From a virus (taxonomy: Duplodnaviria; Heunggongvirae; Uroviricota; Caudoviricetes): a DNA stretch of 64,000 bases. The stretch lies in the IMG/VR virus record IMGVR_UViG_3300029976_000110; one strand, 5' to 3'. The notes under the pieces are model-generated. The model saw nothing but the letters and a program-made list of their open reading frames with translations, was not told the origin of the DNA and searched no databases. Shown here in pieces: positions 1 through 64,000 of the stretch (positions within the stretch are counted from its first letter, which is position 1; the number at the start of each line of letters is the position of its first letter). Both the position numbers and the translations under genes were made by a program.

Positions 1-940
1 GAACTCCCAACATATCTTGTTCCTTTTTGGTTACGAAGCCAATCGTAACTCCAGAATAACCCTTTTCCTTTAAGGTTATAGGCGTTCCGTCAGTATATTC
101 AAACTTGGGAATGACCTCGTTCACATCACCCGTGGCCACCCACAGCTTGCGGGGGTATATGCCGTTCTCGAACTCATAGACCTTAGCCTTGTTGTTTTTC
201 GCTTTCTTGCTCATCGTCTTTTGTTTGTTGTCGCATACCACATCTCCCACCTTGAACTTGGGCTGCTCTTTCGCTTTAGCCAAAGCCACGCTACCAACGA
301 ACATTCCGTAACGGTAATTATCCATATACACAACGCCATCGATTTCTTCATCTACAATATGAGTTGTTGGGGTTGAGCCTGTCTGTCTTTCGTTCAATAT
401 GATAACCTCATCGCCTTTCTTGAACTTCGTTTGTCGCTCCTCCTCTTCAAGTTTCAGCTCCGTGCCTGTAGAGAGGATGTAATCATATTCGGCAGGCTTG
501 ATGTCTTTGTTGGTAACCTTTATGCAATGGTCTATGCTGTCGATATAGTAAAGGCAAGTTTCGTTTGTGTAGAAGAATTCGATGGTTTCTGTACCACCGT
601 TGCTTTTGAGGAGTTTCAATACTTTATTACTTTTGCCAGTGACACCTTTGGTATACTTCACTCTGAAGCATCCCCAGTCTCTCACTTCCTTTGAGGGAAA
701 TAGTAATGGCTCGCCTTCTATACGATACCTGCCATCGTTGTAGAACTTTTGTACTCCATTATTAATACCCTTCACTACGATGTAACCGTCATCATCACAA
801 GAGTTTATCAGATTACACTCCCCACAGATGGGCGAGTAGAGGTTGATGTATTCGGGTACATCTTTAAGCAACTCGGATATATTAATTTCCCTATGGTCCA
901 TTAGGCCAAGGGTCATTGGATTGTTATTTTCTTGTTTCAT
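1..940 (-). CDS. hypothetical protein, partial (5' end of gene in window; continues beyond window start); paralog of 38675..39700
   Basis: Minus-strand ATG at ~940 (cat at 938-940). Translation shares the block EYILSTGTELKLEE(E/K)E and an identical ~40-nt stretch (431-470 = 39128-39167) with ORF 38675..39700. The ORF track shows only a spurious plus-strand ORF here. Confidence 0.45.
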   Translation of the reverse strand, partial: MKQENNNPMTLGLMDHREINISELLKDVPEYINLYSPICGECNLINSCDDDGYIVVKGINNGVQKFYNDGRYRIEGEPLLFPSKEVRDWGCFRVKYTKGVTGKSNKVLKLLKSNGGTETIEFFYTNETCLYYIDSIDHCIKVTNKDIKPAEYDYILSTGTELKLEEEERQTKFKKGDEVIILNERQTGSTPTTHIVDEEIDGVVYMDNYRYGMFVGSVALAKAKEQPKFKVGDVVCDNKQKTMSKKAKNNKAKVYEFENGIYPRKLWVATGDVNEVIPKFEYTDGTPITLKEKGYSGVTIGFVTKKEQDMLGV

Positions 941-1054
941 AATTATTACTTTAACGGTACTTCATCTCTAAAATACTGTGAGTAAGTACATTTTCATTCC
1001 AACGCTAAATCCATTGTTTGTTAAACTTTCTTGTTTTCAAAGTTCAACTTTAGT

Positions 1055-1297
1055 TCAATTATTTTTATACCAGTCTATTATTTGTTGAACAGTCATCATT
1101 CCAACTCTCTTTTTTATTACTTTGTTATTATCGTCAAGCATGATAAGAGTTGGGACAGATCGGATTCCATACTTAGAAGCTTCTTCTAGTTCGTTATCTA
1201 TACATATAGATGTATATTCTATTCCAGTTTCTTGTAAATTCTTCTCTAATAACTTACAAGGAGTGCAAGTGTTAGAATAAAATTTTAATATTTTCAT
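1055..1297 (-). CDS. thioredoxin/glutaredoxin-family redoxin (CxxC = CTPC)
   Basis: 80 aa with a CTPC active-site motif early in the sequence and thioredoxin-like length. Phage RNR-associated redoxins of this kind are common. Confidence 0.55.
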   Translation of the reverse strand: MKILKFYSNTCTPCKLLEKNLQETGIEYTSICIDNELEEASKYGIRSVPTLIMLDDNNKVIKKRVGMMTVQQIIDWYKNN

Positions 1298-1620
1298 AAT
1301 AAATTAAAAATCCGTAAAGAACTTGTTATTTTAGGGGTAATCCAAGGTATCTTAGTTGAAGTACTCGGATCTGCATTACATTCATCACATAAGGCATACC
1401 TATCTAATCTCCAAGGAACTATCTTCTTACCACAACAATGACATCTAAGTCGATAGAAATCATCAGCTTCATAGCCATATACCCAAAAAGTCTTAAACCC
1501 AAATACTTTATCCAAAGTTGGGATAGCTTTTTCAAGTATTCCCCATCTCCCTAGTATCCCGTAAAATGTAGGAGTGCTACTAAAGTCATTGTTGTTGGTA
1601 AGATCTATATTTCTTTTCAT
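1294..1620 (-). CDS. hypothetical Zn-ribbon protein (CHCCG...CDEC)
   Basis: Four-Cys cluster; translationally coupled to its neighbours. Confidence 0.3.
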   Translation of the reverse strand: MKRNIDLTNNNDFSSTPTFYGILGRWGILEKAIPTLDKVFGFKTFWVYGYEADDFYRLRCHCCGKKIVPWRLDRYALCDECNADPSTSTKIPWITPKITSSLRIFNLL

Positions 1621-2339
1621 AACTTAATCCAAGATCTAATCCTTTTAAATATAGATGGTTTAGTAACAGCTATTAATCTAGGAGTTTTGTCCTCATCTTT
1701 TGGAAGTTTATATTTATTTAATAACCGTTTTAACTCTTCAGAAGTTTGTGGAACTTCTACTTTACGTTCAGGAGTTTCGTTATATTTACTTTTATAACCT
1801 TCAACAAATTTGTCAAAAGTTAAGTCACAATACTCATCAACCCAATCTCCTAATACATAAAAACGATCAGAAATCATTCGATCATTTTTAAAGCATCCAA
1901 ATAAGATAGGATCTTTATCTCTTCTTTCTTGATCAATTTTACGCTCTTCTCTACCTGTATAATCAGTAAAGATAACGTAAAGCTCATCGAAGATTCCTTT
2001 AGTTTTCTTAACTACTTCAACAATTTCATCAGGAATTTCTCTTGTGTATCGAGATAATTCTATGATTTTAACTACATCCTTAGATACATGATCAATATAA
2101 TCTTCAATCATATCTCTATATACAAATGTAGTAATTCCCAACTCTACTAGTTTTTCCTCTTTTCCTAGTACGTCTGCTAGGAAATTTAATTTCTTAAGAC
2201 TTCTAATCTGACCAGTAGTATTATACTTCTCAGCTAGTTGTGCCATTACAGCATAAGAGTTTTTAATAGACTCTAAAGATGCTGTATTCTTTGCATTTTT
2301 AATATTCTCAAAGTATTGAGAAGGAGTTAATTCTTCCAT
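1617..2339 (-). CDS. hypothetical protein
   Basis: 240-aa ORF in an overlapping operon arrangement. Confidence 0.4.
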   Translation of the reverse strand: MEELTPSQYFENIKNAKNTASLESIKNSYAVMAQLAEKYNTTGQIRSLKKLNFLADVLGKEEKLVELGITTFVYRDMIEDYIDHVSKDVVKIIELSRYTREIPDEIVEVVKKTKGIFDELYVIFTDYTGREERKIDQERRDKDPILFGCFKNDRMISDRFYVLGDWVDEYCDLTFDKFVEGYKSKYNETPERKVEVPQTSEELKRLLNKYKLPKDEDKTPRLIAVTKPSIFKRIRSWIKL

Positions 2340-2707
2340 TATTCTTGTATTACTTCAAAATCATCAACAACCCAACCTTGGCAATCTGCTTTAAGAATCT
2401 CTTGTAAATTCTGTCCTGTTGAAACTCTTTCTAATACTTCTTGAGGTAGCCAATGCTGGTTTTTTACTTCTGTTTTTAAATCACAATCGGAGAAATCCAA
2501 TGTTTCATAATACATCCCATCTTCATCAATTCCTTTATCTTCAATAGTATAATTTGAAACATGAATCTTCATTGTTTTGCTAAGGGTAACGCTAACAGTT
2601 ACTTCAATTTCTTCTATTAGATCCTCTTGATTCCAAGGTGCGTTGGAGTCATATTCAGCTCCTGCAGGATAATATCCACTCATAATGAACCTCCCATTTT
2701 GTTCCAT
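2339..2707 (-). CDS. hypothetical protein
   Basis: 122-aa ORF, coupled. Confidence 0.35.
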   Translation of the reverse strand: MEQNGRFIMSGYYPAGAEYDSNAPWNQEDLIEEIEVTVSVTLSKTMKIHVSNYTIEDKGIDEDGMYYETLDFSDCDLKTEVKNQHWLPQEVLERVSTGQNLQEILKADCQGWVVDDFEVIQE

Positions 2708-2787
2708 ACCTAGGCTCTTGTTGAGGAGTACAGAATGGACACGTATTTAGTAAATGATTAATACCTCTGTCGCATTGTGGGCAACCC

Positions 2788-3446
2788 TTATTCTTCCTTG
2801 GAACAGATTGTATATTTAACGTCATCAACATTCCAGTCTTTTAAATCTAGTCCACTGACTCTTATACCGGCTCTTCCTAACATAGAGGCAGCCTGGGCTA
2901 GAGCGTTATGAGGTAAAGCTATCTCTGATTTTGCATTATCTATAAATTGTTCATCAGAATTACCTTCCTTTCTGGGAAGATATATGGTTCGATGCATTGT
3001 TATATCACACCGAACTCCTTCAAAATTTTCTGTTTCCATTATAAATCATTAGTATTAGGATGATTTACAGTAGCGACAAAATCTCCATGCATAAATGCAG
3101 TATTCCAATGTACATTTTCTGGAGGATCTATAGCCAATCCTTCTTTATTGTGACAATGATCCCATTCCTCTAGGAGAATACATAGTTTCCATCGATCTAT
3201 ATAAAGTTCGTTAAGCAACTCTATATTTTCTTCAAATCGGCGGTGTACAAAGTCATAGGGACTGTTATAATCCTCTTTATCATAGTACTTTTCTGGCTCG
3301 GTCATAATAACTAAATCCCGTAGTTCTTGTTTACAGGTCTTAATTTCATTTTCTATATTATCGAGGTCAGATTGTACTTCATATTTACTGTTATAGCTCT
3401 TTCGATTATAACTTATATTACAAAATAATTCAGTCGACCAACTCAT
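2788..3446 (-). CDS. two hypothetical proteins (2788..3039 and 3039..3446)
   Basis: Coupled ORFs of 83 and 135 aa. Confidence 0.3.
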
Positions 3447-3676
3447 TATAATGTTATTTTATTTTCGTAAACTTCCTTAAATAAGAATTCAGGAACCATA
3501 TATGTATTATCAGGGCAAGGATGTCCTTCTGTTGTACAACAAAAGATACATTCTTCAAATCTGGGATGTTCCATAAAATCTTGAATTTCAGGCCATCCTA
3601 CCATTATATATTTTTCAAGAACTCCACATGAACTTATTGTAGAGTCTTGTATTGCTACATTTGGGTTAGTTTTCAT
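3446..3676 (-). CDS. hypothetical Cys-rich protein
   Basis: 76 aa, CIFCC..HPCP. Confidence 0.3.
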   Translation of the reverse strand: MKTNPNVAIQDSTISSCGVLEKYIMVGWPEIQDFMEHPRFEECIFCCTTEGHPCPDNTYMVPEFLFKEVYENKITL

Positions 3677-3689
3677 CTCTAAAAATATA

Positions 3690-3942
3690 TTAATGAATCC
3701 AATGATCTCCTATTGAAATATCTGCACCTAAATTAACATTAGGACAAAATGGCTTACCTCCAGCAACCATACAGTCTACCAGTACTTTAGCCACTTCATC
3801 TTTCATTGATTCAGGACACTCCAAATTCCATTCATCGTGAGCAGGAACACACATTAAAACTTTGTCTTGATACTCATTTTTTACAATCCAATTGAAAAGT
3901 TTAATAGAAGCTAGTTTGAAGCAACAAGCTCCCCTATTTTGT
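3690..3942 (-). CDS. DNA polymerase family A, exon 3 (motif C and C-terminus)
   Basis: An in-frame segment the ORF track missed translates as ...QNRGACCFKLASIK...LMCVPAHDEWNLE...GDHWIH*. It contains the Pol A motif C (HDE) and the terminal H that are absent from the 4180..5694 ORF. Confidence 0.7.
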
Positions 3943-4189
3943 CATTTTGTTATCCTAGAGGTTCTTTATCCTCTAGCTCTGTATCTTCCTTTTCGATACA
4001 GCTCGGACTATATCTTAGTATATTTTTACAAAACATACTTTCCCTTTTCGTGGAATTTTACTCTCCCATTAGGAGTTCATATTCTAGTCTCTACACCTTC
4101 ACAATATTACTATTGTGCTTGGCTCGATATTCCCATCTCAAGGTTCATCGAATTTAGGGAATTTTAACAGGACACAAACTTACCATTTC
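3943..4189 (-). ncRNA. group I intron (ORF-less, ~247 nt) between DNA polymerase exons 2 and 3
   Basis: P1: exon ACAGGAU pairs with IGS GUCCUGU, with U.G at the splice site. P10: exon ACAAA pairs with GUUUGU just 5' of the IGS. R element GUAGAGACUAGA. S element UAAGAUAUAGUCC, identical to the Tetrahymena S block. P9/P9.1 hairpins present. Ends in a G before exon 3. Confidence 0.65.
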
Positions 4190-5753
4190 ATCCTGTAATT
4201 AATAGATTGCCTTTCAGAAGCGGATTTTCTTATATTAAACTTTCTTACTTCTTGAACAGTATCACAATAAGGAGATTCTTTCCGCATTTGCCAATAATAC
4301 GCAGAAAATTCTGGATCGTTTAGTTTGGCTGCCATCTTCTGTTGCCACTTTGCATCATAAATATGTGCTCGATGCCCAAGTACGGGATTCATTAGAATAT
4401 ATCCCTTACTCATTACTGCATATCTACAATAATCCTGGTACTTCTTAATACCAGGAAAAGCCTTCATAAAGTTGTTATATATTCTTTCTGCATCCTCTTT
4501 CTTGAATCCCTTATTAGCCATAAGTGTATGTGCATCTCCTCCATAGAATATGCCAAACTCGACCCCCTTGGAGTTCTGTCTAAGGTCTTTATGTTGGGCT
4601 TTAATTTCTTTATCAGTAAGACCTCCAAGAATATCTGGCCAACAGCTTCTAGCTACTTCACTATGTAGATCTCCTCCAGTGTTTAATATTTCTATCATCT
4701 TCGGATCATTTGCTACTGAGGCAGTAAGGCACGACTCTTGACCCGAATAGTCGCATGAGAGCCAAACATTGCCTTTTTCAGCTGTGAAACAAGACCTAGT
4801 GCCTTCATCATGTGGTAGGTTTTGCATATTTAATTTATAGACACCCCCACCACTGCTCAGTCTGGAAGTATCAGTTCCAATTGAATGAAGCTCAGGGTAT
4901 ATACGTCCAGTTTTTGGATTAATAGCTTTAAGCCAGTTCTCTCCATAGGTAGAAACTAACTTAGAAGCACCTTGATAACGAAGAAATAGAGATATAATCG
5001 GGAACTTACTTGCCTGCGGAGCTATTTGCTTTTCTTCGATAGACTTCTTTTCCTTTTTTGTCTTCTTATCAAAAGTTTTGCATTGGATTCCAAGTAATTC
5101 GAAGAGAGGAATAACTTGTTTAGAACTACTCCAACTTATAATACAGGCATATCCAGGTTGTACAAACCCAAATAAGTCTGGTTGGACATACTCTACAAAC
5201 TGCTTAAACTTTTGCTTATCAGAATTATATAAGTCGATAACATACTGATTGAGCTCTTGTAACGAGTTATCTAGCTCTTTTTGATCCTTTTCCATTTTGG
5301 CTTTCCAACGATCAACATCCAAATGAATCCCACAATATCGTGTATATGCTACTGCTTTTACAAACTCACACTCAAAGGCAGCGGCCTTAAATAATTGCTG
5401 TTTCTCTAATTCTTTACTTTGTTCAGCATAAATGTCTTCAATCCACATAACATCACCTGCCGCATACACTACTACTTCTTCAGTTAGACCTTCATTGATT
5501 ATCTTACCTCGAACAGTTTTATCAATGTCAATATTGCACCACCTTTGTGCAGCAGCTTTTAAAGAATAACTTAACTCCCAATACTTAATTAATCCATTAT
5601 CATCGAGTATTTGTTGATAGCCAAACTGCCCATCATATTGATCTACAGTAAGAGCTGCTGGCATCCCTAGGAAAATAACTTTATCAACAACCATCCCATC
5701 TATTATGTGTTTAGGGTAAATCTTCTGTACATACAGAAAGGTGAGATCAAATG
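4190..5753 (-). CDS. DNA polymerase family A, exon 2 (ExoIII and polymerase motifs A and B)
   Basis: YAAGDV (Exo III), TGRIYP..GTDTSRLSS, DYSGQESCL (motif A) and RQNSKGVEFGIFYGG (motif B). The ORF stops at ERQSINYRMKW*, just before where motif C should lie. In-frame sequence upstream of the annotated Met extends to ..AFDLTFLYVQ. Confidence 0.8.
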
Positions 5754-6492
5754 CTATTCTCTAATTCTTTCAAATTAGTATCGACTATATCATTAATCTT
5801 TTGATTCATATCCACTAACTTTTCAAACTTTATAAAATTTATATATTTTCTATCTAATTTTGCGTCATTAGAGTTTTTATACAAAATATGTAAGACTCTT
5901 AGAATTTCATCAATGCTGCTAATTCTAATACTATAATAGGTATTTTCCTTTTTTTTGTTTCTATTATAGAATAATTTACCTTTATCTCATTTAAAAAATT
6001 AGATAGTCCAAGTTTCATTGCCGAAGATCCAGTAGTAATATCTAAGTGAACGTCTTTAAATTTGCCAGAGGTATAAGTATAGGATAGACAACCATCTCCA
6101 TATTTTTCAGCAACCTCTTTTGCTTTAGTTCCAGATAAATATAAATCTTTAATCTCATCTACATATATTTGTAGATTTTTTCGTAAGTTAGTGTTTTCTT
6201 TTGTTCTCATAATTAAAATACTTGTTATATCGTTTTGATTTGATATACAAATATAAATATGAAAAACGAAATATCAAAAGATTATTGGGCACTTTTATTA
6301 AAAAATGATATTTTAATAAATTTCTGTTATTAAGAGAACTATATCCCTCAGATAGTCTGTGAGCTTTATACTAATGTATTAGTATCTTAGCTGCTGATTG
6401 TCCAATCTTTCTAATTATCACACTTGTATAGAAAGCTCTAAGGAGTTTCCAGCAATTCACCCAATTTTCTATTTATAATAGCTGCCATTTTG
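5754..6492 (-). mobile_element. group I intron (~739 nt) in the DNA polymerase gene, carrying an internal 103-aa ORF (5899..6210)
   Basis: P1: CUGU|caaaaug|GCAG with U.G at the splice site. P10: exon CAUUUG pairs with the loop CAAAAUG. R-like CACAGACUAUC. S block AAUGAUAUAGUCG followed by a P9 hairpin CUAAUU-ugaaag-AAUUAG. Ends in ..GAAUAG. Splicing rebuilds the Exo II motif as IGWNLS-FDLTFL. Confidence 0.65.
5899..6210 (-). CDS. intron-encoded small ORF (possible degenerate homing endonuclease or DNA-binding protein)
   Basis: 103-aa ORF lying wholly inside the predicted intron between the R-like and S elements. No clear HE motif recognised. Confidence 0.3.
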   Translation of the reverse strand: MRTKENTNLRKNLQIYVDEIKDLYLSGTKAKEVAEKYGDGCLSYTYTSGKFKDVHLDITTGSSAMKLGLSNFLNEIKVNYSIIETKKRKIPIIVLELAALMKF

Positions 6493-6772
6493 ACAGATTC
6501 CATCCGATAAATGTCCTCTCAGATTCTAGATATTCCTTTAATTGATTTTTTTCGTTTTTAGAAAGTGTCGACCAATCAAATACTACTTGATTTTCCTTGT
6601 TTCCCAGCTGAAGAGTTAAAATCTCTTTACTGTGGCAGTCGAGACCAGTAGTTTCACTATCCAGTTGCACTAAAGTAAGAGGATAAAGTACTTCCATGGC
6701 TCCGTGAAACTCAACTTGTTTATAATTCTCTGGACTAAATAGGCCCTTATTCCTGCTTACTAGATAAATCAT
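6493..6772 (-). CDS. DNA polymerase family A, exon 1 (3'-5' exonuclease motifs Exo I and II)
   Basis: LDSETTGLD (Exo I) and FIGWNLSK (start of Exo II). The unspliced ORF runs into WQLL*. Splicing after ..AAUCUGU restores G-W-N-L-S-F-D. Confidence 0.75.
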
Positions 6773-6828
6773 GGTAATAGAGTAAAGTTGGATTATTTCT
6801 ATAATATTTATCTTCCTTATTCACAATT

Positions 6829-7077
6829 TTACGCATGACTATTAGTATAAATTAAATCACCTGTTGCATTATTGTATATCTCGACTGTACTAAATCCATA
6901 GTTTTCATCTGGACTCATACACTCCTCAGTCTCATACAGAAGCTCATTATCATTTATTTCAACTTCACCATTGAGAATCTTATCAAGAGCTTCTTCTTCA
7001 GACTCTGCATCAATGGAATAATATTCTCTATTCCAAATAGTACTCTTTACATCCCGATAAAGGTTAAATGTTTTCAT
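6829..7077 (-). CDS. hypothetical acidic protein
   Basis: 82-aa ORF. Confidence 0.3.
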   Translation of the reverse strand: MKTFNLYRDVKSTIWNREYYSIDAESEEEALDKILNGEVEINDNELLYETEECMSPDENYGFSTVEIYNNATGDLIYTNSHA

Positions 7078-7531
7078 GATTTATAGCATTTTTATACTTC
7101 TCATAGATCCCTCTAATATACTCTTCTTCCATTGGATGATCTCTGAGGCTATCTCTTTTAATACATTCTTCTAATGAAATATCAAAGAATTGCTTGTACT
7201 CTATTTCATATACCAAATTAATAGAAGATTGCCCGATCCATTCGTTAAAGCTCTTTACTTCTTCTTCAATTTCTGATATAGTCTTTGGGTTTAAATTCAT
7301 ATTATCGAGGACTATATCATAACCACTAAGCATAGCTTCATTTAAGAAACTCTTATATATGGAATCAATTAAATCTTCTCTAGAAGAAGTCCGGTATGGT
7401 CCTAACATATTCCGAACCTCATCCCTATTAAATCTAACTCGGGTTTCTTTATTTTCCTCAACCCAAGTCTTGGCCCAAGTAGTCTTACCACTTGCAGGTA
7501 TACCCTGTAGTACTATTACTTTTCTTTTCAT
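7064..7531 (-). CDS. polynucleotide 5'-kinase-like P-loop kinase (T4 Pnk kinase-domain-like)
   Basis: Walker A GIPASGKTT. RFNRDE and VLDNMNLNP follow the spacing of the T4 Pnk kinase domain (NINRD, ISDTNLNPERR). No phosphatase domain is attached. Confidence 0.55.
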   Translation of the reverse strand: MKRKVIVLQGIPASGKTTWAKTWVEENKETRVRFNRDEVRNMLGPYRTSSREDLIDSIYKSFLNEAMLSGYDIVLDNMNLNPKTISEIEEEVKSFNEWIGQSSINLVYEIEYKQFFDISLEECIKRDSLRDHPMEEEYIRGIYEKYKNAINHENI

Positions 7532-8385
7532 TCTAGTAATTCTTTTAATTCCTCACCATAAATGTTTCGCATTTTATCTAAAGCAGTATGAAGTATTTGT
7601 CTAACTCGTTCTCCTCCAATTCCAAATCTTTTAGCTATTTCAACATTTGGAATTGGATACATACCAATGCCAAAAAACATTCTTATAACATCATGCTCCC
7701 TATTAGAGAGACATCCTAATGCCTTTTCAACAGCTATAGGGATATCTTTCTTCGATACTGCTTCATCGGCCGGTTCAGAACCATTTGGTATAATATCAAG
7801 TAAACAACTTGCTTCTTCATCGTTATGTATAGGACTTTCTAGAGAAACAGACCTATTTGAAGCAGCCAGAGACAAGGAGATCTTTTCAGGATTGAGATTA
7901 GTGCTATCTTCAAGTTCAATCATTGAAGGACTTCTTCCATTTTCTTGCTCGAACTTTTCAGTAGCTTTATTAACCTTACCCATACAAACAATTTGATTCA
8001 TAGGAACTCTTACAGTTCTACATTGATCAGAAATTGCTTTAGTAATAGCCTGCCTAATCCACCATACAGCATAGGAAATAAATCGAAAGCCTTTGTTTGC
8101 ATCAAATTTACGGGCTGCTTGAAGCATTCCAAAATTCCCTTCTTGTATTAAGTCAACAAGATCTAGCCCTTTATTCTGATATTGCTTTGCTACAGAAATA
8201 ACAAATCTTAAATTAGCTGTAACTAATTTTTCTTCTGCTTTTTTATCTCCTTCTTTAATTCTCCTAGAAAGCTCTATTTCTTCTTCTGGAGTAATCATAG
8301 AAAGTTTAGATACGTCCTTGAAGTAAATCCCCAAGGACGCATCCTTTCTATCAGTTATAGATTGACTAATCTTGAGATTTTTCAT
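7528..8385 (-). CDS. RNA polymerase sigma-70 family factor
   Basis: Region 2 (LRFVISVAKQY..GLDLVDLIQEGNFGMLQAARKFD, YAVWWIRQAI) and a region-4 HTH (EIAKRFGIGGERVRQI). Confidence 0.8.
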   Translation of the reverse strand: MKNLKISQSITDRKDASLGIYFKDVSKLSMITPEEEIELSRRIKEGDKKAEEKLVTANLRFVISVAKQYQNKGLDLVDLIQEGNFGMLQAARKFDANKGFRFISYAVWWIRQAITKAISDQCRTVRVPMNQIVCMGKVNKATEKFEQENGRSPSMIELEDSTNLNPEKISLSLAASNRSVSLESPIHNDEEASCLLDIIPNGSEPADEAVSKKDIPIAVEKALGCLSNREHDVIRMFFGIGMYPIPNVEIAKRFGIGGERVRQILHTALDKMRNIYGEELKELLE

Positions 8386-9051
8386 TTAAAGAATAGTATC
8401 TAATGTAGCTTGATATTCTACAGTATCAGATGCAAGTTTATCATTTAGATTAGCTAAGGAAGCACATCTATCTACTTCAGAAACAGAGCAACGATAGGCA
8501 GTTGCATAAGTATTAATATGAGTGTAATTAGACATCACATTATCTCTACCAGAAGCAGATCTCAATGTAATACCTAGAGCCTCTACATCATCAAAGGATG
8601 AAATATCAGTTCCCATGTATACGAATGACCAATTATATTTCTCTTCCTGATGCTTAATCATATTTTTAACTCTCTCGAAGCTATATTTCTTAGAATGGTT
8701 TTCAGCTCCATCAGTCATAATTACAATTAAGTTCTTTGAAGGACGTTCTGATTCATTCATATCATTAAGCCATTTACCTATCTCATCTATTGCTATCCCT
8801 ATTCCATCGTTCATAGCTGTAAGTCCTGATGGGCTATAAACTAACTCTGAAACTTCTTGAATAGGTAATCCGATATAGTCTTTCTTAACTTCTGTTGCAA
8901 AACGATATAAAGAAACGACACACTCTCCTTCTTCTACATTCTTTTGTTCTTCTATTAATTTCTTAAATCCTCCTAGAACATCATCGTAAGATCCAAGCAT
9001 AGATCCACTTTCGTCTAGGACAAAACAGATGTGCAATAAATTTGGTTTCAC
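8386..9051 (-). CDS. von Willebrand factor A (vWA) domain protein
   Basis: MIDAS motif ICFVLDESGSM, MTDGAEN. Overlaps start/stop with the RNA ligase gene. Confidence 0.65.
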   Translation of the reverse strand: MKPNLLHICFVLDESGSMLGSYDDVLGGFKKLIEEQKNVEEGECVVSLYRFATEVKKDYIGLPIQEVSELVYSPSGLTAMNDGIGIAIDEIGKWLNDMNESERPSKNLIVIMTDGAENHSKKYSFERVKNMIKHQEEKYNWSFVYMGTDISSFDDVEALGITLRSASGRDNVMSNYTHINTYATAYRCSVSEVDRCASLANLNDKLASDTVEYQATLDTIL

Positions 9052-10418
9052 GCTTCGTCTTCTATATTTATTTCATCATTGTCAAGCTCAGCTTGCTCTT
9101 TATTAAGGAATTTAAAGCATTTTAGCTTGAACGCGCCTACTAGACCATTGTCTATCTTAATAACAAGACCTTCATGTGGCACTTTATTATCACAGTGAGG
9201 CGAGTTACACTCCATATAGAAACGTTTATCATTAGACAAACGCTCTATAAAGTCTTCACTCCAATGATCAGTAATTTCTATATCAGGATATAAATCCCCA
9301 GCTCTACCAACGTAACATTCTTCTACTGGAATTAATCCAACTCTAGCACACCACTGCTGTACTTGATGTGGAGTATACTCAAATGTAACTCCATCCACAT
9401 TAGTATATGTTACTCGATAGATACGTACTGCAAAATGCTTTTCAGGAGTATAAGACTCTCCTTCTTCTGGACGTAAGCATCCATAATCGTAGTTTTTCTG
9501 GATGTAATTACCGTTTGGTAAGAATCCTACTATTTCGTAGTAGATGGTTTGACCTTTAGCTAAACAAGGTCTTACAATCTTATCAGCTTCAGCCCAAACA
9601 TCTACTCCATAAAAACCACTACTTACCCCTTTATTATAATACTTATTCTTTATTACAGTTCTAGAAGCATATAGATAATCATATTTATCAAAATTATATC
9701 CAGTTAGCCATTTAGCTATCTTCTGCTTCCAATTAAGCGGTTGATGACATAAAACATATGCTGAAATACCACTACACCCATGAATTTTATAAGACATTTG
9801 GATAATAGAATCTGGTTGGATAGCCTGTGGTGCTTTCTTTATGATAATTGTATTATAATGAAATCTAAACTGAGTATCTATAACTTTATCAAGCCCTTTC
9901 TTTACTTTCTTAGTTGTTTTGCTCTCAGAGATTCTACTAGTATAGGTATTCTTAGGAATATATTTCTTACTAATCCAGAACTCTTTTGTTCCATTCTGTA
10001 AAGCGTCAAATTCAGTGCCTACTTCAAAAGGCTCTAACTCTTTATTAGTAACAGATACTATATAGTTAGATAGAACAGAAGCTGGAAGAATAAATCCTTC
10101 AGATAATTCTCCTCTTAACTTAATTGCTTTTACTCTACCATTGTCTTCAAACATTCCAGTTTGTTCAGGATTTGCATTTAGCTCCTTATGTTTATAAAGA
10201 TTTGCATAACGTAACAAGTCTGGGTTAATACAAGAGAGAACTGGAAAATAAATATATAACCCTGCTTCAGAGTCTATACCAGTAATAATATTAAATCCAT
10301 CAATAGTACAGCATTTTAACCGAGTTACCTCTGGATCAGAGTGCTTTCTGAAAGAAGTTATATTAACAATTTTAGATAGGTAGTTTTCACTAGCCCTTTT
10401 GCTTTTAATGAGATTCAT
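9048..10418 (-). CDS. RNA ligase, Rnl2-like nucleotidyltransferase (probable true start MNLIKSK at 10418; ORF track extends to 10508)
   Basis: Motif I SYKIHG (KxHG, Rnl2-type). Motif IV EGLVIK. Motif V GAFKLK. An RNA-ligase-like block GELSEGFILPAS lies 5' of motif I in the protein. Confidence 0.65.
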   Translation of the reverse strand: MNLIKSKRASENYLSKIVNITSFRKHSDPEVTRLKCCTIDGFNIITGIDSEAGLYIYFPVLSCINPDLLRYANLYKHKELNANPEQTGMFEDNGRVKAIKLRGELSEGFILPASVLSNYIVSVTNKELEPFEVGTEFDALQNGTKEFWISKKYIPKNTYTSRISESKTTKKVKKGLDKVIDTQFRFHYNTIIIKKAPQAIQPDSIIQMSYKIHGCSGISAYVLCHQPLNWKQKIAKWLTGYNFDKYDYLYASRTVIKNKYYNKGVSSGFYGVDVWAEADKIVRPCLAKGQTIYYEIVGFLPNGNYIQKNYDYGCLRPEEGESYTPEKHFAVRIYRVTYTNVDGVTFEYTPHQVQQWCARVGLIPVEECYVGRAGDLYPDIEITDHWSEDFIERLSNDKRFYMECNSPHCDNKVPHEGLVIKIDNGLVGAFKLKCFKFLNKEQAELDNDEINIEDEA

Positions 10419-10419
10419 A

Positions 10420-10641
10420 TTACTCTCCAGTGTATAGTTGCCATTTATGAGATAAAACAGCATCAATTTTAAATTCTTTGACCTTATAAGCCAACTCGCT
10501 TCGTCCATTTGGAGTACAAATTATATCACCATTTTTATCTTGGTAATAAAATCTTTCTACTCCATTAAGAGTTAGTGAAACTTCATTTCCATTAACCATC
10601 ATCCAGGACAATGCCTGGCTAAAATCATAGTTTGTGCTCAT
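10420..10641 (-). CDS. hypothetical protein
   Basis: 73-aa ORF. Its TAA overlaps the ligase ATG (TAATATG). Confidence 0.35.
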   Translation of the reverse strand: MSTNYDFSQALSWMMVNGNEVSLTLNGVERFYYQDKNGDIICTPNGRSELAYKVKEFKIDAVLSHKWQLYTGE

Positions 10642-10643
10642 AT

Positions 10644-10755
10644 TTAAATTATTTTAAGTCCAGAAGACTTTAGAAACTGTGTCATAAATGCTGCATAGGT
10701 TGAAGATTCAATTTCACTTGTTTCATCCCTATTATGAAATTGAAATACATGAAAG
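10644..10755 (-). CDS. small HExxH (zincin-like) protein, exon 2
   Basis: After the predicted 3' splice site AAAUG|CUUUCAUG.. the frame continues exon 1 as ..FWHE-IFHVFQFHNRDETSEIES...GLKII*. The join creates HEIFH. Confidence 0.45.
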
Positions 10756-11824
10756 CATTTATACTTCTTATTTCTAAGAAGATTAGACTATCCCTTCCTC
10801 CACTTTTGGAGGGTCTATTATAGTCGTTGAACATCTCATTTGTTTAAAACTAATAAATTTGTCATATTTCCTATTTAAATAAATTGTTGCATCTTTATAC
10901 ATATAATCAAACAAAGCTAAAGAATCTTTAACACTAAAGTTAAGTACATACACATTTTTATCTAGGTCTTGAAGTTTTACTATTTTTGATTTAGTTGGTA
11001 AATGTTTGGCTAAATCAATTAAAAATTGTTCAGATCCACTACAAAAACCACTTCTTAGTGTATAATAATTAGCTTTACTGCTATTTTTATAAACTCCAAC
11101 AGTTCCATCTCCATCAAAAAACCCTCTTATAAAATGTGGGATTAATGATTCTGGTATATTAGGAAATTGTATAGTTAATGATTTATTAGGGATGCAGCCT
11201 AAACTAATCAAAGAATTAGCTAATTGTACATCATTTATTCTTAAACAATTTATTTCTTTATTATATTTTTTATGAACTTCTTTAGTTAGATTCCCTGTAA
11301 AGTTAATATCTAAAATAAACTGCTTCATTAAATCACCATCGATACAATTCCATCTGACTGCCTTAGAATTATCTGTTTTTTCTTCAACACATCCGTCAGA
11401 ATACATAATTCCAAGCCAATATGCCTTATGTTCTGTGTCAATAATATCAAAGTAGGCACTATTAACAGAGTACTTCTTATAGCAACCCCTTTTCCTAAGA
11501 ACCCCTTTTTCAGACAAGAATTGACGCAATCTATTAGTACTAGTTTTTTCGAGTTTACATATAATGTGAACCCCTTTGTTTTGATTTACATAAAAATCTA
11601 AAATACGATCTTGCTGTTCTTTAGTATATTCTTTTTTCATAGTAATAAAAATTATTAATATTTATCACTACAAATATAATATACTTTATAGTTTTTCACA
11701 AATGATTTTGCTGCGGATTAACCAATTTTAACAATTATTACTAAAAATATAGTATGTTAAACTTTAGGTACTTCCCGCAATTTAAGACGTTTTACAAGTA
11801 TATTACTATACTAGGAGACCCTTG
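10756..11824 (-). mobile_element. group I intron (~1.07 kb) carrying a LAGLIDADG homing endonuclease
   Basis: P1: GAGAU|caagg|GUCUC. P4-like AAAUUGCGGGAA and Q-like AAUCCGCAGC. R GUUCAACGACUAUA. P8 CCUCC-aaaag-GGAGG. S GGGAUAGUC overlaps the HE stop. P9 CUUCUUA-GAAA-UAAGAAG. Ends in AAAUG. Confidence 0.6.
10783..11640 (-). CDS. LAGLIDADG homing endonuclease (double-motif)
   Basis: Two LAGLIDADG motifs: WLGIMYSDGCV and IRGFFDGDGTVGV. The ORF runs through the intron R/P8/S core. Confidence 0.8.
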   Translation of the reverse strand: MKKEYTKEQQDRILDFYVNQNKGVHIICKLEKTSTNRLRQFLSEKGVLRKRGCYKKYSVNSAYFDIIDTEHKAYWLGIMYSDGCVEEKTDNSKAVRWNCIDGDLMKQFILDINFTGNLTKEVHKKYNKEINCLRINDVQLANSLISLGCIPNKSLTIQFPNIPESLIPHFIRGFFDGDGTVGVYKNSSKANYYTLRSGFCSGSEQFLIDLAKHLPTKSKIVKLQDLDKNVYVLNFSVKDSLALFDYMYKDATIYLNRKYDKFISFKQMRCSTTIIDPPKVEEGIV

Positions 11825-12024
11825 ATCTCATGCCAGAAGGTATTATTAATTTGATCTTCAGTTAATTCAACTACTTCATCCTCGCTATCTAACTTTTTAA
11901 AGATAACAATTTCTTCTTTTGTACTATCATAATATCCAAATCTATTATCTCCACTATCATCTTTATCTTTAACAAGGATTTTTACAGTCTGACCTCCTAT
12001 TTCAAACTTTTCTGGAATTTTCAT
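11825..12024 (-). CDS. small HExxH (zincin-like) protein, exon 1
   Basis: ORF 11806..12024 (..QINNTFWHEIKGLLV*). The predicted 5' splice site after ..CAUGAGAU pairs with the IGS. Confidence 0.45.
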
Positions 12025-12123
12025 ATGTCATAATAATAAATTTAGTTAAAACTATATTTTATATTACAGCAAACATAGTGATTTATAAATTAAAAATCAA
12101 ATGAATTTATAGCTTTTTATATT

Positions 12124-13323
12124 TTATTCTAGATCTGGTCTAAAACATAAAAATCTTGGTTGTAACGGAACTCCAGAATCAGACAATGTAAAATATTTGC
12201 AATCACCTAAATGATCTTTATATTTATCGTTAAAGTTCTTAACATATTCTAATTTAGTTTCCCGATCTCCGATTGGCATTGCTTTGAATGTACGTCCATC
12301 AGACATTTGACAGATAAAACACATATCTTCCGTACCTCGTAAACCAAGCTCATAATCTATAATTAAGAAAGTGTCATCTAAATAATGCTTAATTTTAATC
12401 ATATCATTTGTGCGACCACCAACTTTATATGGACGACTAGGATCACGAATTACAACACCTTCAAATCCTTCAGACACAAATTGATCGTGTAATTTATCAA
12501 TATTATCCCAACCAGATACTTCTTCTTGATTTAAGATAAATATATGATCATTTATTTCATCACAAGAAGTGTCTATATAAGTTGGAATATTATAAAGGAT
12601 AGAGAATTGTGCTAAATGTTTAATTCTTTCTGAAGCTATCATGTCTGGAACATACATATCATATATCCAATACTGAAGCCATTCACAATCATAGGCATTT
12701 TTCTCCATTCTAGCTGCACCAGAGATTTGCTGAAGACTTTTAAATCGTTTGAATAACTCACCATCTAAAATAATATTTGGATGTTGTTCAAATAAAGTAA
12801 CTATTCTAGGATCTGTAAGGATATGTTGTGTAGAATAATTATATGTTTCCCCGCCTCTGCTAGCTGTAAGTATATTTCCATCCTTATAATATAGTAAACA
12901 ACGTACACCATCAAGCTTTCTACTAGCAATCCATGTTTTATCAAAGATTTTTCTATTAGTTACTTTATCAGCTTGTTTAGCTAACATTGGTTTAATGACA
13001 CCATATTGATTTGTCTTTACATCACCAAAGATAGTCTGCAATTCTTCAGTAGTATATTCATTAGGATGTTTCTCTACTTCAATGTAACCTTTATCAAGAT
13101 AGCCCTTTACAGTAGAATTATATTGTAACTCTAATTGTTCTCTCCAAGTTCTTTTTTGTTTGGTTCTATCTACAATTATCGGAGGGGATAAAGTTGTTTT
13201 ACCCCCTACCTGACCATAACTGCGTTGAATTACATACCCCGTATCATGCCATTCTTCATCAGATTCAACGATAGCAAATCTAAACTTACCAGTAGATGCT
13301 TTTCCTAACAGATATTTAATCAT
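12124..13323 (-). CDS. ATP-dependent DNA ligase
   Basis: Motif I KLDGVR, followed by TASRGGE, DGELF-like and OB-domain regions. 399 aa, comparable to T7 ligase. Confidence 0.75.
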   Translation of the reverse strand: MIKYLLGKASTGKFRFAIVESDEEWHDTGYVIQRSYGQVGGKTTLSPPIIVDRTKQKRTWREQLELQYNSTVKGYLDKGYIEVEKHPNEYTTEELQTIFGDVKTNQYGVIKPMLAKQADKVTNRKIFDKTWIASRKLDGVRCLLYYKDGNILTASRGGETYNYSTQHILTDPRIVTLFEQHPNIILDGELFKRFKSLQQISGAARMEKNAYDCEWLQYWIYDMYVPDMIASERIKHLAQFSILYNIPTYIDTSCDEINDHIFILNQEEVSGWDNIDKLHDQFVSEGFEGVVIRDPSRPYKVGGRTNDMIKIKHYLDDTFLIIDYELGLRGTEDMCFICQMSDGRTFKAMPIGDRETKLEYVKNFNDKYKDHLGDCKYFTLSDSGVPLQPRFLCFRPDLE

Positions 13324-13628
13324 ATTCTCTCTTCCTTAACGCAGTTCCATAAATCTTCGATTGTTTTCATCGGAATAACTTTGCCATTTTTATCCCACAT
13401 ACAATCCTTAGATTTATCTTCTAATTCAAACAACCACCAAGTAATTGTGTTAACTCCTTCTTCGTTAAAGAGAATTTCAAGTGTATGCTCGAACAATCTT
13501 GCAGAATAGTCAATCCAGTCTACATCAAGAATACTACTAATACCTAGCATCTTCTCAACACTTTCAATTCTTTTTTCCCACGCTTGATGTGCTTGAATAA
13601 GCTGTATAAAATCGTTTTTTCCTATCAT
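13320..13628 (-). CDS. hypothetical protein
   Basis: 102-aa ORF. Confidence 0.3.
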   Translation of the reverse strand: MIGKNDFIQLIQAHQAWEKRIESVEKMLGISSILDVDWIDYSARLFEHTLEILFNEEGVNTITWWLFELEDKSKDCMWDKNGKVIPMKTIEDLWNCVKEERI

Positions 13629-13631
13629 TTG

Positions 13632-13994
13632 TTAATACCACGTTTCAAAATAAATTTCTGAATCATCATCTAGTTCTGAAAACTCTGGAAGCAAGGTATC
13701 TCTAATGTAATCCCTTACTTCTTTAACGTCCTCATAGTAATACTCGTCATAATCAGTGCTTCCAAAGAGGAATCCAGACATAGTTGGAAGAAGTTCTGGG
13801 GCTTTACTGTGATCCTTTAGAACTTGGTTACATCTATCTAAGAGGATCTTTGCATCTTCTTCACTTGTCTTGAAAGGAGTTTGATTATCAACATCAAATC
13901 CTAAATCAGTAAAATATTTAACTAAAAAATTAACTTTTCTAAAATATCCTATCTGTTTACTTTTTTTACGTATAAAATATATGCTTAAACCCAT
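13632..13994 (-). CDS. hypothetical protein
   Basis: 120-aa ORF. Confidence 0.3.
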   Translation of the reverse strand: MGLSIYFIRKKSKQIGYFRKVNFLVKYFTDLGFDVDNQTPFKTSEEDAKILLDRCNQVLKDHSKAPELLPTMSGFLFGSTDYDEYYYEDVKEVRDYIRDTLLPEFSELDDDSEIYFETWY

Positions 13995-14182
13995 TTCAGT
14001 TAAATGATGATTTATATTTAAATCCTATCTGTAATAAGTAATTAAGTAAATCATCCTGAGAAAACTTATCTAGGCAATGAGAATCTGCAAAGAGAGCTTC
14101 ATCCCATCCCATAATTACTCTCATTTGTATCAGCAAGATATTACCTTGATGATGAACTACCTGATAAATCAAATTAGTCCAT

Positions 14183-14671
14183 TTATTTTCCGCTGGACCC
14201 AAATCCACTATCATTTCTTTCAGTTGTACTTAGTTCGTCAACCTCTTTAAAAGTGATCTGTGGGTAAGGAAGAATAACAAGTTGAGCTATTCTATCTCCT
14301 ATGGAATAAGGTGCATAGATATATGGGATTTCCTCTTCATTATCAACAGGATATTCAAAATCACGTTCCATTGAAATCTCTAAGGTAGTTCTATTTTTGA
14401 AACAGATTAAAACTTCTCCTCTGTAGCCAGAGTCAATTATGGCACAGTGGTTAGTCATATATGCTTCGGTTTTTCTATTAGAACTACGAGGTACAATTAA
14501 CATACCATATCCCTCTGGAACTTCAAATGCAAGTCCAGTATGGTAAATATAACAATCAATATCCTTATTATATTCATAAGATATTGCTGTTAAATCCATT
14601 CCCATATCACCTTGTTTAGCATATTTAGGAATTATTGCCTTTGGATCAAGTTTTTTAATTTTCACTTCCAT
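14183..14671 (-). CDS. dut: dUTP diphosphatase (dUTPase)
   Basis: Motifs AKQGDMGMDL, VPRSS, IIDSGYRGE, plus a C-terminal Gly-rich motif 5. Confidence 0.85.
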   Translation of the reverse strand: MEVKIKKLDPKAIIPKYAKQGDMGMDLTAISYEYNKDIDCYIYHTGLAFEVPEGYGMLIVPRSSNRKTEAYMTNHCAIIDSGYRGEVLICFKNRTTLEISMERDFEYPVDNEEEIPYIYAPYSIGDRIAQLVILPYPQITFKEVDELSTTERNDSGFGSSGK

Positions 14672-15106
14672 TGTTTAAATATTTTATTAGTTCTTCTACA
14701 ACATTATCAGCTTCTGAATAGAAAGCCTTGATTGGTTTATCTCCTTTTGTTACAATAGCGAATGGATCTAATTTAGCACCCCAATGTCCTTTAAGTGCCC
14801 ATGCTTCTTTCTTCCCTTTCCTTGTTCTGATATCAATTAGAGTGACGTTCTCATAATCCTTTAATGGGAGAATTTGAGAATCATCACTATATGTCATTTG
14901 TACTGTAATCACAATAAACAAATACCGCAAATTAAACCGATAATCCCATCTACTATGAGTATAGTCATCAACCTTTTGTGGAAGGTAATAATATCACCTT
15001 TAATAAAAGTATAAATTTCTTGTGATAAACTATAATCCTCAGAGCTTCCTGCAATGCCTAACTTAGATAGACTAAGTATTATTAGTATTATACCAAGAAG
15101 TTTCAT
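14655..15106 (-). CDS. two small hypothetical proteins (14655..14930; 14909..15106, membrane)
   Basis: ORFs of 91 and 65 aa; the second is hydrophobic. Confidence 0.3.
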
Positions 15107-15609
15107 TTCTTATAAAATAAATATGTTTTATCCTCTAATCCATAAGTTCCATCGTGACAAAGTCTTACCTCATAGAACTTTTGATTAGTTGTTTCCTTAT
15201 CAAGGCCTCCTAATTCCTCTATATATGGACCAAGTTTGATAAAATTGAAGTTCTCTAATTCAATGTCTTTACTTAATTCTTGCCTTCCACTGTACCAACA
15301 AGTTAGTAATCCCAACCTATGTACATGATTAGCAAGATTATTAACTTCTTTAGGATTAACATCACCTCCCATAAAAGCAACACAAGTAATACCGTTGTTG
15401 ATATGAATTAGAGCATTTAAACTACCCCAATTAAGAGGATTTCCAATATCTTCTGCCAAGTAAGAGCTATGACAACCCTCACAATGACAGGGACAGTTAG
15501 AAATATTAATAGCAAGAGTTACTTCATTAGGAACTTCTTGAAACACTACTGCTGTATCAACATATTTCATTATTATATAATGTAATTTTACAAGTTTCGG
15601 TATCAACAA
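15103..15609 (-). CDS. nrdG: anaerobic ribonucleotide reductase activating protein (radical SAM, NrdG-like)
   Basis: CPCHCEGC fits CxxxCxxC. Sits immediately downstream of nrdD. Size and Gly-rich SAM-binding region fit. Confidence 0.65.
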   Translation of the reverse strand: MLIPKLVKLHYIIMKYVDTAVVFQEVPNEVTLAINISNCPCHCEGCHSSYLAEDIGNPLNWGSLNALIHINNGITCVAFMGGDVNPKEVNNLANHVHRLGLLTCWYSGRQELSKDIELENFNFIKLGPYIEELGGLDKETTNQKFYEVRLCHDGTYGLEDKTYLFYKK

Positions 15610-16225
15610 TATAACATTGTCTATTATCTAAATCAGCATAGTCATCTTTGATAATAGGATTATCTTTAAGTTGTGTATGACCAAATATTTGATAAATGTT
15701 TGGAATATGATCATTTATTGCATATTCTCTAACATCTCCCCATAATGGCCCACCTACATCACAACCATATCCACCTCTCATTGGTGATATATCTCGTAGA
15801 GCTACATTATCCAGATCCATTGTCTTGACATCTTCTAGAGTTATGTTATTATCAGCTAGCCAATCTAACAAAATCCCAGAATGACTAAAGAGAACTTTAT
15901 CAATTTGTAAACAAATCTTAGGTTCCAGTCTTTCTATTAAGTTTTTAATTTCGTTGTAGTGATGGCGATCTTCCCTATCAGCAAATCTATGTCTAATTAG
16001 ATAGTTTCCACAATGATTGCCAAGCAAGCAAGTTACTCTATCCTTGTTTTCTTCATAAAACTCTACTAATTCCTTTAGATTCTCTAAAGATTTAGATTGA
16101 GATACTTGAAATGGATATGGATCATGATAATCGCCTAGGAAAACAATAGAACCCTGCCATTGTTGACAGGGTTCTTTCCAAAATTCTCTTCCATGAACAT
16201 CTGGAACAACAAGTATTTTAGTCAT
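15557..16225 (-). CDS. calcineurin-like metallophosphatase (Ser/Thr phosphatase / ApaH-like)
   Basis: PDVHG, FLGDYHD, LLGNHCGN. Confidence 0.6.
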   Translation of the reverse strand: MTKILVVPDVHGREFWKEPCQQWQGSIVFLGDYHDPYPFQVSQSKSLENLKELVEFYEENKDRVTCLLGNHCGNYLIRHRFADREDRHHYNEIKNLIERLEPKICLQIDKVLFSHSGILLDWLADNNITLEDVKTMDLDNVALRDISPMRGGYGCDVGGPLWGDVREYAINDHIPNIYQIFGHTQLKDNPIIKDDYADLDNRQCYIVDTETCKITLYNNEIC

Positions 16226-16236
16226 ATCTTATAAAT

Positions 16237-17516
16237 TTATTCAATAGTACTACTATACGTTCTATGATTGGCTTCAATTTGCCTATACTTATCAAAACCT
16301 TTAATAGGCCTAAGGAATCCGATCACCCTTGTCCATTGAGTCATCTCATGGCTTCCACAATTCGGACAAACAGTAAGGGGTTTCTTATAGATTTTTCCAC
16401 ACTTATCGCATTGTGTGTTAGGGATATTAAAAGTATAATAACAAGCTCCTACATTAAGAGCATGTTTCATTAACTTCTTATATTGTTCCTTACTTAAGTG
16501 ATCTTGTAGGTTTATATGAATTGCCTGCCCTCCTGATGATGCTTTAGCAATTTCCCCACCTTGTAGAACGAACTTATCCAGAACAGAAGTGTCATCATGG
16601 GCATCATAGATATAAGAGTTATAGAGAACTCTATTATCAGGTACTTTATAACCATCAGCTTTATCCCAATTATAATTCTTACTACCTAGACCTTCTGCAG
16701 GTACAATTTCTACATTTAACATAAAATCAGCAGTACTATTTGCAATGTTAAAATCTTGAATCGTTCTAAGAATAAAGGTTACAAAGTTCTTATAGTCCTC
16801 ATTGTTATTCACATTCAGGCCAACGAACATGGCTGCTTCATTAATACCGTTTATGCCAGTAGTACTAAAGAGCTTGTGAAAGTCAATAAATCCAGCATTT
16901 ACGCAGGAAAACATCTTCTTATCCGCCCATTCGTACAGAATAGTTTTATAAGCAATTTGATCTTTCTTAACTCTTTCTAGGATGTCTATTAAATAGTTAT
17001 GGAATTTATCCATGTTCCTATAAAAGTCATTATAGTCCATACCAGAAGTATATCCTCCTGTTCTAGCCCAATCTTGAATGATCCTATTTATATTAAGAGT
17101 AATAACATTACAACTTCCAGTACTAACTCCAGTAAGGCCAATAGTAGATGAGAATGTATTCTCACTTATTTCATTTCTCAGCCTACAACAACTAGCAACG
17201 GCATCAGAATTGTCAGATGTATATGCAAAGAAACTATGTCCTTCAGACCACATTTCTGCTGCAAAGTCGGCATATTCTTGATCTAGATATTCACCATCTT
17301 TACTAAGAAGACAAAGCGATTCAACAGGATAAGTAAGTAAAGTTTTGGTTCTTTCATTATTGAACCATCTCATGAATCGCTTCTGTATGAAACTAACTGC
17401 ATCCCAATTTAAAGTACTTCCATCAGGAAATACAAAAGCATCAAATAAGCTATGCCAATAAAACCTATCAAAATAATTAAAATTTACAACATTTATATTT
17501 AATGTAGTTCGTAAAG
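16237..17516 (-). CDS. nrdD: anaerobic ribonucleotide reductase NrdD, exon 2 (C-terminal part with Zn ribbon and glycyl-radical motif)
   Basis: C-terminus CDKCG..CPNCG then TRVIGFLRP (glycyl-radical RVxG motif). In-frame sequence upstream of the annotated Met continues the NrdD body (..NFNYFDRFYWHSLFD..). Confidence 0.75.
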
Positions 17517-17744
17517 CTACTCCTTTATGTTTCCATAAAGATTAGACTATATCATTACTCTCAATGAGAGACCTCCCACTTCCATCACCATTAACTTGTG
17601 ATGTACTCTACTCACTTCCATCTTGTTTAGATGTGTTTTCGATAGTCGTTGAACGTTCTTCTAATGAAGCTTCGTTGCTGATTATCCTCGACTCTACGTT
17701 AGGAGTTTCCAGCAATTCAAGAGGTTTTACGTCCGCATATTTTT
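17517..17744 (-). ncRNA. group I intron (ORF-less, ~228 nt) in nrdD
   Basis: P1: GUCCGU|aaaaauau|GCGGAC with U.G at the splice site. 5' block UGAAUUGCUGGAAACUCC is identical to the DNA polymerase intron 1. R GUUCAACGACUAUCG. S UAAUGAUAUAGUC. P9 CUUUAUG-GAAA-CAUAAAG. 3' splice site placed at GAGUAG|CUUUAC by analogy; the exact 3' boundary is uncertain by ~30 nt. Confidence 0.55.
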
Positions 17745-18642
17745 ACGGACTTTGATAACTTCTGTTCCCAGCAGGTTGATTTATAGAATAAACCACATTC
17801 TGGAATGCTTGGTCTATCTCATCACCTATTGTACGTTGATTACAACAAGCTGAGGTGGTTACTACAGTATCTGGATGAAGGTAAAAATCTTTTCCCCATT
17901 CTAACTCACAAAAATGAGTAAAGAAGTTAAAGAACTCTCCCACACCAACAGCTCCTTTGCATTGAGAGGAACATAAGAAGATTAGATTGATAAGTTGCCC
18001 GCAGAAACTCTTCAAGTTATGAGGAGGCTTAGTTCCAAGTCCGTCCATTACACTAGTTCCATGTAAAAGAAGTGGATAAAGAGTGATAGCTTGACAATAG
18101 AATTTGGGAACAGAAGTAGAACTTTCATCATGTGTGTAGATAATATGATGTTCTAGGTCTTTAACATACTGTTCCGCAACTTCTGGAAACATTTTCTTAA
18201 GCTTCTTTGTCATTCTACGCCTTTGTATTCTCCTATTTCTCTTTTTATAAACTTCACTCTCTAAATTAGCAACATTCTTTAATGATACATTAGCATTTCC
18301 ATCTGTTTCGGATGATGTGGCTGCGTTATCAGAACTCTCAGAGTATTCATCCATATATTTTAACCTATCTTCATCTTCTCTTTCAAGTTGATGGGTATAG
18401 CGATAAAGAATATAAGATTTAGCTACTTCATTATAGTCCCAATCCATTAAAAGCTCTTCTATCTGATCTTGAATATCTTCAACACTAATTTCATCCCAAA
18501 TTTGGACTTCATCTACAATTTTTGTCAATACATCTTCCCCAATATGAGTGTTTGTAGACAAAAAAGCCTTTTGAAGCGCACTCTCTATTCTAGTACGATC
18601 AAAAGGAACCAGATTTCCATTTCTTTTTCTTACTTTACACAT
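17745..18642 (-). CDS. nrdD: anaerobic ribonucleotide reductase NrdD, exon 1 (ATP-cone and N-terminal catalytic region)
   Basis: MCKVRKRNGNLVPFDRTRIESALQKAF is an ATP-cone signature. The unspliced ORF ends QSP*. Confidence 0.75.
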
Positions 18643-18699
18643 ATTTAATTTAATTAAAATTAGTATGTAAATATAATAAGAATATTTGAGATAAACAAA

Positions 18700-19479
18700 T
18701 TAAAATATTTCAAGAATTTGTCTCAAGAGAAGAGTTTTATCTACTTTATTAACAACATCTCTAGTATCATCAGTAATAGTTTGTGTCCAAGCATTATAGA
18801 TATTGAACATATTAGTACTATCGCCTACTTTTACATAATAAGGAGAATCTTCCTTTTCATATAAAAGTTTATAAGCGTCAATAGCTGCACTCGTGGCTAA
18901 TTTTACTTTGTTTCCTCCTATCAAGGATGCACAACTAAGAGTATTACGAACCCACTTACCTAAATTTTGGTTGATAGCAGTATCGTTATAAGCAACTTCC
19001 ATTGCTTCTAACTGTTTTAGTTTGTTTCCAATATCTAAAACTTTGTTAATCATTGATTCTACACATGAAAAATCAATAGGAGTCTCAGGTTCTAGCTCCT
19101 GAACACACAAATCTGTTGGATTAAAGACGCATAAGTTGGTGCACGCACAGTTAAGGCCCGAAACAAAAATTTTCGATATAGGTTTACGTGTATCAAGACC
19201 ATATACCATTCCAACAACCCGAACATGGTTATTATAACCAATATCATCAGGTAATACTGCTTGAATATACAGTCTATTATATACTATATCATCAAAGTTT
19301 ATATCTCCTTCTCGAGTAAGACTTATCTGGTTTGGAAGAATTGCCTGAATCCTAAAGTCATCTGTATATTTTGAAAGTCTATCTAAGAAAGGTGTTACAT
19401 ATTGTTCTGCGCTGTAATACTCCTTACCTTTTATTTTAGTTGGTTTACCCTTTAGTAGTTCATTAATAGTGATGTCCAT
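18700..19479 (-). CDS. hypothetical protein
   Basis: 259-aa ORF. Confidence 0.35.
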   Translation of the reverse strand: MDITINELLKGKPTKIKGKEYYSAEQYVTPFLDRLSKYTDDFRIQAILPNQISLTREGDINFDDIVYNRLYIQAVLPDDIGYNNHVRVVGMVYGLDTRKPISKIFVSGLNCACTNLCVFNPTDLCVQELEPETPIDFSCVESMINKVLDIGNKLKQLEAMEVAYNDTAINQNLGKWVRNTLSCASLIGGNKVKLATSAAIDAYKLLYEKEDSPYYVKVGDSTNMFNIYNAWTQTITDDTRDVVNKVDKTLLLRQILEIF

Positions 19480-20028
19480 TCCTCTAAACTTTTTTGAGTA
19501 TCGTAAAACTCTATCTCTCTTATATCAACACCATACCAATCATCCCAATCATAATGTTGTGTATAAGCACTCTTCCATTCATTAGCAGTATGCTCCGGAG
19601 CCATTTTTTGGAGTTTATTCCAGTCTATATCAAAGTCATCTGGATAGGCATCATCATAATCCTCAATAACCTGACTAATCTCATCAATAGATATTCCTGT
19701 ATTTTCTTTTTCTGGATCAGCTTCAATAGCTGCTTTTAAAGCATCTGCAATTTCTAAGGTTGAGCATATTCCGACAATATGTTCCCACTTATCTTCATAC
19801 TCTCCTCCATATTCAATTACTGCATATACTTTACTCATTTACAGCTTCATTAGGATTAGCAAGATAAAAATCTAATTCTTTCTTACTTATGCCTTCTAAA
19901 GCCATACATTGTGCCTTACTAAGATATTCTGTACCTTTATAAGTTACAGGCTTACAGTTCTTATTTGGTTTATATACTCCAAATGCGTATTTGTTTTGTC
20001 CTTTTTTCATAGTTCTAAATATTTTCAA
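19452..20028 (-). CDS. two small hypothetical proteins (19452..19838 acidic; 19831..20028)
   Basis: ORFs of 128 and 65 aa. Confidence 0.3.
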
Positions 20029-21550
20029 AAGTTCCTCTTATAAGATTATTTCCTATAAATAAATCATAAGACATTCCATAGGAGTTTCGACTGAAATTCA
20101 TATTACTATAATCTGATGCTCCAAACAGACTTAGAACATTACGATAGTCTAATCTCTTGCAAGAATTAAGTGCATTAGAATGCAAATCACCTTTAACAAA
20201 GTGAATATTAGGTCCATGAATATTATGTTCTTCTAACCACTCGTATAGCATGACCTTAGACTTGTCATCTAAGTTAAGTGGCATTCCTCGCTTCATAAAA
20301 CCGAGATCCTTTCCGTGCATACAAATAAATGTATTACCTTTTTCTTCAAATATTCCATAATATTCTTCCCATAAAGTAGTCTTAATTCCTACAAATTGTG
20401 TTGTGATTGTTGCCATTAAAGCTTTATTACAAAGATATTCAAAATTACCTGCATGATTGCCACAAGGAACAGAATATACTTCTATTTCTTCAGCTATATG
20501 ACTTTTGACAATACTTCCAATAAACCAAAGCATGGTAGTAATAAAAGCATTAGCTTGATCACGAGGATCCATATTTTCAGGTAAGTCGGAATGATCCATC
20601 CTAGCCGTCTTTCCAAAGAAGCCAGCGCAATCTATATTATCACCCATTAACACTAAGGTAATCTTATTAAATGGATTAATTTCAGTAACCTTTTTAAGAA
20701 TTTCAGTTAATCGACGCTTGCACTCATCTGGACCATAGTTTATATTCTCCTTATAAATCGCATCATTACCTACTTTAGCCCCAATATGAAGATCAGATAT
20801 ATAAAGAATAATAGACTTATCTTCTCCTGCTCTATTTCCTTCAATTTTAATTGGATGTAAGTTGTCAGGAACAGTTATAGAGAATTGAGAAATATTTTGT
20901 AGTTGCTTTTTTAGATCAATATTCTCTTGTGCATACTTCTTGAGTAGTTTCTCGTTATTCTTAATTAAATCCTCTTCTGCTTTTCTTAAAAAACTATTCT
21001 CTTTTTCTCTTAGCTGTATTTCTCTCAACTCTTCTTCACTTTTTTCTTCAATATCGTGAGGAGCAAATGGGGCAGATGCTTTAGTGATATTATAAGCTCT
21101 TAATATTCGTTTAAAATCTACAAGGGATAAATCAACGAAATGTCTAGAAATAACTCTTTGAGTAAGAGAATCACCATAATATGAATATAACCGATGAATG
21201 GTACTCATTTCAGATCTAGTTAATTTTCCTACAAGAGGAGCTTTATTTTTACGAAAGATCTGATAACTATAATACTTTATATGTCCATTTTCATCACGAA
21301 TATAAGATATTTCTGCTCTATCATCGGTTTCAACTAAGATTTCTTTATGCCCTACAACCTCATTATACAAATTAAGCAAATGCTTAACTTCATCAGTTTC
21401 ATTATCATGCTGTTTCTTTAAAGACGATATAGCCCCAGTTATATTATTATAGCTAATTCCACCTTCTTTACAGAAAGATTTAAGCTTCTTTCCACTTTTC
21501 TTTACAGCGAGAAGTATATCCGTATATTTTTTTACGGTTGATTGTTTCAT
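20015..21550 (-). CDS. metallophosphoesterase with N-terminal coiled-coil region (SbcD/Mre11-like calcineurin fold)
   Basis: ISDLHIG, LMGDNID, GNHAG. Confidence 0.55.
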   Translation of the reverse strand: MKQSTVKKYTDILLAVKKSGKKLKSFCKEGGISYNNITGAISSLKKQHDNETDEVKHLLNLYNEVVGHKEILVETDDRAEISYIRDENGHIKYYSYQIFRKNKAPLVGKLTRSEMSTIHRLYSYYGDSLTQRVISRHFVDLSLVDFKRILRAYNITKASAPFAPHDIEEKSEEELREIQLREKENSFLRKAEEDLIKNNEKLLKKYAQENIDLKKQLQNISQFSITVPDNLHPIKIEGNRAGEDKSIILYISDLHIGAKVGNDAIYKENINYGPDECKRRLTEILKKVTEINPFNKITLVLMGDNIDCAGFFGKTARMDHSDLPENMDPRDQANAFITTMLWFIGSIVKSHIAEEIEVYSVPCGNHAGNFEYLCNKALMATITTQFVGIKTTLWEEYYGIFEEKGNTFICMHGKDLGFMKRGMPLNLDDKSKVMLYEWLEEHNIHGPNIHFVKGDLHSNALNSCKRLDYRNVLSLFGASDYSNMNFSRNSYGMSYDLFIGNNLIRGTFENI

Positions 21551-21604
21551 TTATTTTTAATTGATTTATTCAATGTTAAGTAAGCTGTTACACTTTATAA
21601 ACAA

Positions 21605-21645
21605 AAAGAGGTGACTAAATTAATAGCCACCTCTCTTACAAGCCT
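21605..21645 (-). terminator. rho-independent terminator (AGAGGUGGC..GUCACCUCU + U-tract on minus strand)
   Basis: Perfect inverted repeat followed by TTTTTG on the minus strand, just 3' of ORF 21660..22214. Confidence 0.5.
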
Positions 21646-21659
21646 TGTTTCTTGAAAAA

Positions 21660-22214
21660 TTATGCTCTTTCTATTCCAAATACTTCATATACACCTACTT
21701 TAGTAGACTTAGAAGGCGTATAAGTTGCTGTAAATGCTACAGGTTCACCCTCAACTACTTGCTTTGTGTATGTGCAAATAAGATTTCCTTTATAATTCTT
21801 ATCAGTATAAAGTTTCTTTGCAATTTCCTTAGCTTTAGCCTTAGTTTCATCAGTATGAGCAATTTCTGAACCTGTTTCCTTGTCAATCAAACTATAAATA
21901 GTCTTATACTTACGAGCACCTTTCTCATTCTTTACATCCTCAATTGTATAAGGACGCTCACGAGTATCTGCAACAGCAGATTCAACTGTAATAGAGAAAC
22001 CTACACCAGTAACATTCTTAGACTTCTTAGCAATATAGTCAAGCATGAATTGCTTTTTGTCAGCGTCAGTAACGCCATTTACTTGTTTCTTCTTCCAGAT
22101 CTTATATGCCTGTGTTGCATCACCCATAATATCAAATGGTGCCTTTGCAAGTGCTTCTTCTTTAGTTGCTCCAGTTACTTCAAGTCTCTTAAAATTCATA
22201 ATTTGTGTACTCAT
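21660..22214 (-). CDS. hypothetical protein
   Basis: 184-aa ORF, Lys-rich. Confidence 0.35.
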   Translation of the reverse strand: MSTQIMNFKRLEVTGATKEEALAKAPFDIMGDATQAYKIWKKKQVNGVTDADKKQFMLDYIAKKSKNVTGVGFSITVESAVADTRERPYTIEDVKNEKGARKYKTIYSLIDKETGSEIAHTDETKAKAKEIAKKLYTDKNYKGNLICTYTKQVVEGEPVAFTATYTPSKSTKVGVYEVFGIERA

Positions 22215-22441
22215 AATTCAATAAAAAGTTTAAAAACATTAATTCATATTAACATCTAACATACAAAATTACTATATCTTATTAAATTCTCAAAATAATC
22301 TGTAAAATTATCTTAAACTTTTTTATCTATACCTCTGTTTCTCAAAGAAGGTACTGCAAATATAATATATTCACTACACTCTCCAAAATAAAAACAAAGA
22401 TTTTTATCTGTTAAACAGTGTTAATTACACAAATTTTCTGA

Positions 22442-22967
22442 TTAGAACGGAAGACTATTTGATAATAGCTCCCGTACTTTTTTAGGAATATCCTTATTAT
22501 TCAATCCAAAAGTTGGAAATTGCTTACATCCATAAGCAAAATCTGAGCATACTACAGATAATCCTCTTATTGTTTCCTCTGGTAAATCATTCCCAACTAT
22601 CTTTTTTATTACTTGATAGCAGGTTACAGTAGGATTTTTCTTGCTGAGGTTAAAAGTTAAGTAACCTATCAAAGAAATAACAGCAAATTTGGAGTTAATA
22701 TCAGTTCCCATATATCCAAGGGAATATGGGCTATAACCCCTTTCTAACTCATCCAAATCTATATCCTTTAGAATAATAGTATGCTACTAATCTTAGTAAG
22801 TATTTGAACTCATTAAACCCTTCCATAAAATCCTTTTTGCTCATAGAAACTACCTTTGTATAGTATTGTGGTATCGTTGATACTACTAAGAAATTCCCTC
22901 TACAAATAGGGTTTTCTATATTGTAGTACTTCTTAGCACAAAGCTGTAATAAGTATGTGTACATCAT
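22442..22967 (-). CDS. two hypothetical proteins (22442..22756; 22749..22967)
   Basis: ORFs of 104 and 72 aa. The second might be a downstream exon of 24233..25078 (see findings). Confidence 0.3.
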
Positions 22968-23056
22968 TTTGTTTCATTAAGCTCGTTAAACTTAATGCTT
23001 GGGGCTGTATGTTACCATACAGATCAGATCATGTCATTATCCTATTAGGATATTTC

Positions 23057-24073
23057 CTATTTCGTTTCACTTGAAACTACGTCTTTCGACTGATCGTTGA
23101 ACATTTTGTGATAAATTTGTTTTACTTTTTGTAAAAATTGATCTTTAGTATAATCTAATTTCATTCGATTACATTGTGGGCAACAGGATACACAATTATC
23201 AATAGTATATCCTTTAGAGGAATCAATTCTATCGATTCCATTTACATATACTAATTTATCAGAAGTTTTCCTTTTTCCTGATTTGTTCCACATATTATCA
23301 GCTGTAGGAGGTTCACCACAATAATAACAGTTTCCATGTATGAGTTTAGAATATTCTTCTAAACTCAATTTAAAAGGTTTCTGTTGTCTAGTAGGATATT
23401 TCTGATTATCTGCAATAATTTTACTAGAGTAATAAGAATACATTCTTTCTTCAATAGGAGCATACATTCCTATTTTAGTCCTTCCAAACGCAGCCTTTTC
23501 AGAATAAGGGTGTTCACAATAATAACAGGTATCTTTTTTATGTTTTTTCATATTAGTTATTAATTGAGATTGTTCCTTTCCACATTTTGTACATCGAACA
23601 ATCCATTCATTACCCTTAACTAGTCTAATTAACTCATAGCAATTACCTATTATTTGTCCAGGTTTATATTTTCTAGATTTGTGAACCTCGGGTTTACAAT
23701 ATTTACAATATTGGGGAGATTCTCGTTTATAATCTAATAATCTAGATCCAGAAATTTCAAACTGCCTATGGCAATTTAAGCATTCTATAAGATATTTGTT
23801 TGTACCTGAACCTAAGTAACCAATTACTTTCAAATTTCCATAAATAGATCCATTTGGGTATGTTTTAGAATTAAAGAGAGCACCACACTCTTTACACTTA
23901 TCTAATTTTTCATATTTATGAATATCTGACCGTACAATTAAAAATTCTGCGCCACATTTAGTACATTTAACTTTCCATCTTTGTGTTTCTGGAAACTCTT
24001 CAATGAGTTCTAGTGGTCCTACAATAAGACCTTTGTAAAATTTTTTATCACAACTTTGCTGCAAATTGTCCAT
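23057..24073 (-). CDS. HNH homing endonuclease with multiple CxxC zinc-finger repeats
   Basis: C-terminal HNH core NGIDRIDSSKGYTIDNCVSCCPQCNRMK, plus repeated CxxC..CxxC pairs in the N-terminal half. Confidence 0.7.
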   Translation of the reverse strand: MDNLQQSCDKKFYKGLIVGPLELIEEFPETQRWKVKCTKCGAEFLIVRSDIHKYEKLDKCKECGALFNSKTYPNGSIYGNLKVIGYLGSGTNKYLIECLNCHRQFEISGSRLLDYKRESPQYCKYCKPEVHKSRKYKPGQIIGNCYELIRLVKGNEWIVRCTKCGKEQSQLITNMKKHKKDTCYYCEHPYSEKAAFGRTKIGMYAPIEERMYSYYSSKIIADNQKYPTRQQKPFKLSLEEYSKLIHGNCYYCGEPPTADNMWNKSGKRKTSDKLVYVNGIDRIDSSKGYTIDNCVSCCPQCNRMKLDYTKDQFLQKVKQIYHKMFNDQSKDVVSSETK

Positions 24074-24232
24074 AACAAATAATTTTAAATTTCTTTTTTT
24101 AATCTTTATTATCTAACTATATACAAATATAATTATATTTTAAGATTAATACAAATAAAAATTTAAAATTTTTATTTTGGAGTTTCTTGCAATTAAGGAA
24201 ATTTTCTGTTAATATTATTACTAACAGGGGCA

Positions 24233-25078
24233 TTAAAGTTCACCCAATTCGCGTCTATAGCAGTACCTGTCTATGCTTCCACCCTTACAATTGAACTCAG
24301 ATAGTATTTTACCTATAGTTTTAATGTCATTGACAACTATAGTATTGGTTTCTTTATCAATTGTATAGTTATCCAGCTTTGATTTTAACCTTAGAACAAA
24401 CGGATCTATATCAGGAACCTCAACTGATACATCAAGGAGTATTGCTTGTTCATTTTCTGATATAGGGTCTTCAAGCAATCCTTTTGGATGTAATAGATTC
24501 TGAATTGCTTTATTCTTTTCTATTGCACTTACACACTGTTGTACTTTATCTCTTCCTCTCGGATCAAGGTAAATAGGAGTACTTGTTAGCGTAGAACTTT
24601 CTTCATACTGCTTTCTGTTTCTCCAATAAGCCCCACATTTTGCAAGAAGCACATCAATTCTATCTTGATTCATCTTTCCCTTATAATAATCTATCTTGTC
24701 AGAAGCGTTTACAATTACTTCCGTTATTAGATTATCGTTTAGAAAGTCCTTATACAACTCATCAGCCATATATCCTGCCTTAGACGTAGGTCTGTCAGCA
24801 CTAGAACACATATGAAACAGCTCTGGCTGCAATATAAGCTCATGAACGGCACTCCCTACGAGTAGACTATCAGAATAGATGTTATGTTTACCTAATCCTT
24901 CAAAGAAGATTTCAGGGCTTCCTTCTTGTTCTGGATTAATTAAAGATAGACGAGAATTGCTGATATATCCTCCATATTTTTCGGAGAAATACTCAGCGTC
25001 GTCTATCTTCTCTAACCTTAAACTATCAAGAATAGGAGTTATTTTAATTTCCTCTAGAGATTCCTTGCTTATAGTCAT
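24233..25078 (-). CDS. hypothetical protein (possible PD-(D/E)xK-type nuclease)
   Basis: 281 aa. Weak D..E.K-like block ILLDVSVEV..NDIKT. Confidence 0.3.
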   Translation of the reverse strand: MTISKESLEEIKITPILDSLRLEKIDDAEYFSEKYGGYISNSRLSLINPEQEGSPEIFFEGLGKHNIYSDSLLVGSAVHELILQPELFHMCSSADRPTSKAGYMADELYKDFLNDNLITEVIVNASDKIDYYKGKMNQDRIDVLLAKCGAYWRNRKQYEESSTLTSTPIYLDPRGRDKVQQCVSAIEKNKAIQNLLHPKGLLEDPISENEQAILLDVSVEVPDIDPFVLRLKSKLDNYTIDKETNTIVVNDIKTIGKILSEFNCKGGSIDRYCYRRELGEL

Positions 25079-25592
25079 TGACTAATTTGTCAAATCCAGC
25101 AATTATTTCTCGCCATATATCAAAAGCCTGTTCAATTTCTTGTAATTGTAAAGTATATATACGACCTACTGGACCCCAATCTTGATTATTTAAAGAGTCC
25201 ATTAAAAGGCATGGAATACCCTTACTGTTTAAGTCAATAAAGTTCTTAATTGAATCATCTACAAAGACATCAACTCTATGTTTAAGCACGTCTGCTTTAC
25301 TTAGATGATAGCCAGGAATTTGATACAATGGACTGTTCAATCCATGCTGTTTTAAATACTTTTTTGTCCATCTTTTATTATTGACTCTGGCACTACAAAA
25401 CAACCTAGGCTCAAAATCTGGAAACCTTATTATAGGTAAATTAAGCCAGAAATCACGTTCTTTAATTAAGATGTGATTTACATTTCGACTGATAGCCCAG
25501 TCACATTTTGGAAAATGTCCAAATCTTTTTAGGTATCCAACGGAGAATGAACAAATAGTGTCATCTACGTCTAAACCCACTCTTAATCTCAT
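25044..25592 (-). CDS. HAD-family phosphatase (5'(3')-deoxyribonucleotidase / polynucleotide 3'-phosphatase-like)
   Basis: Motif I GLDVDDT (DxDxT). Confidence 0.5.
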   Translation of the reverse strand: MRLRVGLDVDDTICSFSVGYLKRFGHFPKCDWAISRNVNHILIKERDFWLNLPIIRFPDFEPRLFCSARVNNKRWTKKYLKQHGLNSPLYQIPGYHLSKADVLKHRVDVFVDDSIKNFIDLNSKGIPCLLMDSLNNQDWGPVGRIYTLQLQEIEQAFDIWREIIAGFDKLVNDYKQGISRGN

Positions 25593-26195
25593 AATTCTTC
25601 AATGTCCGTTATTTTACCAATTAAAATATCCTGTTGATCAAGGTCTGAAATAAATTCATGATACTCTAAGCTGTCAGAATAATCAGAAAACTTATCCATT
25701 ATCTTATCTTGACAATCAGAGTTTGAATTAGCATTAATAACTAAGTTATACACTTCAGACTCATTAATATCACAAACAGGAATAATATACTTATTCATTA
25801 CTTAAATGGTTCTCGTGATAGCACTTTAATAATTTATAAAAGAAATCTACGTCTATAATGGCAACTTGACCCGCACTAATAGTACCTCCTTCTGCAGATT
25901 TTTTCCAAAGAAGTGCAAAATCTCGTGGGTCTGTACACTCACTTCGAATCTTAAAGAAGTTAGGGAATACTCCCAGATGCTTAGCTTGAATAGCTACTTC
26001 TAACTCTCCAGAAGGATCTGCAATATCGACCTTATTTGCATCTAATTTCTTTGACTCGCCCGCAGAGGTACAAACATTTTCATATCCTATCTCTTTGAGT
26101 CTCTTGACTATTTCATACTCCCAGTCTCGGCCCTTAGATTTGGATTTTTTGGCTCTATAGTGCCTAGCAGTATGATCATCTAGCCATTCAAACAA
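25589..26195 (-). CDS. two hypothetical proteins (25589..25798; 25791..26195)
   Basis: ORFs of 69 and 134 aa. Confidence 0.3.
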
Positions 26196-26338
26196 GGTTC
26201 CATCTTTTCCACCAGTTCCAGATTTATTAGCCCTAATTTTAATAGCAGCTACAGAAATTCCTGTTCCTAGTGAAGCCTCTTCTATAGAAGTAAATTCTTT
26301 CTTTTCTCCGTTCTTAAATGTAGCTCTTACTGCTGTAT

Positions 26339-27343
26339 TTAAGTTCTATTTCTTAACCATAAAATGAATTGTTTAATAAAATTTAACGTTTCTTTCCTAC
26401 CAAATTTCTTATAAAAATCAGAAATATCTTTTGCTTCATACTTTTTTGGAATATAAGCATAAGTTAACTCAGGATGTTCATGTCGTATCTTAGCCATATT
26501 GTATAATCCAGGTCGATCATTATCATAGAATACTACTACTCTTTTAAATCTTTTCTTTAATTCTTCCAACATAACGTCAGGAATAAATAAATTCTCAGAA
26601 TTAGGAGCAATAGCAGTAATACCACAAGAATACAGACACATTGTGTCTTTCATAGACTTTGTAATTACGAGTAACTTTCCTTGTTTAGGAAGCTGGTCAT
26701 AACCTTGAATTTTCTTAGCTGGCCAATTAGTTAAGAATCGATATTCCTTTCTCTTAGGAAAATAACATCTCCATAACTCATTACCTTGATACTTCTTACC
26801 ATAATATCCAAAAATTGGACACTGTTGTTGTGATTTAGCACACAAGTTTCCATTTAAAAAAACGTGTTTACAAGAATATACATTAAATTTCTTTAATATA
26901 TCTTCTGTAATTCCATATTTAGCCCACCACTTTAATTCCAACTCTGAAAATGGTTGTATTTCAACTTGGATCTTTGCTGATTCTTTTTCTTCAATTTTAA
27001 TAGGATTTAAATTAATCTTTCCATAATTTCTTCGGAGGTCATTACTTTTTACTATCCCAAAATCATTAGCAATAATGCGAAGAGATTCCCAATAATTACA
27101 GTGATACAGTACTTGTACAACTCCAAATATGTTTAGATATTGTCCAGTAGCAAAATCCTTAAAAATTAACTCACCCTTTCCATTCCTGTATAGACTACAA
27201 GTTGGTAGATGATCCTGCCTTAGTGGACTTCTAAACAGTTTTTTAGAAATTGGAACTCCAAGATAATATTCCATAATTTGCTCTTCAGAAAATTTGGAAA
27301 GAATTAATTTCTTTGTGATTTTAACTGGGAATGTAAAGTCCAT
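26339..27343 (-). CDS. DnaG-like DNA primase (TOPRIM)
   Basis: TOPRIM blocks LLVITKSMKDTMCLY (Glu) and VVVFYDNDRPG (DxD). N-terminal Cys/His zinc-binding-like region. Confidence 0.6.
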   Translation of the reverse strand: MDFTFPVKITKKLILSKFSEEQIMEYYLGVPISKKLFRSPLRQDHLPTCSLYRNGKGELIFKDFATGQYLNIFGVVQVLYHCNYWESLRIIANDFGIVKSNDLRRNYGKINLNPIKIEEKESAKIQVEIQPFSELELKWWAKYGITEDILKKFNVYSCKHVFLNGNLCAKSQQQCPIFGYYGKKYQGNELWRCYFPKRKEYRFLTNWPAKKIQGYDQLPKQGKLLVITKSMKDTMCLYSCGITAIAPNSENLFIPDVMLEELKKRFKRVVVFYDNDRPGLYNMAKIRHEHPELTYAYIPKKYEAKDISDFYKKFGRKETLNFIKQFILWLRNRT

Positions 27344-27417
27344 AATTATAATTTCTAACTAGCAAAGTTAGTAAATTCCAGTTAAAATTCAAAAAGTAAC
27401 TATATTACTTTTTTATA

Positions 27418-28113
27418 TTAAAGCAGACTCTCAAAATCTATATCTTCAGAGCCTGCTGAAACAGTGTCTACACCATTAGCAGCTTCGCTTCCCATAGATG
27501 TTGGTTTAGCGGAAGCATATTCTGCTTTTCTTGTTTCTTCATAAGCAGAGAAGAATAACTTATCCCCAATGAAATTATCACAAGTAAATTTCTCACCTTG
27601 TTTATTGATAGCAACGAATTTAGGAAGAGCTGCTTCTACTGTTCCGTTGCGAGTTCTACCAGCTAATTTCAAATGAGTTTCCTTACCCTTAGCTGCATCA
27701 GTAACTTTGATGAAAGTTTTAACAACATCATCAAAAGATCTAAACTTGGAACTAAGTTCCTGCATCTTCTTAAAACCTTCTGGATTCAATACCTCTGCTA
27801 CTTGAGCAATAAAGGTCATAGTTCTATCAAAAGAAGATGCTCCTTGATATTCGTGACCATCCTTACTGGTATAAGTTGGACGCTTATCATCGCCATCCTT
27901 AGGATAGAATATTGATTCCTCATAATATCCATCCTCTCCCTCAAAACGAACCCTAAGAATGTCATATACGGCACTAGGATCTTTCTTACCTTGTATAGTT
28001 TCCTTTTTAGCACCTGCAAACTTTACAGGATAGATTCCCCATGGTTTCAGTCTTGGTTGTGTGTTAGAGGTTGCTTGTGTTGTCGCTAGTGATCCGAAAT
28101 TAAATTCTGACAT
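27418..28113 (-). CDS. putative single-stranded DNA-binding protein
   Basis: 231 aa. Acidic/hydrophobic C-terminal tail EDIDFESLL. Located between the primase and helicase genes. Confidence 0.3.
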   Translation of the reverse strand: MSEFNFGSLATTQATSNTQPRLKPWGIYPVKFAGAKKETIQGKKDPSAVYDILRVRFEGEDGYYEESIFYPKDGDDKRPTYTSKDGHEYQGASSFDRTMTFIAQVAEVLNPEGFKKMQELSSKFRSFDDVVKTFIKVTDAAKGKETHLKLAGRTRNGTVEAALPKFVAINKQGEKFTCDNFIGDKLFFSAYEETRKAEYASAKPTSMGSEAANGVDTVSAGSEDIDFESLL

Positions 28114-28119
28114 AAATTA

Positions 28120-28695
28120 TTATAAATTAAAGTTAAAAAAGTTTGAGTCTATCTCACTTATCTGTGCATCTTTGTCATCTATTAATTCCTCTAAATTCAA
28201 ATCTACATCTTCTTCATCAAGTTGGATATTTTCATCGCCTTTTTTCTCAATTACTACTATATTATCAGAGGTAAGCATAAATAATCCTTCTTTATTTGGG
28301 TGAGTTACTACCCCAAATTCGTTTCCAAATTTAGATAGCTCTTCCATTTTCTTTCCTCTATAAATAACAGTATTGTTAGAGGATATTTTATTACCTCCAT
28401 GAGTACCAAAAGCTTCATCCGACCCAATTATTGGTGTTATACCGTTTTTAGACTCTTCATACTTAATATCAAGTTTGTCTCCAGCTTCTATCCCCATTAA
28501 TTGAATAGCTGCTGAATTGAGTCTATATTTATTTTCTTCAAGGTATAGAGTAGGTTTGTTACCATCATCTTCTACCTTTTTGGTTTTCTTCTCTTTCATA
28601 GGAGATTTGGAAACAATTTTAGTCTCTAAAATTTCTCCTGTATCAGTGTTGACCGATGCTTCGTACGTAATGGTAAACTGATGCTTAGCTATCAT
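28120..28695 (-). CDS. hypothetical acidic protein
   Basis: 191-aa ORF. Confidence 0.3.
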   Translation of the reverse strand: MIAKHQFTITYEASVNTDTGEILETKIVSKSPMKEKKTKKVEDDGNKPTLYLEENKYRLNSAAIQLMGIEAGDKLDIKYEESKNGITPIIGSDEAFGTHGGNKISSNNTVIYRGKKMEELSKFGNEFGVVTHPNKEGLFMLTSDNIVVIEKKGDENIQLDEEDVDLNLEELIDDKDAQISEIDSNFFNFNL

Positions 28696-29387
28696 TAGTC
28701 TTCTTCGTTATATGCAGCAATACGATCAATTACCATCTGCAAATCATTATCAATATATATCTCATCAAATAATCCCATAGGAGACTTAGCAGTGCAAGTT
28801 CCATCGGAATTAGTGATAAATTTATAGGCTGCATTACCATCGTCATCTCTCTGTATTACAGTAAAGAAAACATAAGTAAACAGACCTTCCAAAGTTATAA
28901 CAGAATTCAACATCTTGCCTAATGTCTTCATCTTATACATAGGTGTAACATTGTCTCCAATATTCTCACTATGGGTAAGTATAACAACATTAAGATCGTC
29001 ACGCATATTCATCGCAGATTTAAGTACCTGATAGGCATGCTGTGCGATATCCGTGAATTTATCGTAGCTCTTCTCCTTCGCTCGGTCCATGGCCTCGAAA
29101 CCCATCACATATTGATAATCATCGATAACTACAGTGGTTATTTCAGGCATCTTCTTATCTACAATCTGTAAAATCTTACCTATTTGATCAACGTTTGCAG
29201 AAGTATAGAAATTACCCTCAAGTTTACCATCTTTGATAGTAAAATTAGGATATTTTCTTACTGCACCTTTTATCCCAGGCCGCTTTCCTGTTGTGGAAAT
29301 AATAAAAGTTTTATCGGGATTTAAATTACGAACACTTGTTGTTTTTCCACTACCTGATTCTCCAACTACTGCTAATAATTCAGCCAT
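28695..29387 (-). CDS. P-loop ATPase (RecA-fold, Sak4-like / replication-recombination ATPase)
   Basis: Walker A GESGSGKTT at the N-terminus, ~230 aa. Confidence 0.5.
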   Translation of the reverse strand: MAELLAVVGESGSGKTTSVRNLNPDKTFIISTTGKRPGIKGAVRKYPNFTIKDGKLEGNFYTSANVDQIGKILQIVDKKMPEITTVVIDDYQYVMGFEAMDRAKEKSYDKFTDIAQHAYQVLKSAMNMRDDLNVVILTHSENIGDNVTPMYKMKTLGKMLNSVITLEGLFTYVFFTVIQRDDDGNAAYKFITNSDGTCTAKSPMGLFDEIYIDNDLQMVIDRIAAYNEED

Positions 29388-30484
29388 TATAATATAAATT
29401 TAGATGTTTGATTAACCTCATCTTCTAACTTTATGTCATCTTCAGACTCCTTCTCTAATAAATAATAAGGACTCTTATATTTTTCATAATCATATATTTC
29501 ATCTGGTTTAGGAAGTTCTGCGTAATGAGAGCAATCACCATAAAAACCGAAAGGAATCCATATATCGGAAGTACCAAACCTACTCTTTAATAAAAATATT
29601 GCAATAAAGCTCTGTTCTAATACTTTAATGTTATATTTTTTATAAGTAGAAAGTTTAAATTTATGTGGACTATGTAAAGCAATAACAACCTGACTATCCT
29701 CATATAATGCTCCTGAATCTTTAAAATCATTTGCCGAAGGATCTTGCATAGATTGCTTTAATCTCTCATCACTATTAGCACTTCTATTAAATTGAGAAAC
29801 ATGAATAGGTGATACAATCTTAGTAGTATTCCTTAAAATCACAGAATCTCTGGAAATTGCATCCATCTCATCCTTTTTAGAGCGACCGCTTGTTGCTTTT
29901 ACTAAAGATACGTGATCAATAAATACTCCTAAAATTTGTTGTGGATTATTTGGATAATAAGCACCGTTATCCCAATGTCCAAATCTTAGAAGCTGATTGC
30001 TCATAATATTTAGATATTTTTCCTCTGTTAAAGTTCCATCATAGCAAGTTATTCTTTTATCCAATTCATCAATAAAAGAATCACATTGCTTTATGAGGTT
30101 ATAATGCTCATCAGATAAGATTATATCAGCTCCTCTAGAAAATATCTCCTTAAATCTCAGCTCAATACCAAAGTTATCAAAGATATACATCGAGATTAAT
30201 TTAGCATAAACCTGTGGTTTAGTCATTTCTAAGTTAAACAAAATCCAATAAGGATCTCTTTCAGTACCGTTTCCGTTTAAGAAATTTATAAGCGGCTGGT
30301 ATAAAAATGCCCAGAGAGCATAAGTACTTTTTCCACTTCCAGATGTACCACCTATTAAATAACTAGTTCCAGGAAGGAACCCATCCATATAAGTTTCTAA
30401 CTTTTTTGACCCTATGGCTAATCCTATATTATGCCCACGTCTGCCTTCTTCTACGAGTTGATAAAATTCTTCTTTCCCAGTCAT
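29387..30484 (-). CDS. DnaB-like replicative helicase (RecA-type C-terminal domain)
   Basis: Walker A LIGGTSGSGKSTYAL. Walker B-like FIDHVSLV. Adjacent to the primase. Confidence 0.55.
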   Translation of the reverse strand: MTGKEEFYQLVEEGRRGHNIGLAIGSKKLETYMDGFLPGTSYLIGGTSGSGKSTYALWAFLYQPLINFLNGNGTERDPYWILFNLEMTKPQVYAKLISMYIFDNFGIELRFKEIFSRGADIILSDEHYNLIKQCDSFIDELDKRITCYDGTLTEEKYLNIMSNQLLRFGHWDNGAYYPNNPQQILGVFIDHVSLVKATSGRSKKDEMDAISRDSVILRNTTKIVSPIHVSQFNRSANSDERLKQSMQDPSANDFKDSGALYEDSQVVIALHSPHKFKLSTYKKYNIKVLEQSFIAIFLLKSRFGTSDIWIPFGFYGDCSHYAELPKPDEIYDYEKYKSPYYLLEKESEDDIKLEDEVNQTSKFIL

Positions 30485-31980
30485 TATAACATTTTAACAG
30501 CGTTGTAATTAATATTTCCAGAATCTCCATTTCTAATAGCTTCTAAATCTACCCATCCATTATTTATAACAAAACTGGACAGTGAACATGAAATAATATT
30601 ACCTTGTTCTTCTGCCCAGTTAACCAGTTCTATTATATGACTATGTCTTTCCTCATTCCATTTAATACTTCTTCCATATCTAAAATAGCAGTCTTCTAAA
30701 GAATTGAAATGTTTGGCAACAGTTCGCAGTGGAACCAAACTTCCATTAATTGTAGCAAACTGCGGATATGCTTCAAACAATTCCTTGCCCATCTCAAATG
30801 AGCTTCTATAGATATTCTTTACAAAGTTCTTATTTAGGGGAATAGAATAAGGATCAAATGCTTCTCCTTCATTTGGAACTTTGAACTGCTTCAGAATCAC
30901 TCCCTTATTCTGTAAGGATAACAACACATCCCTTAAATGAATATCACAAGATCGTAGAGCTTCTATATAAGATTGGAATGAATCCTCATTCTCTTCGTCT
31001 TGTAATAATAGCAGAGTTTGTATGAATAACAATTCATTCGGAGTGATTCTATATTTTTCAAGGACTGCTATCTCCTCGTCTAAGTTTATTGTTAAATTTT
31101 TCAACTAAAAGTTTAGATAATGATTTTATTATACCACATCTAAACTGTAAATAGTTATTCCGATTTCTCGGTGTTGTCAGTTACATACGTCTCTTCTTCC
31201 TTAATAGGAAGTTCATAACTTTGCATAAACTCACTTACTAGCTCGTATATCCTGTTTGATACTTTATTTACATCGTACTTCTTGTCTTGATAATAAAATT
31301 CTTGTGATTCTTTATTGTAAGGTAATTTTTCTGTTACTGCAAGAAGTAAGATGAGTTCATTCATTCTCTCGTTTATCATTTTCTTCTAATTCTTTTCTCA
31401 ATGCTCGTAATCCTCTTTTATTAAGAGAAAAGAGCTGTGTTTGTATAGGCAGTCGTAGAGGCTCATATACGTCTTCTGAGTCATCTTCCTTGCTTCCATA
31501 AGACTTTGTATGTTTCCACAATTTTGAGTCCCTAGTCCAACCTCCAGAAGCAAATAAGGCTGTTTTTAGATTATGATGGTAATATAAATAGTTAAGAAGA
31601 AACTCCCAATAATACATATCACCATTTTCTATTTCTCCTAATTCACCTTCAAAAGTAATGTTAATTGTAATACAGAATCCAATTCTCCTAAAGAAGAGTA
31701 CCCAAATAATAGGATTTCGTTCATGTCTTGGACTACTCCACTTATCTTTCCACATTACGTCATCAATATATACATCGATAATTTTAGCTATCCTTCCATA
31801 AGAAGCATACGGACAAATATTGATTCCATGATCGACATAATCTCCAAATTGAGTATGTATTTTTCTTCGGAAGATATTTCCTACTTTATGAAAGTGAAGA
31901 TGAGGTACTTTAAAGTACTTTCTAGCTTTCCACCAAGTTTTGAGAGGATTAAAGATAATGAAACTAAAATAATTATTCAT
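30484..31980 (-). CDS. three hypothetical proteins (30484..31104; 31155..31379; 31357..31980)
   Basis: ORFs of 206, 74 and 207 aa. Confidence 0.3.
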
Positions 31981-32426
31981 TCTGTTATACTAAATTTAAT
32001 TTTAAATTCGTTCTCGTCAAGTAATTCACGTCTTGCTTTTAAATCTCCTTTCCAAAAGATCTGCGGATTAATTACAAATTTCCCTTTTTCTCCTGAAATT
32101 AAGCCTAATGTTTTTAAAGTCTTTAATCCATTAGTAATAGTATTATTAGTAACACCTAATTTATTACTAATCTCTTTCCTCACATTAGCAGGTAATAGTA
32201 CTGTTCCAGTATTAAACTCAGCGTGTTCACACATCCAAGTTAGTAGCTTTCTACTTGATTCTGCGGAGAGCTTATAGTAAGGAGCAATAAAATCAATAAA
32301 TGTCATATAAAAAGAATCCTCTTTAATCTTTTCTTTATAAACCTTACTACTTTCTGTTACTAAAATTTCTCCAGTTTCTTTGTCTACTACCTGTGTTTCA
32401 ACCGATTGTACAATTTTCTTTCCCAT
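31977..32426 (-). CDS. HTH DNA-binding protein (putative transcriptional regulator)
   Basis: Helix-turn-helix ISNKLGVTNNTITNGLKTLKTLGLI. Confidence 0.45.
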   Translation of the reverse strand: MGKKIVQSVETQVVDKETGEILVTESSKVYKEKIKEDSFYMTFIDFIAPYYKLSAESSRKLLTWMCEHAEFNTGTVLLPANVRKEISNKLGVTNNTITNGLKTLKTLGLISGEKGKFVINPQIFWKGDLKARRELLDENEFKIKFSITE

Positions 32427-32668
32427 AATATAAAATATTTAAAGTTAAAATTTTCTTGTACAAAGATAAGAATATTCTAGTAAAAATCAAAATAAAATTT
32501 GTACAAAATTTTTTGTATTATTGCTTCCCCAGAATGTATTCATACGATCTGTCCTTGTGAAGACACGCTCTGTCATTGTACTCAAAAACTTGTAACCAAT
32601 TGGAAATCAAGGAGTTATAGAAAATCCTCTATCTTATCTTATTGAAAAAATATGCACTTTACTTGTGA

Positions 32669-33931
32669 TTAAAACCTAAAAGTAAACTCCTTAACTTTTT
32701 TAACATAAGGCTTTGGTTCCTTTCCTACAAGCACTGCATCAAGACCTTCTTCGTCAATAGTTATATAAGAACTATGTGCGTGACTCTTTCTAAACCACTC
32801 TTGTTCTACACTATTCTTAATTATTAAGTTAAAGATCTCCGCTTGTTTACCTTCTTCAAACCTAACAACTCTACCACGTCGTTGTGTTGCTTTAATTTCA
32901 CTAGAGTCAATTCCAAGCATGATTGCTACACTTAAACCCCGACAATCCATTCCTTCGTTGAGCTTAGCCACGGAGTTTAATACTCCGGTTGTCTTTTGAT
33001 TAAATTCTTCAAGATTAGCTCTTGCTTTCTTTTTATTATCTTTTCCTGTATATACTTCACCAATGCCTATAGCTTCAGCCATTTTAATATTGTTAGAAAA
33101 AGTAATAATCTTTGAAAAAGGTCTTGCCTCAATGATTTTTCTAGCTACCTCTATCTTCTTGGGATGATTGTTAATAAACTTTTTCCTAGCTTGTAATACC
33201 TGCATGAATCTTTGAGAATGGAATGTAATGTTCTTGAACATCTGTTTCCTTTGTTCTTCAGTAGCATTTAGTCCACACATTTCATCTCTTAATTTAGCTC
33301 GTTCAATAAAACCATTTTTACCCAGTAAAGACATGATCCTATTAAAATCATAGGAAAAGAACTCAAAGTGAGATTGAAATTCTTTATTTAATTGCTTCAA
33401 AGTATCAATATCGTCTACATCTAACAATACTTGATACTCTTTATAAGAGGCTATCCATCCATTGATCAATGCCTCCTCTAGAGATATTCGATCAATGACT
33501 GGACAATACTTTTCCATTACCTCTTTATGCTTCTCATCTAACCTTTCAAAGGTGGCAGTAAGTCCTAAAACCCACTTATATTTAATATTAGTAAAGATTT
33601 GTCTGAAGCAGATCGAATTTACTCTGTGCGCTTCATCTAATACTAATATATCTGTTTCATATTTATGTGTAGCTGCAGTATTAACTACAATTACCTCTCC
33701 ATTCAACCCGTATCCAAGAGAATCTATTTGTGCTGTCCACTGATCTTTCAAATTATCAGTTGGAACAACTACAATAAATCTTGTTTTTGGATACTTAGAC
33801 AGAAAGGACTTTAAGCATTTGAGGGCACCTATTGTTTTGCCGGTACCAGTTGGCCAAACAAAGGTTCCACAACACTTATGTTTAATCCAAGATATCCTCG
33901 CTTCTTCTTGTCTTTGATCTCTTGTTTGCAT
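32669..33931 (-). CDS. superfamily-2 DEAD/DEAH-box helicase
   Basis: Motif I WPTGTGKT. Motif II VLDEAH. Helicase C-terminal region. Confidence 0.65.
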   Translation of the reverse strand: MQTRDQRQEEARISWIKHKCCGTFVWPTGTGKTIGALKCLKSFLSKYPKTRFIVVVPTDNLKDQWTAQIDSLGYGLNGEVIVVNTAATHKYETDILVLDEAHRVNSICFRQIFTNIKYKWVLGLTATFERLDEKHKEVMEKYCPVIDRISLEEALINGWIASYKEYQVLLDVDDIDTLKQLNKEFQSHFEFFSYDFNRIMSLLGKNGFIERAKLRDEMCGLNATEEQRKQMFKNITFHSQRFMQVLQARKKFINNHPKKIEVARKIIEARPFSKIITFSNNIKMAEAIGIGEVYTGKDNKKKARANLEEFNQKTTGVLNSVAKLNEGMDCRGLSVAIMLGIDSSEIKATQRRGRVVRFEEGKQAEIFNLIIKNSVEQEWFRKSHAHSSYITIDEEGLDAVLVGKEPKPYVKKVKEFTFRF

Positions 33932-33988
33932 AATTAATTATATCACAAAAATAAAGCGACCAAAGTTTCCAAGTGATCAGTAAGGAAA

Positions 33989-35327
33989 TTAATCTTTAGT
34001 AAGATCGATTCCACGGCTTTCAGCTACTAACTCAATTTGCTTACTTCTCTCTTCCCACTGCTCTATATGATAAGAAACTTCGTTTTCTAGCTTAAATAAG
34101 ACCTTATCACGAAGAACAGTTAGCTGATCAGTAGTTAATTCTGAATATTTCTTTGGATGCAAGTTAACCATTGCTCGCAGTTCATTAAAGTTTAAACCTG
34201 ATGGTTTAACTGTTAAACGAACAGTATTCTTAATATTAAGGCGTTCTTTGATTACTTCTAACTTACTGCGAGTATTTCCATCTTTATCTTTCTCATCAAA
34301 TTCTTTCATCTCTTCTGGAGTAAGATAAATTCCAAGATTTAAGATGAAGCTAAATGTAATATGCTTATTATCGAAGCACCCTAACATATCCAGGCACCCA
34401 TTGAGAACTTCATCTATTGAAATTCTTTCAAACTCTCTAGGTAGTCCACCTGTAGCAGCAGCTATAGATATATTCTTCAATTCAGCAGAAGGAAAGTCCT
34501 TCTTGTTAGCGTTCATATACTTTCTTAAATCTTGTATATACAAGTATCTTGGATAAGGCTTACCATCTGCACAAATGGCACCAGATTCCAACTTACGAAG
34601 GAACAGTTCTACATTACATTTTCTTCTTTGTTCTCCAATAATATCTAGGAGAACGTATCTTCCAGGATTTAACTTATCAGTACTATATAGCATTGATTGA
34701 CAATGCTTATAAAATGTCTTCAATTGCTCAGGAGTTGCATCTACTAGTCTTATTTCATCCTGAGTTCCATCAGATTTTCTAGCTAATTTCCAAACAAATT
34801 CATTAATGTCATTATTTTTAGCCTCTATAGCTGCTGCAAGTTTATCACCTATTTGTGTCATATTAAATATTCTTATTCATACTATTAATTTTAAAATTAA
34901 TCTATACTATAAACTTATGAGGTTCCTTTTTCTCTACGAACTTTATAAATTGAATATTATTATAATTATATGGAATCATTTTATTTCCATCAAACCATTT
35001 ATCAATTCCAGCTCTAATTTCAAAGAAGTCTAAATATCCAACCTCACCAATCTTTATCTCTCTATGGTCCCAATTTGGAAAGCGGGTGCACATTATATAT
35101 CTTGTTTCTTTAGCTACATCACTATCTAAACACTCAAAAACATAAGTAATATAGCCTAGAGCATCTGATTCACTCGCTACTAACTTCCCGAGGATTGTCA
35201 TGCTTCTCTCTGTAATAAGTACATCCGTATTTAGCAAAATCTGACTTACACTTCTTAATTCCGTCAAAACATGGATACTTATTACACATAGAACAAGACC
35301 TCTTAGGGAATTTAAGCTTAACTCCAA
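33989..35327 (-). CDS. two hypothetical proteins (33989..34861; 34902..35327)
   Basis: ORFs of 290 and 141 aa. Confidence 0.3.
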
Positions 35328-35342
35328 ACTTATCCTGTTCCA

Positions 35343-35961
35343 TTATTTTAAAAGAAAGAATAACAAAAACCCAACACTAACAGAAATTCCACCTATTCTC
35401 CATACTAAAAGAGCTCGATTCTTTCTAGTAATTTGACTAGAAAGTTTCTTTTCTCTTTCTATAGACTCCTTATTAAGTCTATCATATTCTAGTAGTTGTA
35501 AGCTTTTTAAAGAATCTATCCTAGAAGTAACTTGATTACTTAACCTATAGTTTTGAATCTGCTCGTTTAATAACTTATTCTCTACTAATAGCTTTTTATG
35601 TTCTAGAAAAATTAAGTTAGTTTCCTTCAGCTCTTTGTAAGTTATTAGTACTGTCGAATCTGGCTCTATTCCACCTAAGGTAGTCGCGAAAGAAGGTATA
35701 GTCAGCATTAAGAGTGTTATTAATGATAGTGCTAACTTCTTCTTTGTACTGTTTATCATTATTTTGAATTAATATTTGTATTGTATCAATCCTAACTCCA
35801 ATTGAGTCCTTGGTCTTCTCTAAAGTAGATACTTCTACCCTCAGAGAATCTATTTTTTCAGTGCTAGGGGCAGATGTATTAGAATTTCTATATAGGAAAA
35901 GTCCTAATATTATGTTACAGATAAGTGAGAGAACAAAAATTATTCTAACTGCTTTATGCAC
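35343..35961 (-). CDS. two overlapping membrane/coiled-coil proteins (35617..35961 N-terminal TM + coiled coil; 35343..35759 signal/TM + coiled coil + C-terminal TM)
   Basis: Hydrophobic segments and heptad-like regions. The 143-nt frame overlap suggests an alternative internal start. Confidence 0.3.
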
Positions 35962-37183
35962 TTTTTCTGCTTATTAATCCAATTAAGATAGGTATTAACG
36001 TTATCAAGGAATTTTGGATTCTTAGCTATGTTATCTACAATAATTTTCTCAACCTCAGTAAATCCGTTCTTAATTCCTTCCATTTCTTTGCACTTTTCAA
36101 AGCGAGCTTTAGCATCTGCATATCCTGCAATATACTTTTCGGGATTAGCTTTTAGATATTCAGCTTCCTGCTTAAGTAAAGCACGAACCATTGTTGTATT
36201 AATTAAACCTCTATAACTTACAAATACAACAGGATCAGATTGTTTTGCTCTGCCTAAAGCTTTGCAAATACCAACTTTTTCTATAAATGTATCTTCTGGA
36301 TTACAAATACTTAATCCTAATTTAAGACCTTTAGAAACAGATCCAACTAAATCTGCATTAACTCCATCACTTGTAATAACATCACATTCATAAGGAAAAT
36401 CTTCACTGATTGCAGCGATAACAAAGTGATGAAGTCTGCCAGAATAATCAACGAACTGATCTTTTAGTAATTCTACGTGTTCCATTTTTAACTTTTGGTT
36501 TAGTTGGGACAAATAAAGGAAGTCCCATTTCCATAATAAAGCCTTCAGGTGCTCCAAGTAAAACTATTTCTTTAACTATCTTATACTCCTTAAAGTCCTT
36601 TACTTTTTGATCCTTCTTAATCTTTAGGAGTTTATCAGATTTATAGTATTTATCTCCAAGAAGACAAAATCCATTTTTCCAATATTTATAAGCAGATACC
36701 TCGTAGATAAAACAAGGAGCTATTTCAATACAAGCCCCGTTAAATACGTACAGGCCAGAAAGGGAGTTCGTTTGGTTTGTAAGTTCTTCCATTATAATAA
36801 TACTTACTTACTACTGACTCTATACAATTAGTTTTCTTATTCACTATGCAATATCTGCTAAGAATATCACTAATTTGATGCTGCCAGCAAATAGTAGAAT
36901 ATGTCGTATGAGGGAACTTTCGATTTTTCTTTAACTGAATAATTAGCTTAGCTCTCACAGGAATTACCCTCCTTGAGGATATAACCGAATGCATCTTACC
37001 CTTATGTTGACTTTTCATACTAGCTATCAGTTTCTTTTCCTTTAGAGTCTTTGTCCAAACGCTAGGATCTCTTGGAACTGCCTTTGGGGGTCGTATACCT
37101 AATTCAACCATTAGTGCATCATCGTGCACATTAACCCAACAATCCTCTTCATGTTGGATTACTTTTTTTACCTCTTTTTTCAT
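35940..37183 (-). CDS. hypothetical proteins (35940..36557; 36448..36792; 36740..37183)
   Basis: ORFs overlap in different frames; starts uncertain. Confidence 0.25.
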
Positions 37184-37261
37184 GCTATTATTACATTTTA
37201 TAACCTGTAAATTGCGTTAATGTAATCATATCAATACCACTACAACGTCCTAGTAGAAATC

Positions 37262-37726
37262 CTATTTACTGTACTTACTAAAAAATGAATTTACTATTTT
37301 TTGAATATTTCGATTGAAGTGAATATTATATTCTGAGTTCCAATGACCTATCTTATACACCCACTTGATATTCTTGGAAGATAAACCACCTATATAATAA
37401 GTATGATTACATTCTTCTGGATTTATAATACCTCCACCTTCTAAATAAATAGCATAGTGATAGCAAGTATTATATCCAGTTACAGAACTATCTTCTTCTT
37501 TGAAGTTTTTGACCATAGAAAAGACTTCGTGACTAATACCAAGTATATTCTTCTTTTCATCAGAATATACTATAAGTTGATAAGATAGCTTAAGTCTATC
37601 AAGGTGTCGTGCAATAAGATACGCAATGAAGCAACAACCACCTTTATTAATATTATAAGAACTCACTAAGTTTTCACAAAGCAAATTCAAATTATCTACT
37701 AACTTGTGAACATTTAATGCACGCAT
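37262..37726 (-). CDS. hypothetical protein, possible papain-like Cys/His peptidase
   Basis: NKGGCCFIAYLIA (candidate Cys nucleophile) and NTCYHYAIYLEGGG (candidate His). Confidence 0.2.
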   Translation of the reverse strand: MRALNVHKLVDNLNLLCENLVSSYNINKGGCCFIAYLIARHLDRLKLSYQLIVYSDEKKNILGISHEVFSMVKNFKEEDSSVTGYNTCYHYAIYLEGGGIINPEECNHTYYIGGLSSKNIKWVYKIGHWNSEYNIHFNRNIQKIVNSFFSKYSK

Positions 37727-38671
37727 AGTGCTTCCAATAATTCAATTTCTCTATTAAATTCATTTAAATACTCACTTAATTTTAAAGCTTCTGGATGTTT
37801 TTGACTTATCCTATATTGGACTACTTTCTCTAAAGCAGCATCAAGAGGTAAAGCATAAGCAACATTTTTAAATTCACATCTAGGTTCCCCACCTCTTGGC
37901 TTTACAACATATAATAACTCTAAATCAAAGTGAATACTATGTTCATTAACCGATGTTAACCGAAAGTCTTCTTCTTCTATTACCATTCCTTATTATAATT
38001 TATATAAAACTTGTCTGGAACATTAACTAACATAAGTTAGTTTTCACTTTCCTTTATACTTAGTTAATTTAGTTATCATGATGCAGCTCCAGTCTTTTGA
38101 TGAATACTGCCTGGACGAGTTAGAGATGCTTTATCCTTTTCTGGTAGCCTATCCCACCATACTTGTGCTGCCTTTAAGTTAGCCACTTTCTTTTTATATT
38201 TCATTACTTTATATTTAATTGTTCATTAATAGTAAAACGAATAAACCCAACAGCTTGAGGACAATCATATTCATCCATAGGGGCTAATAGTAAACCTCTC
38301 CAAGCAGGAATACGTTTATCCTTTTTAACTTCTCCTATTATAACTTTTCCTGTAATAAAAGAACTAAATTGTTGTTCAACATAATTAAGAGCTTCTTCAA
38401 CTGTATTAAAAGAAACTTCTTGAGCTAGTGCTTCCTCTAAAGGGACTGAACTACCTGTTAAGCTAACATGAACTCCTGTTATTTTAGCAAAAGTTCCATA
38501 ATTATAGTTCTTGTCACGATCATCACCATCAAGGTGAACAATACAGAAACTACATCTCTTATCAAGAATAGTTCCTATTTTACCAACATCATTTTTACGA
38601 AGTTGATTTTTAGTATTAGCGTGTAGAATTAATATTCTATCACCAACGTTGTAGTTATTTCTGAGTTTCAT
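37714..38671 (-). CDS. two hypothetical proteins (37714..37986; 38204..38671)
   Basis: ORFs of 90 and 155 aa. Confidence 0.3.
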
Positions 38672-38674
38672 AAT

Positions 38675-39700
38675 TTATTCCTCCTCATAATCGTCAGTCG
38701 TTCCTATCAGCTTGGCTGTCTTGTCGTTGTAGGGCAGGCACTCGTTAGCAAATCCGCAAAGGGTTCTATATGGATAATAGGGGTTCTCCTTATCGTAATG
38801 ACTAAACATCCCCGCCGTCCACTCACCAACTTCGTCATCGTCCTTACATCTTTCAACTATCCTGTCAAACGGCAGAAACCAATGTATGATTTTCCGCTTG
38901 CTCTTCGAGTAGTGCAGGTGGTTAGGCTCCAACATTTTCTCATTCCACTTGGTGATTTCTTCGGGGGTGGCGAGATGGGCGTGTTCTCCAAAGGCATCGC
39001 TGTCAAAATACCGCTGGATTAAACGTGGGTCTAATTCATACAATCGGTGAGTGGGATGTTCAGACGCGACCATGTATTTTGCGCCACAGATTACTACATC
39101 TCCCACCTTAAACTCAGGCTCCTCTTCTTTCTCTTCAAGTTTCAGCTCCGTGCCTGTAGAGAGGATGTATTCGTAACAATAAGGACGATAATTTATAGAA
39201 TGTGTGTTTATTTCATGTGTGATAGCATCTATATAAACAACACCTCCTGCTAAAAGATAAGTTGTATACAGACTTTTAATATAGCCCTCGTGTTCAAAGT
39301 ATTCAATAGCTTTAACTGTTTCTGCTTGATTATTTACTTTAATGTACTTAACCTTATAGAAACTCCAATCTTGAACATCCTTTGAAGGAAAAAACATTGG
39401 TTCCGCAGTTGGGTCCGCATTTACATCATAACCTTTAGAGTCGTAAGAACGTGCATCTCCATTATCAGCATAGACAAAAATAGAATTGTCTTCTATATGA
39501 GAAAAGACAACTTGACCACACTCTCTTGAATAAAATGGTGTATTTTCTTTACAGTCTCTTAGGAGTTCAATTAAGTTTAATTGAGTGTTATAGAATCCTA
39601 ATGTATTTTGTTGCTTCATCTTATTATAATTTGCTTTATTATAGTCAAAAATTACTATGGTATTAAATTTTTTTATACCATTATTCTTTTGTTTGATCAA
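38675..39700 (-). CDS. hypothetical protein; paralog of the partial gene at 1..940
   Basis: 341 aa. Shares the EYILSTGTELKLEEKEE block and a ~40-nt identical DNA island with the gene at the window start. Confidence 0.45.
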   Translation of the reverse strand: MIKQKNNGIKKFNTIVIFDYNKANYNKMKQQNTLGFYNTQLNLIELLRDCKENTPFYSRECGQVVFSHIEDNSIFVYADNGDARSYDSKGYDVNADPTAEPMFFPSKDVQDWSFYKVKYIKVNNQAETVKAIEYFEHEGYIKSLYTTYLLAGGVVYIDAITHEINTHSINYRPYCYEYILSTGTELKLEEKEEEPEFKVGDVVICGAKYMVASEHPTHRLYELDPRLIQRYFDSDAFGEHAHLATPEEITKWNEKMLEPNHLHYSKSKRKIIHWFLPFDRIVERCKDDDEVGEWTAGMFSHYDKENPYYPYRTLCGFANECLPYNDKTAKLIGTTDDYEEE

Positions 39701-40524
39701 TTCCTTCTATAGTACTTGGATAATTTATAAGCGGAAATCTCACAATACCTTCTTTTGGATCGTAGATGATGAAATAAATATCAAACATTGATTCATTATC
39801 TTCAAGACCAATAATGACACCATCTTCCGTATCAGAATGATATTCCTTACCAATATATTTTTGGAATTTCTCTGGAACGTCTTTTCCAAAGTATTGTGTT
39901 GTTATAAATTCTCCTTTATGACCGAGAAGATCTTTCTTAATAGTTTCTGTATAAATCATATTAATCCCACCAATCCCTTAAATATCGAGTTCTCCATTGA
40001 TTATAAATCTTCCATGCTTTTTGTTCATATAAATCAGCCATAACTGAGGGAGATTCATATTTAGAAAAGTCATCATCACTAAACCTGTTAGCATTGCGAG
40101 TGTTTACATACTTTAGAAGTTCCCATTCTCCATTACCTTTATAATTAATAATAGAGAAACCATTATCAAGTACAATATCTATAAGGCGAAGAGCAGTATT
40201 CATTCTTTCTACATCTCTTTCATATCCTACATGACTATGAAATTTAGCAATAGAATCTCGTACTCTTTTAATTTGTTCCCTTTCTACTATTAAAATAGAA
40301 AAGAAATCAGAGTCATAACACTCAAAGCAAGGTTTACGATATGCAAACCATCTCTTCACATTGTTAATAAATCTAAGAAACGACCCTTTGGCTTGCTGCA
40401 ACTGCCAACTTATCTGCTCTATTATTCCATTTAGTAAATTCTTTATCGTCATTTTGATGGCCTTTAACGTGTTTAAATTCAATTTTGTTGCAAAGAGTAT
40501 GAACTCTCTTAAATTCGTAATCAA
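39681..40524 (-). CDS. two hypothetical proteins (39681..39959; 39961..40524)
   Basis: ORFs of 92 and 187 aa. Confidence 0.3.
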
Positions 40525-40816
40525 AAACTTTCCAGAGAGATTGATTCTTTTTCCTTTTCCAACCTAGAGTAGCACATCCTATGCAATACTCACTATCAGT
40601 AACAATGGTTAAAGAATCAATTGGTTTCTTAATAGCCCTAAGACCTATTATAATAGCTGCTAATTCCATTTGATTATTAGTAGTATTATTAAAGCCTTTA
40701 GAATACTCAAGGATTACGTTATCTCCTTGTAAGAAGATAACTCCAATTCCACCTTGATCACGAGAAGAGGAATAGGCTCCATCTGTTATTAAAGTATATT
40801 TCATAAAAAAAGCCAT
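40373..40816 (-). CDS. rnhA: ribonuclease H (type 1)
   Basis: DGAY..GGIGV, MELAAII.GL, TDSEY, HVKGHQND..N.RADKLA. Confidence 0.8.
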   Translation of the reverse strand: MAFFMKYTLITDGAYSSSRDQGGIGVIFLQGDNVILEYSKGFNNTTNNQMELAAIIIGLRAIKKPIDSLTIVTDSEYCIGCATLGWKRKKNQSLWKVFDYEFKRVHTLCNKIEFKHVKGHQNDDKEFTKWNNRADKLAVAASQRVVS

Positions 40817-40851
40817 GCAAGAGCAAAAACTCTCACATAGCCCTGTAAATA

Positions 40852-41347
40852 TTAGGATCGAAGATAATTTACTACCGATTGTAATTTGTCAGCATCTTCA
40901 TTTCTAAATATAAACTCCTCAAAATCTCCATACTTGGACTTATGTCCGAAGATATATTTGATTGCATTTATAGGACGTTTCAAAAATCTATCTGGAATTA
41001 AATGTACTGATACGTAAACTTCCTTGTCATCTGGAAAATAAGAGAAGATGAGTTGATGTTCTGTACCATTACACTGACAAATAAATAACTTTGATATAAT
41101 CTTCTGATCTGTTGTATTTATCATATTATGTCTATAATTAATTCGAGGAATATAAATCTCTGTTTACTATTATTGATAATGTATCGGATGGTTCTTCGTA
41201 GAAGTTATCCACGATGTTTCCTTCGTTGTCCTTTCGAATAATACCTAAAGCCCATAGAGCTTGTGTAAATCGAAAAGTAGGATTCTTGCATAAAAACTCT
41301 GTAAGTAATGCAAGAATCTTCTTATTATATTCAATTCGGTCCATCAT
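40852..41347 (-). CDS. two small hypothetical proteins (40852..41124; 41138..41347)
   Basis: ORFs of 90 and 69 aa. Confidence 0.3.
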
Positions 41348-41479
41348 TAATAGCAGATATTATTAGTCTAATTCCTTCTTTTACTCCACAAGCGTGTGCC
41401 CTATTAACTAAATCATTTGCAATTCTGAGAGAAATAACTCCTTCAGATGAATATGTCAAAAGATCATCAATAACTTCTT

Positions 41480-41995
41480 TCATTTAATTCCTCCAGTATT
41501 GGCTCCTACACTAACAAAATTACTATCAGATCCAAACATATAGAGAGGTTCTTCAATACCTAAATGAAGTGGCAGGCGTAGAGTCATAAAATCTTCAGTA
41601 GGTTTAACTGTGTCTGTTTGATATAACAAATCAATAGCTTCCTTTAAAGATATTTTGGTTGACTTAATGCGAACATCTTGTAGCCACGGATCTACATAAG
41701 TTGTATATATTGGAGCGTTAAGAGAGTCAAATGTTACTATAAGAGTACGACCTGTAGACCCACTTAAACCATAAATGACCTTAGTTTCACTAACAATAAT
41801 GGTATCTGTTATCTCTCCACCTGCGTTTCTAACCAACTTTGTTTCTACCTCATAAAGTTGAGAAGTTGGATATTTAACGAGAACTGCAGAATCAACTGTT
41901 TTTAACATTCTGTCAAATGTCATTACTGAGGACTTGCTATTTCTACAAGCTGCTAGCAAAAGAGTAACAAACAAAAATAAGATTAATTTTTTCAT
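41480..41995 (-). CDS. lipoprotein (start at internal Met MKKLILFLFVTLLLAAC)
   Basis: Signal peptide with lipobox LLAAC. The ORF track's upstream extension overlaps the tRNA. Confidence 0.5.
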   Translation of the reverse strand: MKKLILFLFVTLLLAACRNSKSSVMTFDRMLKTVDSAVLVKYPTSQLYEVETKLVRNAGGEITDTIIVSETKVIYGLSGSTGRTLIVTFDSLNAPIYTTYVDPWLQDVRIKSTKISLKEAIDLLYQTDTVKPTEDFMTLRLPLHLGIEEPLYMFGSDSNFVSVGANTGGIK

Positions 41996-42071
41996 ATTAT
42001 TAAAATTTATTGAATCGTTATAAATCGATAGCAAAGTAATATAGAAAACGATACTATATCTATTAATAAAG

Positions 42072-42154
42072 TCCGCGTGAGGAGATTCAAACTCCCAATC
42101 CACAAGGGCCCCGAAGTTTAAGTTCGGTCTGTATATCAATTCCAGCACACGCGG
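42072..42154 (-). tRNA. tRNA-Leu (anticodon UAA), long variable arm
   Basis: Acceptor CCGCGUG/CACGCGG, discriminator A73. Anticodon arm CCGAA-CUUAAAC-UUCGG. T-arm GGGAG-UUUGAAU-CUCCU. 14-nt variable region. Confidence 0.6.
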
Positions 42155-42243
42155 TCATCTCTAACACAGAGTCAGAGAATAAATTAAAAGCTCTACTACT
42201 TTCACAAGCAATAGAGCTAGACTTAATTTTATTTAGACAACAA

Positions 42244-43233
42244 TTATTTTACTACAATAGTAGCTACTCTACCACTAGTTATACTAGCAGCACCTATGCC
42301 TGTAGAGTTAATTACTTTTACTCCACGATCAGTTAAGAAGTCAGTAACTACCTTAGCACGCTTCTCAGATAGAGTTTGGTTATACTCAGCACTTCCTTCT
42401 ATAGAAGCTTCACCAATTACATTAACTTCTGTTCCTTTTGCTATCTTTGACAGAGTTGTCATAGAAGTTGCGGTTAACTCATCGGAGTTCTGTGCAAAGT
42501 ATACTACATACTCACCACTTCCAACTTCTCTAATTACTTCTTTAGTTGTAACAACTTCCTTAACGGTAGGCTTCTTTGCCAATTCAGCCTTTAGAGAGTT
42601 AATTTCACTATTCAAAGCGGCAATATCATAAGTTTTAAACGAGTGAGTTCCATTAGATGTAGGGAAATGATATACATAACCTACTTCTAAAGCAAGCTGT
42701 GCATTATGCTTATTAAACTGTAGCTTTCCACTTCTAGAAAGATTCCAGTAAACGGCTGGGCTAACTACTATTGAATGTACATCACCAATATTAAATGAAG
42801 CAACTACACCAGTCTTAGCAGTTAAATCATTCTCATGTCCAGTCCAACTATGCAACCATCCAATACCAGTTTCTGTAGACACTTCAAATTTTCTCGGATG
42901 TCCTAGATAACCACATAGCAAGTTACTAAAGTTTATTACTCCATTAACTCCAGTGTTAATAGAGCGAACTACAGTAGAAGCATTACCATAGTGATTATCG
43001 CCAAACGAGGCAAGACCCTCGACATTTACACCTATAACAGGGGTAAAATCTTTCTGAACTTTCAATCCTACAACACCATTAAGAGGAAATGTAGAACTAA
43101 AATCAAGGGGAGTTGTTGCTCCACCTACTACACCAATAGAAATGTTATCAAGAATTTTAGACTCTTGATAAGCTGTTTGTGCTGAAGCACTTAGAGTAAA
43201 CAGCAAACTCATTAAGAAAATTAATTTTTTCAT
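42244..43233 (-). CDS. OmpA-family outer-membrane protein (N-terminal beta-barrel-like domain + C-terminal OmpA domain)
   Basis: Signal peptide MKKLIFLMSLLFTLSASAQ. C-terminal OmpA-like block YFAQNSDEL..SEKRAKVVTDFL..GV. Confidence 0.55.
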   Translation of the reverse strand: MKKLIFLMSLLFTLSASAQTAYQESKILDNISIGVVGGATTPLDFSSTFPLNGVVGLKVQKDFTPVIGVNVEGLASFGDNHYGNASTVVRSINTGVNGVINFSNLLCGYLGHPRKFEVSTETGIGWLHSWTGHENDLTAKTGVVASFNIGDVHSIVVSPAVYWNLSRSGKLQFNKHNAQLALEVGYVYHFPTSNGTHSFKTYDIAALNSEINSLKAELAKKPTVKEVVTTKEVIREVGSGEYVVYFAQNSDELTATSMTTLSKIAKGTEVNVIGEASIEGSAEYNQTLSEKRAKVVTDFLTDRGVKVINSTGIGAASITSGRVATIVVK

Positions 43234-43580
43234 AATTTGTAATTACATTAAACATTATTTAATCTTCATACTAAAAATGTCAGTTTCTTATACTTAGTGA
43301 AACTGACAAATATCTAAACTACCACCCTCTCTGTGCATCAGAGTAACTTTAGCACTGAACGTAGGTATTGCCTTATTACACGTTCTTATTGTAGATTTAC
43401 AGAACACCTTTGAATACCTCTTTATTCTAAAGAGAGTAATCGGAGAAACTATCCTATATTAACCTCAATAGGCATTGGACTAGACCAGCTAGCCATTACT
43501 TGTTAGTTTTAGTTACAATGGTTTTAAGAAAAAAATCTTGCTGCAAGTGTTCTTTTATATGTATAATTTGAGGTATAATT

Positions 43581-43871
43581 TTATTCAACCATAAATCCAT
43601 ATCCAAATCCGTTACGAGTTTGAATATATTTTCCGTATGCTCCTAACTTCTTTCTAAGTCTTGATATTGTTACATCAACTACTCTAAAAGATACTTTCTT
43701 TTGCCAAACAGTTTCTATAATCTCTTTACGAGTAAATATCTTATTTTGATTTTCAAGAAGAAATTGCAACAATAGATATTCATGTCTTGTCAAATATACT
43801 TCTTTGTTTTCAATTAAACAAATTTTCTGATCAAAATTTAATGTTAAGTCTTTAAAAGATATTTTATTCAT
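43581..43871 (-). CDS. OmpR/PhoB-type winged-helix DNA-binding domain protein (stand-alone trans_reg_C)
   Basis: LTRHEYLLLQFL..IFTR.EII..VW...V.ISRLRKKL..IQTRNGFGYGF. Confidence 0.55.
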   Translation of the reverse strand: MNKISFKDLTLNFDQKICLIENKEVYLTRHEYLLLQFLLENQNKIFTRKEIIETVWQKKVSFRVVDVTISRLRKKLGAYGKYIQTRNGFGYGFMVE

Positions 43872-43890
43872 ATTTTTACTTGTATAATTG

Positions 43891-43962
43891 TCTCCCTAGC
43901 AGGAATCGAACCTACATCTATAATTTAGAAAAATATTGCTCTATCCATTGAGCTATAGGGAG
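43891..43962 (-). tRNA. tRNA-Arg (anticodon UCU)
   Basis: Acceptor CUCCCUA/UAGGGAG. D-arm GCUC-AAUGGAUA-GAGC. Anticodon loop UUUCUAA. T-arm GUAGG-UUCGAUU-CCUGC. Confidence 0.7.
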
Positions 43963-44024
43963 AAATAGGTACTATTATCACTAACCGTACCTATAATAAT
44001 AAATATATGAAAAGGTTAAATAAT

Positions 44025-45866
44025 TTAACCCTTATTTTCTTCAGTCTTTCCAACAATTGCATTAAGAGTTTTCTTAAATGGTATAGATTTAAGAAGTTCA
44101 AATGCAGGATTAAGATTTTCAGCCATGCTAGCCATAAATTGACCTGCAGTATTCTCATTACCATATACAGTAACTTCTCCAAGGTGAATATGTTCAAATA
44201 CCTGAGCTTGTGCTTCAGCAATACCCTTAAGCTGATCAACAGTCTTAAACTGAACCACCATTTCTGGGGTCATACCTGTTTCAATCATCTTCTGGACAGC
44301 TAGTGCAGGAGCCATTTCAATAGCTTGAACCTTATCGGCCTCAGCCATCAAAGAAGCTCTCTTGCCCTCTGCTTCAGCAAGAAGCTTCTTCTTGTTACCT
44401 TCTGCTTCAGCTTCAGCTTTAGTTTGTATTGCAGTAGCTTCTGCAAAAGCCTTCTGACGAATAGCTTCTGCTTCTGCTTCTGCTTCTACAACTTTCTTCT
44501 GTTTCTCGGCTTCTGCTTGAATAACAATCTCTTCTTTCTTCTTCTGAGCAGGAACAATTACTTCTGCATTAAGCTTAGCTTCAGCAGCTTTAGCAGTTTT
44601 ATTAGCAATCTCTATTTCGGCTTCCGCCTTAGAAACACCTGCTACTCGCTGTGCTTCTGCTTCAGCTTTAGCAGCCTCTCCTTTAGCAGTCGATACTTCA
44701 ATAGTCGCTCTTTGTTCTGCTACGCCAGCTTTCTTATTAGCTTCAGCAGATCTTTGTCTCTTTTGAGATTCAAATTCTGCTACTTTGGCTTCCTGCTCGT
44801 TGATAGCTTCCTGTGTCTTTGCTTCTTGCTCTTGCTCTGCCTTAGCAATACGAACCTGCTTCTGAGCTTCTGCTTCAGCTTGTGCCGCATTAGCTTCTGC
44901 TTCAGACTTGGCAATAGATGCAACTGCTTCTGCTTTACGAGCTGCTTTAGCTGATTCTGCTTCTGCCTTAGACTTGGCCATATTAGCTTCCATCTCTGCA
45001 GTTTGAGCAGCCTTACCAGACTCTCTAAGCTTTTCTGCTTCCGCAAGTTTAATTTCCTTATCCTTGTCAATCTCAGCAACATTTATAGCTTGTTCTTGAC
45101 GAGCTTGTGCTACTTGAGTTTCTCTTTCTTTGTTAGCTTGAGCAACGGCAATATCCTTTTCCTTAGTAGTTTCAGCTATCTGAATTTGTCCTTTCTTCTC
45201 CTCCTCTGCAATATCTGCTTGTGCTTGTGCTTGTGCTTTAGTTGCAGCTTTCTTACCAAGATTCTCAATATAATTTGCATCATCCTTGATTTCAGCATTA
45301 TTAATATTGATAATAGTAAAACCTACTTTATTAAGTTCTGTTTCAATACTTTCCTTAGCTTTACCTAAGAAAGCAACACGATCAGCATTAATTTCTTCAA
45401 TGGACATAGTAGATACAACACTTCTCATTTCACCAATAAGAATATCAGTGATTTGCTGAGAAATTTCGTTTGTAGAACAAGTTAAGAATCTACTAGCAGC
45501 ATTTTGCATAAGAGTATCTGTTGTTCCAATACCAGTTGTTAATGTAACAGGAATTGTAACATTAATAAACTGAGAAGTAGGGCCTTTTACAGTAGCTTGA
45601 ATCTGAATAGGTTTAAGAGACATTTTCCTCCAATCTTGGATTACTGGAAATACAAACGTACCTCCACCATGAATTATTTTAGAAGGAAGAATGACAGTTT
45701 CATTCCTACTCATCTTTGGATTGAAGACGGTTTTCTTTCCTGCTTTACCAAAGACAACTAAGATTTCATCACTCGCACATCTACGATAGCGAGACATCAG
45801 ACCAATAATGGTCAAAATTACAAGAATTGTTATAATCCCAGTAACAATTAAAGTTGAATCAATCAT
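44025..45866 (-). CDS. flotillin-family SPFH/band-7 protein with long Ala/Glu-rich coiled-coil repeats
   Basis: N-terminal TM. SPFH-type region (ILVVFGKAGKKTVF..PKMSRNETVILP..LKPIQ..). Flotillin-like EA repeats. C-terminal flotillin tail. Confidence 0.7.
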   Translation of the reverse strand: MIDSTLIVTGIITILVILTIIGLMSRYRRCASDEILVVFGKAGKKTVFNPKMSRNETVILPSKIIHGGGTFVFPVIQDWRKMSLKPIQIQATVKGPTSQFINVTIPVTLTTGIGTTDTLMQNAASRFLTCSTNEISQQITDILIGEMRSVVSTMSIEEINADRVAFLGKAKESIETELNKVGFTIININNAEIKDDANYIENLGKKAATKAQAQAQADIAEEEKKGQIQIAETTKEKDIAVAQANKERETQVAQARQEQAINVAEIDKDKEIKLAEAEKLRESGKAAQTAEMEANMAKSKAEAESAKAARKAEAVASIAKSEAEANAAQAEAEAQKQVRIAKAEQEQEAKTQEAINEQEAKVAEFESQKRQRSAEANKKAGVAEQRATIEVSTAKGEAAKAEAEAQRVAGVSKAEAEIEIANKTAKAAEAKLNAEVIVPAQKKKEEIVIQAEAEKQKKVVEAEAEAEAIRQKAFAEATAIQTKAEAEAEGNKKKLLAEAEGKRASLMAEADKVQAIEMAPALAVQKMIETGMTPEMVVQFKTVDQLKGIAEAQAQVFEHIHLGEVTVYGNENTAGQFMASMAENLNPAFELLKSIPFKKTLNAIVGKTEENKG

Positions 45867-46364
45867 TTAAGAAATATTATAAATACCTGAATTAAAAGCA
45901 ATTATTTGACAGATTTCTCCTTGTTTTTTAGGAGAATCTGATATACATACAATTTCAGTATAAGGCTCATCCATTAGATAGCAGGAACTTCTTCCGTCTG
46001 ATAACGGGGCATATACTACAACTTTCTTACCTATAAGAGCAGACCCCGACTTTGTAGTAGGTTCATAATTGAACTTCATACAAAGTTTATATAGGAAGAA
46101 TAGAGCAACCACAAAAATGATTCCTACTATAACTGCTCCTATAATAGTTGCAATAGTTACTTGTCCATTAAGCATTAGCCATCCAGAGAACCCCATAACG
46201 AAGTGAGTTAGTCCTTTAAAAGACAATAAATCACTTGCACCAAAGTCAATATTTCCATCACAGTCTACATCCAAATCCATATCTCCAATCCCAAGATTAG
46301 ACAATATGAATTGAATAATAAAAATACCGTAGGAAATTATACCTAAAATATAATACCACTCCAT
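45867..46364 (-). CDS. NfeD-like membrane protein (flotillin partner, YuaF/YqiJ-like)
   Basis: Multiple TM segments plus a C-terminal soluble OB-like domain. Sits immediately upstream and translationally coupled, in the same order as yuaF-floT. Confidence 0.55.
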   Translation of the reverse strand: MEWYYILGIISYGIFIIQFILSNLGIGDMDLDVDCDGNIDFGASDLLSFKGLTHFVMGFSGWLMLNGQVTIATIIGAVIVGIIFVVALFFLYKLCMKFNYEPTTKSGSALIGKKVVVYAPLSDGRSSCYLMDEPYTEIVCISDSPKKQGEICQIIAFNSGIYNIS

Positions 46365-46368
46365 AAGA

Positions 46369-46962
46369 TTAGTCTATCCATTCCCAATCGCAATTGATGC
46401 CTCCATATTGTACTTCAAATAGTAGTTTACCAAAGTACGTTGAAAGATGTTTAGCAATCTCTTGAGAAGAAACTGATTGAAAGCCAGCAGTCATCGTGCA
46501 AACATCTGAGACCGTACTACCCGAATGGAAACAACCGAGACCAGTTCCAACATTGACAAATGCGTAGCTGCCAACAATCTCAAATACTCTTCCTTCGGAT
46601 TTAATGCGTCCAAGAATCTTATTACCAAGGCAAGATTTTATATTTCCAGGAATACATAATTCGATAGTTGGAATCCATCTTTCTCCAGTAATAAGATGCC
46701 TTTTTTCATTATTAGTAAGAGCAAAGACTACTATTCTCCATGCAACAACCGAGCTGGAATAAGAATCTTTCGGAGCAGCGTAGTACTCTTTAAGAATTGT
46801 TTTAGCTTCCTTGCAACCCTTATTTGCAAAGTCTATAACAGTGTCTAGAGCTTTCGTGAAGGTACAAATACTCTCCAGAGAGTCTATGTCTACAAACTCA
46901 ATTCGTCCATCTTTCCAAACAACTTCTTTATTGTCTGGAACTTCAATTGTTATCTGTTTCAT
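46369..46962 (-). CDS. hypothetical protein
   Basis: 197-aa ORF. Confidence 0.3.
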   Translation of the reverse strand: MKQITIEVPDNKEVVWKDGRIEFVDIDSLESICTFTKALDTVIDFANKGCKEAKTILKEYYAAPKDSYSSSVVAWRIVVFALTNNEKRHLITGERWIPTIELCIPGNIKSCLGNKILGRIKSEGRVFEIVGSYAFVNVGTGLGCFHSGSTVSDVCTMTAGFQSVSSQEIAKHLSTYFGKLLFEVQYGGINCDWEWID

Positions 46963-46964
46963 AT

Positions 46965-48197
46965 TTAGTTAATTATAAAGTTCTTTGAAAAAAGTATTTC
47001 CTCGAATCTAAGATCATTACCAATATAATCCCTATTGTTTGTCTGATTTCTTTTAAGAATACATAAACGATTAATTCCATCAAGTACTCTGTCAGCTACT
47101 TCTTTAGGATAAATCTCAGTTACAATACCTACTAAATTGTTATTAGGAAGTTTCTTATAAGGAGTTTCCTCTGCGAACTTCAGTATAGCATTAAAGATAT
47201 AAATCCATAGTATAATTTTATTTAAATTATATGTAGGACGGAGTAATCTAAACTCTATCGTTTTGTTTACAGTATAACAGATAGCATTAATGAAGTTACA
47301 CCAGAAATAACGGGTATGGACTTGCCATTTTCTATTCCTTCCTATGTCATTTGGGTGTGGCTGAGTTAGATCTCCAAAAAACTTCTTTCCTACCAAGTAT
47401 TCATACATTTGGTTAAAGTCCCTAAAATTTTTTAATGGATTACAGTAATCTTTACCATTATTTTTGTACCTGGCAGAATTAAAAGTATACTGTGGAACAA
47501 GATCAACAATGTCTTTTTCTAGTAACTTACACAAATAATATAAGTCATATAACTTCTGAGGATCAAGTGGGTACCCACCAAAATGTATATGCAATGAACA
47601 TTCTTTGTTAAAGACAGTATATTCATTTAGTGTAGTTACTTCTTGTTCTAAAAGAGCTAATCCTTCACTTCCTCTTAAAACAACAGAAGAATATTCTATT
47701 CCATCAATAGATCCATCCCTTAAAGGTATTAATCCATCTCTGAAGCATAATTCTTCTGGCACATAGCCCATAGAAGTTTCAAATTCAAGTCCGAAACTAT
47801 ATTTTAGGTATTTACTTAAAGTAAACTCCTTCTTTGATACGATTTGTCTTCCTTCAAAAAGACGGAAACTCTCTATAGCCTCATATCTTCGTTCAAAGTT
47901 ATAAGGAAACTTTCCTTGGCCAAAAGTACATACTTCGTTGATAACAATGTCTTCAGGAACTCCAGTTTTATCAAACCAAAATCCACCTTTGTTACTATAA
48001 CACAGGTTTGCATTTTTTATGTAAACATTTTTAAATCGGAATGGGAACGCCTCTCCTGTATAAACTCCAATTGTTTTAATGTCCTTCGTATCTTGAAAAT
48101 ATCCATAAACCGTTAAATCTGGAGTATGAGATACAATCGCTCTAATACTTTTACTAAAGTCTACAGCTTTTCGAGATACTTCATCTATTACTTGCAT
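46965..48197 (-). CDS. GCS2/glutamine-synthetase-fold amidoligase-like protein
   Basis: FGLEFETS..GSIDG.EYSS and CSLHIHFGG (Glu/His ligand blocks of Amidoligase_2-type enzymes). Confidence 0.45.
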   Translation of the reverse strand: MQVIDEVSRKAVDFSKSIRAIVSHTPDLTVYGYFQDTKDIKTIGVYTGEAFPFRFKNVYIKNANLCYSNKGGFWFDKTGVPEDIVINEVCTFGQGKFPYNFERRYEAIESFRLFEGRQIVSKKEFTLSKYLKYSFGLEFETSMGYVPEELCFRDGLIPLRDGSIDGIEYSSVVLRGSEGLALLEQEVTTLNEYTVFNKECSLHIHFGGYPLDPQKLYDLYYLCKLLEKDIVDLVPQYTFNSARYKNNGKDYCNPLKNFRDFNQMYEYLVGKKFFGDLTQPHPNDIGRNRKWQVHTRYFWCNFINAICYTVNKTIEFRLLRPTYNLNKIILWIYIFNAILKFAEETPYKKLPNNNLVGIVTEIYPKEVADRVLDGINRLCILKRNQTNNRDYIGNDLRFEEILFSKNFIIN

Positions 48198-49516
48198 TCT
48201 TTCTCAACAGATTTAAAGTTAATTTCTACTTTCTTAGGAATATACTCGTCAAGATCTCTAACACCTGCATTAAAAGTATTTTTTATTACTTTTCCACCCA
48301 GATATTCTGTCCTACTACTAATTGAGAGAGGTTGAAAAGAACCAGTAAATAAAATAGCCTTAGTTGGAGATATAGCTCTATACATTAGGCCATCTTCTCC
48401 TTTAAAGACTTCATCTACGCTAAGATAACGAATTAGAGTTTGATTTTTCTTTCTAAATTTTATACCATCCAAACCACTTTTCCTTCTAAGAATACAGAGA
48501 AATCTAAAGCATTTATCGTTCTTTAGCATTACCCCATCAAAGAACCAAAAGGGTTTAGTTGGAGACATTTTTCTAGAGGAACTAATTTCAACTCTTCCCC
48601 ATTTACTTAACATTATCTTTCCGTTTGCTCTTTTTCCTTTAAACAAATAAATATTTTGGCTAAGGTCTTGAGTAATCCAGTTACTATACATTGAATCTTC
48701 CAATTCGAATATACTTCTATGAGATCCAAAATCTCTAAGTTCTGGATATACTATTTCCATCTCTCTAGATTGAGTCATTTTATTTCTTGGACAATCCTTA
48801 ACTTTGACAAGTTCTTTTCCATCAAATTCCCATAAGACATTAGCTGCTAAATTCCAAACATTTAAGTCTTTTCGTAAAGCAAGAAGATGTGTTCCAATGG
48901 AAGAAAATATAAGCTCTCTCTTAACTGAATCTATACAGTAACAAAGAGGTCTTTCTTCCTCTTCTTCCTTAGAATAAGTATGTTTCTTAGAAGAACCTTT
49001 AAACAGATATGTATGTGGACCATAATTTCTATAGTCAATGGTAACAAAGGCAGAACCTCCATTATATTCACTTAATACATCATATCCACTATAATAGAAT
49101 ATTCGTGCCATAACTTGAGAATCAGTCATACCACTAATATCTATTTCTGGAATATACTTAGCTGCAAGCTCCTTATAATTGTATATAGTTCCATTATGAA
49201 GTACTACAAATTCTACTTCTTCCTTATCATTAGTTAAAATAACAGGTTGAGCTGTTTCCTTTGTAATTTTTCCAATAGATGCCTTTCGACAATGTAACAA
49301 AGCCACTTTTGCAGTTTTTGTATTGAATAGAAGCTCACTTTCTGGAAAGTACGCTCGGAAGTATTTTTCTTTATCTACTCCATACTCGTATTTTCCATCA
49401 ATAAACACTCCACAAGAGTCACCACCTCTACTATCATTAGCTATTCCTAAAACACAAAATGCGCTATAGTCAAATGCTCTAGGAATTTTATTAACAATTC
49501 CTGCTAATCCACACAT
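48188..49516 (-). CDS. class-II (Ntn) glutamine amidotransferase domain protein
   Basis: N-terminal MCGLAGIV (Cys2 nucleophile right after the Met). GATase-2-like first ~230 aa. Confidence 0.55.
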   Translation of the reverse strand: MCGLAGIVNKIPRAFDYSAFCVLGIANDSRGGDSCGVFIDGKYEYGVDKEKYFRAYFPESELLFNTKTAKVALLHCRKASIGKITKETAQPVILTNDKEEVEFVVLHNGTIYNYKELAAKYIPEIDISGMTDSQVMARIFYYSGYDVLSEYNGGSAFVTIDYRNYGPHTYLFKGSSKKHTYSKEEEEERPLCYCIDSVKRELIFSSIGTHLLALRKDLNVWNLAANVLWEFDGKELVKVKDCPRNKMTQSREMEIVYPELRDFGSHRSIFELEDSMYSNWITQDLSQNIYLFKGKRANGKIMLSKWGRVEISSSRKMSPTKPFWFFDGVMLKNDKCFRFLCILRRKSGLDGIKFRKKNQTLIRYLSVDEVFKGEDGLMYRAISPTKAILFTGSFQPLSISSRTEYLGGKVIKNTFNAGVRDLDEYIPKKVEINFKSVEKECK

Positions 49517-50301
49517 ATCGTGTATGCTTTTATGATTTTAGACGCTAACTCTACATCACTATTATTTATAGCTGTTTGTATGTCTGAAGAATTAGCTAGA
49601 GGATATCCGCTATTATGAGCGGTTATTGCCCTACTAACCTGTCTCCAAACAAATCGAATTAAGTCTATATCTTTCATCAATGCGGAAGATAATACTCGAT
49701 ATTCACATCCGTATGGTTTAAGCCTAAAACATCCAGCCTTTCCATATAAGGATCTTCTCTTTTTATCAGAGTCTTTCAATATTGAAGGTATACCTAAATA
49801 CATATCTAAGTATTTGATTAACATTAGACTAGTATCAATATTGTTGTAATCATATCCTAGATGGATATGCATTCCTGCTGAGCGGATATTAGTTCTATTT
49901 CCTTTTGGCTTAGGGTTAGCTTCTTCAGTATACGCATTAAAGTCTATATCGCAGCCAAATTCCTTAGCTTGAGGAGACTTTAATTGGCTCGTAGGAACTA
50001 AAGCTGAAGCTGTACACATAATTCCAAGTTTGGGATTCTTACTTTTTACAAACTTGTCAATATATTGTTTCATATATTCAATGCTATTGATAAATGAAAC
50101 TTCGCTTGTACAAGGAGGAATATTAAATTCGGATAATATGTTATCAGTTTCTATCCCAAAACCATTTGGCATATCATCCGCTTTATAAGGGTTTCCTTTT
50201 TCTCCAGGAATAAGACCAATAGCAGAAACTACTTTCTTCGTTTCTTCATTTATTATAAAAAGCTCTGGATCAGCTCCTATAGTAACATTAGTTATTTTCA
50301 T
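49504..50301 (-). CDS. amidoligase-like protein (second paralog)
   Basis: IGADPELFII, GFGIETD, SAGMHIHLGYD. Confidence 0.45.
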   Translation of the reverse strand: MKITNVTIGADPELFIINEETKKVVSAIGLIPGEKGNPYKADDMPNGFGIETDNILSEFNIPPCTSEVSFINSIEYMKQYIDKFVKSKNPKLGIMCTASALVPTSQLKSPQAKEFGCDIDFNAYTEEANPKPKGNRTNIRSAGMHIHLGYDYNNIDTSLMLIKYLDMYLGIPSILKDSDKKRRSLYGKAGCFRLKPYGCEYRVLSSALMKDIDLIRFVWRQVSRAITAHNSGYPLANSSDIQTAINNSDVELASKIIKAYTICVD

Positions 50302-50917
50302 TGACTAACTTTGTTATAAGGTTACTAATCATTTCTGCGACAGGAGAATTTGGAATCATTTCTGGATGCCCCTGTACTGCTAAACACTTAGGTAAACCTT
50401 GCTTATGATATAATACTATTTCTGGTTCACCATTGTCCAGTATTTCCTCAGGGTCAATCTTATCCCCTTCATAGTAATCGCTCCCAACTCCGAAAGCAGT
50501 AAAGAGTAAGTCATAATCTTCTTTAGGAAGGTTATAAGGATACTGCATTTGATGATGAGTAGAAGTTATTTCATATATAACCTTTCCGTTAGTTATGCCA
50601 TGAGTATAACCAGTAGCATGACAGCCACAATTTTGGACTAGTAAGCCCCCATTGAGCACTGACATCAGCTGAGACCCCCGGCATATACCTAAACAAAGCT
50701 GATTAAGCTTTACTTGATCAAAGATTTTCTTTTCTTCTTTGTCCCTTTTCAAGTTACTATGGGTTGTTCTATGCTTCGTACATCCATATAAGGATGGACT
50801 TACATCTTCACCTCCAGTAAACAAAACAACGTCTGCTTCTTCTAGATTACTAACCAGAGTAGCATCCTTTATAAAATTAGCGTAGTGTGTAGCTCCGCCT
50901 ACAACGTATATCTTCAT
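50288..50917 (-). CDS. class-I glutamine amidotransferase-like / C26 gamma-glutamyl hydrolase-like protein
   Basis: LGICRGSQ (GxCxG catalytic-Cys block), later H/E. ~209 aa. Confidence 0.5.
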   Translation of the reverse strand: MKIYVVGGATHYANFIKDATLVSNLEEADVVLFTGGEDVSPSLYGCTKHRTTHSNLKRDKEEKKIFDQVKLNQLCLGICRGSQLMSVLNGGLLVQNCGCHATGYTHGITNGKVIYEITSTHHQMQYPYNLPKEDYDLLFTAFGVGSDYYEGDKIDPEEILDNGEPEIVLYHKQGLPKCLAVQGHPEMIPNSPVAEMISNLITKLVNENN

Positions 50918-50927
50918 TTCTTAATAT

Positions 50928-60926: not shown

Positions 60927-61313
60927 TTAAGCAACATTATAAGGCTCAAAAACAAGATAGCTGTTCTTGCCCTCACGAGAGGTCGATTCGAGGACGAAGC
61001 GATCCTTAACCTTCAGAATAATGTCCTTTGTCTCGTTGGCGTCAATGAGTTCCTCAATTCTTGCGCTTACCGCATTGCCACTAGTATAGTTAATACCATT
61101 ACCACGGCGTGCAAGCTGCGTAAATGAAACACGATAGCCCTCTTTAGAAGTAAAGCTACCCCAAGGTGCGCCACCATTGATGCCATCTTCCCTCTTAGGT
61201 TCCATTTCGCCCATTGGAAATGTCAAAACAGTTCCTTTGGCGATAGGAAGAGATTGTGCTTCACGATTGTTTGCTAACTCTTGTACCAATGAAAATTTCT
61301 CATCTTTTGTCAT
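60927..61313 (-). CDS. hypothetical protein (GC-richer; distant paralog of 62337..62669)
   Basis: Starts MTKDEKF. Contains LPIAKGTVLTF, against PIQVGEILTL in the paralog. Confidence 0.4.
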   Translation of the reverse strand: MTKDEKFSLVQELANNREAQSLPIAKGTVLTFPMGEMEPKREDGINGGAPWGSFTSKEGYRVSFTQLARRGNGINYTSGNAVSARIEELIDANETKDIILKVKDRFVLESTSREGKNSYLVFEPYNVA

Positions 61314-62221
61314 TTGTTTTTAACTTTCACTTAAAACTCTTCTTAAAAGAGATCCTCTTAGAAAGTACTGGATTTTGGTTAAAATTTAATTAGTGGAACA
61401 TTCTCTTTTAAAGTGAGAGAATATGACAACACTGGTATACCTGATTATAATTAATTTCGTCTTAATTTTCAAAGACTCGTCAGAGGTACTTTTCAGTGTT
61501 AAATATTTGAGTTTTAGTTAATTATTGTTTCATTATTTAAAAAGATAAAATTAAGATTTAATTTGAGAATAAGAGTTTTTTGTAGTGTTGGGGCTGTGGG
61601 GTGTATTTACCCACCTTTCAGCCTATCTCCAACCCAAAAATTTCGACTTTATCTGCCAACGTCAATTTGCAGATTAGCTCAATTTTTTTAAAAACAGTTT
61701 GGCGAATTTCACAATCCACCAAACCAAATCCTAAAAACCATTCAAATTATCCCGAAATCAAAAACAAAAACAAAGTTTCTTTTCACAGTCAATATTTCAG
61801 CTCGAATTTCCGATAGGAAAGTTTGAAACAGTCAAATGAAACTGACTGTAACGCTTCCATTACAACTAGTTTTATCCAATTCTTTAGTTCCAATAATCCA
61901 TTAATCTTCGAATTTGATACTCATGTATCATTAAATTGACTTTATAAGCAAATAATTGCACAAGTTTATCAAATAATGATTCATTTGTAATTGTACTTAT
62001 AGCTTTCAAGCATTGATGTATTTCTATCGAATTTAATTCATTATTTGCTTTAAGATGATTAATAGCATTAGTTATTACTGTAATTGTATCATTAGACTTT
62101 ACAGCTTCTGAAATACAGTAATTTCTTCTCTTAAAAGTTCTATTCGTTCATACTCGGTAAAAAACATTTTCTGTGTCATATTGTTTTAATTTAAAGTGTT
62201 ATTATCAAACTATTTACATAG

Positions 62222-62270
62222 GTTCGTCCAAGTCTCATCAATGATAATTTTAACGACTCCTTAGCTGTCG
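62222..62270 (-). repeat. conserved ~48-nt intergenic element, copy B
   Basis: See copy A. Lies 67 nt 3' of 62337..62669. Confidence 0.5.
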
Positions 62271-62336
62271 ATGTATTTTCTACTAAAAATAAATATGACT
62301 TACATAAAAGCAAAGGGAGCTAATGCTCCCAATGCC

Positions 62337-62669
62337 TTAAACAATTTGCCACTTATAAACGGCTTTGCGCCTGCCCTCCATTGAAGTAGCGATAAAAGAT
62401 TTTGCCGTACATTTGATTTTGCCGCCTTTTTCAATTAGGTCTGTTAAATCATCGACAGTTAAGCCCGTATTGCGTCCTATAAGTGAAGGCAATGCAATAC
62501 GTGTGCCATCTGCAAACAAAATAGGAACCCATGTTGCAGTACTATTTGAAATAGTTTCCTTTTTTGGCTCTTGTGCTTTTGAAAGGGTTAAAATTTCACC
62601 CACTTGAATGGGTGTTCCATACTCACTATTTAATGCAGTGAGTAAGTTTTTCAAATCTTGCTTTGTCAT
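62337..62669 (-). CDS. hypothetical protein (GC-richer; paralog of 60927..61313)
   Basis: 110-aa ORF starting MTKQDLK. Confidence 0.4.
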   Translation of the reverse strand: MTKQDLKNLLTALNSEYGTPIQVGEILTLSKAQEPKKETISNSTATWVPILFADGTRIALPSLIGRNTGLTVDDLTDLIEKGGKIKCTAKSFIATSMEGRRKAVYKWQIV

Positions 62670-62948
62670 ATTGTTTTTGTTTTTAATTCAAGTATGGTAG
62701 GGGGACTTTGGGGGGAAGTGTACTCGCGCCCTTCTACAACACCCATATATCACTCCCGTGTGCATATCATATTCTAATTTGAAAATTAACCTTTATCATA
62801 ATTGAACATTAAAAATATATATTCTCCCTCCTATAACTCTACTAAAATTTTTAACTCAGAGTAGGGGGGGGGAGATTAAAAAATCTATACCTAAAATAGT
62901 ATTTAAGTATATAATTCATACAATTAGCTAAACTGTTTTCCAAAATTT

Positions 62949-62999
62949 TAACCGCGAAGCGTTTAAGTATAGTTACGATTAAGTTTAGTATTAAGTTTA
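62949..62999 (+). repeat. 48-bp direct repeat, copy 1 (AAGCGTTTAAGTATAGTTACGATTAAGTTTAGTATTAAGTTTAGTTA), itself built of TTAAGT(A/T)TAGT sub-repeats
   Basis: Near-identical copy at 63925..63975. The pair flanks the plus-strand gene 63149..63871. Confidence 0.6.
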
Positions 63000-63006
63000 G
63001 TTAGGT

Positions 63007-63075
63007 GTCAACTGGTAGCGAGATTGTATCAACTGGTAGTGAATATATGTCAACTGGTAGCGAGATTGTATCACC
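63007..63075 (+). promoter_or_regulatory. three iterons TCAACTGGTAG(C/T)GA spaced 22 and 20 bp (operator or origin-like)
   Basis: GTCAACTGGTAGCGAGATTGTA / TCAACTGGTAGTGAATATAT / GTCAACTGGTAGCGAGATTGTA, 70 to 140 bp upstream of the HTH gene, in the strand-switch region. Confidence 0.5.
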
Positions 63076-63148
63076 ATATAGTTTTAACAAATTTTATTTG
63101 GAATTATGATATTAAATTGTTATATTTGTAATATAATAAATTTGAAGT

Positions 63149-63871
63149 ATGGAAAAAGAAACATTAAAACAACACGTACAGCTTCCAAATAAAATGGGAG
63201 AAAATGATCTATCCCCAAAGGATCAATTAATTTATCTAAGTATTAGAAGATTTATGAATAGTCAAACTAAGATTGCCTATCCCTCATTATCAAAAATTAG
63301 TGAAATTTCTGGAGCAAGTATTAATACCATTAGACAAAGTATTAAAACTTTAGAGTCAAAAGATTATTTTAAGGTAATAAAAGAGGGTCGTTCTCAGAAA
63401 TACCTATTTAATGAACTTAAAAAATTTGAGCCATTTTCTTATGACTTTTTAGATAAACCAGATCTTACTTTTACAGAAAAATCTTACATAGTAGCATCAC
63501 AACAGTATATGTACACAGACATAGAAGGAGTAGGTAAAATATCTTATTCCAATAAAGAACTATCCGAAAAAATTAATATGCCAGAAGCAACCATATCAAA
63601 AACAAATAGATCTTTAGTAAGAAAAAATTATCTTACTTTAATTAAGAATGAATCTAGAAATATAGAATCTGGATGTAAAACAGATACTAAATTATTTAAT
63701 CTTAATGAACTTGGACAAGCCGTTATTTGGGTTCTTAAAAATCATGAGGACAGAATTACTGATAACGAAGATCGTATAACTAAGTTAGAACAAACTGTCG
63801 AATCTCAGAATAAACTTATTCAGTCCCTTTTAAAAGAAAGAGAGACATCCAAAATTGAATATATTGTGTAA
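63149..63871 (+). CDS. double winged-helix/HTH DNA-binding protein (replication-initiator- or regulator-like)
   Basis: Two HTH-like segments (LSKISEISGASINTIRQSIKTLES and LSEKINMPEATISKTNRSLVRKNYL) plus a C-terminal coiled coil. The only substantial plus-strand gene in the window. Confidence 0.45.
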   Translation: MEKETLKQHVQLPNKMGENDLSPKDQLIYLSIRRFMNSQTKIAYPSLSKISEISGASINTIRQSIKTLESKDYFKVIKEGRSQKYLFNELKKFEPFSYDFLDKPDLTFTEKSYIVASQQYMYTDIEGVGKISYSNKELSEKINMPEATISKTNRSLVRKNYLTLIKNESRNIESGCKTDTKLFNLNELGQAVIWVLKNHEDRITDNEDRITKLEQTVESQNKLIQSLLKERETSKIEYIV

Positions 63872-63924
63872 ATAACAAATCTTTAACTATTATTAGTTAA
63901 GCTGAAGACTTTAATTTATAGCTA

Positions 63925-63975
63925 CAAGCGTTTAAGTATAGTTACGATTAAGTATAGTATTAAGTATAGTTAGTT
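63925..63975 (+). repeat. 48-bp direct repeat, copy 2
   Basis: AAGCGTTTAAGTATAGTTACGATTAAGTATAGTATTAAGTATAGTTAGTT, 2 mismatches relative to copy 1. Confidence 0.6.
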
Positions 63976-64000
63976 GAAAAAATGTGCGCAGATTGTGAAA

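What the first reader, a model, noticed from the sequence alone, without database searches (positions are those of the whole stretch)
3690..6772. Family-A DNA polymerase is split into three exons by two group I introns
Each of the three ORF pieces carries only part of a Pol A. Exon 1 (6493..6772) has Exo I/II. Exon 2 (4190..5753) has Exo III and motifs A and B. Exon 3 (3690..3942) is a sub-threshold frame holding motif C (VPAHDEW) and the conserved ..HWIH* end. Splice sites can be read directly from the sequence. For intron 1, the exon end CUGU pairs with IGS GCAG (U.G at the site) and the 3' exon CAUUUG pairs with the P1 loop. For intron 2, ACAGGAU pairs with GUCCUGU and the 3' exon ACAAA pairs with GUUUGU. 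Both introns contain the canonical R (..AGACUA..) and S (AAGAUAUAGUC / AAUGAUAUAGUC) elements and a P9 hairpin, and both end in G. Splicing yields a 698-aa protein. The junctions restore IGWNLS-FDLTFL (Exo II) and align SINYRIQNRGACCFKL with T7 LNTLLQSAGALICKL. Multiply-intronated polymerases are known from SPO1-like and Bastille-like phages, but the ORF track here would mis-annotate this as a truncated polymerase plus orphan ORFs.
Basis: partly seen in the sequence, partly recalled or inferred. Interest (0 to 1): 0.7.

Follow-up and report, generated by a model that had tools for sequence, protein, structure and literature searches.

The report
Phage DNA polymerase split by two introns
A gut-phage DNA polymerase gene is interrupted by two self-splicing group I introns and must be spliced at the RNA level to make one 698-residue enzyme; the reading is correct, but this kind of split gene is already well known in phages.

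Summary
On the minus strand, exons 6772..6493, 5753..4190 and 3942..3690 join into a 2097-nt ORF. Its 698-aa product matches Pfam DNA_pol_A and DNA_pol_A_exo1 as single colinear stretches. It also aligns without any indel at either junction to uninterrupted ~700-aa homologues (65-75% identity). An intron-less allele (L002) shows at DNA level that 3943..4189 is an exact insertion.

Both intervening sequences give RF00028 hits on the correct strand, but below the gathering score. Both have U.G at the 5' splice site, a terminal G, a P10 pairing and a full P3-P9 core.

Intron 2 belongs to a family found at the same or a neighbouring site in crAss-like phage polymerases. Across 7 members, 98.6% of cells pair and 31 of 60 pairs show compensatory changes. 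The guide sequence co-varies with the exon. Intron 1 shares its core with the S-PM2 psbA intron subfamily; P3, P6 and P7 co-vary across 65 sequences.

The nearest relatives include a Zeta-group crAss-like genome, a group already reported as intron-dense. Polymerases with two or three group I introns are known from Staphylococcus and Bacillus phages. This is a new member of a known kind. Splicing itself is inferred, not shown.

The parts
6493..6772 (-). Exon 1 of the family-A DNA polymerase. It runs from the ATG at 6772 and contains Exo I and the first half of Exo II (…IGWNLS). It ends in U6493, the wobble U of P1.
5754..6492 (-). Intron 1, a 739-nt group I intron of IA type. Elements in window coordinates: IGS GCAG 6485..6482; P10 guide AAAUG 6490..6486; P2 6481..6469; P3 6465..6460 / 6289..6284; P4 6455..6450 / 6396..6391; P5 and P5a; P6 and P6a; P7 6357..6353 / 5787..5783; P7.1 6352..6323; P7.2 6320..6294; P8 6282..6273 / 5805..5796; P9 5778..5761; terminal G at 5754. 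The exon-1 reading frame stops 20 nt into the intron (TAA 6475..6473).
5899..6210 (-). 103-aa ORF inside the P8 loop of intron 1. It is an orphan with only a weak HTH-like match and no nuclease motif. It may be a decayed homing-endonuclease remnant or may not be a gene.
4190..5753 (-). Exon 2. It contains the second half of Exo II (FDLTFL), Exo III, and polymerase motifs A and B. It ends …AAUUACAGGAU, with U4190 as the wobble U of P1.
3943..4189 (-). Intron 2, a 247-nt ORF-less group I intron. Elements in window coordinates: P10 guide UUUGU 4178..4174; IGS GUCCUGU 4173..4167; P3 4161..4156 / 4045..4040; P4 4152..4147 / 4128..4123; P5; P6 and P6a; P7 4089..4085 / 4010..4006; P7.1 and P7.1a 4084..4053; P8 4038..4018; P9 4001..3979; P9.1 3976..3955; terminal G at 3943. 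The exon-2 reading frame stops 10 nt into the intron (TAA 4182..4180).
3690..3942 (-). Exon 3. It starts ACAAAAUAGG… and encodes (I)QNRGACCFKL…, motif C (VPAHDEW) and the C-terminal …GDHWIH. The stop codon is at 3692..3690.

Best explanation
The region is a single family-A DNA polymerase gene (3'-5' exonuclease plus polymerase domains) of a gut phage. Its polymerase is closest to those of crAss-like phages, including a Zeta-group genome. The gene is transcribed as one pre-mRNA from the minus strand and is interrupted by two group I (IA-type) ribozyme introns.

Inferred mechanism for each intron:
- The internal guide sequence pairs with the end of the upstream exon to form P1, with a U.G wobble at the cleavage site.
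- An exogenous guanosine bound in P7 attacks after that U.
- The guide region next to P1 pairs with the start of the downstream exon (P10).
- The terminal G of the intron enters the G-site, and the freed 3'-OH joins the exons.

The ligated mRNA encodes one 698-aa polymerase. Early in-frame stop codons, 20 nt and 10 nt into the introns, would keep ribosomes out of the ribozyme cores.

Intron 2 is an endonuclease-less member of an intron family that usually carries an HNH homing endonuclease in its P8 loop. Intron 1 carries only an orphan 103-aa ORF in P8. Both are therefore probably no longer autonomously mobile.

What is shown: the exon-intron boundaries, the colinearity of the spliced product, the RNA homology and the covariation-supported fold. 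What is inferred: actual splicing, and its independence from protein cofactors.
For: - Spliced ORF: 2097 nt, 698 aa, no internal stop.
- Pfam: DNA_pol_A 189.9 bits and DNA_pol_A_exo1 57 bits, each as one stretch spanning a junction. The Taq alignment crosses junction 2.
- Homologues: 120 or more uninterrupted proteins at 60-75% identity and 94-100% coverage. Alignment A1 has no indel at either junction.
- DNA comparison with intron-less L002: window 4190|3942 maps to adjacent bases 1950|1951.
- RF00028 on the minus strand: 6284-6467 at 36.2 bits (E 7.6e-7), 5763-5795 at 18.2 bits, and 3984-4223 full-length at 29 bits (E 1e-4).
- blastn of the intron cores hits the S-PM2 psbA and KIL1 portal introns, both annotated as joined CDSs, and the split cr116_1 Pol I.
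- Intron-2 family (7 distinct sequences): 98.6% of cells paired; 31 of 60 pairs with changes on both sides against at most 6 in slid controls; 0 of 500 shuffles reach the observed values.
- P1 co-varies with the exon: CAGGAU/GUCCUG, UCCGAU/GUCGGA and CAGGGU/GCCCUG. P10 co-varies too: ACAAA/UUUGU against ACAAG/CUUGU.
- Intron-1 subfamily (65 sequences): five P3 positions paired in 65/65 with 4 to 6 pair types each; P6 100% paired; the P7 extension pair is AU 53, GC 11, CG 1; covariation score 0.356 against 0.094 shuffled and at most 0.166 slid.
- MFE folds recover most helices, with z = -4.9 and -3.0.
- The splice positions are the only ones that restore the homologous protein while also placing U at -1 and G at the intron end.
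Against: - No RNA data: splicing is not observed.
- Neither intron reaches the Rfam gathering score of 50 bits.
- P1 of intron 1 has only 4 exon-guide pairs (CUGU/GCAG, plus C1-G7). No second intron at the Exo II site was found, so this P1 could not be tested by covariation.
- The covariation alignments were built partly by hand. ORF loops were excised, and the helix map was derived from the window sequence. This tends to favour the given structure on the 'cells paired' measure.
- The outer part of P9 in the 65-sequence alignment was out of register (31% paired) because of a MAFFT gap.
Confidence: 0.93

Rival explanations
1. Decayed introns or a pseudogene. The inserts descend from group I introns, but one or both no longer splice efficiently. 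Intron 1 is the more likely candidate, given its 4-bp P1 and its AT-rich 470-nt P8 insert. On this reading the polymerase gene is inactive, or depends on a trans-acting maturase or chaperone.
For: Rfam scores are below gathering. P1 of intron 1 is short. The intron-1 ORF is an orphan and looks degenerate. Neither intron has a recognisable endonuclease.
Against: All three exons are intact and in register, with every catalytic motif conserved and no frameshift or stop. Every core helix of both introns is fully paired in the window sequence. A 10-bp P8 neatly closes the ORF-bearing loop. No second DNA polymerase gene was noticed among the large ORFs of the window, though only 64 kb was seen.
Confidence: 0.04
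2. A genuinely split polymerase. On this reading the three ORF pieces (99, 504 and 54 aa) are translated separately and assemble non-covalently, and the intervening DNA is intergenic or holds free-standing genes.
For: Each piece has an in-frame ATG (6772, 5694, 3854) and is called as a separate gene by automated pipelines.
Against: The ATG-initiated pieces would lose conserved residues: FDLTFLYVQKIYPKHIIDG before M at 5694, and IQNRGACCFKLASIKLFNWIVKNEYQDKVL before M at 3854. The junctions fall inside codons and inside the Exo II motif. Homologues are single polypeptides. The intervening DNA folds as group I ribozymes with covariation. There is no excess of promoter-like or terminator-like sites.
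Confidence: 0.02
3. Another kind of interruption: inteins, group II introns, programmed frameshifting, or stop-codon recoding as used by some crAss-like phages.
For: Related Zeta-group phages use TAG-to-Gln recoding and carry inteins (PMC7886860).
Against: The inserts are full of stop codons of all three kinds in the frame translated. They have no Hint or intein domain and no group II model hit. They are too short for a group II intron (247 nt for intron 2). The exons need no recoding.
Confidence: 0.005

Closest known systems
Pol I intron of crAss-like phage cr116_1 (NC_055882, Steigviridae) and its relatives in IMG/VR and ENA contigs (L115, L095, L041, L259)
   Same: Same host gene and exactly the same insertion point: after the second base of the codon following INY[R/P]. 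It is also the same intron family, with 77-83% identity in both halves, the same helices, and the same P10 guide (G)UUUGU.
   Different: Those introns are 915-980 nt and carry an HNH-type endonuclease ORF in the P8 loop (phrog_3322 and phrog_1035). The window's copy is 247 nt with a 3-nt P8 loop. Its guide sequence is re-tuned to an Arg codon (AGG) instead of Pro (CCG). In GenBank the cr116_1 element is annotated as two polymerase CDSs plus an endonuclease, not as an intron.
Group I intron of the psbA gene of cyanophage S-PM2, and the portal-gene intron of Pseudomonas phage KIL1
   Same: These share the ribozyme core subfamily of intron 1, with 79-86% identity over P4-P7.1. This includes the unusual P7.1 sequence CUGAGGGAUAUAGUUC(C/U)CUUAAUAACAG. 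Both host genes are annotated as joined CDSs.
   Different: The host genes and insertion sites differ. S-PM2 lacks the 10-bp P7.2 and the large P8 insert of intron 1. No relative of intron 1 was found at the polymerase Exo II site.
PolA of Twort-like Staphylococcus phages (phage K, fRuSau02), with two group I introns encoding I-KsaII and I-KsaIII; and Bastillevirinae / SPO1 polymerases with one to three introns
   Same: A phage family-A polymerase gene divided into three (or more) exons by group I introns located at conserved motifs. Splicing has been shown experimentally for several Bacillus-phage examples (PMC5618024, PMC11878797).
   Different: The phage lineage and hosts differ. Those introns mostly carry HNH endonucleases. 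Homology of the insertion sites to the window's sites was not tested.
Intron-dense crAss-like phages of the Zeta group (Yutin et al. 2021, PMC7886860)
   Same: L271 is OLYV01000018, listed there as zeta_6 (177.6 kb). Its PolA is 67% identical to the window's and has its own insertion at motif C. [quoted passage not shown] The window also has a third group I intron, in an nrdD-like gene.
   Different: That study found introns through endonuclease protein domains. ORF-less or orphan-ORF introns such as these two would not have been counted. Membership of the window's phage in the Zeta group was not tested with TerL or MCP.

Membership tests
Group I intron (Rfam RF00028) | P1 helix formed by the 5' exon end and an internal guide sequence, with a U.G wobble at the cleavage site | tested here: met
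   Intron 1: CUGU / GCAG (U6493.G6485), 4 bp plus C1-G7. Intron 2: ACAGGAU / GUCCUGU (U4190.G4173), 7 bp. For the intron-2 family the guide co-varies with three different exon sequences. No comparative test was possible for intron 1.
Group I intron (Rfam RF00028) | Terminal guanosine (omega-G) at the 3' end of the intron, and a P10 pairing with the 3' exon | tested here: met
   G5754 and G3943. P10 is AAAUG/CAUUU for intron 1 and UUUGU/ACAAA for intron 2, 5 bp each. P10 co-varies in relatives: CUUGU/ACAAG and CGGU/ACCG.
Group I intron (Rfam RF00028) | Conserved catalytic core P3-P4-P5-P6-P7-P8 with the P3/P7 pseudoknot, supported by compensatory substitutions | tested here: met
   Intron-2 family: 60 pairs, 98.6% paired, 31 pairs with changes on both sides, and controls far lower. 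Intron-1 subfamily: P3, P6 and the P7 extension co-vary across 65 sequences, while P4 and P7 are invariant. All helices are fully paired in the window sequences.
Group I intron (Rfam RF00028) | Score at or above the curated Rfam gathering threshold (50 bits) | tested here: not met
   Intron 1 scores 36.2 and 18.2 bits in two pieces because of the 470-nt P8 insert. Intron 2 scores 29 bits. E-values in the 3.5-kb search are 7.6e-7, 0.18 and 1e-4. None of the intron-2 family members in seven other loci reaches gathering either, whereas introns at other sites in the same gene do, at 56-84 bits. The shortfall therefore reflects model sensitivity for this family.
Group I intron (Rfam RF00028) | Guanosine-dependent self-splicing, in vitro or in vivo | not testable with these tools
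   No transcript data are available for this sequence.
Group I intron, subgroup IA | Extra helices (P7.1 with P7.1a or P7.2) between the 5' strand of P7 and the 3' strand of P3 | tested here: met
   Intron 1 has P7.1 UCUG/CAGA plus a 10-bp P7.2. Intron 2 has P7.1 GAAU/AUUC enclosing P7.1a, and both co-vary (helices 7 and 8). The exact subgroup (IA1, IA2 or IA3) was not tested with subgroup-specific models.
Family-A DNA polymerase with 3'-5' exonuclease | Colinear Exo I, II and III motifs and polymerase motifs A, B and C in one polypeptide | tested here: met
   Pfam PF00476 at 189.9 bits and PF01612 at 57 bits, both above their cut-offs. PDB hits to Pol I, Klenow and Taq at E down to 2.6e-30. 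Invariant D38, E40, D96, Y190, D194, D428, R485, K489, Y497, H650, D651 and E652 in alignment A1.
Mobile intron with a homing endonuclease | An intron-encoded endonuclease ORF (HNH, GIY-YIG, LAGLIDADG and similar) | tested here: not met
   Intron 2 has no ORF. Its relatives carry an HNH-type ORF. Intron 1 has a 103-aa ORF with no Pfam hit, only a weak HTH PHROG match (E 0.017), one near-identical database hit, and a model of pLDDT 46.6.
Intein | An in-frame insertion encoding a Hint domain | tested here: not met
   The inserts are interrupted by many stop codons and have no Hint domain.
crAss-like phages, Zeta group | Phylogenetic placement by TerL, MCP or portal, and the characteristic giant RNAP gene block | not tested
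   Only indirect evidence is available. The PolA is 67% identical to zeta_6 cMAG OLYV01000018 and about 41-43% identical to Steigviridae polymerases. Relatives lie on 145-188 kb contigs. No structural genes lie in the ORFs examined.

The most novel reading that the evidence does not exclude
Intron 1 may occupy an insertion site not seen elsewhere: inside the Exo II motif of the proofreading domain. It was absent from the other PolA loci of this clade that were examined. Separately, the intron-2 lineage sits at two positions only 7 nt apart in the same conserved motif in different phages, and in each case both the P1 and P10 guide sequences are re-tailored to the local exon. Together with four or five further occupied sites (Exo III, q404, motif B, motif C), this polymerase clade would be a natural record of group I introns retargeting to new sites, by reverse splicing or by endonuclease-driven ectopic homing. 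It would also be testable, because cultured crAss-like phages (PhiCrAssBcn) appear to carry a related interruption.
Probability: 0.45. Interest if true: 0.4.

Novelty: new member of a known kind. Interest (0 to 1): 0.3.

Why it matters
Practically, the essential replication enzyme of this phage is mis-annotated in public data as four unrelated small genes. Related GenBank genomes show the same error. The standard Rfam threshold misses the whole intron-2 family, so intron loads in gut phages are probably under-counted when they are detected only through endonuclease domains or gathering-score hits.

Biologically, the case adds a well-resolved example to the known pattern of group I introns sitting in the catalytic motifs of phage polymerases. 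It offers one endonuclease-less intron and one orphan-ORF intron. It also offers a set of related alleles, with and without introns and at neighbouring sites, that could be used to study intron gain, loss and retargeting. It does not change current understanding of how these elements work.

Tried and rejected
- The Rfam gathering-level scan of the window found no group I hit inside 3690-6772. Only the permissive scan did.
- megablast of 25 kb against GenBank phages gave nothing useful for identifying the phage.
- Intron-1 ORF: no Pfam hit, PHROG HTH at E 0.017 only, and one near-identical homologue among 5.8 billion proteins. The AlphaFold single-sequence model had pLDDT 46.6, too low to justify a fold search.
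- Search for a second intron at the Exo II site: none among 7 IMG/VR PolA loci, 120 + 120 pattern-derived loci, or 46 metagenome loci.
- MAFFT misaligned the variable 5' exon / P1-loop region of the intron-2 family, so P1 and P10 were tabulated from anchored splice sites instead. The automatic P1 finder picked a spurious match for L045; its homologous guide is GCCCUG at intron 9-14.
- In the 65-sequence alignment the outer P9 pairs were out of register and scored 31% paired. This was treated as an alignment artefact, not as evidence.
- The promoter and terminator scan showed no excess over shuffles, so it gave no support for separate transcription units.
- The intein, group II, recoding and split-subunit readings were considered and rejected (see rivals).
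- The exact IA1/IA2/IA3 subgroup and a mapping of the insertion sites onto SPO1 or T7 numbering were not attempted.
Full report
**Observation.** Joining 6772..6493, 5753..4190 and 3942..3690 gives 2097 nt and a 698-aa product with no internal stop. Intron 1 (6492..5754) is 739 nt at 26% GC. Intron 2 (4189..3943) is 247 nt at 36% GC. The exons are 35-37% GC.

**The spliced product is a complete, colinear family-A polymerase.**
- Pfam DNA_pol_A matches residues 302-696 as one stretch (189.9 bits). DNA_pol_A_exo1 matches 24-209 as one stretch (57 bits). Each match crosses a junction.
- PDB searches return Pol I, Klenow and Taq. The Taq alignment runs through junction 2: ERQSINYRIQNRGACCFKLASIKLF against ERKAFNMPVQGTAADLMKLAMVKLF.
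- A search of 5.8 billion proteins found many uninterrupted homologues of 700-760 aa at 60-75% identity, nearly all covering the full query.
- In an alignment with twelve of them there is no indel at residues 93/94 or 614/615. The flanking residues are almost invariant: GWNLSFDLTFLYVQ and ERQSINYRIQNRGACCFKLASIK.
- At DNA level, the intron-less allele L002 (175-kb IMG/VR contig) aligns to window 5751..4190 and then directly to 3942..3687, with adjacent subject bases 1950|1951. So 3943..4189 is a clean insertion.
- For intron 1, three cut positions would give the same mRNA because of a shared CA.

**The inserts are group I introns.**
- RF00028 does not reach its gathering score inside the region.
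- A local permissive scan finds only minus-strand group I matches of note. For intron 1: 6284..6467 (36.2 bits, E 7.6e-7, model 47-158) and 5763..5795 (18.2 bits, model 219-251). For intron 2: a full-length match at 3984..4223 (29 bits, E 1e-4).
- blastn links intron 1's core to the S-PM2 psbA intron and the KIL1 portal intron, both annotated as joined CDSs. It links intron 2 to crAss-like phage cr116_1, whose Pol I is annotated as two CDSs flanking an endonuclease.
- Hand assignment gives complete P1-P10 architectures with IA-type P7.1/P7.2 (intron 1) or P7.1/P7.1a (intron 2) extensions.
- MFE folding independently recovers most of the helices, with z = -4.9 for intron 2 and -3.0 for intron 1 with its ORF loop excised.

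**Comparative test, intron 2.**
- Seven further polymerase genes carry the same intron family.
- Four are at the identical site (cr116_1, L115, L095, L041).
- Three are 7 nt downstream, after the QG codons (L045, L093, L007).
- All but the window and L007 hold a 550-720-nt insertion in the P8 loop. In cr116_1 this insertion encodes an HNH-type endonuclease.
- With those loops excised, 60 core pairs are 98.6% paired across 7 distinct sequences. Of these, 31 pairs show changes on both sides, against 2-6 when partners are slid by 1-3 columns. No shuffle out of 500 reaches any of the five measures.
- The guide sequence tracks the exon: CAGGAU/GUCCUG in the window, UCCGAU/GUCGGA at the same site in other phages, and CAGGGU/GCCCUG at the neighbouring site. 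P10 changes in step: ACAAA/UUUGU, ACAAG/CUUGU and ACCG/CGGU.

**Comparative test, intron 1.**
- No other polymerase with an Exo II-site intron was found. P1 therefore rests on the single sequence: CUGU/GCAG with a U.G wobble, and P10 of 5 bp.
- The core belongs to a large phage subfamily. In 65 sequences, five P3 positions pair in 65/65 with 4 to 6 pair types each, and P6 pairs in 100% with three types.
- The pair that extends P7 past the bulged base is AU in 53 sequences, GC in 11 and CG in 1, the last being the window. P4 and P7 are invariant.
- The covariation score is 0.356, against 0.094 in shuffles and at most 0.166 when slid.
- A perfect 10-bp P8 (6282..6273 with 5805..5796) closes the 470-nt loop that holds the 103-aa ORF.
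- That ORF is an orphan with no nuclease signature.

**Context.**
- The window is a replication and nucleotide-metabolism block: RNA ligase, DNA ligase, helicases, an exonuclease and a sigma-70-like gene.
- It also holds an nrdD-like gene split by a third group I intron at 17523..17799 (78 bits), five tRNA genes and two RAGATH-1 hammerheads.
- The nearest annotated polymerases are crAss-like, at about 41-43% identity.
- Closer relatives (60-75%) lie on 145-188-kb human-gut contigs. One of them, OLYV01000018, is listed as a Zeta-group crAss-like genome.
- Across 46 metagenome loci, this polymerase clade is interrupted at Exo III, q404, motif B, the intron-2 site and motif C. Rfam confirms the Exo III, q404 and motif-B insertions at gathering level, but misses the intron-2 family in all seven other loci scanned that carry it.

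**Comparison with what is known.**
- Zeta- and Delta-group crAss-like phages are reported to carry up to 14 introns per genome (PMC7886860), and Jug phages about 18 (PMC12880540).
- PolA genes with two group I introns are known in Twort-like Staphylococcus phages (PMC5618024).
- Bacillus Bastillevirinae polymerases have up to three, with splicing shown (PMC11878797).
- The finding is therefore a correct and well-supported new member of a known kind.
- Its practical value is annotation. The identical public contig is called as four separate genes.

**Limits.** Splicing itself is inferred. The covariation alignments involved manual excision of ORF loops and a helix map derived from the window sequence. 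The phage's taxonomic placement rests on the polymerase alone.

Noticed in passing
window 17523..17799 (-), with ORFs 17743..18642 and 16237..17373: A third group I intron (RF00028, 78.1 bits, above gathering) splits an anaerobic ribonucleotide reductase (nrdD-like) gene. T4 carries its sunY/nrdD intron in the same kind of gene. Its P4-P5 sequence (GAAUUGCUGGAAACUCC) is the same as in intron 1.
   Followed up: partly
window 60542..60640 and 62203..62271 (-); tRNAs at 43891..43962, 54250..54335, 56503..56574, 57429..57501, 59280..59351 (-): Two RAGATH-1 hammerhead ribozymes (72.8 and 60.4 bits) lie near a loose array of five tRNA genes, all on the minus strand.
   Followed up: no
L045, L093, L007 compared with window 4190/3942: The same intron family sits 7 nt downstream (after …CAG GGT, the QG codons) in other polymerases. 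Both the P1 and P10 guide sequences are re-tailored there. This is an apparent case of retargeting to a neighbouring site.
   Followed up: partly
L252-L297, L006, L008 (PolA loci from metagenomes and IMG/VR): The polymerase clade is interrupted at five or more other positions: Exo III (q190-193), q404, motif B (q492-494), q615-618 and motif C (q652). L292 is another three-exon allele (Exo III plus q616-618). None uses the window's Exo II site.
   Followed up: partly
L001, L007, L041, L045, L093, L115, L259: RF00028 at gathering level misses the intron-2 family member in the polymerase gene of all seven of these loci. The only hit in any of them is an unrelated intron elsewhere in L041. The same scan detects introns at other sites of the same gene in other loci. 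Surveys based on Rfam would therefore under-count this family.
   Followed up: yes
L007 about 5960..6005; window 4038..3955: In ORF-bearing relatives, the last ~25 codons of the HNH endonuclease ORF (…FCKN[VI]LRYSPS…DKEP) overlap P8', P7', P9 and P9.1 of the ribozyme. L007 keeps extra ORF-derived codons (KELQAFCKN) in its P8 loop, which suggests the ORF was deleted there. The window keeps only the part that doubles as ribozyme core.
   Followed up: partly
L173 2890..3123 and L191 1475..1708: The closest relatives of intron 1's core (78% identity) lie in AT-rich DNA with no obvious flanking coding exons, upstream of an ORF. Their host gene, if any, was not identified.
   Followed up: no
GenBank OQ221537-OQ221555 (Bacteroides phages PhiCrAssBcn): These cultured crAss-like phages show a 2319-nt tblastn match to the 698-aa polymerase, annotated as 'hypothetical protein (x2)'. 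This suggests a short interruption like the ORF-less intron of L007, in a system that can be tested experimentally.
   Followed up: no
window 7528..8385 (-): A full sigma-70-like gene (regions 1.2, 2, 3 and 4 by Pfam on the identical JGI contig) lies about 750 bp upstream of the polymerase gene. It was not examined further.
   Followed up: no

What the first reader, a model, noticed from the sequence alone, without database searches (positions are those of the whole stretch)
10644..12024. Fourth group I intron carries a LAGLIDADG homing endonuclease and splits a small HExxH gene
The double-motif LAGLIDADG ORF (10783..11640) runs through a recognisable intron core: R GUUCAACGACUAUA, P8 CCUCC/GGAGG, and S GGGAUAGUC overlapping its stop codon. 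It is followed by P9 CUUCUUA-GAAA-UAAGAAG. Upstream lie P4/Q-like blocks AAAUUGCGGGAA and AAUCCGCAGC, as in the Tetrahymena core. P1 (GAGAU / GUCUC) places the 5' splice site inside ORF 11806..12024. The predicted 3' site (AAAUG|CUUUC) continues that frame for 37 more codons with no stop. This creates a 103-aa protein containing HEIFH only after splicing. The host gene is small and non-replicative, which is unusual for phage group I introns, and the HExxH motif spans the junction.
Basis: partly seen in the sequence, partly recalled or inferred. Interest (0 to 1): 0.65.

Follow-up and report, generated by a model that had tools for sequence, protein, structure and literature searches.

The report
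Mobile intron splitting a phage zincin gene
A self-splicing group I intron that carries its own LAGLIDADG homing endonuclease sits exactly in the zinc-binding HExxH codons of a small, conserved metallopeptidase-like gene of an uncultured phage. It is a well-supported but fairly ordinary example of a known kind of mobile element, in a host gene where I found no earlier report of one.

Summary
On the minus strand, exon 1 (12024..11825), a 1069-nt intron (11824..10756) and exon 2 (10755..10644) join to give a 103-aa protein reading FWHEI|FHVFQFH. Fourteen uninterrupted homologues of 101-123 aa (44-66% identity) align straight through the junction. An intronless allele occupies the same syntenic slot (DNA ligase, then this gene, then a 73-aa gene) in related phage contigs.

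Rfam RF00028 matches both halves of the core only below threshold, because an ~880-nt loop separates them. Four further diverged alleles carry an intron at the identical codon position. Across seven sequences, 20 of 57 pairs in P1-P9 show compensatory changes. P1 itself reads GAGAU/GUCUC, GAGGU/GCCUC and GAGCU/GGCUC.

It models as a monomeric double LAGLIDADG enzyme with an N-terminal helix-turn-helix. Related alleles have the endonuclease intact, frameshifted or deleted. A diverged relative shares a ~2 kb near-identical island ending 24 nt past the 3' splice site, which suggests recent homing.

The host protein has a minimal zincin fold of unknown function. The "unusual host gene" claim is overstated. 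Verdict: new member of a known kind. Splicing and cleavage are inferred, not shown.

The parts
11825..12024 (-). Exon 1 of the small HExxH (mini-zincin) gene: 66 codons plus the first 2 nt of codon 67, ending ...CAU GAG AU
   Evidence: ORF start MKIPEKF matches the homologues. The splice site is fixed by the U.G pair of P1 and by frame restoration.
10756..11824 (-). Group I intron, 1069 nt, from C11824 to the terminal G10756
   Evidence: Rfam partial hits to both core halves. MFE folding recovers P1, P4, P5, P7, P8 and P9. Helices P1-P9 covary in same-site introns.
10644..10755 (-). Exon 2: third base of codon 67, 36 codons and the stop TAA (10646..10644). It encodes (I)FHVFQFHNRDETSEIESSTYAAFMTQFLKSSGLKII.
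   Evidence: Aligns with the C-terminal third of 14 uninterrupted homologues. Compared with L005, 5 of the 8 differing exon-2 codons are synonymous.
11815..11829 (-). P1: exon GAGAU (11829..11825) paired with the internal guide GUCUC (11819..11815). U11825.G11819 marks the 5' splice site.
   Evidence: The fourth pair is A-U here, G-C in L006/L012/L014 and C-G in L009/L072.
11797..11812 (-). P2 hairpin AGUAUA-GUAA-UAUACU
   Evidence: The GUAA loop is invariant and 3 of 6 stem pairs show compensatory changes.
11711..11788 (-). P3 5' strand GUCU (11788..11785) and the P4-P5-P5a-P5b domain: P4 UUGCGGG/UCCGCAG, P5 ACC/GGU, P5a UUUAACA/UGUUAAA, P5b UACUA/UAGUA
   Evidence: Rfam RF00028 model positions 60-138, 26.6 bits. 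P5 shows C-G to U-A covariation and P4 a G-C to G.U change in L005. Coordinates.
11698..11705 (-). P6 5' strand UCAUUUGU
   Evidence: Pairs with 10843..10836 across the ORF. Three of seven pairs covary among alleles.
10783..11640 (-). Intron-encoded LAGLIDADG homing endonuclease gene (285 aa) in the loop of P6. It has an N-terminal three-helix HTH and two LAGLIDADG domains, with motifs YWLGIMYSDG and IRGFFDGDG.
   Evidence: Pfam LAGLIDADG_3 29.3 bits against a cut-off of 22.5. PHROG 4645 'endonuclease' 1.8e-53. AF2 pLDDT 90.5. Foldseek top hits I-AniI, I-Tsp061I, bI3 maturase and I-SceI.
10836..10843 (-). P6 3' strand ACAAAUGA, inside the endonuclease coding sequence
10786..10825 (-). Catalytic core P7-P3'-P8-P7': GACUAU (10825..10820), AGAC (10816..10813), CCUCC/GGAGG (10812..10797) and AUAGUC (10791..10786). 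It overlaps the last codons of the endonuclease ORF.
   Evidence: Rfam partial hit 10764..10939. P7 is invariant, all 4 counted P8 pairs covary and 3 of 5 P3 pairs covary.
10764..10781 (-). P9 hairpin CUUCUUA-GAAA-UAAGAAG, followed by UAUAAAUG ending in the terminal G10756
   Evidence: Five of seven pairs covary.

Best explanation
The 72-aa ORF is the first exon of a 103-aa gene that is interrupted by a mobile group I intron. The intron splits codon 67, between the E and the second H of HExxH.

Inferred mechanism, following the canonical group I pathway:
- The pre-mRNA folds into P1-P9.
- An exogenous guanosine attacks after U11825, which is held by the U.G pair of P1.
- The freed exon-1 3'-OH then attacks after the terminal G10756.
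- The ligated mRNA reads GAGAU|CUUUC and encodes a mini-zincin with an intact HEIFH helix.

The intron carries a monomeric double-LAGLIDADG endonuclease with an N-terminal HTH in the loop of P6. By analogy with characterised enzymes, this protein would cut intronless alleles near ...TTCTGGCATGAGAT^CTTTCATGTATTTC... Repair from the intron-bearing copy during mixed infection would then copy the intron in, together with some flanking exon sequence.

Shown here: exon continuity, the syntenic intronless allele, the ribozyme helices with covariation, the endonuclease fold, and the population pattern. Inferred only: actual splicing, endonuclease activity, the target site, and the function of the host protein.
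For: 1. Exon continuity. The spliced product is 103 aa. Fourteen uninterrupted homologues of 101-123 aa, 44-66% identical, cover 94-100% of it and align without a gap through FWHE[ILV][FL]H.FQ. A profile search finds 282 representative clusters, mostly ~100 aa.

2. Synteny. In L001 the order is ligase, an intronless 102-aa gene, a 73-aa gene, a 456-aa gene, a 221-aa gene, then sigma-70, as in the window. The window's 221-aa counterpart is a VWA-domain protein. DNA of intronless alleles aligns across the junction.

3. Ribozyme core.
- RF00028 matches P4-P6 (26.6 bits, E 3e-4) and P7-P9 (19.7 bits).
- MFE folding of each half recovers P1, P4, P5, P7, P8 and P9.
- The 5' exon ends in U paired with G, and the intron ends in G.

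4. Same-site introns. Four further lineages of the gene (L006, L009/L072, L012, L014/L015) carry an intron after the same codon position. Each restores a full-length ORF of 101-122 aa.

5. Covariation.
- On hand-extracted helices of 7 sequences, 98% of cells pair and 20 of 57 pairs have compensatory changes.
- 0 of 500 shuffles reach this. Slid controls give 39-48% paired and at most 4 compensated pairs.
- RNAalifold on an unbiased MAFFT alignment independently finds P1, P2, P4, P5, P5a/b, P7 and P9, with 13 of 55 pairs compensated.

6. Endonuclease.
- Pfam and PHROG hits.
- A confident double-LAGLIDADG model that matches I-AniI, I-SceI and the I-OnuI family.
- 27-36% identity to annotated intron-encoded endonucleases of Bacillus and Staphylococcus phages.
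- Orthologous endonuclease genes, 44-45% identical, in the same-site introns.

7. Mobility signature.
- The endonuclease gene is intact in the window, L012, L014 and L072. It is frameshifted in L009 and deleted in L006, whose intron is 360 nt.
- L005 is 59-83% identical to the window in the flanks. It is 97-100% identical per 150-nt block from about 12813 to 10717, apart from a ~153-nt indel.
- There are only 2 differences in the 1069-nt intron. The first exon-2 difference lies 24 nt past the 3' splice site.

8. Selection on exon 2. Five of the eight exon-2 codons that differ between the window and L005 are synonymous.
Against: - No RNA data: splicing is not observed.
- Neither Rfam hit reaches the RF00028 gathering score of 50 bits. 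Even the short L006 intron, which lacks the endonuclease gene, scores only 22.5 bits, and only when searched alone.
- The strongest covariation count uses helices I extracted by hand, so it leans towards the model. Seven sequences from five lineages is a small sample.
- P10 is weak and not conserved among alleles.
- P3 is only 4 bp here.
- The near-identity island shared with L005 extends more than 1 kb upstream into the ligase gene, so it could reflect ordinary mosaic recombination rather than homing.
- Endonuclease activity and target site are untested.
Confidence: 0.92

Rival explanations
1. The intervening DNA is a dead insertion, either a former intron or a free-standing endonuclease cassette. 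The HExxH gene would then be a pseudogene or be expressed as a truncated 72-aa protein, with no splicing.
For: - Gene callers report only the 72-aa ORF (P0004).
- Rfam scores are below threshold.
- Some relatives of the gene are genuinely frameshifted (L010, L065), so decay of this gene does occur.
Against: - All ribozyme helices are intact and are maintained by compensatory changes across five lineages.
- Exon 2 stays open in the spliced frame in all six intron-bearing alleles, keeps the family-conserved residues, and shows mostly synonymous change.
- Exon 2 has no start codon of its own in that frame near its 5' end.
Confidence: 0.04
2. The intron splices but is no longer mobile. The LAGLIDADG protein would then be inactive as a nuclease, or would serve mainly as a maturase that helps the AT-rich ribozyme fold.
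For: - The best structural matches include the bifunctional I-AniI and the bI3 maturase.
- The intron is 27% G+C with a short P3.
- Degenerate and deleted endonuclease genes exist in relatives.
Against: - Both LAGLIDADG motifs keep their acidic residues: D82 and D178 are invariant in 32 homologues.
- The L006 intron has lost the endonuclease gene, yet its host ORF is intact. This argues that the ribozyme does not need a cis-encoded protein.
- The intron is nearly identical in two phages whose flanks have diverged, which fits recent transfer.
Confidence: 0.15
3. The 72-aa ORF is a complete stand-alone protein. The downstream 37 codons would be an unrelated open frame, and the resemblance to an intron would be chance in AT-rich DNA.
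For: None beyond the automatic ORF call.
Against: - Uninterrupted homologues need both parts.
- The last residues KGLLV* of the 72-aa ORF are read from intron sequence that forms the 3' strand of P1.
- A similar read-through tail, KKGLLV, appears in L006, where the intron begins with a related sequence.
Confidence: 0.01

Closest known systems
Mobile group I introns of phage T4 (td, nrdB, nrdD/sunY) and of Staphylococcus (Twort, K) and Bacillus (SPO1, 0305phi8-36, Bastillevirinae) phages
   Same: - A self-splicing intron in a phage protein-coding gene, inserted in codons for a conserved active-site motif.
- The endonuclease ORF is looped out of a peripheral helix.
- Intron-plus and intron-minus alleles coexist among relatives.
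- Rfam hits are split by the ORF loop, as described for Bastillevirinae (PMC11878797).
- The window's own nrdD also carries an intron.
   Different: - The host gene is a ~100-aa HExxH mini-zincin, not pol, nrd, td, terL or a lysin.
- I found no report of an intron in such a gene in the paper library.
- The endonuclease is LAGLIDADG, whereas the T4 and SPO1 enzymes are GIY-YIG or HNH (own knowledge).
- The ORF's 3' end overlaps P6', P7, P3', P8 and P7'.
Monomeric double-motif LAGLIDADG homing endonucleases and maturases (I-AniI, I-SceI, I-OnuI family, bI3 maturase, I-Tsp061I)
   Same: - Two alpha-beta-beta-alpha-beta-beta-alpha domains and two LAGLIDADG helices with conserved Asp.
- Encoded inside a group I intron.
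- Foldseek E 1e-9 to 1e-6.
   Different: - Only 10-19% sequence identity.
- An extra N-terminal three-helix HTH domain (residues 7-44).
- Phage origin rather than organellar or archaeal.
- Sequence relatives are PHROG 4645 phage 'endonuclease / mobile intron protein' entries.
Intron-rich gut phages, e.g. Jug phages (PMC12880540)
   Same: - Uncultured, AT-rich, animal- or gut-associated phage with several group I introns in one genome: at least 4 in this 64-kb window.
- nrdD and DNA polymerase are among the interrupted genes.
   Different: - Related contigs here are ~100-225 kb, not 360-402 kb.
- No close DNA or protein similarity to named phages. The nearest GenBank records are unannotated human-faecal phage genomes at 45-47% ligase identity.
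Minimal zincins: SprT-like/Spartan/Wss1, the IrrE/PprI/CapP N-terminal protease domain, minigluzincins (projannalysin, selecase)
   Same: - Five-stranded sheet plus an HExxH helix plus a second helix with conserved Glu (E81, E83).
- BFVD matches to ~100-aa phage proteins named 'Peptidase', 'SprT-like' and 'IrrE N-terminal-like'.
   Different: - No Pfam family reaches its cut-off: SprT-like 14.8 against 25.6, DUF6782 16.3 against 27.
- No solved-structure relative by sequence.
- No accessory DNA-binding or sensor domain.
- Substrate and function are unknown (PHROG 1233, 'unknown function').

Membership tests
Group I intron (self-splicing ribozyme) | P1 formed by the 5' exon end and an internal guide sequence, with a U.G pair at the 5' splice site | tested here: met
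   GAGAU (11829..11825) pairs with GUCUC (11819..11815) and U.G is invariant. The neighbouring pair is A-U, G-C or C-G in different alleles.
Group I intron (self-splicing ribozyme) | Terminal guanosine at the 3' end of the intron, with precise exon ligation that restores the reading frame | tested here: met
   The intron ends ...AAAUG (G10756). The joined exons give a 103-aa protein collinear with its homologues. All five other same-site introns also end in G.
Group I intron (self-splicing ribozyme) | Conserved core: the P4-P6 domain and the P3-P7-P8 pseudoknotted domain, plus P9, supported by covariation | tested here: met
   All helices are located. 98% of cells pair and 20 of 57 pairs are compensated; 0 of 500 shuffles reach this and slid controls give 39-48% (the alignment was hand-extracted). 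RNAalifold on MAFFT alignment A3 recovers most helices. P4, P5a and P7 barely vary: P7 is invariant and the other two show only G-C/U-A to G.U changes, so they are uninformative.
Group I intron (self-splicing ribozyme) | Match to the curated Rfam model RF00028 at its gathering score (50 bits). This is an operational criterion, not a defining feature. | tested here: inconclusive
   Two partial hits of 26.6 and 19.7 bits cover model positions 60-138 and 1-253 on either side of the ~880-nt L6 insert. The L006 intron, which lacks the endonuclease gene, scores 22.5 bits. All are below 50 bits. The same library gives 78 bits for the nrdD intron of this window.
Group I intron (self-splicing ribozyme) | Guanosine-dependent self-splicing of the RNA | not testable with these tools
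   Needs in vitro transcription and splicing, or RNA-seq.
LAGLIDADG homing endonuclease (monomeric, double motif) | Two LAGLIDADG motifs, each ending in a catalytic acidic residue | tested here: met
   YWLGIMYSDG (D82) and IRGFFDGDG (D178). Both are invariant in 32 homologues.
LAGLIDADG homing endonuclease (monomeric, double motif) | Curated family model above its cut-off, and a tandem alpha-beta-beta-alpha-beta-beta-alpha fold | tested here: met
   Pfam PF14528 scores 29.3 bits against a cut-off of 22.5, although it matches the second motif only. AF2 pLDDT 90.5 with two such domains. Foldseek gives I-AniI 1e-9, I-Tsp061I and I-SceI.
LAGLIDADG homing endonuclease (monomeric, double motif) | Site-specific cleavage of the intronless allele and promotion of homing | not testable with these tools
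   Indirect evidence only: the pattern of intact, frameshifted and lost endonuclease genes and the near-identity island shared with L005.
Zincin metallopeptidase (SprT-like / IrrE-like / minigluzincin) | HExxH motif on a helix packed against a mixed beta-sheet | tested here: met
Zincin metallopeptidase (SprT-like / IrrE-like / minigluzincin) | Third metal ligand and membership of a curated sequence family | tested here: inconclusive
   E81 and E83 on the second helix are conserved candidates. No Pfam model reaches its cut-off, and there is no PDB relative by sequence.
Zincin metallopeptidase (SprT-like / IrrE-like / minigluzincin) | Zinc-dependent peptidase activity | not testable with these tools
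   No experimental data. PHROG 1233 is annotated 'unknown function'.

The most novel reading that the evidence does not exclude
The intron lineage may be more than a neutral parasite. It could be a dedicated, long-term resident of the catalytic HExxH codons of a phage-wide mini-zincin, so that active protease is made only when the ribozyme folds and splices. The LAGLIDADG protein might assist as a maturase. Splicing would then act as a timing or condition switch for a potentially host-toxic or anti-defence protease encoded next to DNA ligase.
Probability: 0.06. Interest if true: 0.55.

Novelty: new member of a known kind. Interest (0 to 1): 0.3.

Why it matters
1. Annotation. Public protein sets hold only the truncated 72-aa product (P0004) and similar stubs (P0036, P0070, P0089, P0103). 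Recognising the intron restores a conserved 103-aa protein. It also shows that threshold-based Rfam scans miss ORF-bearing, AT-rich phage introns.

2. A compact natural series at a single site:
- empty alleles
- intron with an intact endonuclease gene
- intron with a frameshifted endonuclease gene
- intron with the endonuclease gene lost

The guide sequence also tracks the first base of the interrupted codon (Ile, Val or Leu). This is a clean illustration of the homing cycle and of intron-exon co-evolution.

3. It adds a family of phage LAGLIDADG enzymes with an N-terminal HTH and a predictable ~25-bp target. These could interest meganuclease engineers.

4. It flags a widespread ~100-aa phage zincin of unknown function, often adjacent to DNA ligase, as important enough to be kept intact despite invasion.

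None of this changes the current understanding of group I introns.

Tried and rejected
- Rfam at gathering threshold finds nothing in the region. A pooled search of L006, L009 and L010 at E<=0.1 also found nothing. Only narrow-range searches expose the partial hits.
- Rfam's local 'P6' (11683..11700 region) is an artefact. The real P6 spans the ORF.
- Intein: rejected. The intervening sequence is out of frame, with TAG and TAA stops 5 codons after the junction.
- Group II intron: rejected. There is no match and no reverse transcriptase.
- Other truncated homologues:
  - P0106/L010 and P0044/L065 are frameshifted intronless alleles.
  - P0093/L064 is cut by a contig end.
  - P0061/L011 is a 512-nt contig whose downstream sequence is unrelated.
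  - So I found only one insertion site.
- The 3393-aa hit P0118 is a repeat protein with no matched stretch and is spurious. Longer family members (164-182 aa) have no Pfam domain that would hint at function.
- The IMG/VR pattern scan for the gene returned 48 loci, all intronless. The search pattern itself spans the junction, so this says nothing about intron frequency.
- A DNA pattern from P5/P4' found one more L009-type copy (L068), one related intron elsewhere (L070) and three chance hits.
- Host inference from the Bacteroidota -7 box TANNTTTG: not enriched, 84 found against 86 expected.
- The sigma-70 promoter and terminator scan was uninformative.
- I did not assign an intron subgroup. 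P7.1/P7.2 are absent and P5 is extended. I did not use the metagenome-wide or genome-wide DNA scans.
Full report
**Observation**

All features lie on the minus strand. The 72-aa ORF (12024..11806) reads ...NNTFWHEIKGLLV*.
- P1: GAGAU 11829..11825 / GUCUC 11819..11815
- P4: UUGCGGG 11780..11774 / UCCGCAG 11717..11711
- the 285-aa ORF 11640..10783
- GUUCAACGACUAUA, with P7 GACUAU at 10825..10820
- P8: CCUCC / GGAGG, 10812..10797
- GGGAUAGUC, with AUAGUC at 10791..10786, followed immediately by the ORF stop
- P9: CUUCUUA-GAAA-UAAGAAG, 10781..10764
- ...UAUAAAUG, ending at G10756

Joining 12024..11825 to 10755..10644 gives a 103-aa ORF ending ...FWHEIFHVFQFHNRDETSEIESSTYAAFMTQFLKSSGLKII. The intron is 1069 nt and 27% G+C, in a window of 33% G+C.

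**Is the split gene real?**

A search of 5.8 billion proteins with the spliced product returned 15 clusters:
- Fourteen are uninterrupted proteins of 101-123 aa, 44-66% identical and covering 94-100% of the query. They align without a gap through the junction (FWHE[ILV][FL]H.FQ[FWY]).
- The fifteenth, P0004, is the 72-aa stub itself.

A profile search of 1.84 billion representatives finds 282 clusters at E<=1e-3, mostly ~100 aa.

In related contigs the uninterrupted gene occupies the same slot as here:
- L001 reads ATP-dependent DNA ligase, a 102-aa gene, a 73-aa gene, a 456-aa gene, a 221-aa gene, sigma-70, AAA_33, and further on a DNA polymerase A split by a LAGLIDADG ORF. The window has the same order, and its 221-aa protein carries a VWA domain.
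- L002 and L003 have ligase followed by an uninterrupted 101-aa gene.
- The DNA of these intronless alleles aligns codon for codon across the junction.

**Is the intervening sequence a group I intron?**

Rfam at its curated threshold finds nothing here. Searched locally, RF00028 matches 11779..11683 (model positions 60-138, P4-P6; 26.6 bits, E 3e-4) and 10939..10764 (P7-P9; 19.7 bits, E 0.035). Partial hits separated by an ORF-bearing loop are the pattern described for phage introns in PMC11878797. Thermodynamic folding of each half on its own recovers P1, P4, P5/P5a/P5b, P7, P8 and P9.

The strongest evidence is comparative. Several family members are truncated right after HE. Their contigs show an intron after the second base of the same codon in four further, diverged lineages:

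| Locus | Intron length | Endonuclease gene |
|---|---|---|
| L006 | 360 nt | none |
| L009 | 1269 nt | frameshifted |
| L072 | same type as L009 | intact, 337 aa |
| L012 | 1159 nt | 280 aa |
| L014 / L015 | 1144 nt | 291 aa |

After the predicted splicing each gives a full-length ORF of 101-122 aa with the family's conserved residues.

The helices covary:
- P1 is GAGAU/GUCUC here, GAGGU/GCCUC in L006, L012 and L014, and GAGCU/GGCUC in L009 and L072. The guide sequence therefore tracks the first base of the interrupted Ile, Val or Leu codon.
- P2, P3, P5, P6, P8 and P9 also show compensatory changes. P7 is invariant, and P4 and P5a vary only by G-C/U-A to G.U changes.
- On an alignment of hand-extracted helix strands from seven sequences, 98% of cells pair and 20 of 57 pairs have changes on both sides. 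No shuffle out of 500 reaches this. Sliding the partner by 1-3 columns gives 39-48% pairing and at most 4 compensated pairs. That alignment leans towards the model.
- RNAalifold on an ordinary MAFFT alignment independently predicts P1, P2, P4, P5, P5a/b, P7 and P9, with 13 of 55 pairs compensated.

UCAUUUGU (11705..11698) pairs with ACAAAUGA (10843..10836) and closes the ~880-nt loop that contains the ORF. Three of its seven pairs covary. The last ~20 codons of the endonuclease gene therefore also encode P6', P7, P3', P8 and P7'. This explains the conserved C-terminal ...RCS(T/E)TII. The window's intron lacks two GUAA-capped hairpins that the other lineages carry in the P5 extension.

**The intron ORF**

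- Pfam LAGLIDADG_3 scores above its cut-off, and PHROG 4645 'endonuclease' gives 1.8e-53.
- Two motifs, YWLGIMYSDG and IRGFFDGDG, have invariant Asp.
- An AlphaFold model built from 32 sequences (pLDDT 90.5) shows an N-terminal three-helix bundle and two alpha-beta-beta-alpha-beta-beta-alpha domains.
- The best Foldseek matches are I-AniI, I-Tsp061I, the bI3 maturase, I-SceI and the I-OnuI family.
- By sequence it is 27-36% identical to phage proteins annotated as intron-encoded endonucleases or mobile intron proteins in Bacillus 0305phi8-36 and Staphylococcus K-like phages. It also matches Lak megaphage DNA.
- The family has more than 500 clusters.

**Evidence for mobility (indirect)**

- Intronless alleles predominate among the family members found.
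- Occupied alleles show the endonuclease gene intact, frameshifted or lost, as expected from the homing-endonuclease life cycle.
- L004 is identical to the window.
- L005, from another sample, is a diverged relative that is 59-83% identical in the flanks. Each 150-nt block from about 12813 to 10717 is 97-100% identical, apart from a ~153-nt indel in the spacer.
- L005 has 2 differences in the 1069-nt intron (one turns a P4 G-C into G.U), 2 in exon 1 and 10 in the 112-nt exon 2. The first exon-2 difference lies 24 nt past the 3' splice site.
- This fits recent transfer with asymmetric co-conversion. Nuclease genes marking boundaries of exchange between phages is a described pattern (PMC10448857, abstract seen). 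Ordinary mosaic recombination is not excluded.

**The host protein**

- The AlphaFold model (pLDDT 85.5) has five strands, the HExxH helix (56-74) and a second helix carrying the conserved E81 and E83.
- BFVD matches are ~100-aa phage proteins named peptidase, SprT-like or IrrE N-terminal-like.
- No Pfam family reaches its threshold, PHROG 1233 is 'unknown function', and there is no PDB relative by sequence.
- The function is therefore unknown. The conserved position next to DNA ligase, inside the replication and nucleotide-metabolism module, means that 'non-replicative' is not established.

**Comparison and novelty**

This works like the classical mobile group I introns of T4, Twort/K, SPO1 and Bastillevirinae phages, and like the many introns of gut jumbo phages (PMC11878797, PMC12880540). 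Its endonuclease is of the LAGLIDADG class. The window holds at least three other introns, one in nrdD and apparently two in polA.

I found no report of a group I intron in a SprT-like or mini-zincin gene. The host gene is probably new for this element type, but the element is not a new kind. Insertion in the codons of a catalytic motif is the norm for homing elements (established knowledge).

**Limits**

- Splicing, endonuclease activity and zincin function are all inferred.
- The Rfam threshold is not reached.
- The covariation sample is small.
- The phage's host and taxonomy are unknown. The nearest GenBank entries are unannotated human-faecal phage genomes with 45-47% ligase identity.

Noticed in passing
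window 17523..17799 (-), with flanking ORFs 17743..18642 and 16237..17373: The anaerobic ribonucleotide reductase gene nrdD is split by a compact ~280-nt group I intron with no ORF. This intron does pass the Rfam threshold (78 bits) and resembles the T4 sunY/nrdD arrangement.
   Followed up: partly
window ~3690..6772 (-): ORFs 6473..6772, 4180..5694 and 3690..3854; Rfam partial hits 6285..6464 and 3984..4223: DNA polymerase A appears to be in three exons separated by two more group I introns. The first contains a 103-aa ORF (5899..6210) with no recognised endonuclease motif. Exact splice sites were not determined. Related contigs (L001, L002) have polA split by a LAGLIDADG ORF.
   Followed up: partly
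window 60542..60640 and 62203..62271 (-): Two RAGATH-1 hammerhead ribozymes (72.8 and 60.4 bits, both above threshold) lie just beyond a cluster of tRNA genes at 54250..59351. Their role was not examined.
   Followed up: no
window 43891..43962, 54250..54335, 56503..56574, 57429..57501, 59280..59351 (-): Rfam finds five tRNA genes, four at the gathering-threshold scan and a fifth (54250..54335, 33.2 bits) only in the E-value scan. Anticodons were not examined.
   Followed up: no
window ~12027..12063 versus L005 2749..3000: The diverged relative L005 has an extra ~153 nt, with a called 60-aa ORF, in the spacer between the ligase gene and the HExxH gene. This lies inside the otherwise near-identical island.
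   Followed up: no
window 11641..11670 (-): A 9-bp AT-rich hairpin (UAGUGAUAA ... UUAUUACUA) ends immediately before the endonuclease AUG. It could limit translation of the endonuclease from the unspliced RNA, as described for some T4 intron ORFs (own knowledge). No Shine-Dalgarno sequence is evident before this or neighbouring genes.
   Followed up: no
window 11833..11830 with 10758..10755 (-): RNAalifold pairs exon-1 GCAU, just upstream of P1, with AUG|C at the intron's 3' end in all alleles. This is probably a by-product of the two conserved His codons rather than a real helix.
   Followed up: no
L010 142..430 and L065 1456..1770: Two intronless alleles of the mini-zincin gene carry frameshifts just after the HExxH codons. 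They are either pseudogenes or assembly errors, and in protein databases they mimic intron-truncated stubs.
   Followed up: yes
L070 ~1100..1400: An intron with a closely related P4-P5 region (UUAACUGACGGGAAGUACC ... AAUUGGUUAAUCCGCAGCC) occurs in a different, unidentified gene of another viral contig. The ribozyme lineage is therefore not confined to the zincin gene.
   Followed up: no

Follow-up and report, generated by a model that had tools for sequence, protein, structure and literature searches.

A small group I intron, probably of the phage IA2 type and free of any reading frame, interrupts nrdD in an AT-rich gut-type phage

The DNA analyzed here (hereafter the window, a 64,000-nt stretch from an IMG/VR record of a tailed phage of the class Caudoviricetes) has a G+C content of 32.8% and carries on its minus strand an interrupted gene for the class III (anaerobic) ribonucleotide reductase, nrdD, which uncorrected gene calling renders as two ORFs of 299 and 378 amino acids. 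Exon 1 (17745..18642) encodes the ATP-cone and the N-terminal part of the NRDD domain, that is, residues 1–299 together with the first base (U) of codon Phe300; it is delineated by the ORF, by its Pfam ATP-cone and NRDD matches and by an end point shared with the intron-less homologue L002 (see below), and its ORF terminates at a UAA (17743–17745) that straddles the 5′ junction of the intron. Exon 2 (16237..17489), established from the spliced translation and its alignment to uninterrupted homologues, begins with the second base of codon Phe300, runs to the stop and contains the SCCRLRN Cys site, the Cys4 ribbon and the glycyl-radical motif TRVIGFLRP. An initial reading made without database searches (the sequence-only reading) had correctly described the phage as AT-rich, assigned the ATP-cone half to 17745..18642 and recognized that this half and the TRVIGFLRP half share one frame and are separated by stops, of which there are three. 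The spliced product is 716 amino acids long, with the Phe codon (U|UU) restored in the conserved motif QSP-F-VNFNYFD, and matches the Pfam ATP-cone (E = 1.7e-19) and NRDD (E = 5.7e-77; profile positions 7–560 of 562) domains. These matches and the translation together display the hallmarks of a class III NrdD, namely the ATP-cone, the NRDD domain, the C-terminal Zn ribbon (CxxC...CxxC) and RVIGFLRP; both exons are free of frameshifts and stops, and all NrdD motifs are present. Downstream of nrdD, the minus-strand ORF at 15103..15609 probably encodes the activase NrdG, as suggested by a CxxxCxxC motif and a weak Fer4_12 match below the Pfam cut-off. Relatives also have a gene at this position.

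The insert that separates the exons (17490..17744, minus strand, 255 nt) lies in phase 1 of the Phe300 codon and is, with high probability, a group I intron that is small, ORF-less and IA2-like. Such introns are familiar from the nrdD genes of phages, and the window copy adds a new member. In a covariance-model search, Rfam family RF00028 matches 17523..17799 (minus strand; model positions 1–253) with 78.1 bits (gathering score 50; E = 4e-18). This score, the comparison with intron-less alleles (L001 and L002), the covariation across the intron family and compensatory changes in P1 all uphold the identification of a small ORF-less group I intron in the sequence-only reading. The longest stop-free stretch on the sense strand is 44 codons and the P1 loop is 8 nt, so that the intron contains no endonuclease.

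The P1 hairpin (17731..17750) is formed by exon GUCCGU (17750–17745) and the internal guide GCGGAC (17736–17731) around the 8-nt loop AAAAAUAU, with a U17745·G17736 wobble at the 5′ splice site. P3 (17572..17724) pairs CCUCUU (17724–17719) with GGGAGG (17577–17572) and encloses P4 to P7.2; within it, P4 (17714–17709/17681–17676), P5 (17704–17701/17688–17685) and P6/P6a (17675–17653, AUUA loop) occupy 17653..17714. The R element GUUCAACGACUAUCG, an exact match at 17640..17654, holds the P7 5′ strand GACUAU (17647–17642). Between this strand and the P3 3′ strand, where subgroup IA introns typically have the peripheral helices P7.1 and P7.2, the segment 17583..17633 accommodates P7.1 (17633–17619), a conserved J7.1/7.2 (GAGUAGAGUA) and P7.2 (17603–17583). 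The P8 hairpin CUCUC AUU GAGAG (17570–17558), J8/7 and the S element follow (17545..17570), with the P7 3′ strand AUAGUC at 17550–17545; the S block lies at 17544–17554, and GAUAUAGUCU is invariant in the intron family. P9 (17523..17540), placed by the Rfam alignment, is a 7-bp stem with a GAAA tetraloop. The 3′ tail (17490..17520), which is absent from the intron-less alleles, consists of the terminal hairpin GUAG-CUUUACGAA-CUAC (17520–17504), AUUAAAUAUAAAU and the terminal G17490; relatives and the T4 nrdD intron possess a homologous terminal hairpin with a UA(A/G)CGAA loop, followed by an A/U-rich tail ending in G. P1 with its U·G pair, the R and S blocks and the GAAA-capped P9 had all been picked out in the sequence-only reading, as had the weakness of P10: the likely 3′-exon strand, UGU at 17486..17488 (exon +2 to +4), would pair with AUA of the P1 loop (17740–17738) through only three pairs, one of them G·U, compared with 5 bp (UACUA/UAGUA) in the same register of the same-site intron L010. 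Minimum free energy folding of the exon end plus intron recovers P1, P4, P5, P6a, P7.2 and P9 (z-score −3.3). The P3 3′ strand, in isolation, can pair with the P8 5′ strand, so that misfolding is possible.

Covariation was assessed in an unfitted MAFFT alignment that comprised 26 related introns of phages, with slid 3′ partners and 500 shuffles as controls. Among these 26 introns, 87.3% of the cells pair, against 36–46% with the 3′ partners slid, and 38 of the 55 pairs show changes on both sides; the observed pairing and covariation values were reached by none of the 500 shuffles. Compensatory changes back P3 (pairing in 98% of cells; changes on both sides in 5 of 6 pairs), P4, P5, P6 and P6a (97–100% paired across P4–P6a, helices 2–6, with compensation in all 4 P6a pairs), P7.2 (96–100%) and P9 (96%, with compensation in 5 pairs). 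P7 (GACUAU/AUAGUC) is 99% paired and, like the R element, invariant in the 26 family members; given this invariance, covariation is uninformative on P7. The columns of P7.1, P8 and the terminal hairpin pair poorly in the MAFFT alignment (48–73%), which we attribute to register errors in length-variable regions, an explanation not evident from the alignment count itself; 24 of the 26 relatives have a hairpin at the P7.1 position, nearly all have one at the P7.2 position, and a P8-position hairpin of variable sequence is also found in relatives.

With respect to function, the sequence suggests that the intron splices itself out of the nrdD pre-mRNA. The gene would be transcribed as a single pre-mRNA in which the exon end GUCCGU and the guide GCGGAC form P1, placing the U·G pair at the 5′ splice site, and the P3–P9 core would fold around the conserved P7, the predicted guanosine-binding helix. 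Exogenous guanosine would then attack after U17745, and the freed 3′-OH of exon 1 would attack after the terminal G17490, with the short P10 helping. The predicted mRNA junction is CCGU|UUGUAA, or in longer form CAAAGUCCGU|UUGUAAAUUUUAAU, and the ligated ...CCG U|UU GUA... would yield the 716-residue NrdD with QSPFVNFNYFD, whereas on unspliced RNA translation would end at the UAA spanning the 5′ junction. That the intron is instead a splicing-dead relic, with nrdD reduced to a pseudogene or expressed as two separate polypeptides that assemble, appears improbable. The lack of an endonuclease and the weak P10 would fit such a relic, and split ribonucleotide reductase genes that work without splicing do exist, as in the HEG-split nrdA of Aeromonas phage Aeh1, where separate polypeptides assemble (PMC3653736). 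However, damage is seen in none of the core helices, the U·G pair, the terminal G or the R and S elements, all of which agree with the family consensus, and the reading frames of both exons are intact. Moreover, the first in-frame start codon of exon 2 is Met338, so that a separately translated exon 2 would lose the conserved core residues 300–337.

Homologous introns interrupt the same codon in the Prevotella megaphage Lak-C1 (MK250029) and in the IMG/VR contigs 3300035501_000607 (L010) and 3300014937_000003 (L019), of which L019 may be a Lak-type fragment. As in the window, insertion follows the first base of the Phe codon in Q-S-(P/A)-F, and the core of the L010 intron is homologous to that of the window (nhmmer E = 3.5e-9). 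The P1 geometry is common to all, and its pairs have changed together (GUCCGU/GCGGAC in the window, GUGCGU/GCGCAC in L010, GUCAGCAU/GUGCUGAC in Lak-C1 and L019); the 3′ tails are alike as well, reading ...AUG|UU or ...ACG|UU. In contrast, the P5 extension of the three other introns is longer than that of the window, and the P1 loop of L010 is about 1 kb long and encodes an HTH+HNH endonuclease (Pfam HNH, 31 bits), whereas that of the window measures 8 nt; an ORF with HNH-type motifs, read from sequence only, occupies the P1 loop in L019 and Lak-C1. The host NrdD proteins are about 33–53% identical to that of the window, segment by segment. The window intron lacks the intron-encoded endonuclease that defines a homing intron; within a family in which the other introns at the Phe site have an HNH gene in their P1 loops, it is probably either an immobile derivative or a form free of the endonuclease.

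The exact boundaries follow from the intron-less homologue L002, which shares 85% amino acid identity with the window and is identical in DNA sequence over the 48 nt that precede and the 24 nt that follow the insertion point. The intron-less site of this allele is CAAAGTCCGTTTGTAAATTTTAAT; across it L002 reads CAAAGTCCGT|TTGTAAATTTTAATTA, joining exactly at 17745|17489, and in the window identical flanks enclose the insert AAAAATAT...AAATG. Because the flanks are identical and permit no boundary shift, the intron is fixed unambiguously at 17490..17744, with the 3′ splice site at AAAUG|UUGUAA and G17490 as the last inserted base. The sequence-only reading had set the 3′ splice site, which it flagged as uncertain, at GAGUAG|CUUUAC, 27 bases upstream of the true end, and had thus proposed an intron of 228 nt (17517..17744), an exon 2 of 16237..17516 and a 725-residue NrdD, which would contain an additional SLRTTLNINV. 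There is little chance that this junction is the right one. In its favor, G17517 lies downstream of the P9 hairpin and preserves the frame, and the Rfam model alignment itself stops at 17523. Nevertheless, besides the L002 junction, the 10 additional residues occur in none of the approximately 120 homologues listed, the uninterrupted homologues all have QSPF(V/T/I)NFNYFD, and alignment of the joined product to NrdD homologues accordingly moves the junction to Phe300; furthermore, the disputed 27 nt correspond to the terminal hairpin and tail kept both by the intron family and by the nrdD intron of T4, and the L010, L019 and Lak-C1 introns end directly before the UU of the Phe codon. An in-frame alternative 3′ end at G17520 was rejected, given that it leaves, like G17517, 10–11 residues absent from homologues.

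An interruption of any other kind (an intein, an intergenic spacer, an assembly artefact or translational bypass) has a negligible probability: related phages often carry inteins in nrdD, but these occupy a different site, SCC|RLRN, while the insert shows no intein motifs and is broken by three in-frame stops; a JGI contig of independent origin (L138), reached via protein look-up, has 100% identity to the window along 2075 nt that include the intron, which argues against a one-off assembly error; and the covariance-model score is decisive against readings other than a group I intron, which the L002 comparison and the covariation together with it effectively refute. The exact 5′-junction pattern was absent from the IMG/VR and JGI metagenome contigs scanned, and a gapped 3′-junction pattern from the JGI metagenome contigs scanned.

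The analogy with the T4 nrdD (sunY) intron drawn in the sequence-only reading holds for the gene and the intron class and fails for the insertion site. The T4 element is a group IA2 intron encoding I-TevII that belongs to the same structural family (family HMM E = 3.7e-17); the same HMM matches the T4 nrdD, nrdB and td introns, all of them proven self-splicers, with E-values of 4e-17 to 2e-11. These matches and the P7.1 and P7.2 hairpins indicate membership in subgroup IA (T4-type, IA2-like). Both nrdD introns are in phase 1, both fall within the conserved block AFQ...Y...Q(S/T)PF, and their terminal hairpins are alike, with a UAGCGAA-type loop. However, the T4 intron splits Tyr180, which in a multiple alignment corresponds to Tyr285 of the window, 15 codons (45 nt) upstream of Phe300; it is 1033 nt long and carries a GIY-YIG endonuclease gene, in contrast to the 255 ORF-less nucleotides of the window; and the host proteins have diverged beyond what BLAST can align, since tblastn of the window NrdD against T4 nrdD aligned only the C-terminal ribbon. 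The differences in site, in size and ORF content and in the host proteins point to an independent insertion rather than to an orthologue of the sunY intron. There are two candidates for the T4 junction that delete 1033 nt with U before the intron and G at its end, and we take the correct one to be that giving ...FQAYEYEVNTLFSS..., in keeping with the T4 NrdD sequence. With the other candidate the T4 site would lie just 2 codons away, which leaves the conclusion unaffected.

Beyond T4, introns of Staphylococcus Twort/K-like phages (Intron_gpI, e.g., PV017447) are 91–97% identical to the window over 37–46 nt comprising the P8 3′ strand, J8/7, P7 and P9. These introns are small and of the same class, but reside in different genes of phages of Gram-positive hosts, and the likeness is limited to the catalytic core; in a megablast search of the gene against GenBank phages, this core was the only match and no close genome was found. 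The nearest relatives of the window are crAss-like phages, with 40–54% amino acid identity in NrdD and PolA; MT835492.1, the nearest PolA relative, has an intein and no intron at the Phe300 site. Group I introns are known in gut Bacteroidota phages, namely in the Delta and Zeta groups of crAss-like phages (PMC7886860) and in Jug jumbo phages (PMC12880540), with which the window intron shares its ecological and host setting. Of 104 Jug phage genomes, 95 have a fragmented nrdD; the mean length of the Jug introns is about 206 nt, and metatranscriptome reads back the splicing of nrdD (PMC12880540). The crAss-like survey detected introns mainly via endonuclease domains (PMC7886860), so that ORF-less copies like that of the window would have been missed.

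We tentatively entertain the possibility, which we rate at somewhat below even, that the Phe codon of Q-S-(P/A)-F is a cross-lineage homing hotspot where one IA2 family, mobile in the form with HNH in the P1 loop, has invaded very different phages, and that the window holds a derivative without the endonuclease, either acquired or streamlined in recent times. The metagenome sample that yielded the window also contains an nrdD allele without the intron, and the longest exact DNA run common to the intron-containing and intron-less alleles (73 nt) is centered on the insertion site; both observations fit this hypothesis, the run being what co-conversion or conservation of the homing site would leave behind. 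The phages concerned range from Lak megaphages of 540 kb to the AT-rich phage of the window, whose crAss-like nearest relatives are about 100 kb. Related introns in very different phage lineages, some encoding an HNH endonuclease and others not, occupy one and the same nrdD codon, which makes these Phe-codon introns a compact and manageable setting in which to study how introns are gained, endonucleases lost and exons co-converted. Established concepts are unchanged by the window intron, which provides one more well-defined case of the preference of group I introns and inteins for phage ribonucleotide reductase genes, gut Bacteroidota phages included. For annotation, the corrected junction gives the true 716-residue enzyme, whereas choice of the wrong G would predict 10 spurious residues.

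Elsewhere in the window, an ORF-containing intron candidate falls within 9500–13000, based on sequence elements only, in a region where the Rfam scan made no detection. The 19-mer UGAAUUGCUGGAAACUCCU of the nrdD intron recurs exactly at 6441–6459 (minus strand) in a DNA polymerase intron, as the sequence-only reading had pointed out, with 0.02 matches expected by chance. In the consensus, this 19-mer spans the end of P3, J3/4, P4, J4/5 and P5, the most conserved stretch of the family, and its recurrence therefore reflects family membership rather than a recent copy.

The nrdD gene, on the minus strand of the window, appears in the ORF list as an upstream reading frame of 299 aa (17743..18642, ending ...NQPAGNRSYQSP*) and a downstream one of 378 aa (16237..17373, starting MRWFNNE). 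As the sequence-only reading had noted, both lie in the same frame with stops between them (three in the translation), the shared frame being a consequence of an intron length that is a multiple of 3. A search of the protein collection with the joined NrdD recovered many uninterrupted homologues (top identity 85-86%), all of which have ...NQPAGNRSYQSPF(V/T/I)NFNYFD.... The junction first proposed, QSP-SLRTTLNINV-VNFNYFD, includes 10 extra residues that these homologues lack, and was rejected. The boundaries were defined by DNA comparison with two uninterrupted nrdD homologues, among them the intron-less L002, which reads ...CAAAGTCCGT|TTGTAAATTTTAATTATTTTGAT at the insertion point; in the window the same flanks enclose an insert with AAAAATATGCGGAC at its start and AAATATAAATG at its end. 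Because the first base of the insert is A against the T that follows it, and its last base is G against the T that precedes it, the boundaries cannot slide. The intron accordingly occupies 17490..17744(-) and measures 255 nt, not ~228 nt; its 3' end moves from GAGUAG|CUUUAC to 17490, exon 2 becomes 16237..17489(-), and the spliced product has 716 aa instead of 725. The junction falls inside codon Phe300 (U|UU, phase 1), and the spliced protein has end-to-end matches to Pfam ATP-cone and NRDD. The 27 nt previously given to the exon form a terminal hairpin, whose loop is UA(A/G)CGAA, followed by an A/U-rich tail; related introns and the T4 nrdD intron have both.

The sole above-threshold group I match within the window is to Rfam RF00028 (Intron_gpI), at 17523..17799(-), over the whole model length (78.1 bits, the gathering score being 50 bits; E=4e-18), which bears out the assignment of the interruption to group I. 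The elements on which that assignment had been based were all located, namely P1 (GUCCGU/GCGGAC), the R block (17640-17654), the S block (17544-17554), the GAAA-capped P9, and a 19-mer shared with a candidate DNA polymerase intron (exact match at 6441-6459(-), 0.02 expected by chance). Numbered along the intron (subtracting a position from 17745 gives the window coordinate), P1 joins exon positions -6..-1 to 9-14, with a U.G wobble at the splice site; there is no P2; and the remaining helices are P3 (21-26/168-173), P4 (31-36/64-69), P5 (41-44/57-60), P6 (70-71/91-92), P6a (76-79/84-87), P7 (98-103/195-200), P7.1 (112-116/122-126), P7.2 (142-147/157-162), P8 (175-179/183-187), P9 (205-211/216-222, GAAA loop) and the terminal hairpin (225-228/238-241, loop CUUUACGAA), followed by a tail up to 255 (AUUAAAUAUAAAU, then G255). 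When the exon end and the intron were folded together, P1, P4, P5, P6a, P7.2 and P9 were recovered, with a z-score of -3.3 relative to shuffles. When 17558-17577(-) is folded alone, GGGAGG of P3 (3' strand) pairs with CUCUC of P8 (5' strand) and P8 is absent, possibly an alternative or misfolded state of the intron.

Comparative evidence for this structure comes from IMG/VR, where scanning with the R element gave more than 120 phage loci; these were ranked by nhmmer with the nrdD intron as query. When 26 family introns were aligned by MAFFT, unfitted to any structure, and the proposed helices then counted, 87.3% of cells were standard pairs, compared with 36-46% when the 3' partners were slid by 1-3 columns; both-side changes occurred in 38 of 55 pairs, and none of 500 shuffles matched the observed pairing values. 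Support is good for P3, P4, P5, P6a, P7.2 and P9, and P7, being invariant, is uninformative for covariation. Pairing scores were low for P7.1, P8 and the terminal hairpin, which are length-variable in the alignment; folding of anchored segments singly gave 24 of the 26 relatives a hairpin where P7.1 lies and, in nearly all, P7.2 and P8 hairpins on either side of a single-stranded GAA..GGGAGG (the P3 3' strand). The P7.1/P7.2 pair places the intron in subgroup IA, and the family HMM matches the T4 nrdD, nrdB and td introns (E=4e-17 to 2e-11).

Furthermore, a homologous intron occupies the identical nrdD position in three further loci, with exon end and guide altered in concert in each. Exon 1 of the window ends ...AGU CCG U, with a P1 loop of 8 nt, guide GCGGAC and 3' junction ...AAAUG|UUGUAAAU. 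In IMG/VR 3300035501_000607 (L010), the exon ends ...CAG AGU GCG U, the guide is GCGCAC, the 3' junction is ...ACG|UUACUAAU, and the P1 loop holds a 325-aa HTH+HNH ORF (Pfam HNH, 31 bits). Prevotella megaphage Lak-C1 (MK250029) and IMG/VR 3300014937_000003 share the exon end ...UCA GCA U, preceded in both by an in-frame UAG that we read as recoded, guide GUGCUGAC, 3' junction ...AAAAAUG|UUGUAAAU and a P1-loop ORF with HNH-type motifs; the latter may be a Lak-type fragment, since its exon-2 protein sequence matches Lak-C1. Exon 1 of Lak-C1 nrdD (L137, 2560-2600) has an in-frame TAG (GGA TTA TAG TCA GCA T) where relatives have Gln, which we take to be stop-codon recoding in this megaphage. Among the same-site introns, P1 shows both-side changes at four of six positions and retains the U.G wobble. 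The P10 of L010 joins UACUA (positions +2 to +6 of the 3' exon) to the UAGUA immediately 5' of the guide; in the same register the window forms just U-A, G.U and U-A, so that its P10 is weak but consistently placed.

The original observation is confirmed, far above what chance would give, and its interpretation is right in substance once the 3' splice site and the two lengths are corrected. We consider it highly probable that 17490..17744(-), as delimited here, is a functional group I intron, and infer its splicing from the intact, covarying ribozyme and the intact exons. An assembly accident is dismissed by a 2075-nt JGI contig (sample 3300029966) with 100% identity to window 16744-18818. That sample also yielded the intron-less L002, whose nrdD (8859-11006) is 82% identical overall to that of the window. 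The longest exact run between them, 73 nt lying in window 17465-17793 (the next being 50 and 39 nt), is centred on the insertion site and hints at a tract of co-conversion or at preservation of a homing site; it is a hint only, because the protein motif there is highly conserved too.

The parallel drawn with T4 nrdD (sunY) holds for the gene and the intron class but not for orthology. With the T4 sequence retrieved, its splice junction reconstructed and the product included in a multiple alignment with the window NrdD, the T4 site, at Tyr180, aligns to window Tyr285, 15 codons upstream of Phe300. The two introns share gene, conserved block, phase and class but are independent insertions. Split nrdD is well established: it is the RNR gene most frequently split among sequenced phages (PMC3653736), and in Bacteroides-infecting Jug jumbo phages it is fragmented in 95 of 104 genomes, with group I introns of mean length ~206 nt and nrdD splicing backed by metatranscriptome reads (PMC12880540). 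Group I introns and inteins abound in crAss-like Delta and Zeta phages, detected in that survey chiefly via endonuclease domains (PMC7886860). The present locus, in a window (G+C 32.8%) whose NrdD and DNA polymerase A are nearest to those of crAss-like phages (40-54% amino-acid identity), is a new, cleanly delimited case of this phenomenon.

Many NrdD homologues also contain inteins (P0005, P0081, P0086, P0103; MT835492.1, 2706-3742; L010, 238-1638), most of them at the cysteine motif SCC|RLRN, with the L010 mini-intein at GA|CAV and none among these homologues coinciding with the intron site. Besides its single intein, L010 nrdD carries three intervening sequences in all: the Phe-site intron, one at TFPV|ES whose score attains the Rfam threshold for group I, and a third at VP|AE, where nrdD of IMG/VR 3300017492_000020 (L007) is likewise interrupted. 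NrdD residues 1-81 (the ATP-cone) of L007 and of IMG/VR 3300029967_000080 (both 3001-3243) are ~96% identical to the window; beyond them L007 is far less similar (46% over residues 1-563, near-identical start included), which suggests that the ATP-cone module may have been exchanged between divergent nrdD genes.

Elsewhere in the window, the family A DNA polymerase gene (3700-6772(-)) appears to be split by two more group I introns. Candidate intron 1 (~5695-6472(-), between 99-aa and 504-aa ORFs) scores a sub-threshold 34.3 bits in Rfam at 6285-6464, has the 19-mer of the nrdD intron and contains a 103-aa ORF (5899-6210) with no Pfam match; candidate intron 2 scores 29 bits at 3984-4223. A probable fourth intron of ~1069 nt, recognised by sequence reading and undetected by Rfam, lies at 10756-11824(-) in a small gene (ORF 11806-12024): its P1 would be GAGAU/GUCUC, joining ...CAUGAGAU|CUUUCAU restores a HEIFH (HExxH) motif, and it has a P3/P4-like AAAUUGCGGGAAG, an R element GUUCAACGACUAUAA, GGGAUAGUCUAAUC, a GAAA-capped P9, the tail UAUAAAUG and a LAGLIDADG_3 ORF (10783-11640, Pfam 29.3 bits). 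Positions 184-241, towards the 3' end of the nrdD intron, have a weak nhmmer match at 22978-23063(-) (E=0.32), which lacks Rfam support and may be due to chance. Also on the minus strand are four tRNA genes called by ARAGORN, Leu(taa), Arg(tct), Met(cat) and Gln(ttg), at 42071-42154, 43890-43962, 56502-56574 and 57428-57501, and two further tRNA matches from Rfam, one scoring 42.7 bits (59280-59351) and a weak one scoring 33.2 bits (54250-54335). Finally, two RAGATH-1 hammerhead ribozyme matches lie ~1.6 kb apart, both on the minus strand, at 60542-60640 (72.8 bits) and 62203-62271 (60.4 bits), above the Rfam gathering score of 56.3.

Follow-up and report, generated by a model that had tools for sequence, protein, structure and literature searches.

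Why should the replication region of a phage carry genes of cellular appearance that encode membrane proteins, and do those genes act together? The locus in question lies in 64,000 nucleotides of viral DNA (the window). A preliminary description had read it as a single block of host-like membrane cargo: a flotillin preceded by an NfeD-like protein, an OmpA-type outer-membrane protein, a lipoprotein and an OmpR-type DNA-binding domain, punctuated by tRNA genes. All five protein features are present where that description placed them, on the minus strand (Table 1).

Table 1. Features of the flotillin locus, in window coordinates.
Feature	Coordinates	Strand	Evidence or position
Lipoprotein, 171 aa from the most likely start (internal ATG)	41480..41995	-	ORF, lipoprotein-signal matches
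tRNA-Leu (UAA), class II, probable	42071..42154	-	ARAGORN only
Terminator-like hairpin, 13 pairs + T run	42189..42218	-	Directly 3′ of OmpA gene
OmpA-type outer-membrane protein, 329 aa	42244..43233	-	Pfam OmpA_C, AF2, Foldseek
Non-coding leader, 347 nt	43234..43580	-	Upstream of OmpA gene
Stand-alone OmpR/PhoB-type winged-helix DNA-binding protein (wHTH), 96 aa	43581..43871	-	Trans_reg_C
tRNA-Arg (UCU)	43890..43962	-	ARAGORN + Rfam (66 bits)
Variable segment, ~8.8 kb, nine genes	43963..52794	-	blastn synteny, gene tables
floT-type flotillin, SPFH2, 613 aa	44025..45866	-	Pfam, NCBIfam, PDB matches
nfeD2-like gene, 165 aa, flotillin operon partner	45867..46364	-	ORF, AF2 model, Foldseek
orf197, phage-specific	46369..46962	-	4 nt upstream of nfeD
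Amidoligase_2, class II glutamine amidotransferase, COOH-NH2 ligase, GATase-like gene	46965..50917	-	Pfam, PHROG, NCBIfam
Strong terminator-like hairpin, 15 pairs + T run	52683..52716	-	Upstream edge of variable segment

The phage context of the locus

A large crAss-like gut phage is the source of the window, which represents its replication block. Genes for DNA polymerase, primase, DnaB, helicases, ligases, NrdD and a sigma factor are encoded on the same strand as the flotillin block, and the nearest relatives of the primase are found in crAss-like phages, which bears out the earlier placing of the cargo in a phage replication region. The phage probably belongs to the Zeta group, a placement for which the size and intron density of that group are cited as support (PMC7886860); nrdD contains a group I intron (Rfam).

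Genes of cellular appearance could also enter such a sequence as an artefact, if the block were a piece of host chromosome or if phage and Bacteroides DNA had been fused in a chimera, a case that had been named beforehand as fatal to the original description. GC content reaches 0.415 at 44–45 kb and three homologues with 68–69% identity occur in ‘bacterial’ MAGs. However, the GC bump is caused by the amino-acid composition of the flotillin coiled coil, which has a GC of 0.43 but a GC3 of 0.225, the phage value; strand, skew, GC3 and CAI of all genes are those of phage genes, with GC3 and CAI of the block inside the phage's own range. The MAG homologues sit on contigs of 140–186 kb binned to unrelated phyla, which indicates mis-binned phage, whereas true Bacteroidales copies are just 36–39% identical. 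Furthermore, an identical gene order is found in many viral contigs of 165–193 kb, and a 99.9% match extends across orf197–nfeD–floT in two independent samples (blastn synteny). Relatives of ~70% nt identity also keep this order. Synteny together with the codon and GC data rules against an artefact, to which we attach a negligible probability.

A two-gene nfeD2–floT operon of the prokaryotic flotillin class

The 613-aa protein is a flotillin with an SPFH domain and a long coiled coil, as first described: it matches Pfam Band_7 (E = 1.7e-21), and among solved structures it is closest to human flotillin-2 and -1 (E = 2.5e-17, PDB). An N-terminal hydrophobic anchor (residues ~5–24) is followed by the SPFH domain (34–224), a long coiled coil rich in Ala, Glu, Lys and Gln, and a C-terminal region that is again conserved. 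The match to NCBIfam FloT (E = 2.3e-33) scores 116 bits, far under the equivalog cutoff of 700, so the phage protein and Bacillus FloT are not orthologues; E. coli YqiK aligns with it from end to end at 23% identity (E = 4e-9). Homologues number in the hundreds, on contigs of 165–193 kb. Phage flotillins (613–688 aa) have a longer coiled coil than host proteins (542–566 aa).

The stop codon of the partner gene directly abuts the flotillin ATG. Its reading as NfeD, for which a Pfam match had been anticipated, holds by fold and not by family search: neither Pfam nor NCBIfam NfeD is matched, even at E ≤ 10, and comparison of its profile with that of E. coli YqiJ is not significant. The AF2 model (pLDDT ~90), in contrast, comprises three TM helices and, at the C terminus, an OB-like beta domain of five strands. 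Among PDB entries Foldseek ranks first E. coli YbbJ, an NfeD protein, in the QmcA–YbbJ complex (8z5g, E = 1.1e-5), with the NfeD OB domains 3cp0, 3wwv and 2exd next. A broad profile of the partner family matches YuaF (2k14, E = 0.004), cellular members match Pfam NfeD (PF01957) below threshold at 4.5e-5 to 3.5e-3, and family alignments reveal a conserved acidic loop, DxDxDVDxDG..D, that the phage protein also carries. Predicted structure and transitive homology thus identify the partner as a YuaF-type short NfeD. The two phage genes agree with the published description of SPFH2 and NfeD2, in which NfeD2 has three hydrophobic stretches and an all-beta domain and resembles NfeD only very weakly in sequence, and the SPFH2 and NfeD2 genes are co-transferred (PMC2636767).

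A discrete accessory cassette

nfeD lies immediately upstream of floT in 82 of 83 related loci; because these loci were found through flotillin (and many represent near-identical strains), the figure describes how closely the two genes are linked and not how common they are in the clade. The same arrangement is seen in the GenBank phage csAssE-Sib. Across the 83 loci the remaining genes of the supposed block fare very differently: the wHTH gene is present in 12, the OmpA gene in five (and in L164–L166) and the lipoprotein gene in none, being found only in L164/L165 (82%). Conservation this uneven shows that the five genes are not one module, and the idea of a single cargo block has to be abandoned: the genes for the wHTH, the OmpA-type protein and the lipoprotein are each accessory in their own right, and more narrowly distributed. 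Nor do they lie upstream, as had been stated; in the direction of transcription all three are downstream of floT.

As individual genes they were largely described correctly. The wHTH protein matches Pfam Trans_reg_C (E = 2.4e-21) and, lacking a receiver domain, does stand alone; its best NCBIfam match is to the C-terminal part of Bacteroidetes PhoB (1.5e-29). Its nearest representatives are likewise stand-alone proteins of 90–105 aa, and full response regulators align only by their C-terminal domain. The OmpA-type protein matches Pfam OmpA_C (E = 4.1e-10), and its AF2 model (pLDDT 81.6) shows a signal peptide, an 8-stranded beta barrel, a linker helix and a peptidoglycan-binding domain; full-length E. 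coli OmpA is the top Foldseek match (1e-8), with further matches to the OprF barrel (TM 0.76) and to Pal/YfiB. Cellular relatives, on bacterial-size contigs, are ~50–55% identical. The leader before the OmpA gene ends with a hairpin and then a T run, accompanies OmpA in relatives and is 84–90% conserved in L164 and L166; it matches no Rfam family and its fold z-score (−1.6) is not significant. A lipoprotein is indeed encoded, but the 222-aa ORF runs into the tRNA-Leu. The true start is most likely the internal ATG at 41995, giving MKKLILFLFVTLLLAAC, a lipobox, with the signal MKKLILFLFVTLLLAA followed by C; LPAM_1 (below threshold) and NCBIfam lipoprotein signals fall at residues 52–72 of the long ORF. 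No known domain was found in Pfam or NCBIfam.

Both programs support the tRNA-Arg, whereas the tRNA-Leu is just probable: ARAGORN calls it, its sequence folds as a class II cloverleaf and it is also called at the syntenic site in L164, L007 and L001, but the region returns nothing from Rfam at E ≤ 1. The tRNA-Arg is part of the conserved flank, always directly upstream of the wHTH gene, and holds its position whether flotillin is present or not, as seen in L164, L166, L007 and L008. The downstream end of the variable segment falls exactly at this tRNA, in keeping with the suggestion that a tRNA marks an insertion spot. At the other edge, the strong hairpin coincides with a synteny break at ~52,795.

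The variable segment contains orf319, orf240, four amidoligase-cluster genes, orf197, nfeD and floT. The amidoligase-cluster genes, which overlap or abut, are upstream of the pair in the same tightly packed array; the first three occur in 8 of the 83 loci in constant order. orf197 has no family match (Pfam, PHROG, NCBIfam), is often linked to the pair, being present in 43 of the 83 phage loci, and never adjoins the cellular operon. In L164/L165 a DGR cassette takes the place of the segment, which is absent from L166. The comparison with related phages that had been called for thus finds the pair missing at this site in L164, L165 and L166 (85–90% nt identity), L176 and L177; in L177 only floT–nfeD–orf197 is missing. 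nfeD–floT behaves as a discrete accessory cassette, missing here from some close relatives and thus dispensable at least at this position.

Origin, selection and possible role of the pair

The nearest cellular flotillins are those of Bacteroides, Parabacteroides and Phocaeicola, each preceded directly by a homologous ~165-aa gene (E 1e-35 to 1e-48). The nfeD–floT order is canonical, as claimed, and also host-like, the Bacteroidales two-gene operon being the closest cellular homologue. On trimmed columns, identity to host is 42–44% for floT and 30–36% for nfeD. Neighbour-joining trees of the two genes (midpoint-rooted, without support values) are congruent, with pairwise distances correlated at r = 0.90 (378 pairs). 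These comparisons indicate that both genes were acquired together from a host operon of Bacteroidales type and then diverged deeply; transfer from phage to host is a formal alternative. Fast evolution, instead of age, could account for the long phage branch. csAssE-Sib/L079 falls beside Bacteroidaceae in the trees, at ~70% identity, which indicates a second, separate capture by another phage group. Among deposited phages, 10 of 50,697 records have any match to the pair, full length in only one; the module is in this sense as unusual as had been supposed, but it is old and shared by a whole phage clade, not a recent oddity of one genome.

Such genes might be a decaying passenger, acquired by chance and with no role for the phage. 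The nearest relatives do without them, and in one locus (L071) floT is truncated at its 5′ end and nfeD is missing. Against this, dN/dS in unsaturated pairs, spanning many lineage pairs, is 0.01–0.09 for floT and 0.03–0.23 for nfeD, the ORFs are intact, the partner is retained almost throughout, and codon usage is fully adapted to the phage. The selection analysis largely refutes decay, which we consider highly improbable; purifying selection maintains the pair across at least nine sequence-distinct phage lineages.

What the pair is selected for is less certain; remodelling of host membrane microdomains and exclusion of superinfecting phage had both been proposed. Genes for outer-membrane proteins or lipoproteins are classic examples of phage exclusion or moron functions (lambda Lom/Bor, T5 Llp), and the pair, OmpA and lipoprotein might alter surface and membrane so as to block adsorption or injection by other phages. 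The genes lie in or beside a segment that varies among close relatives, as is often the case for defence and exclusion genes, with a DGR cassette at the same site in L164. However, the envelope genes do not travel together and so cannot be one obligate system; PADLOC finds no defence-family match for any of ten proteins; flotillins are cytoplasmic-membrane proteins for which a role in exclusion is undocumented; and the pair is far more deeply conserved than typical fast-turnover defence cargo. Superinfection exclusion is, we think, unlikely.

The likely host has a homologous operon of its own, so the presence of another calls for an explanation. One would be interference: phage FloT and NfeD might mix or compete with host flotillin or an SPFH-controlled protease (FtsH), disabling a membrane-stress or quality-control response. 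The SPFH proteins HflK/C and QmcA/YbbK associate with FtsH (PMC2636767), and the longer phage coiled coil also speaks for this reading. Nonetheless, the deep divergence from host and the tight co-evolution of the two genes fit a self-contained pair better than a host-mixing one, and we regard interference as quite unlikely.

Taken together, the reading we favour, at a probability of roughly 0.6, is that a captured and selected nfeD2–floT operon supplies the phage's own membrane scaffold. The two genes would be read on the replication-gene strand, as the last of a tightly packed nine-gene array starting past the 52.7 kb terminator, and the direct passage from nfeD stop to floT ATG may couple their translation. 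FloT would enter the host cytoplasmic membrane by its N-terminal anchor and NfeD by its three TM helices; the OB domain of NfeD would dock onto the SPFH domain, and the long coiled coil of FloT would drive its oligomerisation into a cage fencing off a membrane patch. The phage pair is a new member of an already known operon type, and its product would be an SPFH cage of phage origin, set in the inner membrane of the host. The phage would thus bring its own scaffold, probably not mixing with that of the host. Control of a membrane protease, or of some phage client protein in the membrane, is a less likely purpose; most likely the scaffold would hold membrane and membrane proteins stable or organised during takeover of the cell.

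Gene layout and the flotillin pair

Every ORF of the block lies on the minus strand in the ORF listing (see table). The floT ATG follows directly upon the nfeD stop codon (spacer 0 nt), and the two genes are the last of a dense nine-gene array that is co-directional with the replication genes. The OmpA-type, lipoprotein and winged-helix (wHTH) genes, which the preliminary description had placed upstream of the flotillin, are downstream of it in the direction of transcription. Pfam returns Band_7 (1.7e-21), OmpA (4.1e-10) and Trans_reg_C (2.4e-21) for the block. A sigma-70 promoter scan found 45 candidates against 48 expected from shuffled sequences, and no promoter conclusion is drawn from it. 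The tRNA-Leu(UAA) at 42071-42154 is called by ARAGORN, folds as a class II cloverleaf and has called counterparts at the syntenic position of three relatives; it has no Rfam match, even at E<=1. The opposite is true of a tRNA at 59280-59351 (-), which is found by Rfam and not called by ARAGORN.

Features of the block (window positions, in the direction of transcription where so listed)
Feature	Position	Strand	Basis
165-aa membrane protein (nfeD)	46364-45867	-	ORF
613-aa SPFH protein (floT)	45866-44025	-	ORF
tRNA-Arg(UCU)	43962-43890	-	ARAGORN + Rfam
96-aa winged-helix protein (wHTH)	43871-43581	-	ORF, Trans_reg_C
347-nt non-coding leader of OmpA gene	43234-43580	-	sequence
329-aa OmpA-domain protein	43233-42244	-	ORF, Pfam
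Terminator-like hairpin after OmpA gene	42218-42189	-	hairpin scan
Putative tRNA-Leu(UAA)	42154-42071	-	ARAGORN
Putative lipoprotein (listed 222-aa ORF opens at GTG within tRNA-Leu; likely start at internal ATG, 41995)		-	

The initial assignment of the 613-aa protein to the flotillins stands. Band_7 (PF01145) covers residues 34-224 with 77.5 bits (cutoff 23.6), and the matches among PDB sequences, five in number, are all to flotillin-1 or -2, the nearest solved relatives being the human proteins (E=2.5e-17). The sole NCBIfam match is FloT; these PDB-sequence and NCBIfam matches place the protein nearer to the flotillins than to stomatin, prohibitin or HflK/C. A hydrophobic stretch at residues 5-24 reads as an N-terminal anchor, and residues ~225-500 read as an EA/KQ-rich coiled coil. 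Alignment extends to residue 390 with flotillin-2 and to ~550 with E. coli YqiK, the latter aligning end to end at 23% identity. A difference from Bacillus FloT is seen in the NCBIfam equivalog NF058507, where the window protein reaches 116 bits, far under the cutoff of 700; the chromosomal flotillins of Bacteroides likewise remain under this cutoff (141-158 bits). By its sequence, then, this is a true flotillin-class SPFH protein and no orthologue of Bacillus FloT.

The naming of the 165-aa partner as NfeD-like was the weakest part of the preliminary description, and the Pfam check on it came back negative: neither Pfam nor NCBIfam gave a match to NfeD, YqiJ or DUF1449, even at E<=10, and the same searches with 35 phage family members scanned singly also gave none. 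An exact look-up of the NfeD protein returned matches on 1-2 kb contigs only, and the family (165 matches) was found in metagenomes only. Its members have a common layout: TM1, an acidic loop (DxDxDVDFDGxxDFDxSD), an invariant SFKGLxHFxMGFSGWL, TM3 and a variable beta-rich tail. The AlphaFold model obtained with the family alignment predicts helices at 3-23, 49-66 and 71-98 and five strands in 114-164 (pLDDT ~90). In Foldseek searches against the PDB the top match of this model is E. coli YbbJ (8z5g; E=1.1e-5, 130 columns, 14% sequence identity), spanning both the TM helices and the OB domain, and the next are isolated NfeD OB domains (3cp0, TM 0.73; 3wwv, 0.72; 2exd, 0.60). Because generic OB folds (IF1/eIF1A) also match, the fold alone is unspecific.

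A weak sequence link comes from elsewhere. Cellular members of the family (from Paludibacteraceae, Desulfobulbaceae and a Pseudomonadota MAG; 5e-37 to 4.5e-12 with the phage-family HMM) match the whole of the Pfam NfeD model (PF01957) at 4.5e-5 to 3.5e-3, with 18-24 bits that lie under the cutoff of 29.1. A phage-only profile gave just a TM-helix match to ErbB2 among PDB sequences, and the broad profile A3, an alignment of phage and cellular partners, reaches B. subtilis YuaF (2k14, E=0.004) and 3wwv (E=0.099). When the broad profile is compared with E. coli YqiJ by hhalign, the probability is 1%. 'Cake4', the top match of the broad profile, was discarded as a repeat artefact in which no single stretch passes alone. 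The partners of flotillins are described as proteins with three hydrophobic segments and an all-beta domain that resemble NfeD only very weakly in sequence and that evolve, and are transferred, together with the flotillin (PMC2636767). The 165-aa protein fits this pattern, and therefore, from structure, operon position and the weak link to YuaF, we accept it as NfeD-like (YuaF/NfeD2 type), at sequence scores below the Pfam threshold. The Asp-rich loop (residues ~26-47, between TM1 and TM2) is conserved in phage and Bacteroidales copies (family alignments A1 and A3), has an AF2 confidence <50 and is absent from E. coli YqiJ (K-12 sequence); in sequence it resembles a DxDxDG-type metal-binding loop.

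Neighbouring genes and the limits of the cassette

Two further identifications in the preliminary description, an OmpA-domain outer-membrane protein and a stand-alone OmpR-family DNA-binding domain, are borne out. The OmpA-type protein matches PF00691 with 40.3 bits (cutoff 27.2), and its signal sequence, as read from the ORF, is MKKLIFLMSLLFTLSASA|Q. The AF2 model (pLDDT 82) has a signal peptide, eight long strands (31-189), a linker helix and an alpha/beta domain, and Foldseek aligns it with full-length E. coli OmpA, with the OmpA and OprF barrels (OprF TM 0.76), and with Pal, YfiB and OmpA C-terminal domains; the hallmarks of the OmpA family, a peptidoglycan-binding domain together with a signal peptide and an 8-stranded barrel, are thus predicted for it. 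Its cellular relatives, which are ~50-55% identical and lie on bacterial-size contigs, suggest a more recent host origin than that of the flotillin. The leader of the gene (43234-43580) is 84-90% conserved in two of the window's closest relatives (L164 and L166), stays with the OmpA gene where genes have been inserted in L166, and ends in a 9-bp hairpin with a T run behind it. No Rfam family matches the leader, its fold z-score is -1.6, and as an RNA element it was dropped.

In the wHTH protein (96 aa), Trans_reg_C covers residues 23-92 with 76 bits (cutoff 26.2). Its best NCBIfam match is to the C-terminal part of a Bacteroidetes PhoB model (1.5e-29), its nearest representatives are other stand-alone proteins of 90-105 aa, and it aligns with full regulators only at their positions ~131-225. 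There is no receiver domain; it is therefore an effector domain alone and no response regulator, and it may bind Pho boxes constitutively. The putative lipoprotein almost certainly starts at the internal ATG: read from there it begins MKKLILFLFVTLLLAA|C, of which the end, ...LLLAA|C, fits a lipobox. LPAM_1 gives 14.8 bits against a cutoff of 20.

The preliminary description treated these genes and the pair as one block of cargo. Among 83 related loci, obtained through the flotillin and searched by tblastn (a few duplicate one contig between two sources and many are near-identical strains, with at least nine sequence-distinct lineages), nfeD lies directly upstream of floT at 82, a homologue of orf197, the ORF directly upstream of nfeD in the window, is present at 43, the wHTH at 12, a trio of amidoligase genes at 8, the OmpA-type gene at 5 and the lipoprotein gene at none, its homologues being found only in L164 and its fellow close relative L165. 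A single-protein scan of IMG/VR with the flotillin or the wHTH gave 1-2 loci only; further loci came from alignment-based scans. With counts of 82, 12, 5 and 0 the genes vary independently, and the notion of a single five-gene 'cargo module' is rejected. The one locus lacking a detectable nfeD (L071, 9078-11794) has ~900 bp of unrelated sequence in its place and a flotillin ORF that starts at residue ~58, without the membrane anchor; disruption of the copy or an insertion may account for this.

At this site the pair is absent from the window's nearest relatives (L164, L165 and L166; 85-90% nt identity). They are collinear with the window on both sides, over 33,019-43,875 on the transcription-downstream side and again from 52,795 on the other (blastn synteny), and lack the intervening segment. 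At the flotillin/amidoligase site L164 and L165 carry a DGR cassette (bAvd, an RVT_1 reverse transcriptase and flanking ORFs; L164 3587-7791) and L166 has ~0.7 kb. Since the tRNA-Arg(UCU) is directly before the wHTH gene in all these relatives, it belongs to the conserved flank and not to the variable segment, which spans ~43,963-52,794 and has a strong terminator hairpin (52,716-52,683) at its upstream edge.

Loci were also anchored on the wHTH gene. In 12 of them nfeD–floT is within 10 kb; in L167 and L168 (IMG/VR copies of the L164 and L166 contigs), L176, L177 and the more distant L185 and L186 there is no pair within that distance. At L177 the amidoligase genes abut the wHTH gene and only orf197–nfeD–floT is absent; at L179-L181 the order is wHTH–nfeD–floT. 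From these distributions the pair behaves as a discrete, movable cassette of two or three genes.

Directly upstream of orf197–nfeD–floT, at window 46965-50917 (-), are four overlapping or abutting genes: Amidoligase_2, class II glutamine amidotransferase, COOH-NH2 ligase (phrog_3815, E=4e-68) and a GATase-like gene. The first three occur in the same order at 8 of the 83 loci. In sequence the cluster looks like a peptide- or metabolite-ligation system.

Origin of the pair and identity of the phage

In Bacteroides, Parabacteroides, Phocaeicola and Paludibacteraceae a homologue of the 165-aa protein is encoded directly upstream of the flotillin gene (E 1e-28 to 1e-48), and more distant bacteria have the same nfeD–floT arrangement with weaker scores. 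The closest cellular relatives are the Bacteroidales nfeD2–floT operons, as in Phocaeicola vulgatus ATCC 8482 (L112), Bacteroides thetaiotaomicron (L102) and Parabacteroides goldsteinii (L107). Like the window's operon these consist of two genes (with a gap of ~20 nt), and the partner is of ~165 aa with the same acidic loop. True Bacteroidales flotillins are, however, only 36-39% identical to the window's (tblastn; 42-44% over trimmed columns) and shorter (542-566 aa), the partners are 30-36% identical, and the phage clade is on its own branch.

Neighbour-joining trees of the two proteins (midpoint-rooted, without support values) agree. The window clade forms one phage branch, whose flotillins share 53-78% identity and whose sister group is the Bacteroidales copies. 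A second group clusters with the Bacteroidales copies themselves: it comprises the human-gut phage csAssE-Sib (OR575929.1), whose replication module has homologous genes for a 164-aa TM protein and a 'flotillin family protein', and its IMG/VR relatives, loci L079-L083. The flotillin of csAssE-Sib is ~70% identical to those of Bacteroidaceae and about 40-43% to the window's, which indicates a separate, more recent capture. Pairwise distances of floT and nfeD are correlated (r=0.90, 378 pairs), as compared with 0.91 for SPFH2a and NfeD2a (PMC2636767). Together the agreeing trees, for all their lack of support values, and this correlation indicate that gut phages captured the whole operon at least twice, once long ago. 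Among unsaturated pairs floT has a dN/dS of 0.01-0.09 and nfeD one of 0.03-0.23, from which we conclude that both genes are functional in the phage.

The phage itself was placed from PHROG scans of 20 further large ORFs of the window. These ORFs, all on one strand, encode a DNA polymerase, primase, DnaB, helicases, RNA and DNA ligases, exonucleases, a split NrdD and a sigma factor, and the best annotated matches of the primase are crAss-like genomes (cr*_1, and Bacteroides, Flavobacterium and Cellulophaga phages). The contigs that carry relatives of floT and nfeD are of 165-193 kb. The window also contains a group I intron in nrdD, two hammerhead ribozymes and six tRNAs. The Zeta crAss-like group has genomes of 145-192 kb that are dense in self-splicing introns and have many tRNAs (PMC7886860), and the replication genes, the relatives' contigs, the introns and the tRNAs are consistent with membership of the window in this group. 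A DNA search of the phage collection gave no close relative; what it matched were tRNAs, a group I intron and a single 300-bp fragment.

Several features of the window and its relatives are recorded here in their own right. The group I intron (RF00028, 78 bits, full model) at 17523-17799 (-) splits the NrdD-like gene between ORFs 16237-17373 and 17743-18642, and the site has short megablast matches to annotated group I introns of Staphylococcus phages. The ribozymes, both RAGATH-1 hammerheads over the Rfam gathering score, are at the tRNA-rich end of the window (60542-60640 (-), 72.8 bits; 62203-62271 (-), 60.4 bits). The DNA polymerase ORF (4180-5694 (-), 504 aa) covers just positions 775-1152 of the 1445 in a PHROG profile; an intron or intein may divide the gene, as PMC7886860 reports for this phage group. 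Among the relatives there are suppressor-type tRNAs (L002 2473-2543, UUA, 'tRNA-Stop'; L008 14512-14591, CUA, called 'Pyl') and an ARAGORN 'tmRNA' call (L001 1805-2292), which are consistent with the stop-codon reassignment reported in crAss-like phages (PMC12386605).

A host chromosome segment or a chimeric assembly had been named in the preliminary description as the origin that would undo its reading; codon usage and GC were among the checks it proposed. Such an origin is rejected. GC3 and codon adaptation of each block gene are within the range of 33 phage reference genes; the rise of GC at 44-45 kb comes from the Ala/Glu-rich coiled coil, where GC is 0.43 but GC3 is 0.225. Positions 44,213-46,522 match two contigs of other samples at 99.9%, and the gene order (amidoligase cluster, nfeD, floT, tRNA-Arg, wHTH) is unchanged in relatives with ~70% nt identity. 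Phage-type flotillins (68-69%) do occur in MAGs assigned to Gastranaerophilales, Bacteroides sp. and Clostridium sp. (L084, L085 and L086), on contigs of 140-186 kb; these contigs most likely come from phages and were wrongly binned with bacteria.

Known systems, likely role and significance

Prokaryotic flotillin operons of the SPFH2–NfeD2 type include yuaF–yuaG (nfeD2–floT) of B. subtilis and yqiJ–yqiK of E. coli (Hinderhofer et al. 2009, PMC2636767). As in these, a short membrane NfeD-type gene comes first and the flotillin second. The window flotillin has the N-terminal anchor, SPFH domain, long EA-rich coiled coil and C-terminal region of SPFH2 flotillins, and its partner the three TM helices and all-beta C-terminal domain of NfeD2, in keeping with the profile match to YuaF. 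Unlike them the pair is encoded by a virus, inside a replication block, and it departs from the E. coli pair in its low identity to YqiK, in a partner with no significant link to YqiJ/DUF1449 and in the additional Asp-rich loop. The best structural match of the 165-aa protein belongs to the QmcA–YbbJ SPFH–NfeD cage of E. coli (PDB 8z5g; Tan et al. 2024, as cited in PMC13086221), which offers a model for how NfeD is seated on an SPFH cage; QmcA is of stomatin type (SPFH1), unlike the window flotillin. Other phage SPFH proteins (PHROG 200 'lipoprotein', with phrog_200 at E=1.3e-9; the 'flotillin family protein' of Vibrio phage KIT04; phage GIB1, PMC13239085) have the SPFH domain in common with the window flotillin. 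They match only that domain (25-29% over ~40% of the protein), with no long flotillin coiled coil or NfeD partner seen in these matches, and the purpose of phage SPFH proteins has been called unclear (PMC13239085).

The OmpA-type protein and the lipoprotein have counterparts of another kind. Lambda Lom (an 8-stranded barrel outer-membrane protein) and Bor (a lipoprotein), both encoded by morons, and T5 Llp are phage-encoded envelope proteins that are not virion structure. The window proteins are like these in being small independent envelope units; the OmpA-type protein is unlike them in being a full two-domain OmpA with a peptidoglycan-binding domain.

What might the pair do? Both proteins have membrane anchors and the partner an NfeD-type domain, by sequence and model. 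By analogy with FloT/YuaF, FloA/NfeD, QmcA/YbbJ and flotillin cages (cited in PMC13086221 and PMC2636767), phage FloT and NfeD would insert into the host inner membrane, the OB domain of NfeD would dock onto the SPFH domain, and FloT would oligomerise into a cage that marks off a patch of membrane. The two partners have diverged far from the host copy and co-evolve tightly, which suggests that the phage pair is self-contained. We prefer a role in which the membrane and its proteins would be kept stable or organised during takeover of the host; in a close variant of it the pair would control a membrane protease or interfere with the host's flotillin. Superinfection exclusion, the use proposed in the preliminary description alongside remodelling of membrane microdomains, is a less supported possibility, because the envelope genes do not travel together, no defence family of PADLOC-DB v2 passes alone for any of the ten proteins of 41,480-50,917, and the phage group is described as lytic (PMC12386605), as the window phage probably is too. 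We assign a probability of about 0.6 to the reading as a whole, in which the identity and history of the pair are very probable and its specific role is tentative.

The operon type is known, and so are SPFH proteins in phages. Flotillin matches were obtained in 10 of 50,697 phage records, one of them full length, and the csAssE-Sib gene is already labelled 'flotillin family protein' in GenBank. We found no paper that links crAss-like phages with flotillin: PMC12386605 and PMC7886860 make no mention of flotillin, SPFH or membrane, and literature searches on csAssE gave irrelevant matches only. What is new is a flotillin–NfeD operon that is clade-wide in large crAss-like phages and kept by selection, the evidence of two captures of this operon, and the division of a five-gene block into units that vary independently. 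An old cassette is thereby set apart from faster-changing neighbouring envelope genes with which annotation would easily lump it, and phage contigs mis-binned into bacterial MAGs are flagged.

CrAss-like phages are among the commonest viruses of the human gut, and those with large Zeta-type genomes are uncultured and poorly understood. The pair amounts to a natural experiment on the function of bacterial flotillin and NfeD: it is diverged, it probably works apart from the host copy, and variants with and without it exist at ~85-90% genome identity in phages of a genetically tractable host genus. A bolder picture, which we consider improbable as it stands, is that crAss-like phages build their own FloT–NfeD cage in the Bacteroides inner membrane, unmixed with the host's, as a compartment for replication, assembly or a long, low-damage infection; if this were true, the double acquisition from hosts would be a recurrent solution for this phage group. 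Strong selection on the operon and a second, independent capture point to a membrane-level step in Bacteroides infection that is worth its cost to the phage.

Follow-up and report, generated by a model that had tools for sequence, protein, structure and literature searches.

The window, i.e., the whole stretch of 64,000 nucleotides analyzed here, corresponds to the replication region in the genome of a large crAss-like phage. It encodes PolA, DnaB, a primase, NrdD, ligases, and a dUTPase, and the nearest relatives of its PolA are those of crAss-like phages (40-49% identity). About 20 kb from the primase gene, beside the SPFH/NfeD and glucosaminidase genes, four overlapping minus-strand open reading frames occupy positions 46965-50917, exactly where an earlier sequence-only reading had placed them. 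The features of this region are the following:

42244-43233: OmpA-like protein, an envelope-related neighbour
44025-46364: SPFH/Band_7 protein and NfeD-like partner, envelope-related neighbours
46965-48197, minus strand: predicted Amidoligase_2-family ligase, 410 aa (PF12224, phrog_2443)
48188-49516, minus strand: class-II (Ntn) glutamine amidotransferase (GAT-II) with C-terminal domain, 442 aa (GATase_6/GATase_7)
49504-50301, minus strand: predicted phiEco32-type COOH-NH2 ligase type 2, 265 aa (PF14395, phrog_3815)
50288-50917, minus strand: C26/class-I amidotransferase (GATase1), 209 aa (Pfam and PHROGs), the first of the four enzymes to be transcribed
50928-51650, minus strand: w240 family protein, 240 aa, conserved fifth cassette member
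51681-52640, minus strand: w319 family protein, 319 aa, with a Met-rich low-complexity C-terminus, syntenic in the large-genome clade
52683-52716, minus strand: terminator-like hairpin with a stem of 15 bp and a T-run behind it (consensus match only)
52798-53283: glucosaminidase, an envelope-related neighbour

Successive enzyme genes overlap by 14 nt (209/265 aa), 13 nt (265/442 aa), and 10 nt (442/410 aa), which means that the GAT-II gene overlaps both ligase genes. The start codons are backed by initial methionines that are invariant, or nearly so, in the homologue alignments. As tight gene packing is usual in phages, the overlaps alone are weak evidence for a protein complex. The hairpin, which separates the 319-aa gene from that of the glucosaminidase, would probably form the upstream limit of the cassette transcription unit. 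The sequence-only reading had placed the GATase1 gene last; it is transcribed first. All motifs that were quoted in that reading are present: the 410-aa protein has FGLEFE and HIHFGG, the 265-aa protein has GADPELF, GIETD, and HIHLGYD, the 442-aa protein starts with MCGLAG, and the 209-aa protein has GICRGSQ. The four domain assignments of the reading are borne out by Pfam scores that all lie above the curated cut-offs and by agreement with PHROGs, and the predicted catalytic residues are intact in all four enzymes.

The 209-aa protein matches Peptidase_C26 with 54.7 bits (cut-off 20.5; E 1.5e-14), GATase with 24.8 bits (E 1.9e-5), and phrog_7218 (glutamine amidotransferase; E 1.1e-30). Its homologue alignment contains the invariant stretches G77-x-C79-R80-G81-x-Q83, H121-H122-Q123, and H184-P185-E186, from which a C79-H184-E186 triad on a nucleophile-elbow fold, as in the Peptidase C26/class-I amidotransferase type, is predicted. 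Its nearest relatives of solved structure are weak, with 3fij (Lin1909) at E 4e-4, followed by 7d4r and related entries at E ~0.2, deposited as "probable glutamine amidotransferase". It shows no equivalog-level similarity to bona fide gamma-glutamyl hydrolases (PuuD, gamma-glutamyl-CDP-amidate hydrolase), the best NCBIfam match being gamma-glutamyl-CDP-amidate hydrolase at 22.4 bits versus a cut-off of 250. The 442-aa protein matches GATase_6 (52.4 bits) and GATase_7 (37.7 bits) above the curated cut-offs and consists of an Ntn amidotransferase domain (residues ~1-250), a disordered acidic/aromatic linker (256-276), and a conserved C-terminal domain (~278-442). Conserved among its homologues are C2, which is nearly invariant, R77, N108-G109, and D132; the Ntn fold, the Cys1 nucleophile, and the Arg, Asn-Gly, and Asp glutamine-binding residues of class-II enzymes are all found. 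A fused synthase domain of known type (PRTase, SIS, PP-loop, or GltS) is absent from this protein, and no recognizable synthase domain was seen in phage GAT-IIs; hence, a separate partner would be needed if nitrogen were transferred.

The 265-aa protein is a predicted ATP-dependent carboxylate-amine ligase; it matches COOH-NH2_lig PF14395 with 47.1 bits (cut-off 25; E 2.4e-12) and, over its full length, phrog_3815 (COOH.NH2 ligase; E 3.8e-68). Its invariant residues in the homologue alignment are D11, E13, D53, N54, E58, H145, H147, E200, and R202. The 410-aa protein is assigned to Amidoligase_2 PF12224 (27.3 bits versus a cut-off of 22; E 4.1e-6) and to phrog_2443 (amidoligase; E 3.1e-14). 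Its catalytic region (residues ~130-340) is located behind ~130 N-terminal residues, with E138, E140, D161, H203, H205, E315, and R317 invariant in 46 homologues. The two ligases had been described as paralogs, a term that does not fit them: they belong to different Pfam families, their profile-profile comparison in hhalign reveals no significant similarity (probability 2.4%), and they have in common only the superfamily signature E-x-E/H-x-H/E-x-R, so that, as judged from their profiles, they are not close paralogues. For either family, no relative of solved structure was detectable by sequence and no biochemically or structurally characterized enzyme was found; the chemistry assumed below is therefore extrapolated from the superfamily.

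The previously unannotated w240 gene is located 10 nt upstream of the GATase1 gene. The survey comprised 80 related IMG/VR loci, which form 42 clusters at 90% identity; in 73 of them, a member of the w240 family is next to the C26 gene. The family is often duplicated, with two copies upstream of the cassette core in cr108_1, and has a compact fold as well as numerous polar, Cys, and His positions that are invariant. The w240 family is a conserved member of the cassette. In loci devoid of an ATP-grasp gene, the w319 gene precedes the w240 gene; it has 22 homologues there (42-65% identity), and its identity to the equivalent gene of locus L004 is 64.5%. According to hhalign, the w319 protein is related neither to the w240 family (probability 0.3%) nor to ATP-grasp (12%), and no match of its family was found in Pfam, PHROGs, or NCBIfam. 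The w319 gene is a candidate member of the cassette.

The exact five-gene order is kept in 61/80 loci, which takes the arrangement far beyond chance; GAT-II is followed by Amidoligase_2 in 77/80 and C26 by the COOH-NH2 ligase in 72/80. The two-ligase arrangement, previously regarded as unusual, is canonical for the cassette, being found in 77/80 of the IMG/VR loci as well as in several deposited phages: Pseudomonas phage tf (LUZ24-like), Salmonella phage 7-11 (phiEco32-like), Alcaligenes phage QDWS535, Citrobacter phage CVT22, Cellulophaga phage phi14:2, and cr108_1. The same cassette occurs across unrelated phage lineages. By tblastn, the COOH-NH2 ligase was detected in 316 of 50,697 phage records (best, cr108_1, 49.6%), and it is also present in hundreds of metagenomic clusters from crAss-like phages, as well as in 371 stretches of IMG/VR. 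Outside phage records, a search of 185,579 species genomes gave no more than 24 loci, almost all of which are located on contigs of metagenome-assembled genomes and are probably phage sequence.

In other lineages the cassette additionally contains a RimK/YheCD-like ATP-grasp ligase and a gamma-glutamyl cyclotransferase (AIG2/GGCT). In the 64-kb window, tblastn revealed neither, and six-frame profile searches gave no GGCT and a best E of 0.18 for ATP-grasp. Among the 80 loci, the ATP-grasp gene is absent from 34 and GGCT is present in only 12; the reduced form devoid of both is found in 33, most of them on 90-350 kb contigs. This reduced form and the w240 family as a cassette member go beyond the sequence-only reading. 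The pathway of the window may be truncated, or it may be completed by genes outside the 64 kb.

A cassette of this kind in phiEco32/LUZ24-type phages was reportedly described by Iyer, Abhiman, Burroughs, and Aravind in 2009 in Mol Biosyst. The prediction of the phage amidoligase cassette from genomes is that of Iyer et al. 2009, as cited in PMC10580990; the connection to a comparative-genomics prediction had been drawn correctly for the present locus. The same paper reports Amidoligase_2 and GATase genes in OM43 phages and mentions no other cassette member there. The literature search turned up no experimental characterization or enzyme assay, in line with the earlier statement that the function is unexplored experimentally. 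The predicted role in peptide-tag or metabolite chemistry, as given in the sequence-only reading, is not contradicted by any result of the analysis. Like the window, the phiEco32/LUZ24-type cassette comprises a COOH-NH2 ligase type 2, an Amidoligase_2, and a class-II amidotransferase with a long C-terminal part, which are adjacent, co-directional, and located in an early/replication region. It differs by containing the RimK/YheCD-like ATP-grasp ligase and the gamma-glutamyl cyclotransferase, by the replacement of the C26-type GATase1 with an unrelated protein of ~190 aa (phrog_4877), and by its order, which is ligase, phrog_4877, ligase, GAT-II, versus C26, ligase, GAT-II, ligase in the window. 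The core order of the window recurs in cr108_1 (~100-kb Crassvirales), whose proteins are 32-50% identical, and ligase, GAT-II, and amidoligase are ordered likewise in phi14:2 (Steigviridae). Both phages possess the ATP-grasp gene, while phi14:2 also has GGCT and is devoid of C26; in both, the cassette is located between primase and UDG, which is not the case in the window. The arrangement is the form that the standard phage amidoligase cassette takes in crAss-like phages and is not new in kind.

Precedents for a ligase acting together with a hydrolase are PuuA/PuuD (putrescine), EgtA/EgtC (ergothioneine), and BtrJ/BtrG (butirosin), which work with a gamma-glutamyl "handle", and MurT/GatD. None of the handle pairs is orthologous to the cassette, as their superfamily-level matches remain far under curated thresholds; PuuA and EgtA belong to other families than the phage ligases, and the phage GAT-II is extended by a C-terminal domain of ~165 residues. 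In MurT/GatD, as in the cassette, the gene of a thiol glutaminase lies beside that of an ATP-dependent ligase, the pairings of the cassette being kept in 72-77 of 80 loci. The fold of MurT is that of a Mur ligase, and GatD belongs to the CobQ-type amidotransferases; Pfam gave no Mur_ligase or GATase_3 match among the four cassette proteins, and the resemblance is one of logic only. To our knowledge, no amidotransferase pairs an Amidoligase_2- or PF14395-type ligase with a class-II or C26 partner.

On balance, we lean slightly towards a short cytoplasmic, ATP-driven, amide-forming pathway, in which the four enzymes would act by glutamine or gamma-glutamyl chemistry as two hydrolase-ligase pairs. 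The co-directional, presumably translationally coupled block would be expressed together with the replication and early genes of the phage, in the order w240, C26 amidohydrolase (Cys-His-Glu), COOH-NH2 ligase, class-II glutaminase (N-terminal Cys, novel C-terminal domain), and Amidoligase_2. C26 would be paired with the COOH-NH2 ligase and GAT-II with Amidoligase_2. By analogy with known superfamily activities, each ligase would use ATP to activate a carboxylate as acyl-phosphate, which would then be joined to an amine. The thiol hydrolase might either release ammonia from glutamine for its partner ligase, as in a split amidotransferase of the MurT/GatD kind, with Amidoligase_2 providing the synthase subunit missing from the phage GAT-II, or it might later strip a gamma-glutamyl "handle", as in PuuA/PuuD and EgtA/EgtC; since both modes require the same glutamine-binding residues, they are inseparable by sequence. 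The pathway would yield a short tag or a small compound, amidated or gamma-glutamylated, on an acceptor. In favour of this reading are the family assignments, the conserved catalytic residues, the gene overlaps, the kept pairings, the recurrence of the cassette in unrelated lineages, and the genes reported in OM43 phages. In a directed-evolution study of a Pseudomonas phage, moreover, missense changes arose in both the amidoligase and the adjacent GAT-II; they were found in two evolved phages of one lineage, from rounds 15 and 30 (PMC11450229). The presence of ATP-grasp and GGCT genes in the cassettes of relatives fits glutamyl/gamma-glutamyl chemistry. On the other hand, the C26-type motifs (C-R-G, HHQ) are closer to those of gamma-glutamyl hydrolases than to those of ammonia-donating subunits, and, among stand-alone class-II GATase-like proteins, those studied so far (EgtC, DUG3) act as hydrolases, both of which count against the pathway. 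A more far-reaching version, which we consider unlikely, is that GAT-II plus Amidoligase_2, and in parallel C26 plus the COOH-NH2 ligase, would represent a new glutamine-dependent amidotransferase architecture, in which an Ntn glutaminase with a novel docking domain would hand ammonia to a separate ligase. Together with w240, the cassette would then modify a macromolecule or metabolite by a new kind of amide linkage, and crAss-like phages, like many others, would need this modification in replication, for example, against host defence.

Other functions have to be weighed against this amide-forming pathway. Protein tagging appears quite unlikely. In such a Pup/PafA-like or RimK-like scheme, a phage or host protein would receive glutamate or a short peptide from the ligases, at a lysine or at its C-terminus, and the thiol hydrolases would trim or remove this tag. 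PafA/Dop belong to the same ligase superfamily, relatives of the cassette have a RimK-like ATP-grasp, and the often duplicated w240 family, non-enzymatic-looking beside the enzymes, could provide the substrate or adaptor. Tagging is also the original proposal of Iyer et al. 2009 as cited in PMC10580990, with kindred reasoning in PMC4431377. Yet the invariant polar, Cys, and His residues and the compact fold of w240 suggest an enzyme rather than a tag acceptor; its C-terminus is not glutamate-rich, no candidate target is identifiable, and neither a Pup-like small protein nor a Pup_ligase Pfam match, as expected for pupylation, was found. We regard as very unlikely a modification of the envelope, in which peptidoglycan precursors (e.g., stem-peptide carboxylates) or another polymer would be amidated or extended, blocking superinfection or timing lysis. 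The Pfam description of PF14395 reportedly names cell-wall modification against superinfection, and the block of the window is surrounded by glucosaminidase, OmpA-like, and SPFH/Band_7 plus NfeD-like genes. These neighbours, however, are kept only in the closest relatives; the cassettes of ~100-kb crAss-like and LUZ24-like phages are located near primase/UDG or primase/helicase genes and not near lysis or envelope genes, and Pfam revealed neither a Mur-ligase domain nor a membrane-associated family. Cell-wall modification against superinfection is likewise the function for which PMC10580990 cites Iyer et al. 2009, and a real precedent is MurT/GatD, a ligase and glutaminase that act on lipid II (PMC3267633).

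It seems highly improbable that the cassette diverts the nitrogen, glutamine, or glutathione-type metabolism of the host to phage replication by synthesis or breakdown of gamma-glutamyl peptides, with no dedicated product. Glutathione and gamma-glutamyl metabolism has counterparts for each part (GCS-fold ligase, ATP-grasp synthetase, GGCT, DUG3-/C26-type hydrolases), and NAD-salvage genes adjoin the cassette in two unrelated phages (NAD_synthase plus NUDIX in L013, PncB plus PrsA in Lbo-JY46). Against this, the ligase is essentially confined to phages and, thus, is not a copy of a host pathway gene, and no cassette protein scores at equivalog level with any known metabolic enzyme. Phage ZRK32 contains the same genes, which an eLife paper reads as auxiliary metabolism, but this reading rests on no enzyme assays (PMC10945688). 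Least probable would be the attachment of an amino-acid-derived group to phage DNA, a nucleotide precursor, or tRNA for restriction evasion. It would accord with the location of the cassette in the replication module of many lineages, and amino-acid and polyamine adducts of phage thymidine are known; however, no base-hypermodification family was among the top 25 matches of each Pfam/PHROG survey of the 64-kb window, Pfam gave no nucleic-acid-binding domain in the four enzymes, and neither LUZ24-like nor phiEco32-like phages are known to us to have modified bases.

As it stands, the finding correctly identifies a system that is already known but uncharacterized. Among the functionally uncharacterized enzyme blocks of tailed phages, the cassette ranks with the more widespread ones. 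Its being standard in crAss-like phages, which are more abundant in the human gut than any other phage group, as well as the reduced six-gene form devoid of ATP-grasp and the constant presence of the w240 family, offers a cleaner, minimal version to test. Should the hydrolase-ligase pairs turn out to be split amidotransferases, they would represent a new enzyme architecture, and a product that modifies a host or phage macromolecule would imply a new mechanism of phage-host interaction.

The minus-strand block at 46965-50917 encodes the four-gene cluster of amidoligases and GATases that had been proposed from sequence alone; the ORFs and all quoted motifs were found. A Pfam check of the four families assigned each above the curated cut-offs, and PHROGs matches were concordant ('glutamine amidotransferase', E 1.1e-30; 'COOH.NH2 ligase', E 3.8e-68; 'amidoligase enzyme', E 3.1e-14). 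Successive ORFs overlap by 14, 13, and 10 nt in transcription order. A fifth ORF, w240, lies 10 nt upstream of the C26 gene.

Genes of the cassette in the window
50928-51650, minus strand: w240, 240 aa
50917-50288, minus strand: C26-type GATase, 209 aa; Pfam Peptidase_C26/GATase
50301-49504, minus strand: COOH-NH2 ligase, 265 aa; Pfam COOH-NH2_lig (PF14395)
49516-48188, minus strand: class-II amidotransferase (GAT-II), 442 aa; Pfam GATase_6/GATase_7 (class II)
48197-46965, minus strand: Amidoligase_2 ligase, 410 aa; Pfam PF12224

A phage amidoligase system was reportedly predicted by Iyer et al. (2009), and the cassette of the window is that system. The conclusions of these authors are followed here as relayed in PMC10580990. 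The core features of the system found in the window are both ligase families, the class-II GATase, and the phage operon, whereas its ATP-grasp and GGCT members are absent from the window copy; neither gene was detected in the 64 kb by tblastn or by our own profiles on the six-frame translation. What is added to the known system is modest: the w240 family is recognised, and a lineage-specific reduced form is described. The observation holds, bears on a genuinely open question in phages of very high abundance, and would not surprise a specialist. The view that the function is experimentally unexplored holds in the full-text literature searched, which gave genome-annotation mentions only and no biochemical or genetic study of the cassette.

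The two ligases had been taken for paralogues in an unusual arrangement. Close paralogy is ruled out by hhalign (probability 2.4%), which aligned only the H-x-H motif, and the arrangement proved to be the canonical one. A profile scan of IMG/VR yielded 371 ligase relatives, the best 80 of which, forming 42 clusters at 90% identity, were analysed with purpose-built HMMs. The adjacency and order counts in these loci make the two-ligase layout the rule and not an oddity.

Direct adjacency and gene order in the best 80 of 371 IMG/VR loci
GAT-II followed by Amidoligase_2: 77/80
COOH-NH2 ligase followed by GAT-II: 74/80
w240 family followed by C26: 73/80
C26 followed by COOH-NH2 ligase: 72/80
Five-gene order identical to that of the window: 61/80

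Relatives of the region exist at the protein level only; no DNA-level match was obtained among 50,697 phage records. By tblastn, the COOH-NH2 ligase is found in 316 of these 50,697 deposited genomes, including 121 Pseudomonas, 94 Escherichia, and 22 Vibrio phages. Among species-level genomes of bacteria and archaea, 24 ligase matches only were obtained, nearly all on contigs of metagenome-assembled genomes that probably represent phage sequence and thus offer no useful cellular context; the family seems all but restricted to phages.

Layouts in other phages
Pseudomonas phage tf (LUZ24-like): two ~300-aa unknowns, COOH-NH2 ligase, ~190-aa phrog_4877, Amidoligase_2, GAT-II, small ORF, RimK-like ATP-grasp, GGCT; same layout in UFV-P2
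Salmonella phage 7-11 (phiEco32-like): layout equivalent to tf
Alcaligenes phage QDWS535, Citrobacter phage CVT22, Leptolyngbya phage Lbo-JY46: variants of the tf-type gene set
Cellulophaga phage phi14:2: primase, GGCT, ATP-grasp, ligase, GAT-II, amidoligase, UDG
cr108_1: primase, small ORF, ATP-grasp, two unknowns, C26, ligase, GAT-II, amidoligase, UDG

The ~190-aa phrog_4877 protein located between the ligases of LUZ24-like and phiEco32-like phages was considered as a degenerate GATase1 and rejected, as it has neither a Cys/His motif nor a Pfam match. GGCT occurs without C26 in tf and phi14:2, and C26 without GGCT in the window and cr108_1; mutual replacement of the two across lineages was dismissed because GGCT-bearing loci among the best 80 of 371 from IMG/VR also carry C26.

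The reduced form, which lacks ATP-grasp and GGCT, accounts for 33 of the best 80 of 371 IMG/VR loci, mostly on contigs of 90-350 kb. In these loci, a gene of the w319 type (window 51681-52640, minus strand) stands before the w240 gene, as it always does in the large-genome clade, at the site occupied by the ATP-grasp ligase in other crAss-like phages. The C-terminus of the 319-aa product is Met-rich and of low complexity (MMLMLMS, PLMLMNQ, LMLMSMMS, and similar runs). The protein shares 42-65% identity with its homologues and could be assigned to no family or fold; neither a cryptic ATP-grasp (hhalign probability 12%) nor a w240 paralogue (0.3%) is supported. Since a strong terminator-like hairpin lies just upstream, at 52716-52683, the transcription unit may begin at 52640. 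Downstream of the cassette, at gaps of 0-4 nt, come a 197-aa ORF and the genes of an NfeD-like membrane protein and of a 613-aa SPFH/Band_7 protein. All three were excluded from the cassette because their synteny is limited to the closest relatives; the SPFH/NfeD-like pair is syntenic in loci L004 and L019-L021 and not in other lineages. The pair spans 44025-46364 (minus strand); the SPFH protein has a long Ala/Glu/Lys-rich coiled-coil region, while the NfeD-like reading refers to a 165-aa hydrophobic protein, without Pfam match, encoded before it.

The w240 proteins form an unannotated family that is a constant component of the crAss-like phage cassette. By profile search, the family has 459 representatives of ~240-300 aa; besides the window, sites were located at L001 5463-7364, L013 2380-4054, and L016 1892-3578. 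Distant members are found directly upstream of C26 on the independent contigs L013, L016, and L017, and directly after the ATP-grasp gene on L012. In cr108_1, the two 'hypothetical proteins' encoded upstream of C26 are family members (HMM E 1e-16 and 1e-18; Foldseek E 1.2e-10 and 3.5e-8, respectively), and in the best 80 of 371 IMG/VR loci w240 often occurs as two tandem paralogues 3' of the ATP-grasp gene. The AF2 model of the w240 protein is good, and its fold is without a PDB neighbour. Weak structural matches link w240 to ~290-aa proteins, one from Aeromonas phage 4_4572 (E 0.018) and one from Cronobacter phage GAP52 (E 0.16, probability 0.69). They hint that the pairs of ~300-aa unknowns found upstream of the ligase in phages of proteobacteria may be distantly related to w240.

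Alignments of metagenomic homologues (688 matches for GAT-II, 739 for Amidoligase_2) revealed conserved candidate active sites. In GAT-II, R77, N108-G109, and D132 do not vary and C2 hardly does; set against PurF and GlmS, these residues make up the complete class-II complement for binding and hydrolysing glutamine. Invariant positions are E138, E140, H203, H205, E315, and R317 in Amidoligase_2, D11, E13, E58, H145, H147, E200, and R202 in the COOH-NH2 ligase over seven phage lineages, and the nucleophile elbow G-x-C79-R-G-x-Q, the HHQ motif, and H184-P-E186 in C26. PDB sequence searches with both ligase profiles for a solved structure returned noise only. The C-terminal domain of GAT-II does not resemble other cassette proteins, and in the GAT-II proteins at L007 7541-9136, L008 8152-10101, and L011 7089-8267 Pfam sees the glutaminase domain only.

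The two ligases of the cassette belong to the carboxylate-amine ligase superfamily, as do glutamine synthetase and gamma-glutamylcysteine ligase, which convert a carboxylate to an acyl-phosphate that then reacts with ammonia or an amine; by analogy, each ligase of the cassette would do likewise. The gamma-amide of glutamine or gamma-glutamyl-X is the bond cut by class-II and C26/class-I thiol enzymes. Hydrolases and ligases alternate in the cassette (hydrolase-ligase-hydrolase-ligase), and the conservation of this order points to two functional hydrolase-ligase pairs. This pairing is supported by the near-invariant adjacency of GAT-II and Amidoligase_2, by the fact that a known synthase domain was found in no phage GAT-II, by the Amidoligase_2 and GATase genes reported for OM43 phages (PMC10580990), and by missense changes in both the GAT-II and Amidoligase_2 genes of two evolved phages from one directed-evolution lineage (PMC11450229). 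The sequence fits either of two modes. In one, the hydrolase would pass glutamine-derived ammonia to its own ligase, as a split amidotransferase comparable to MurT/GatD; in the other, the ligase would add a gamma-glutamyl group, to be taken off afterwards by the hydrolase, comparable to PuuA/PuuD and EgtA/EgtC; for cassettes with GGCT, BtrJ/BtrG would be a parallel for the latter mode. Glutamyl or gamma-glutamyl chemistry is reinforced by the RimK/YheCD-like ATP-grasp and GGCT of the fuller cassettes. On balance, paired hydrolase-ligase, amide-forming glutamine/gamma-glutamyl chemistry is somewhat favoured as the general mechanism.

The conceivable targets follow in descending order of probability. 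A protein tag is unlikely. A cell-envelope precursor is less likely still: envelope-related neighbours help a little in the window and do not do so elsewhere. They comprise a glucosaminidase-domain peptidoglycan hydrolase (52798-53283, minus strand, E 1.7e-17) and, on the other side of the block, an OmpA-like-domain protein (42244-43233, minus strand, E 4e-10), the sole local hint of an envelope link. Host nitrogen or glutathione-type metabolism is improbable as a target, and nucleic-acid modification highly so, as the matches listed in the window surveys include no family typical of base hypermodification. NUDIX and NAD_synthase adjoin the cassette in metagenomic contig L013 (374-1625), as do PncB and PRPP synthetase in Leptolyngbya phage Lbo-JY46 (L009 1-3963); these NAD-related neighbours in two unrelated phages may be coincidence or a pointer to a nucleotide/cofactor substrate.

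The window is a phage replication and nucleotide-metabolism region with nearly all genes on one strand, encoding PolA, a DnaB-like helicase, primase, split NrdD, DNA and RNA ligases, PNK, dUTPase, and Sak4; PADLOC gave no defence-system match. The nearest PolA relatives belong to the crAss-like phages IAS virus, crAss001, and cr112_1 (40-49% identity). A JGI metagenome contig encodes proteins identical to those of the window, and relatives with 45-75% identity lie on contigs of 145-180 kb; this size, 33% GC, and PolA fit a putative assignment to the 'Zeta' crAss-like group (PMC12386605).

Also encoded are a sigma-70-family factor (7528-8385, minus strand) with recognisable regions 1.2, 2, 3, and 4 (Pfam E 3e-20 to 2e-10; phrog_351 E 1.7e-64) and a 603-aa Ro60/TROVE-like protein (54382-56193, minus strand; DUF2828/DUF7788/VWA; phrog_850 'RNA-binding protein'), which together with the RNA ligase and polynucleotide kinase elsewhere in the window (further site at 9048-10508, minus strand) has the appearance of an RNA-repair set. 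The anaerobic ribonucleotide reductase NrdD is split over 16237-18642 (minus strand) into an ATP-cone and N-terminal part (17743-18642) and a C-terminal part (16237-17373), with ~370 nt between them, which suggests an intron or intervening element. The window also has a LAGLIDADG-type ORF (10783-11640, minus strand) and a further 240-aa ORF (1617-2339, minus strand), which lacks a Pfam match and corresponds to phrog_10081 'transposase' (E 4.6e-73).
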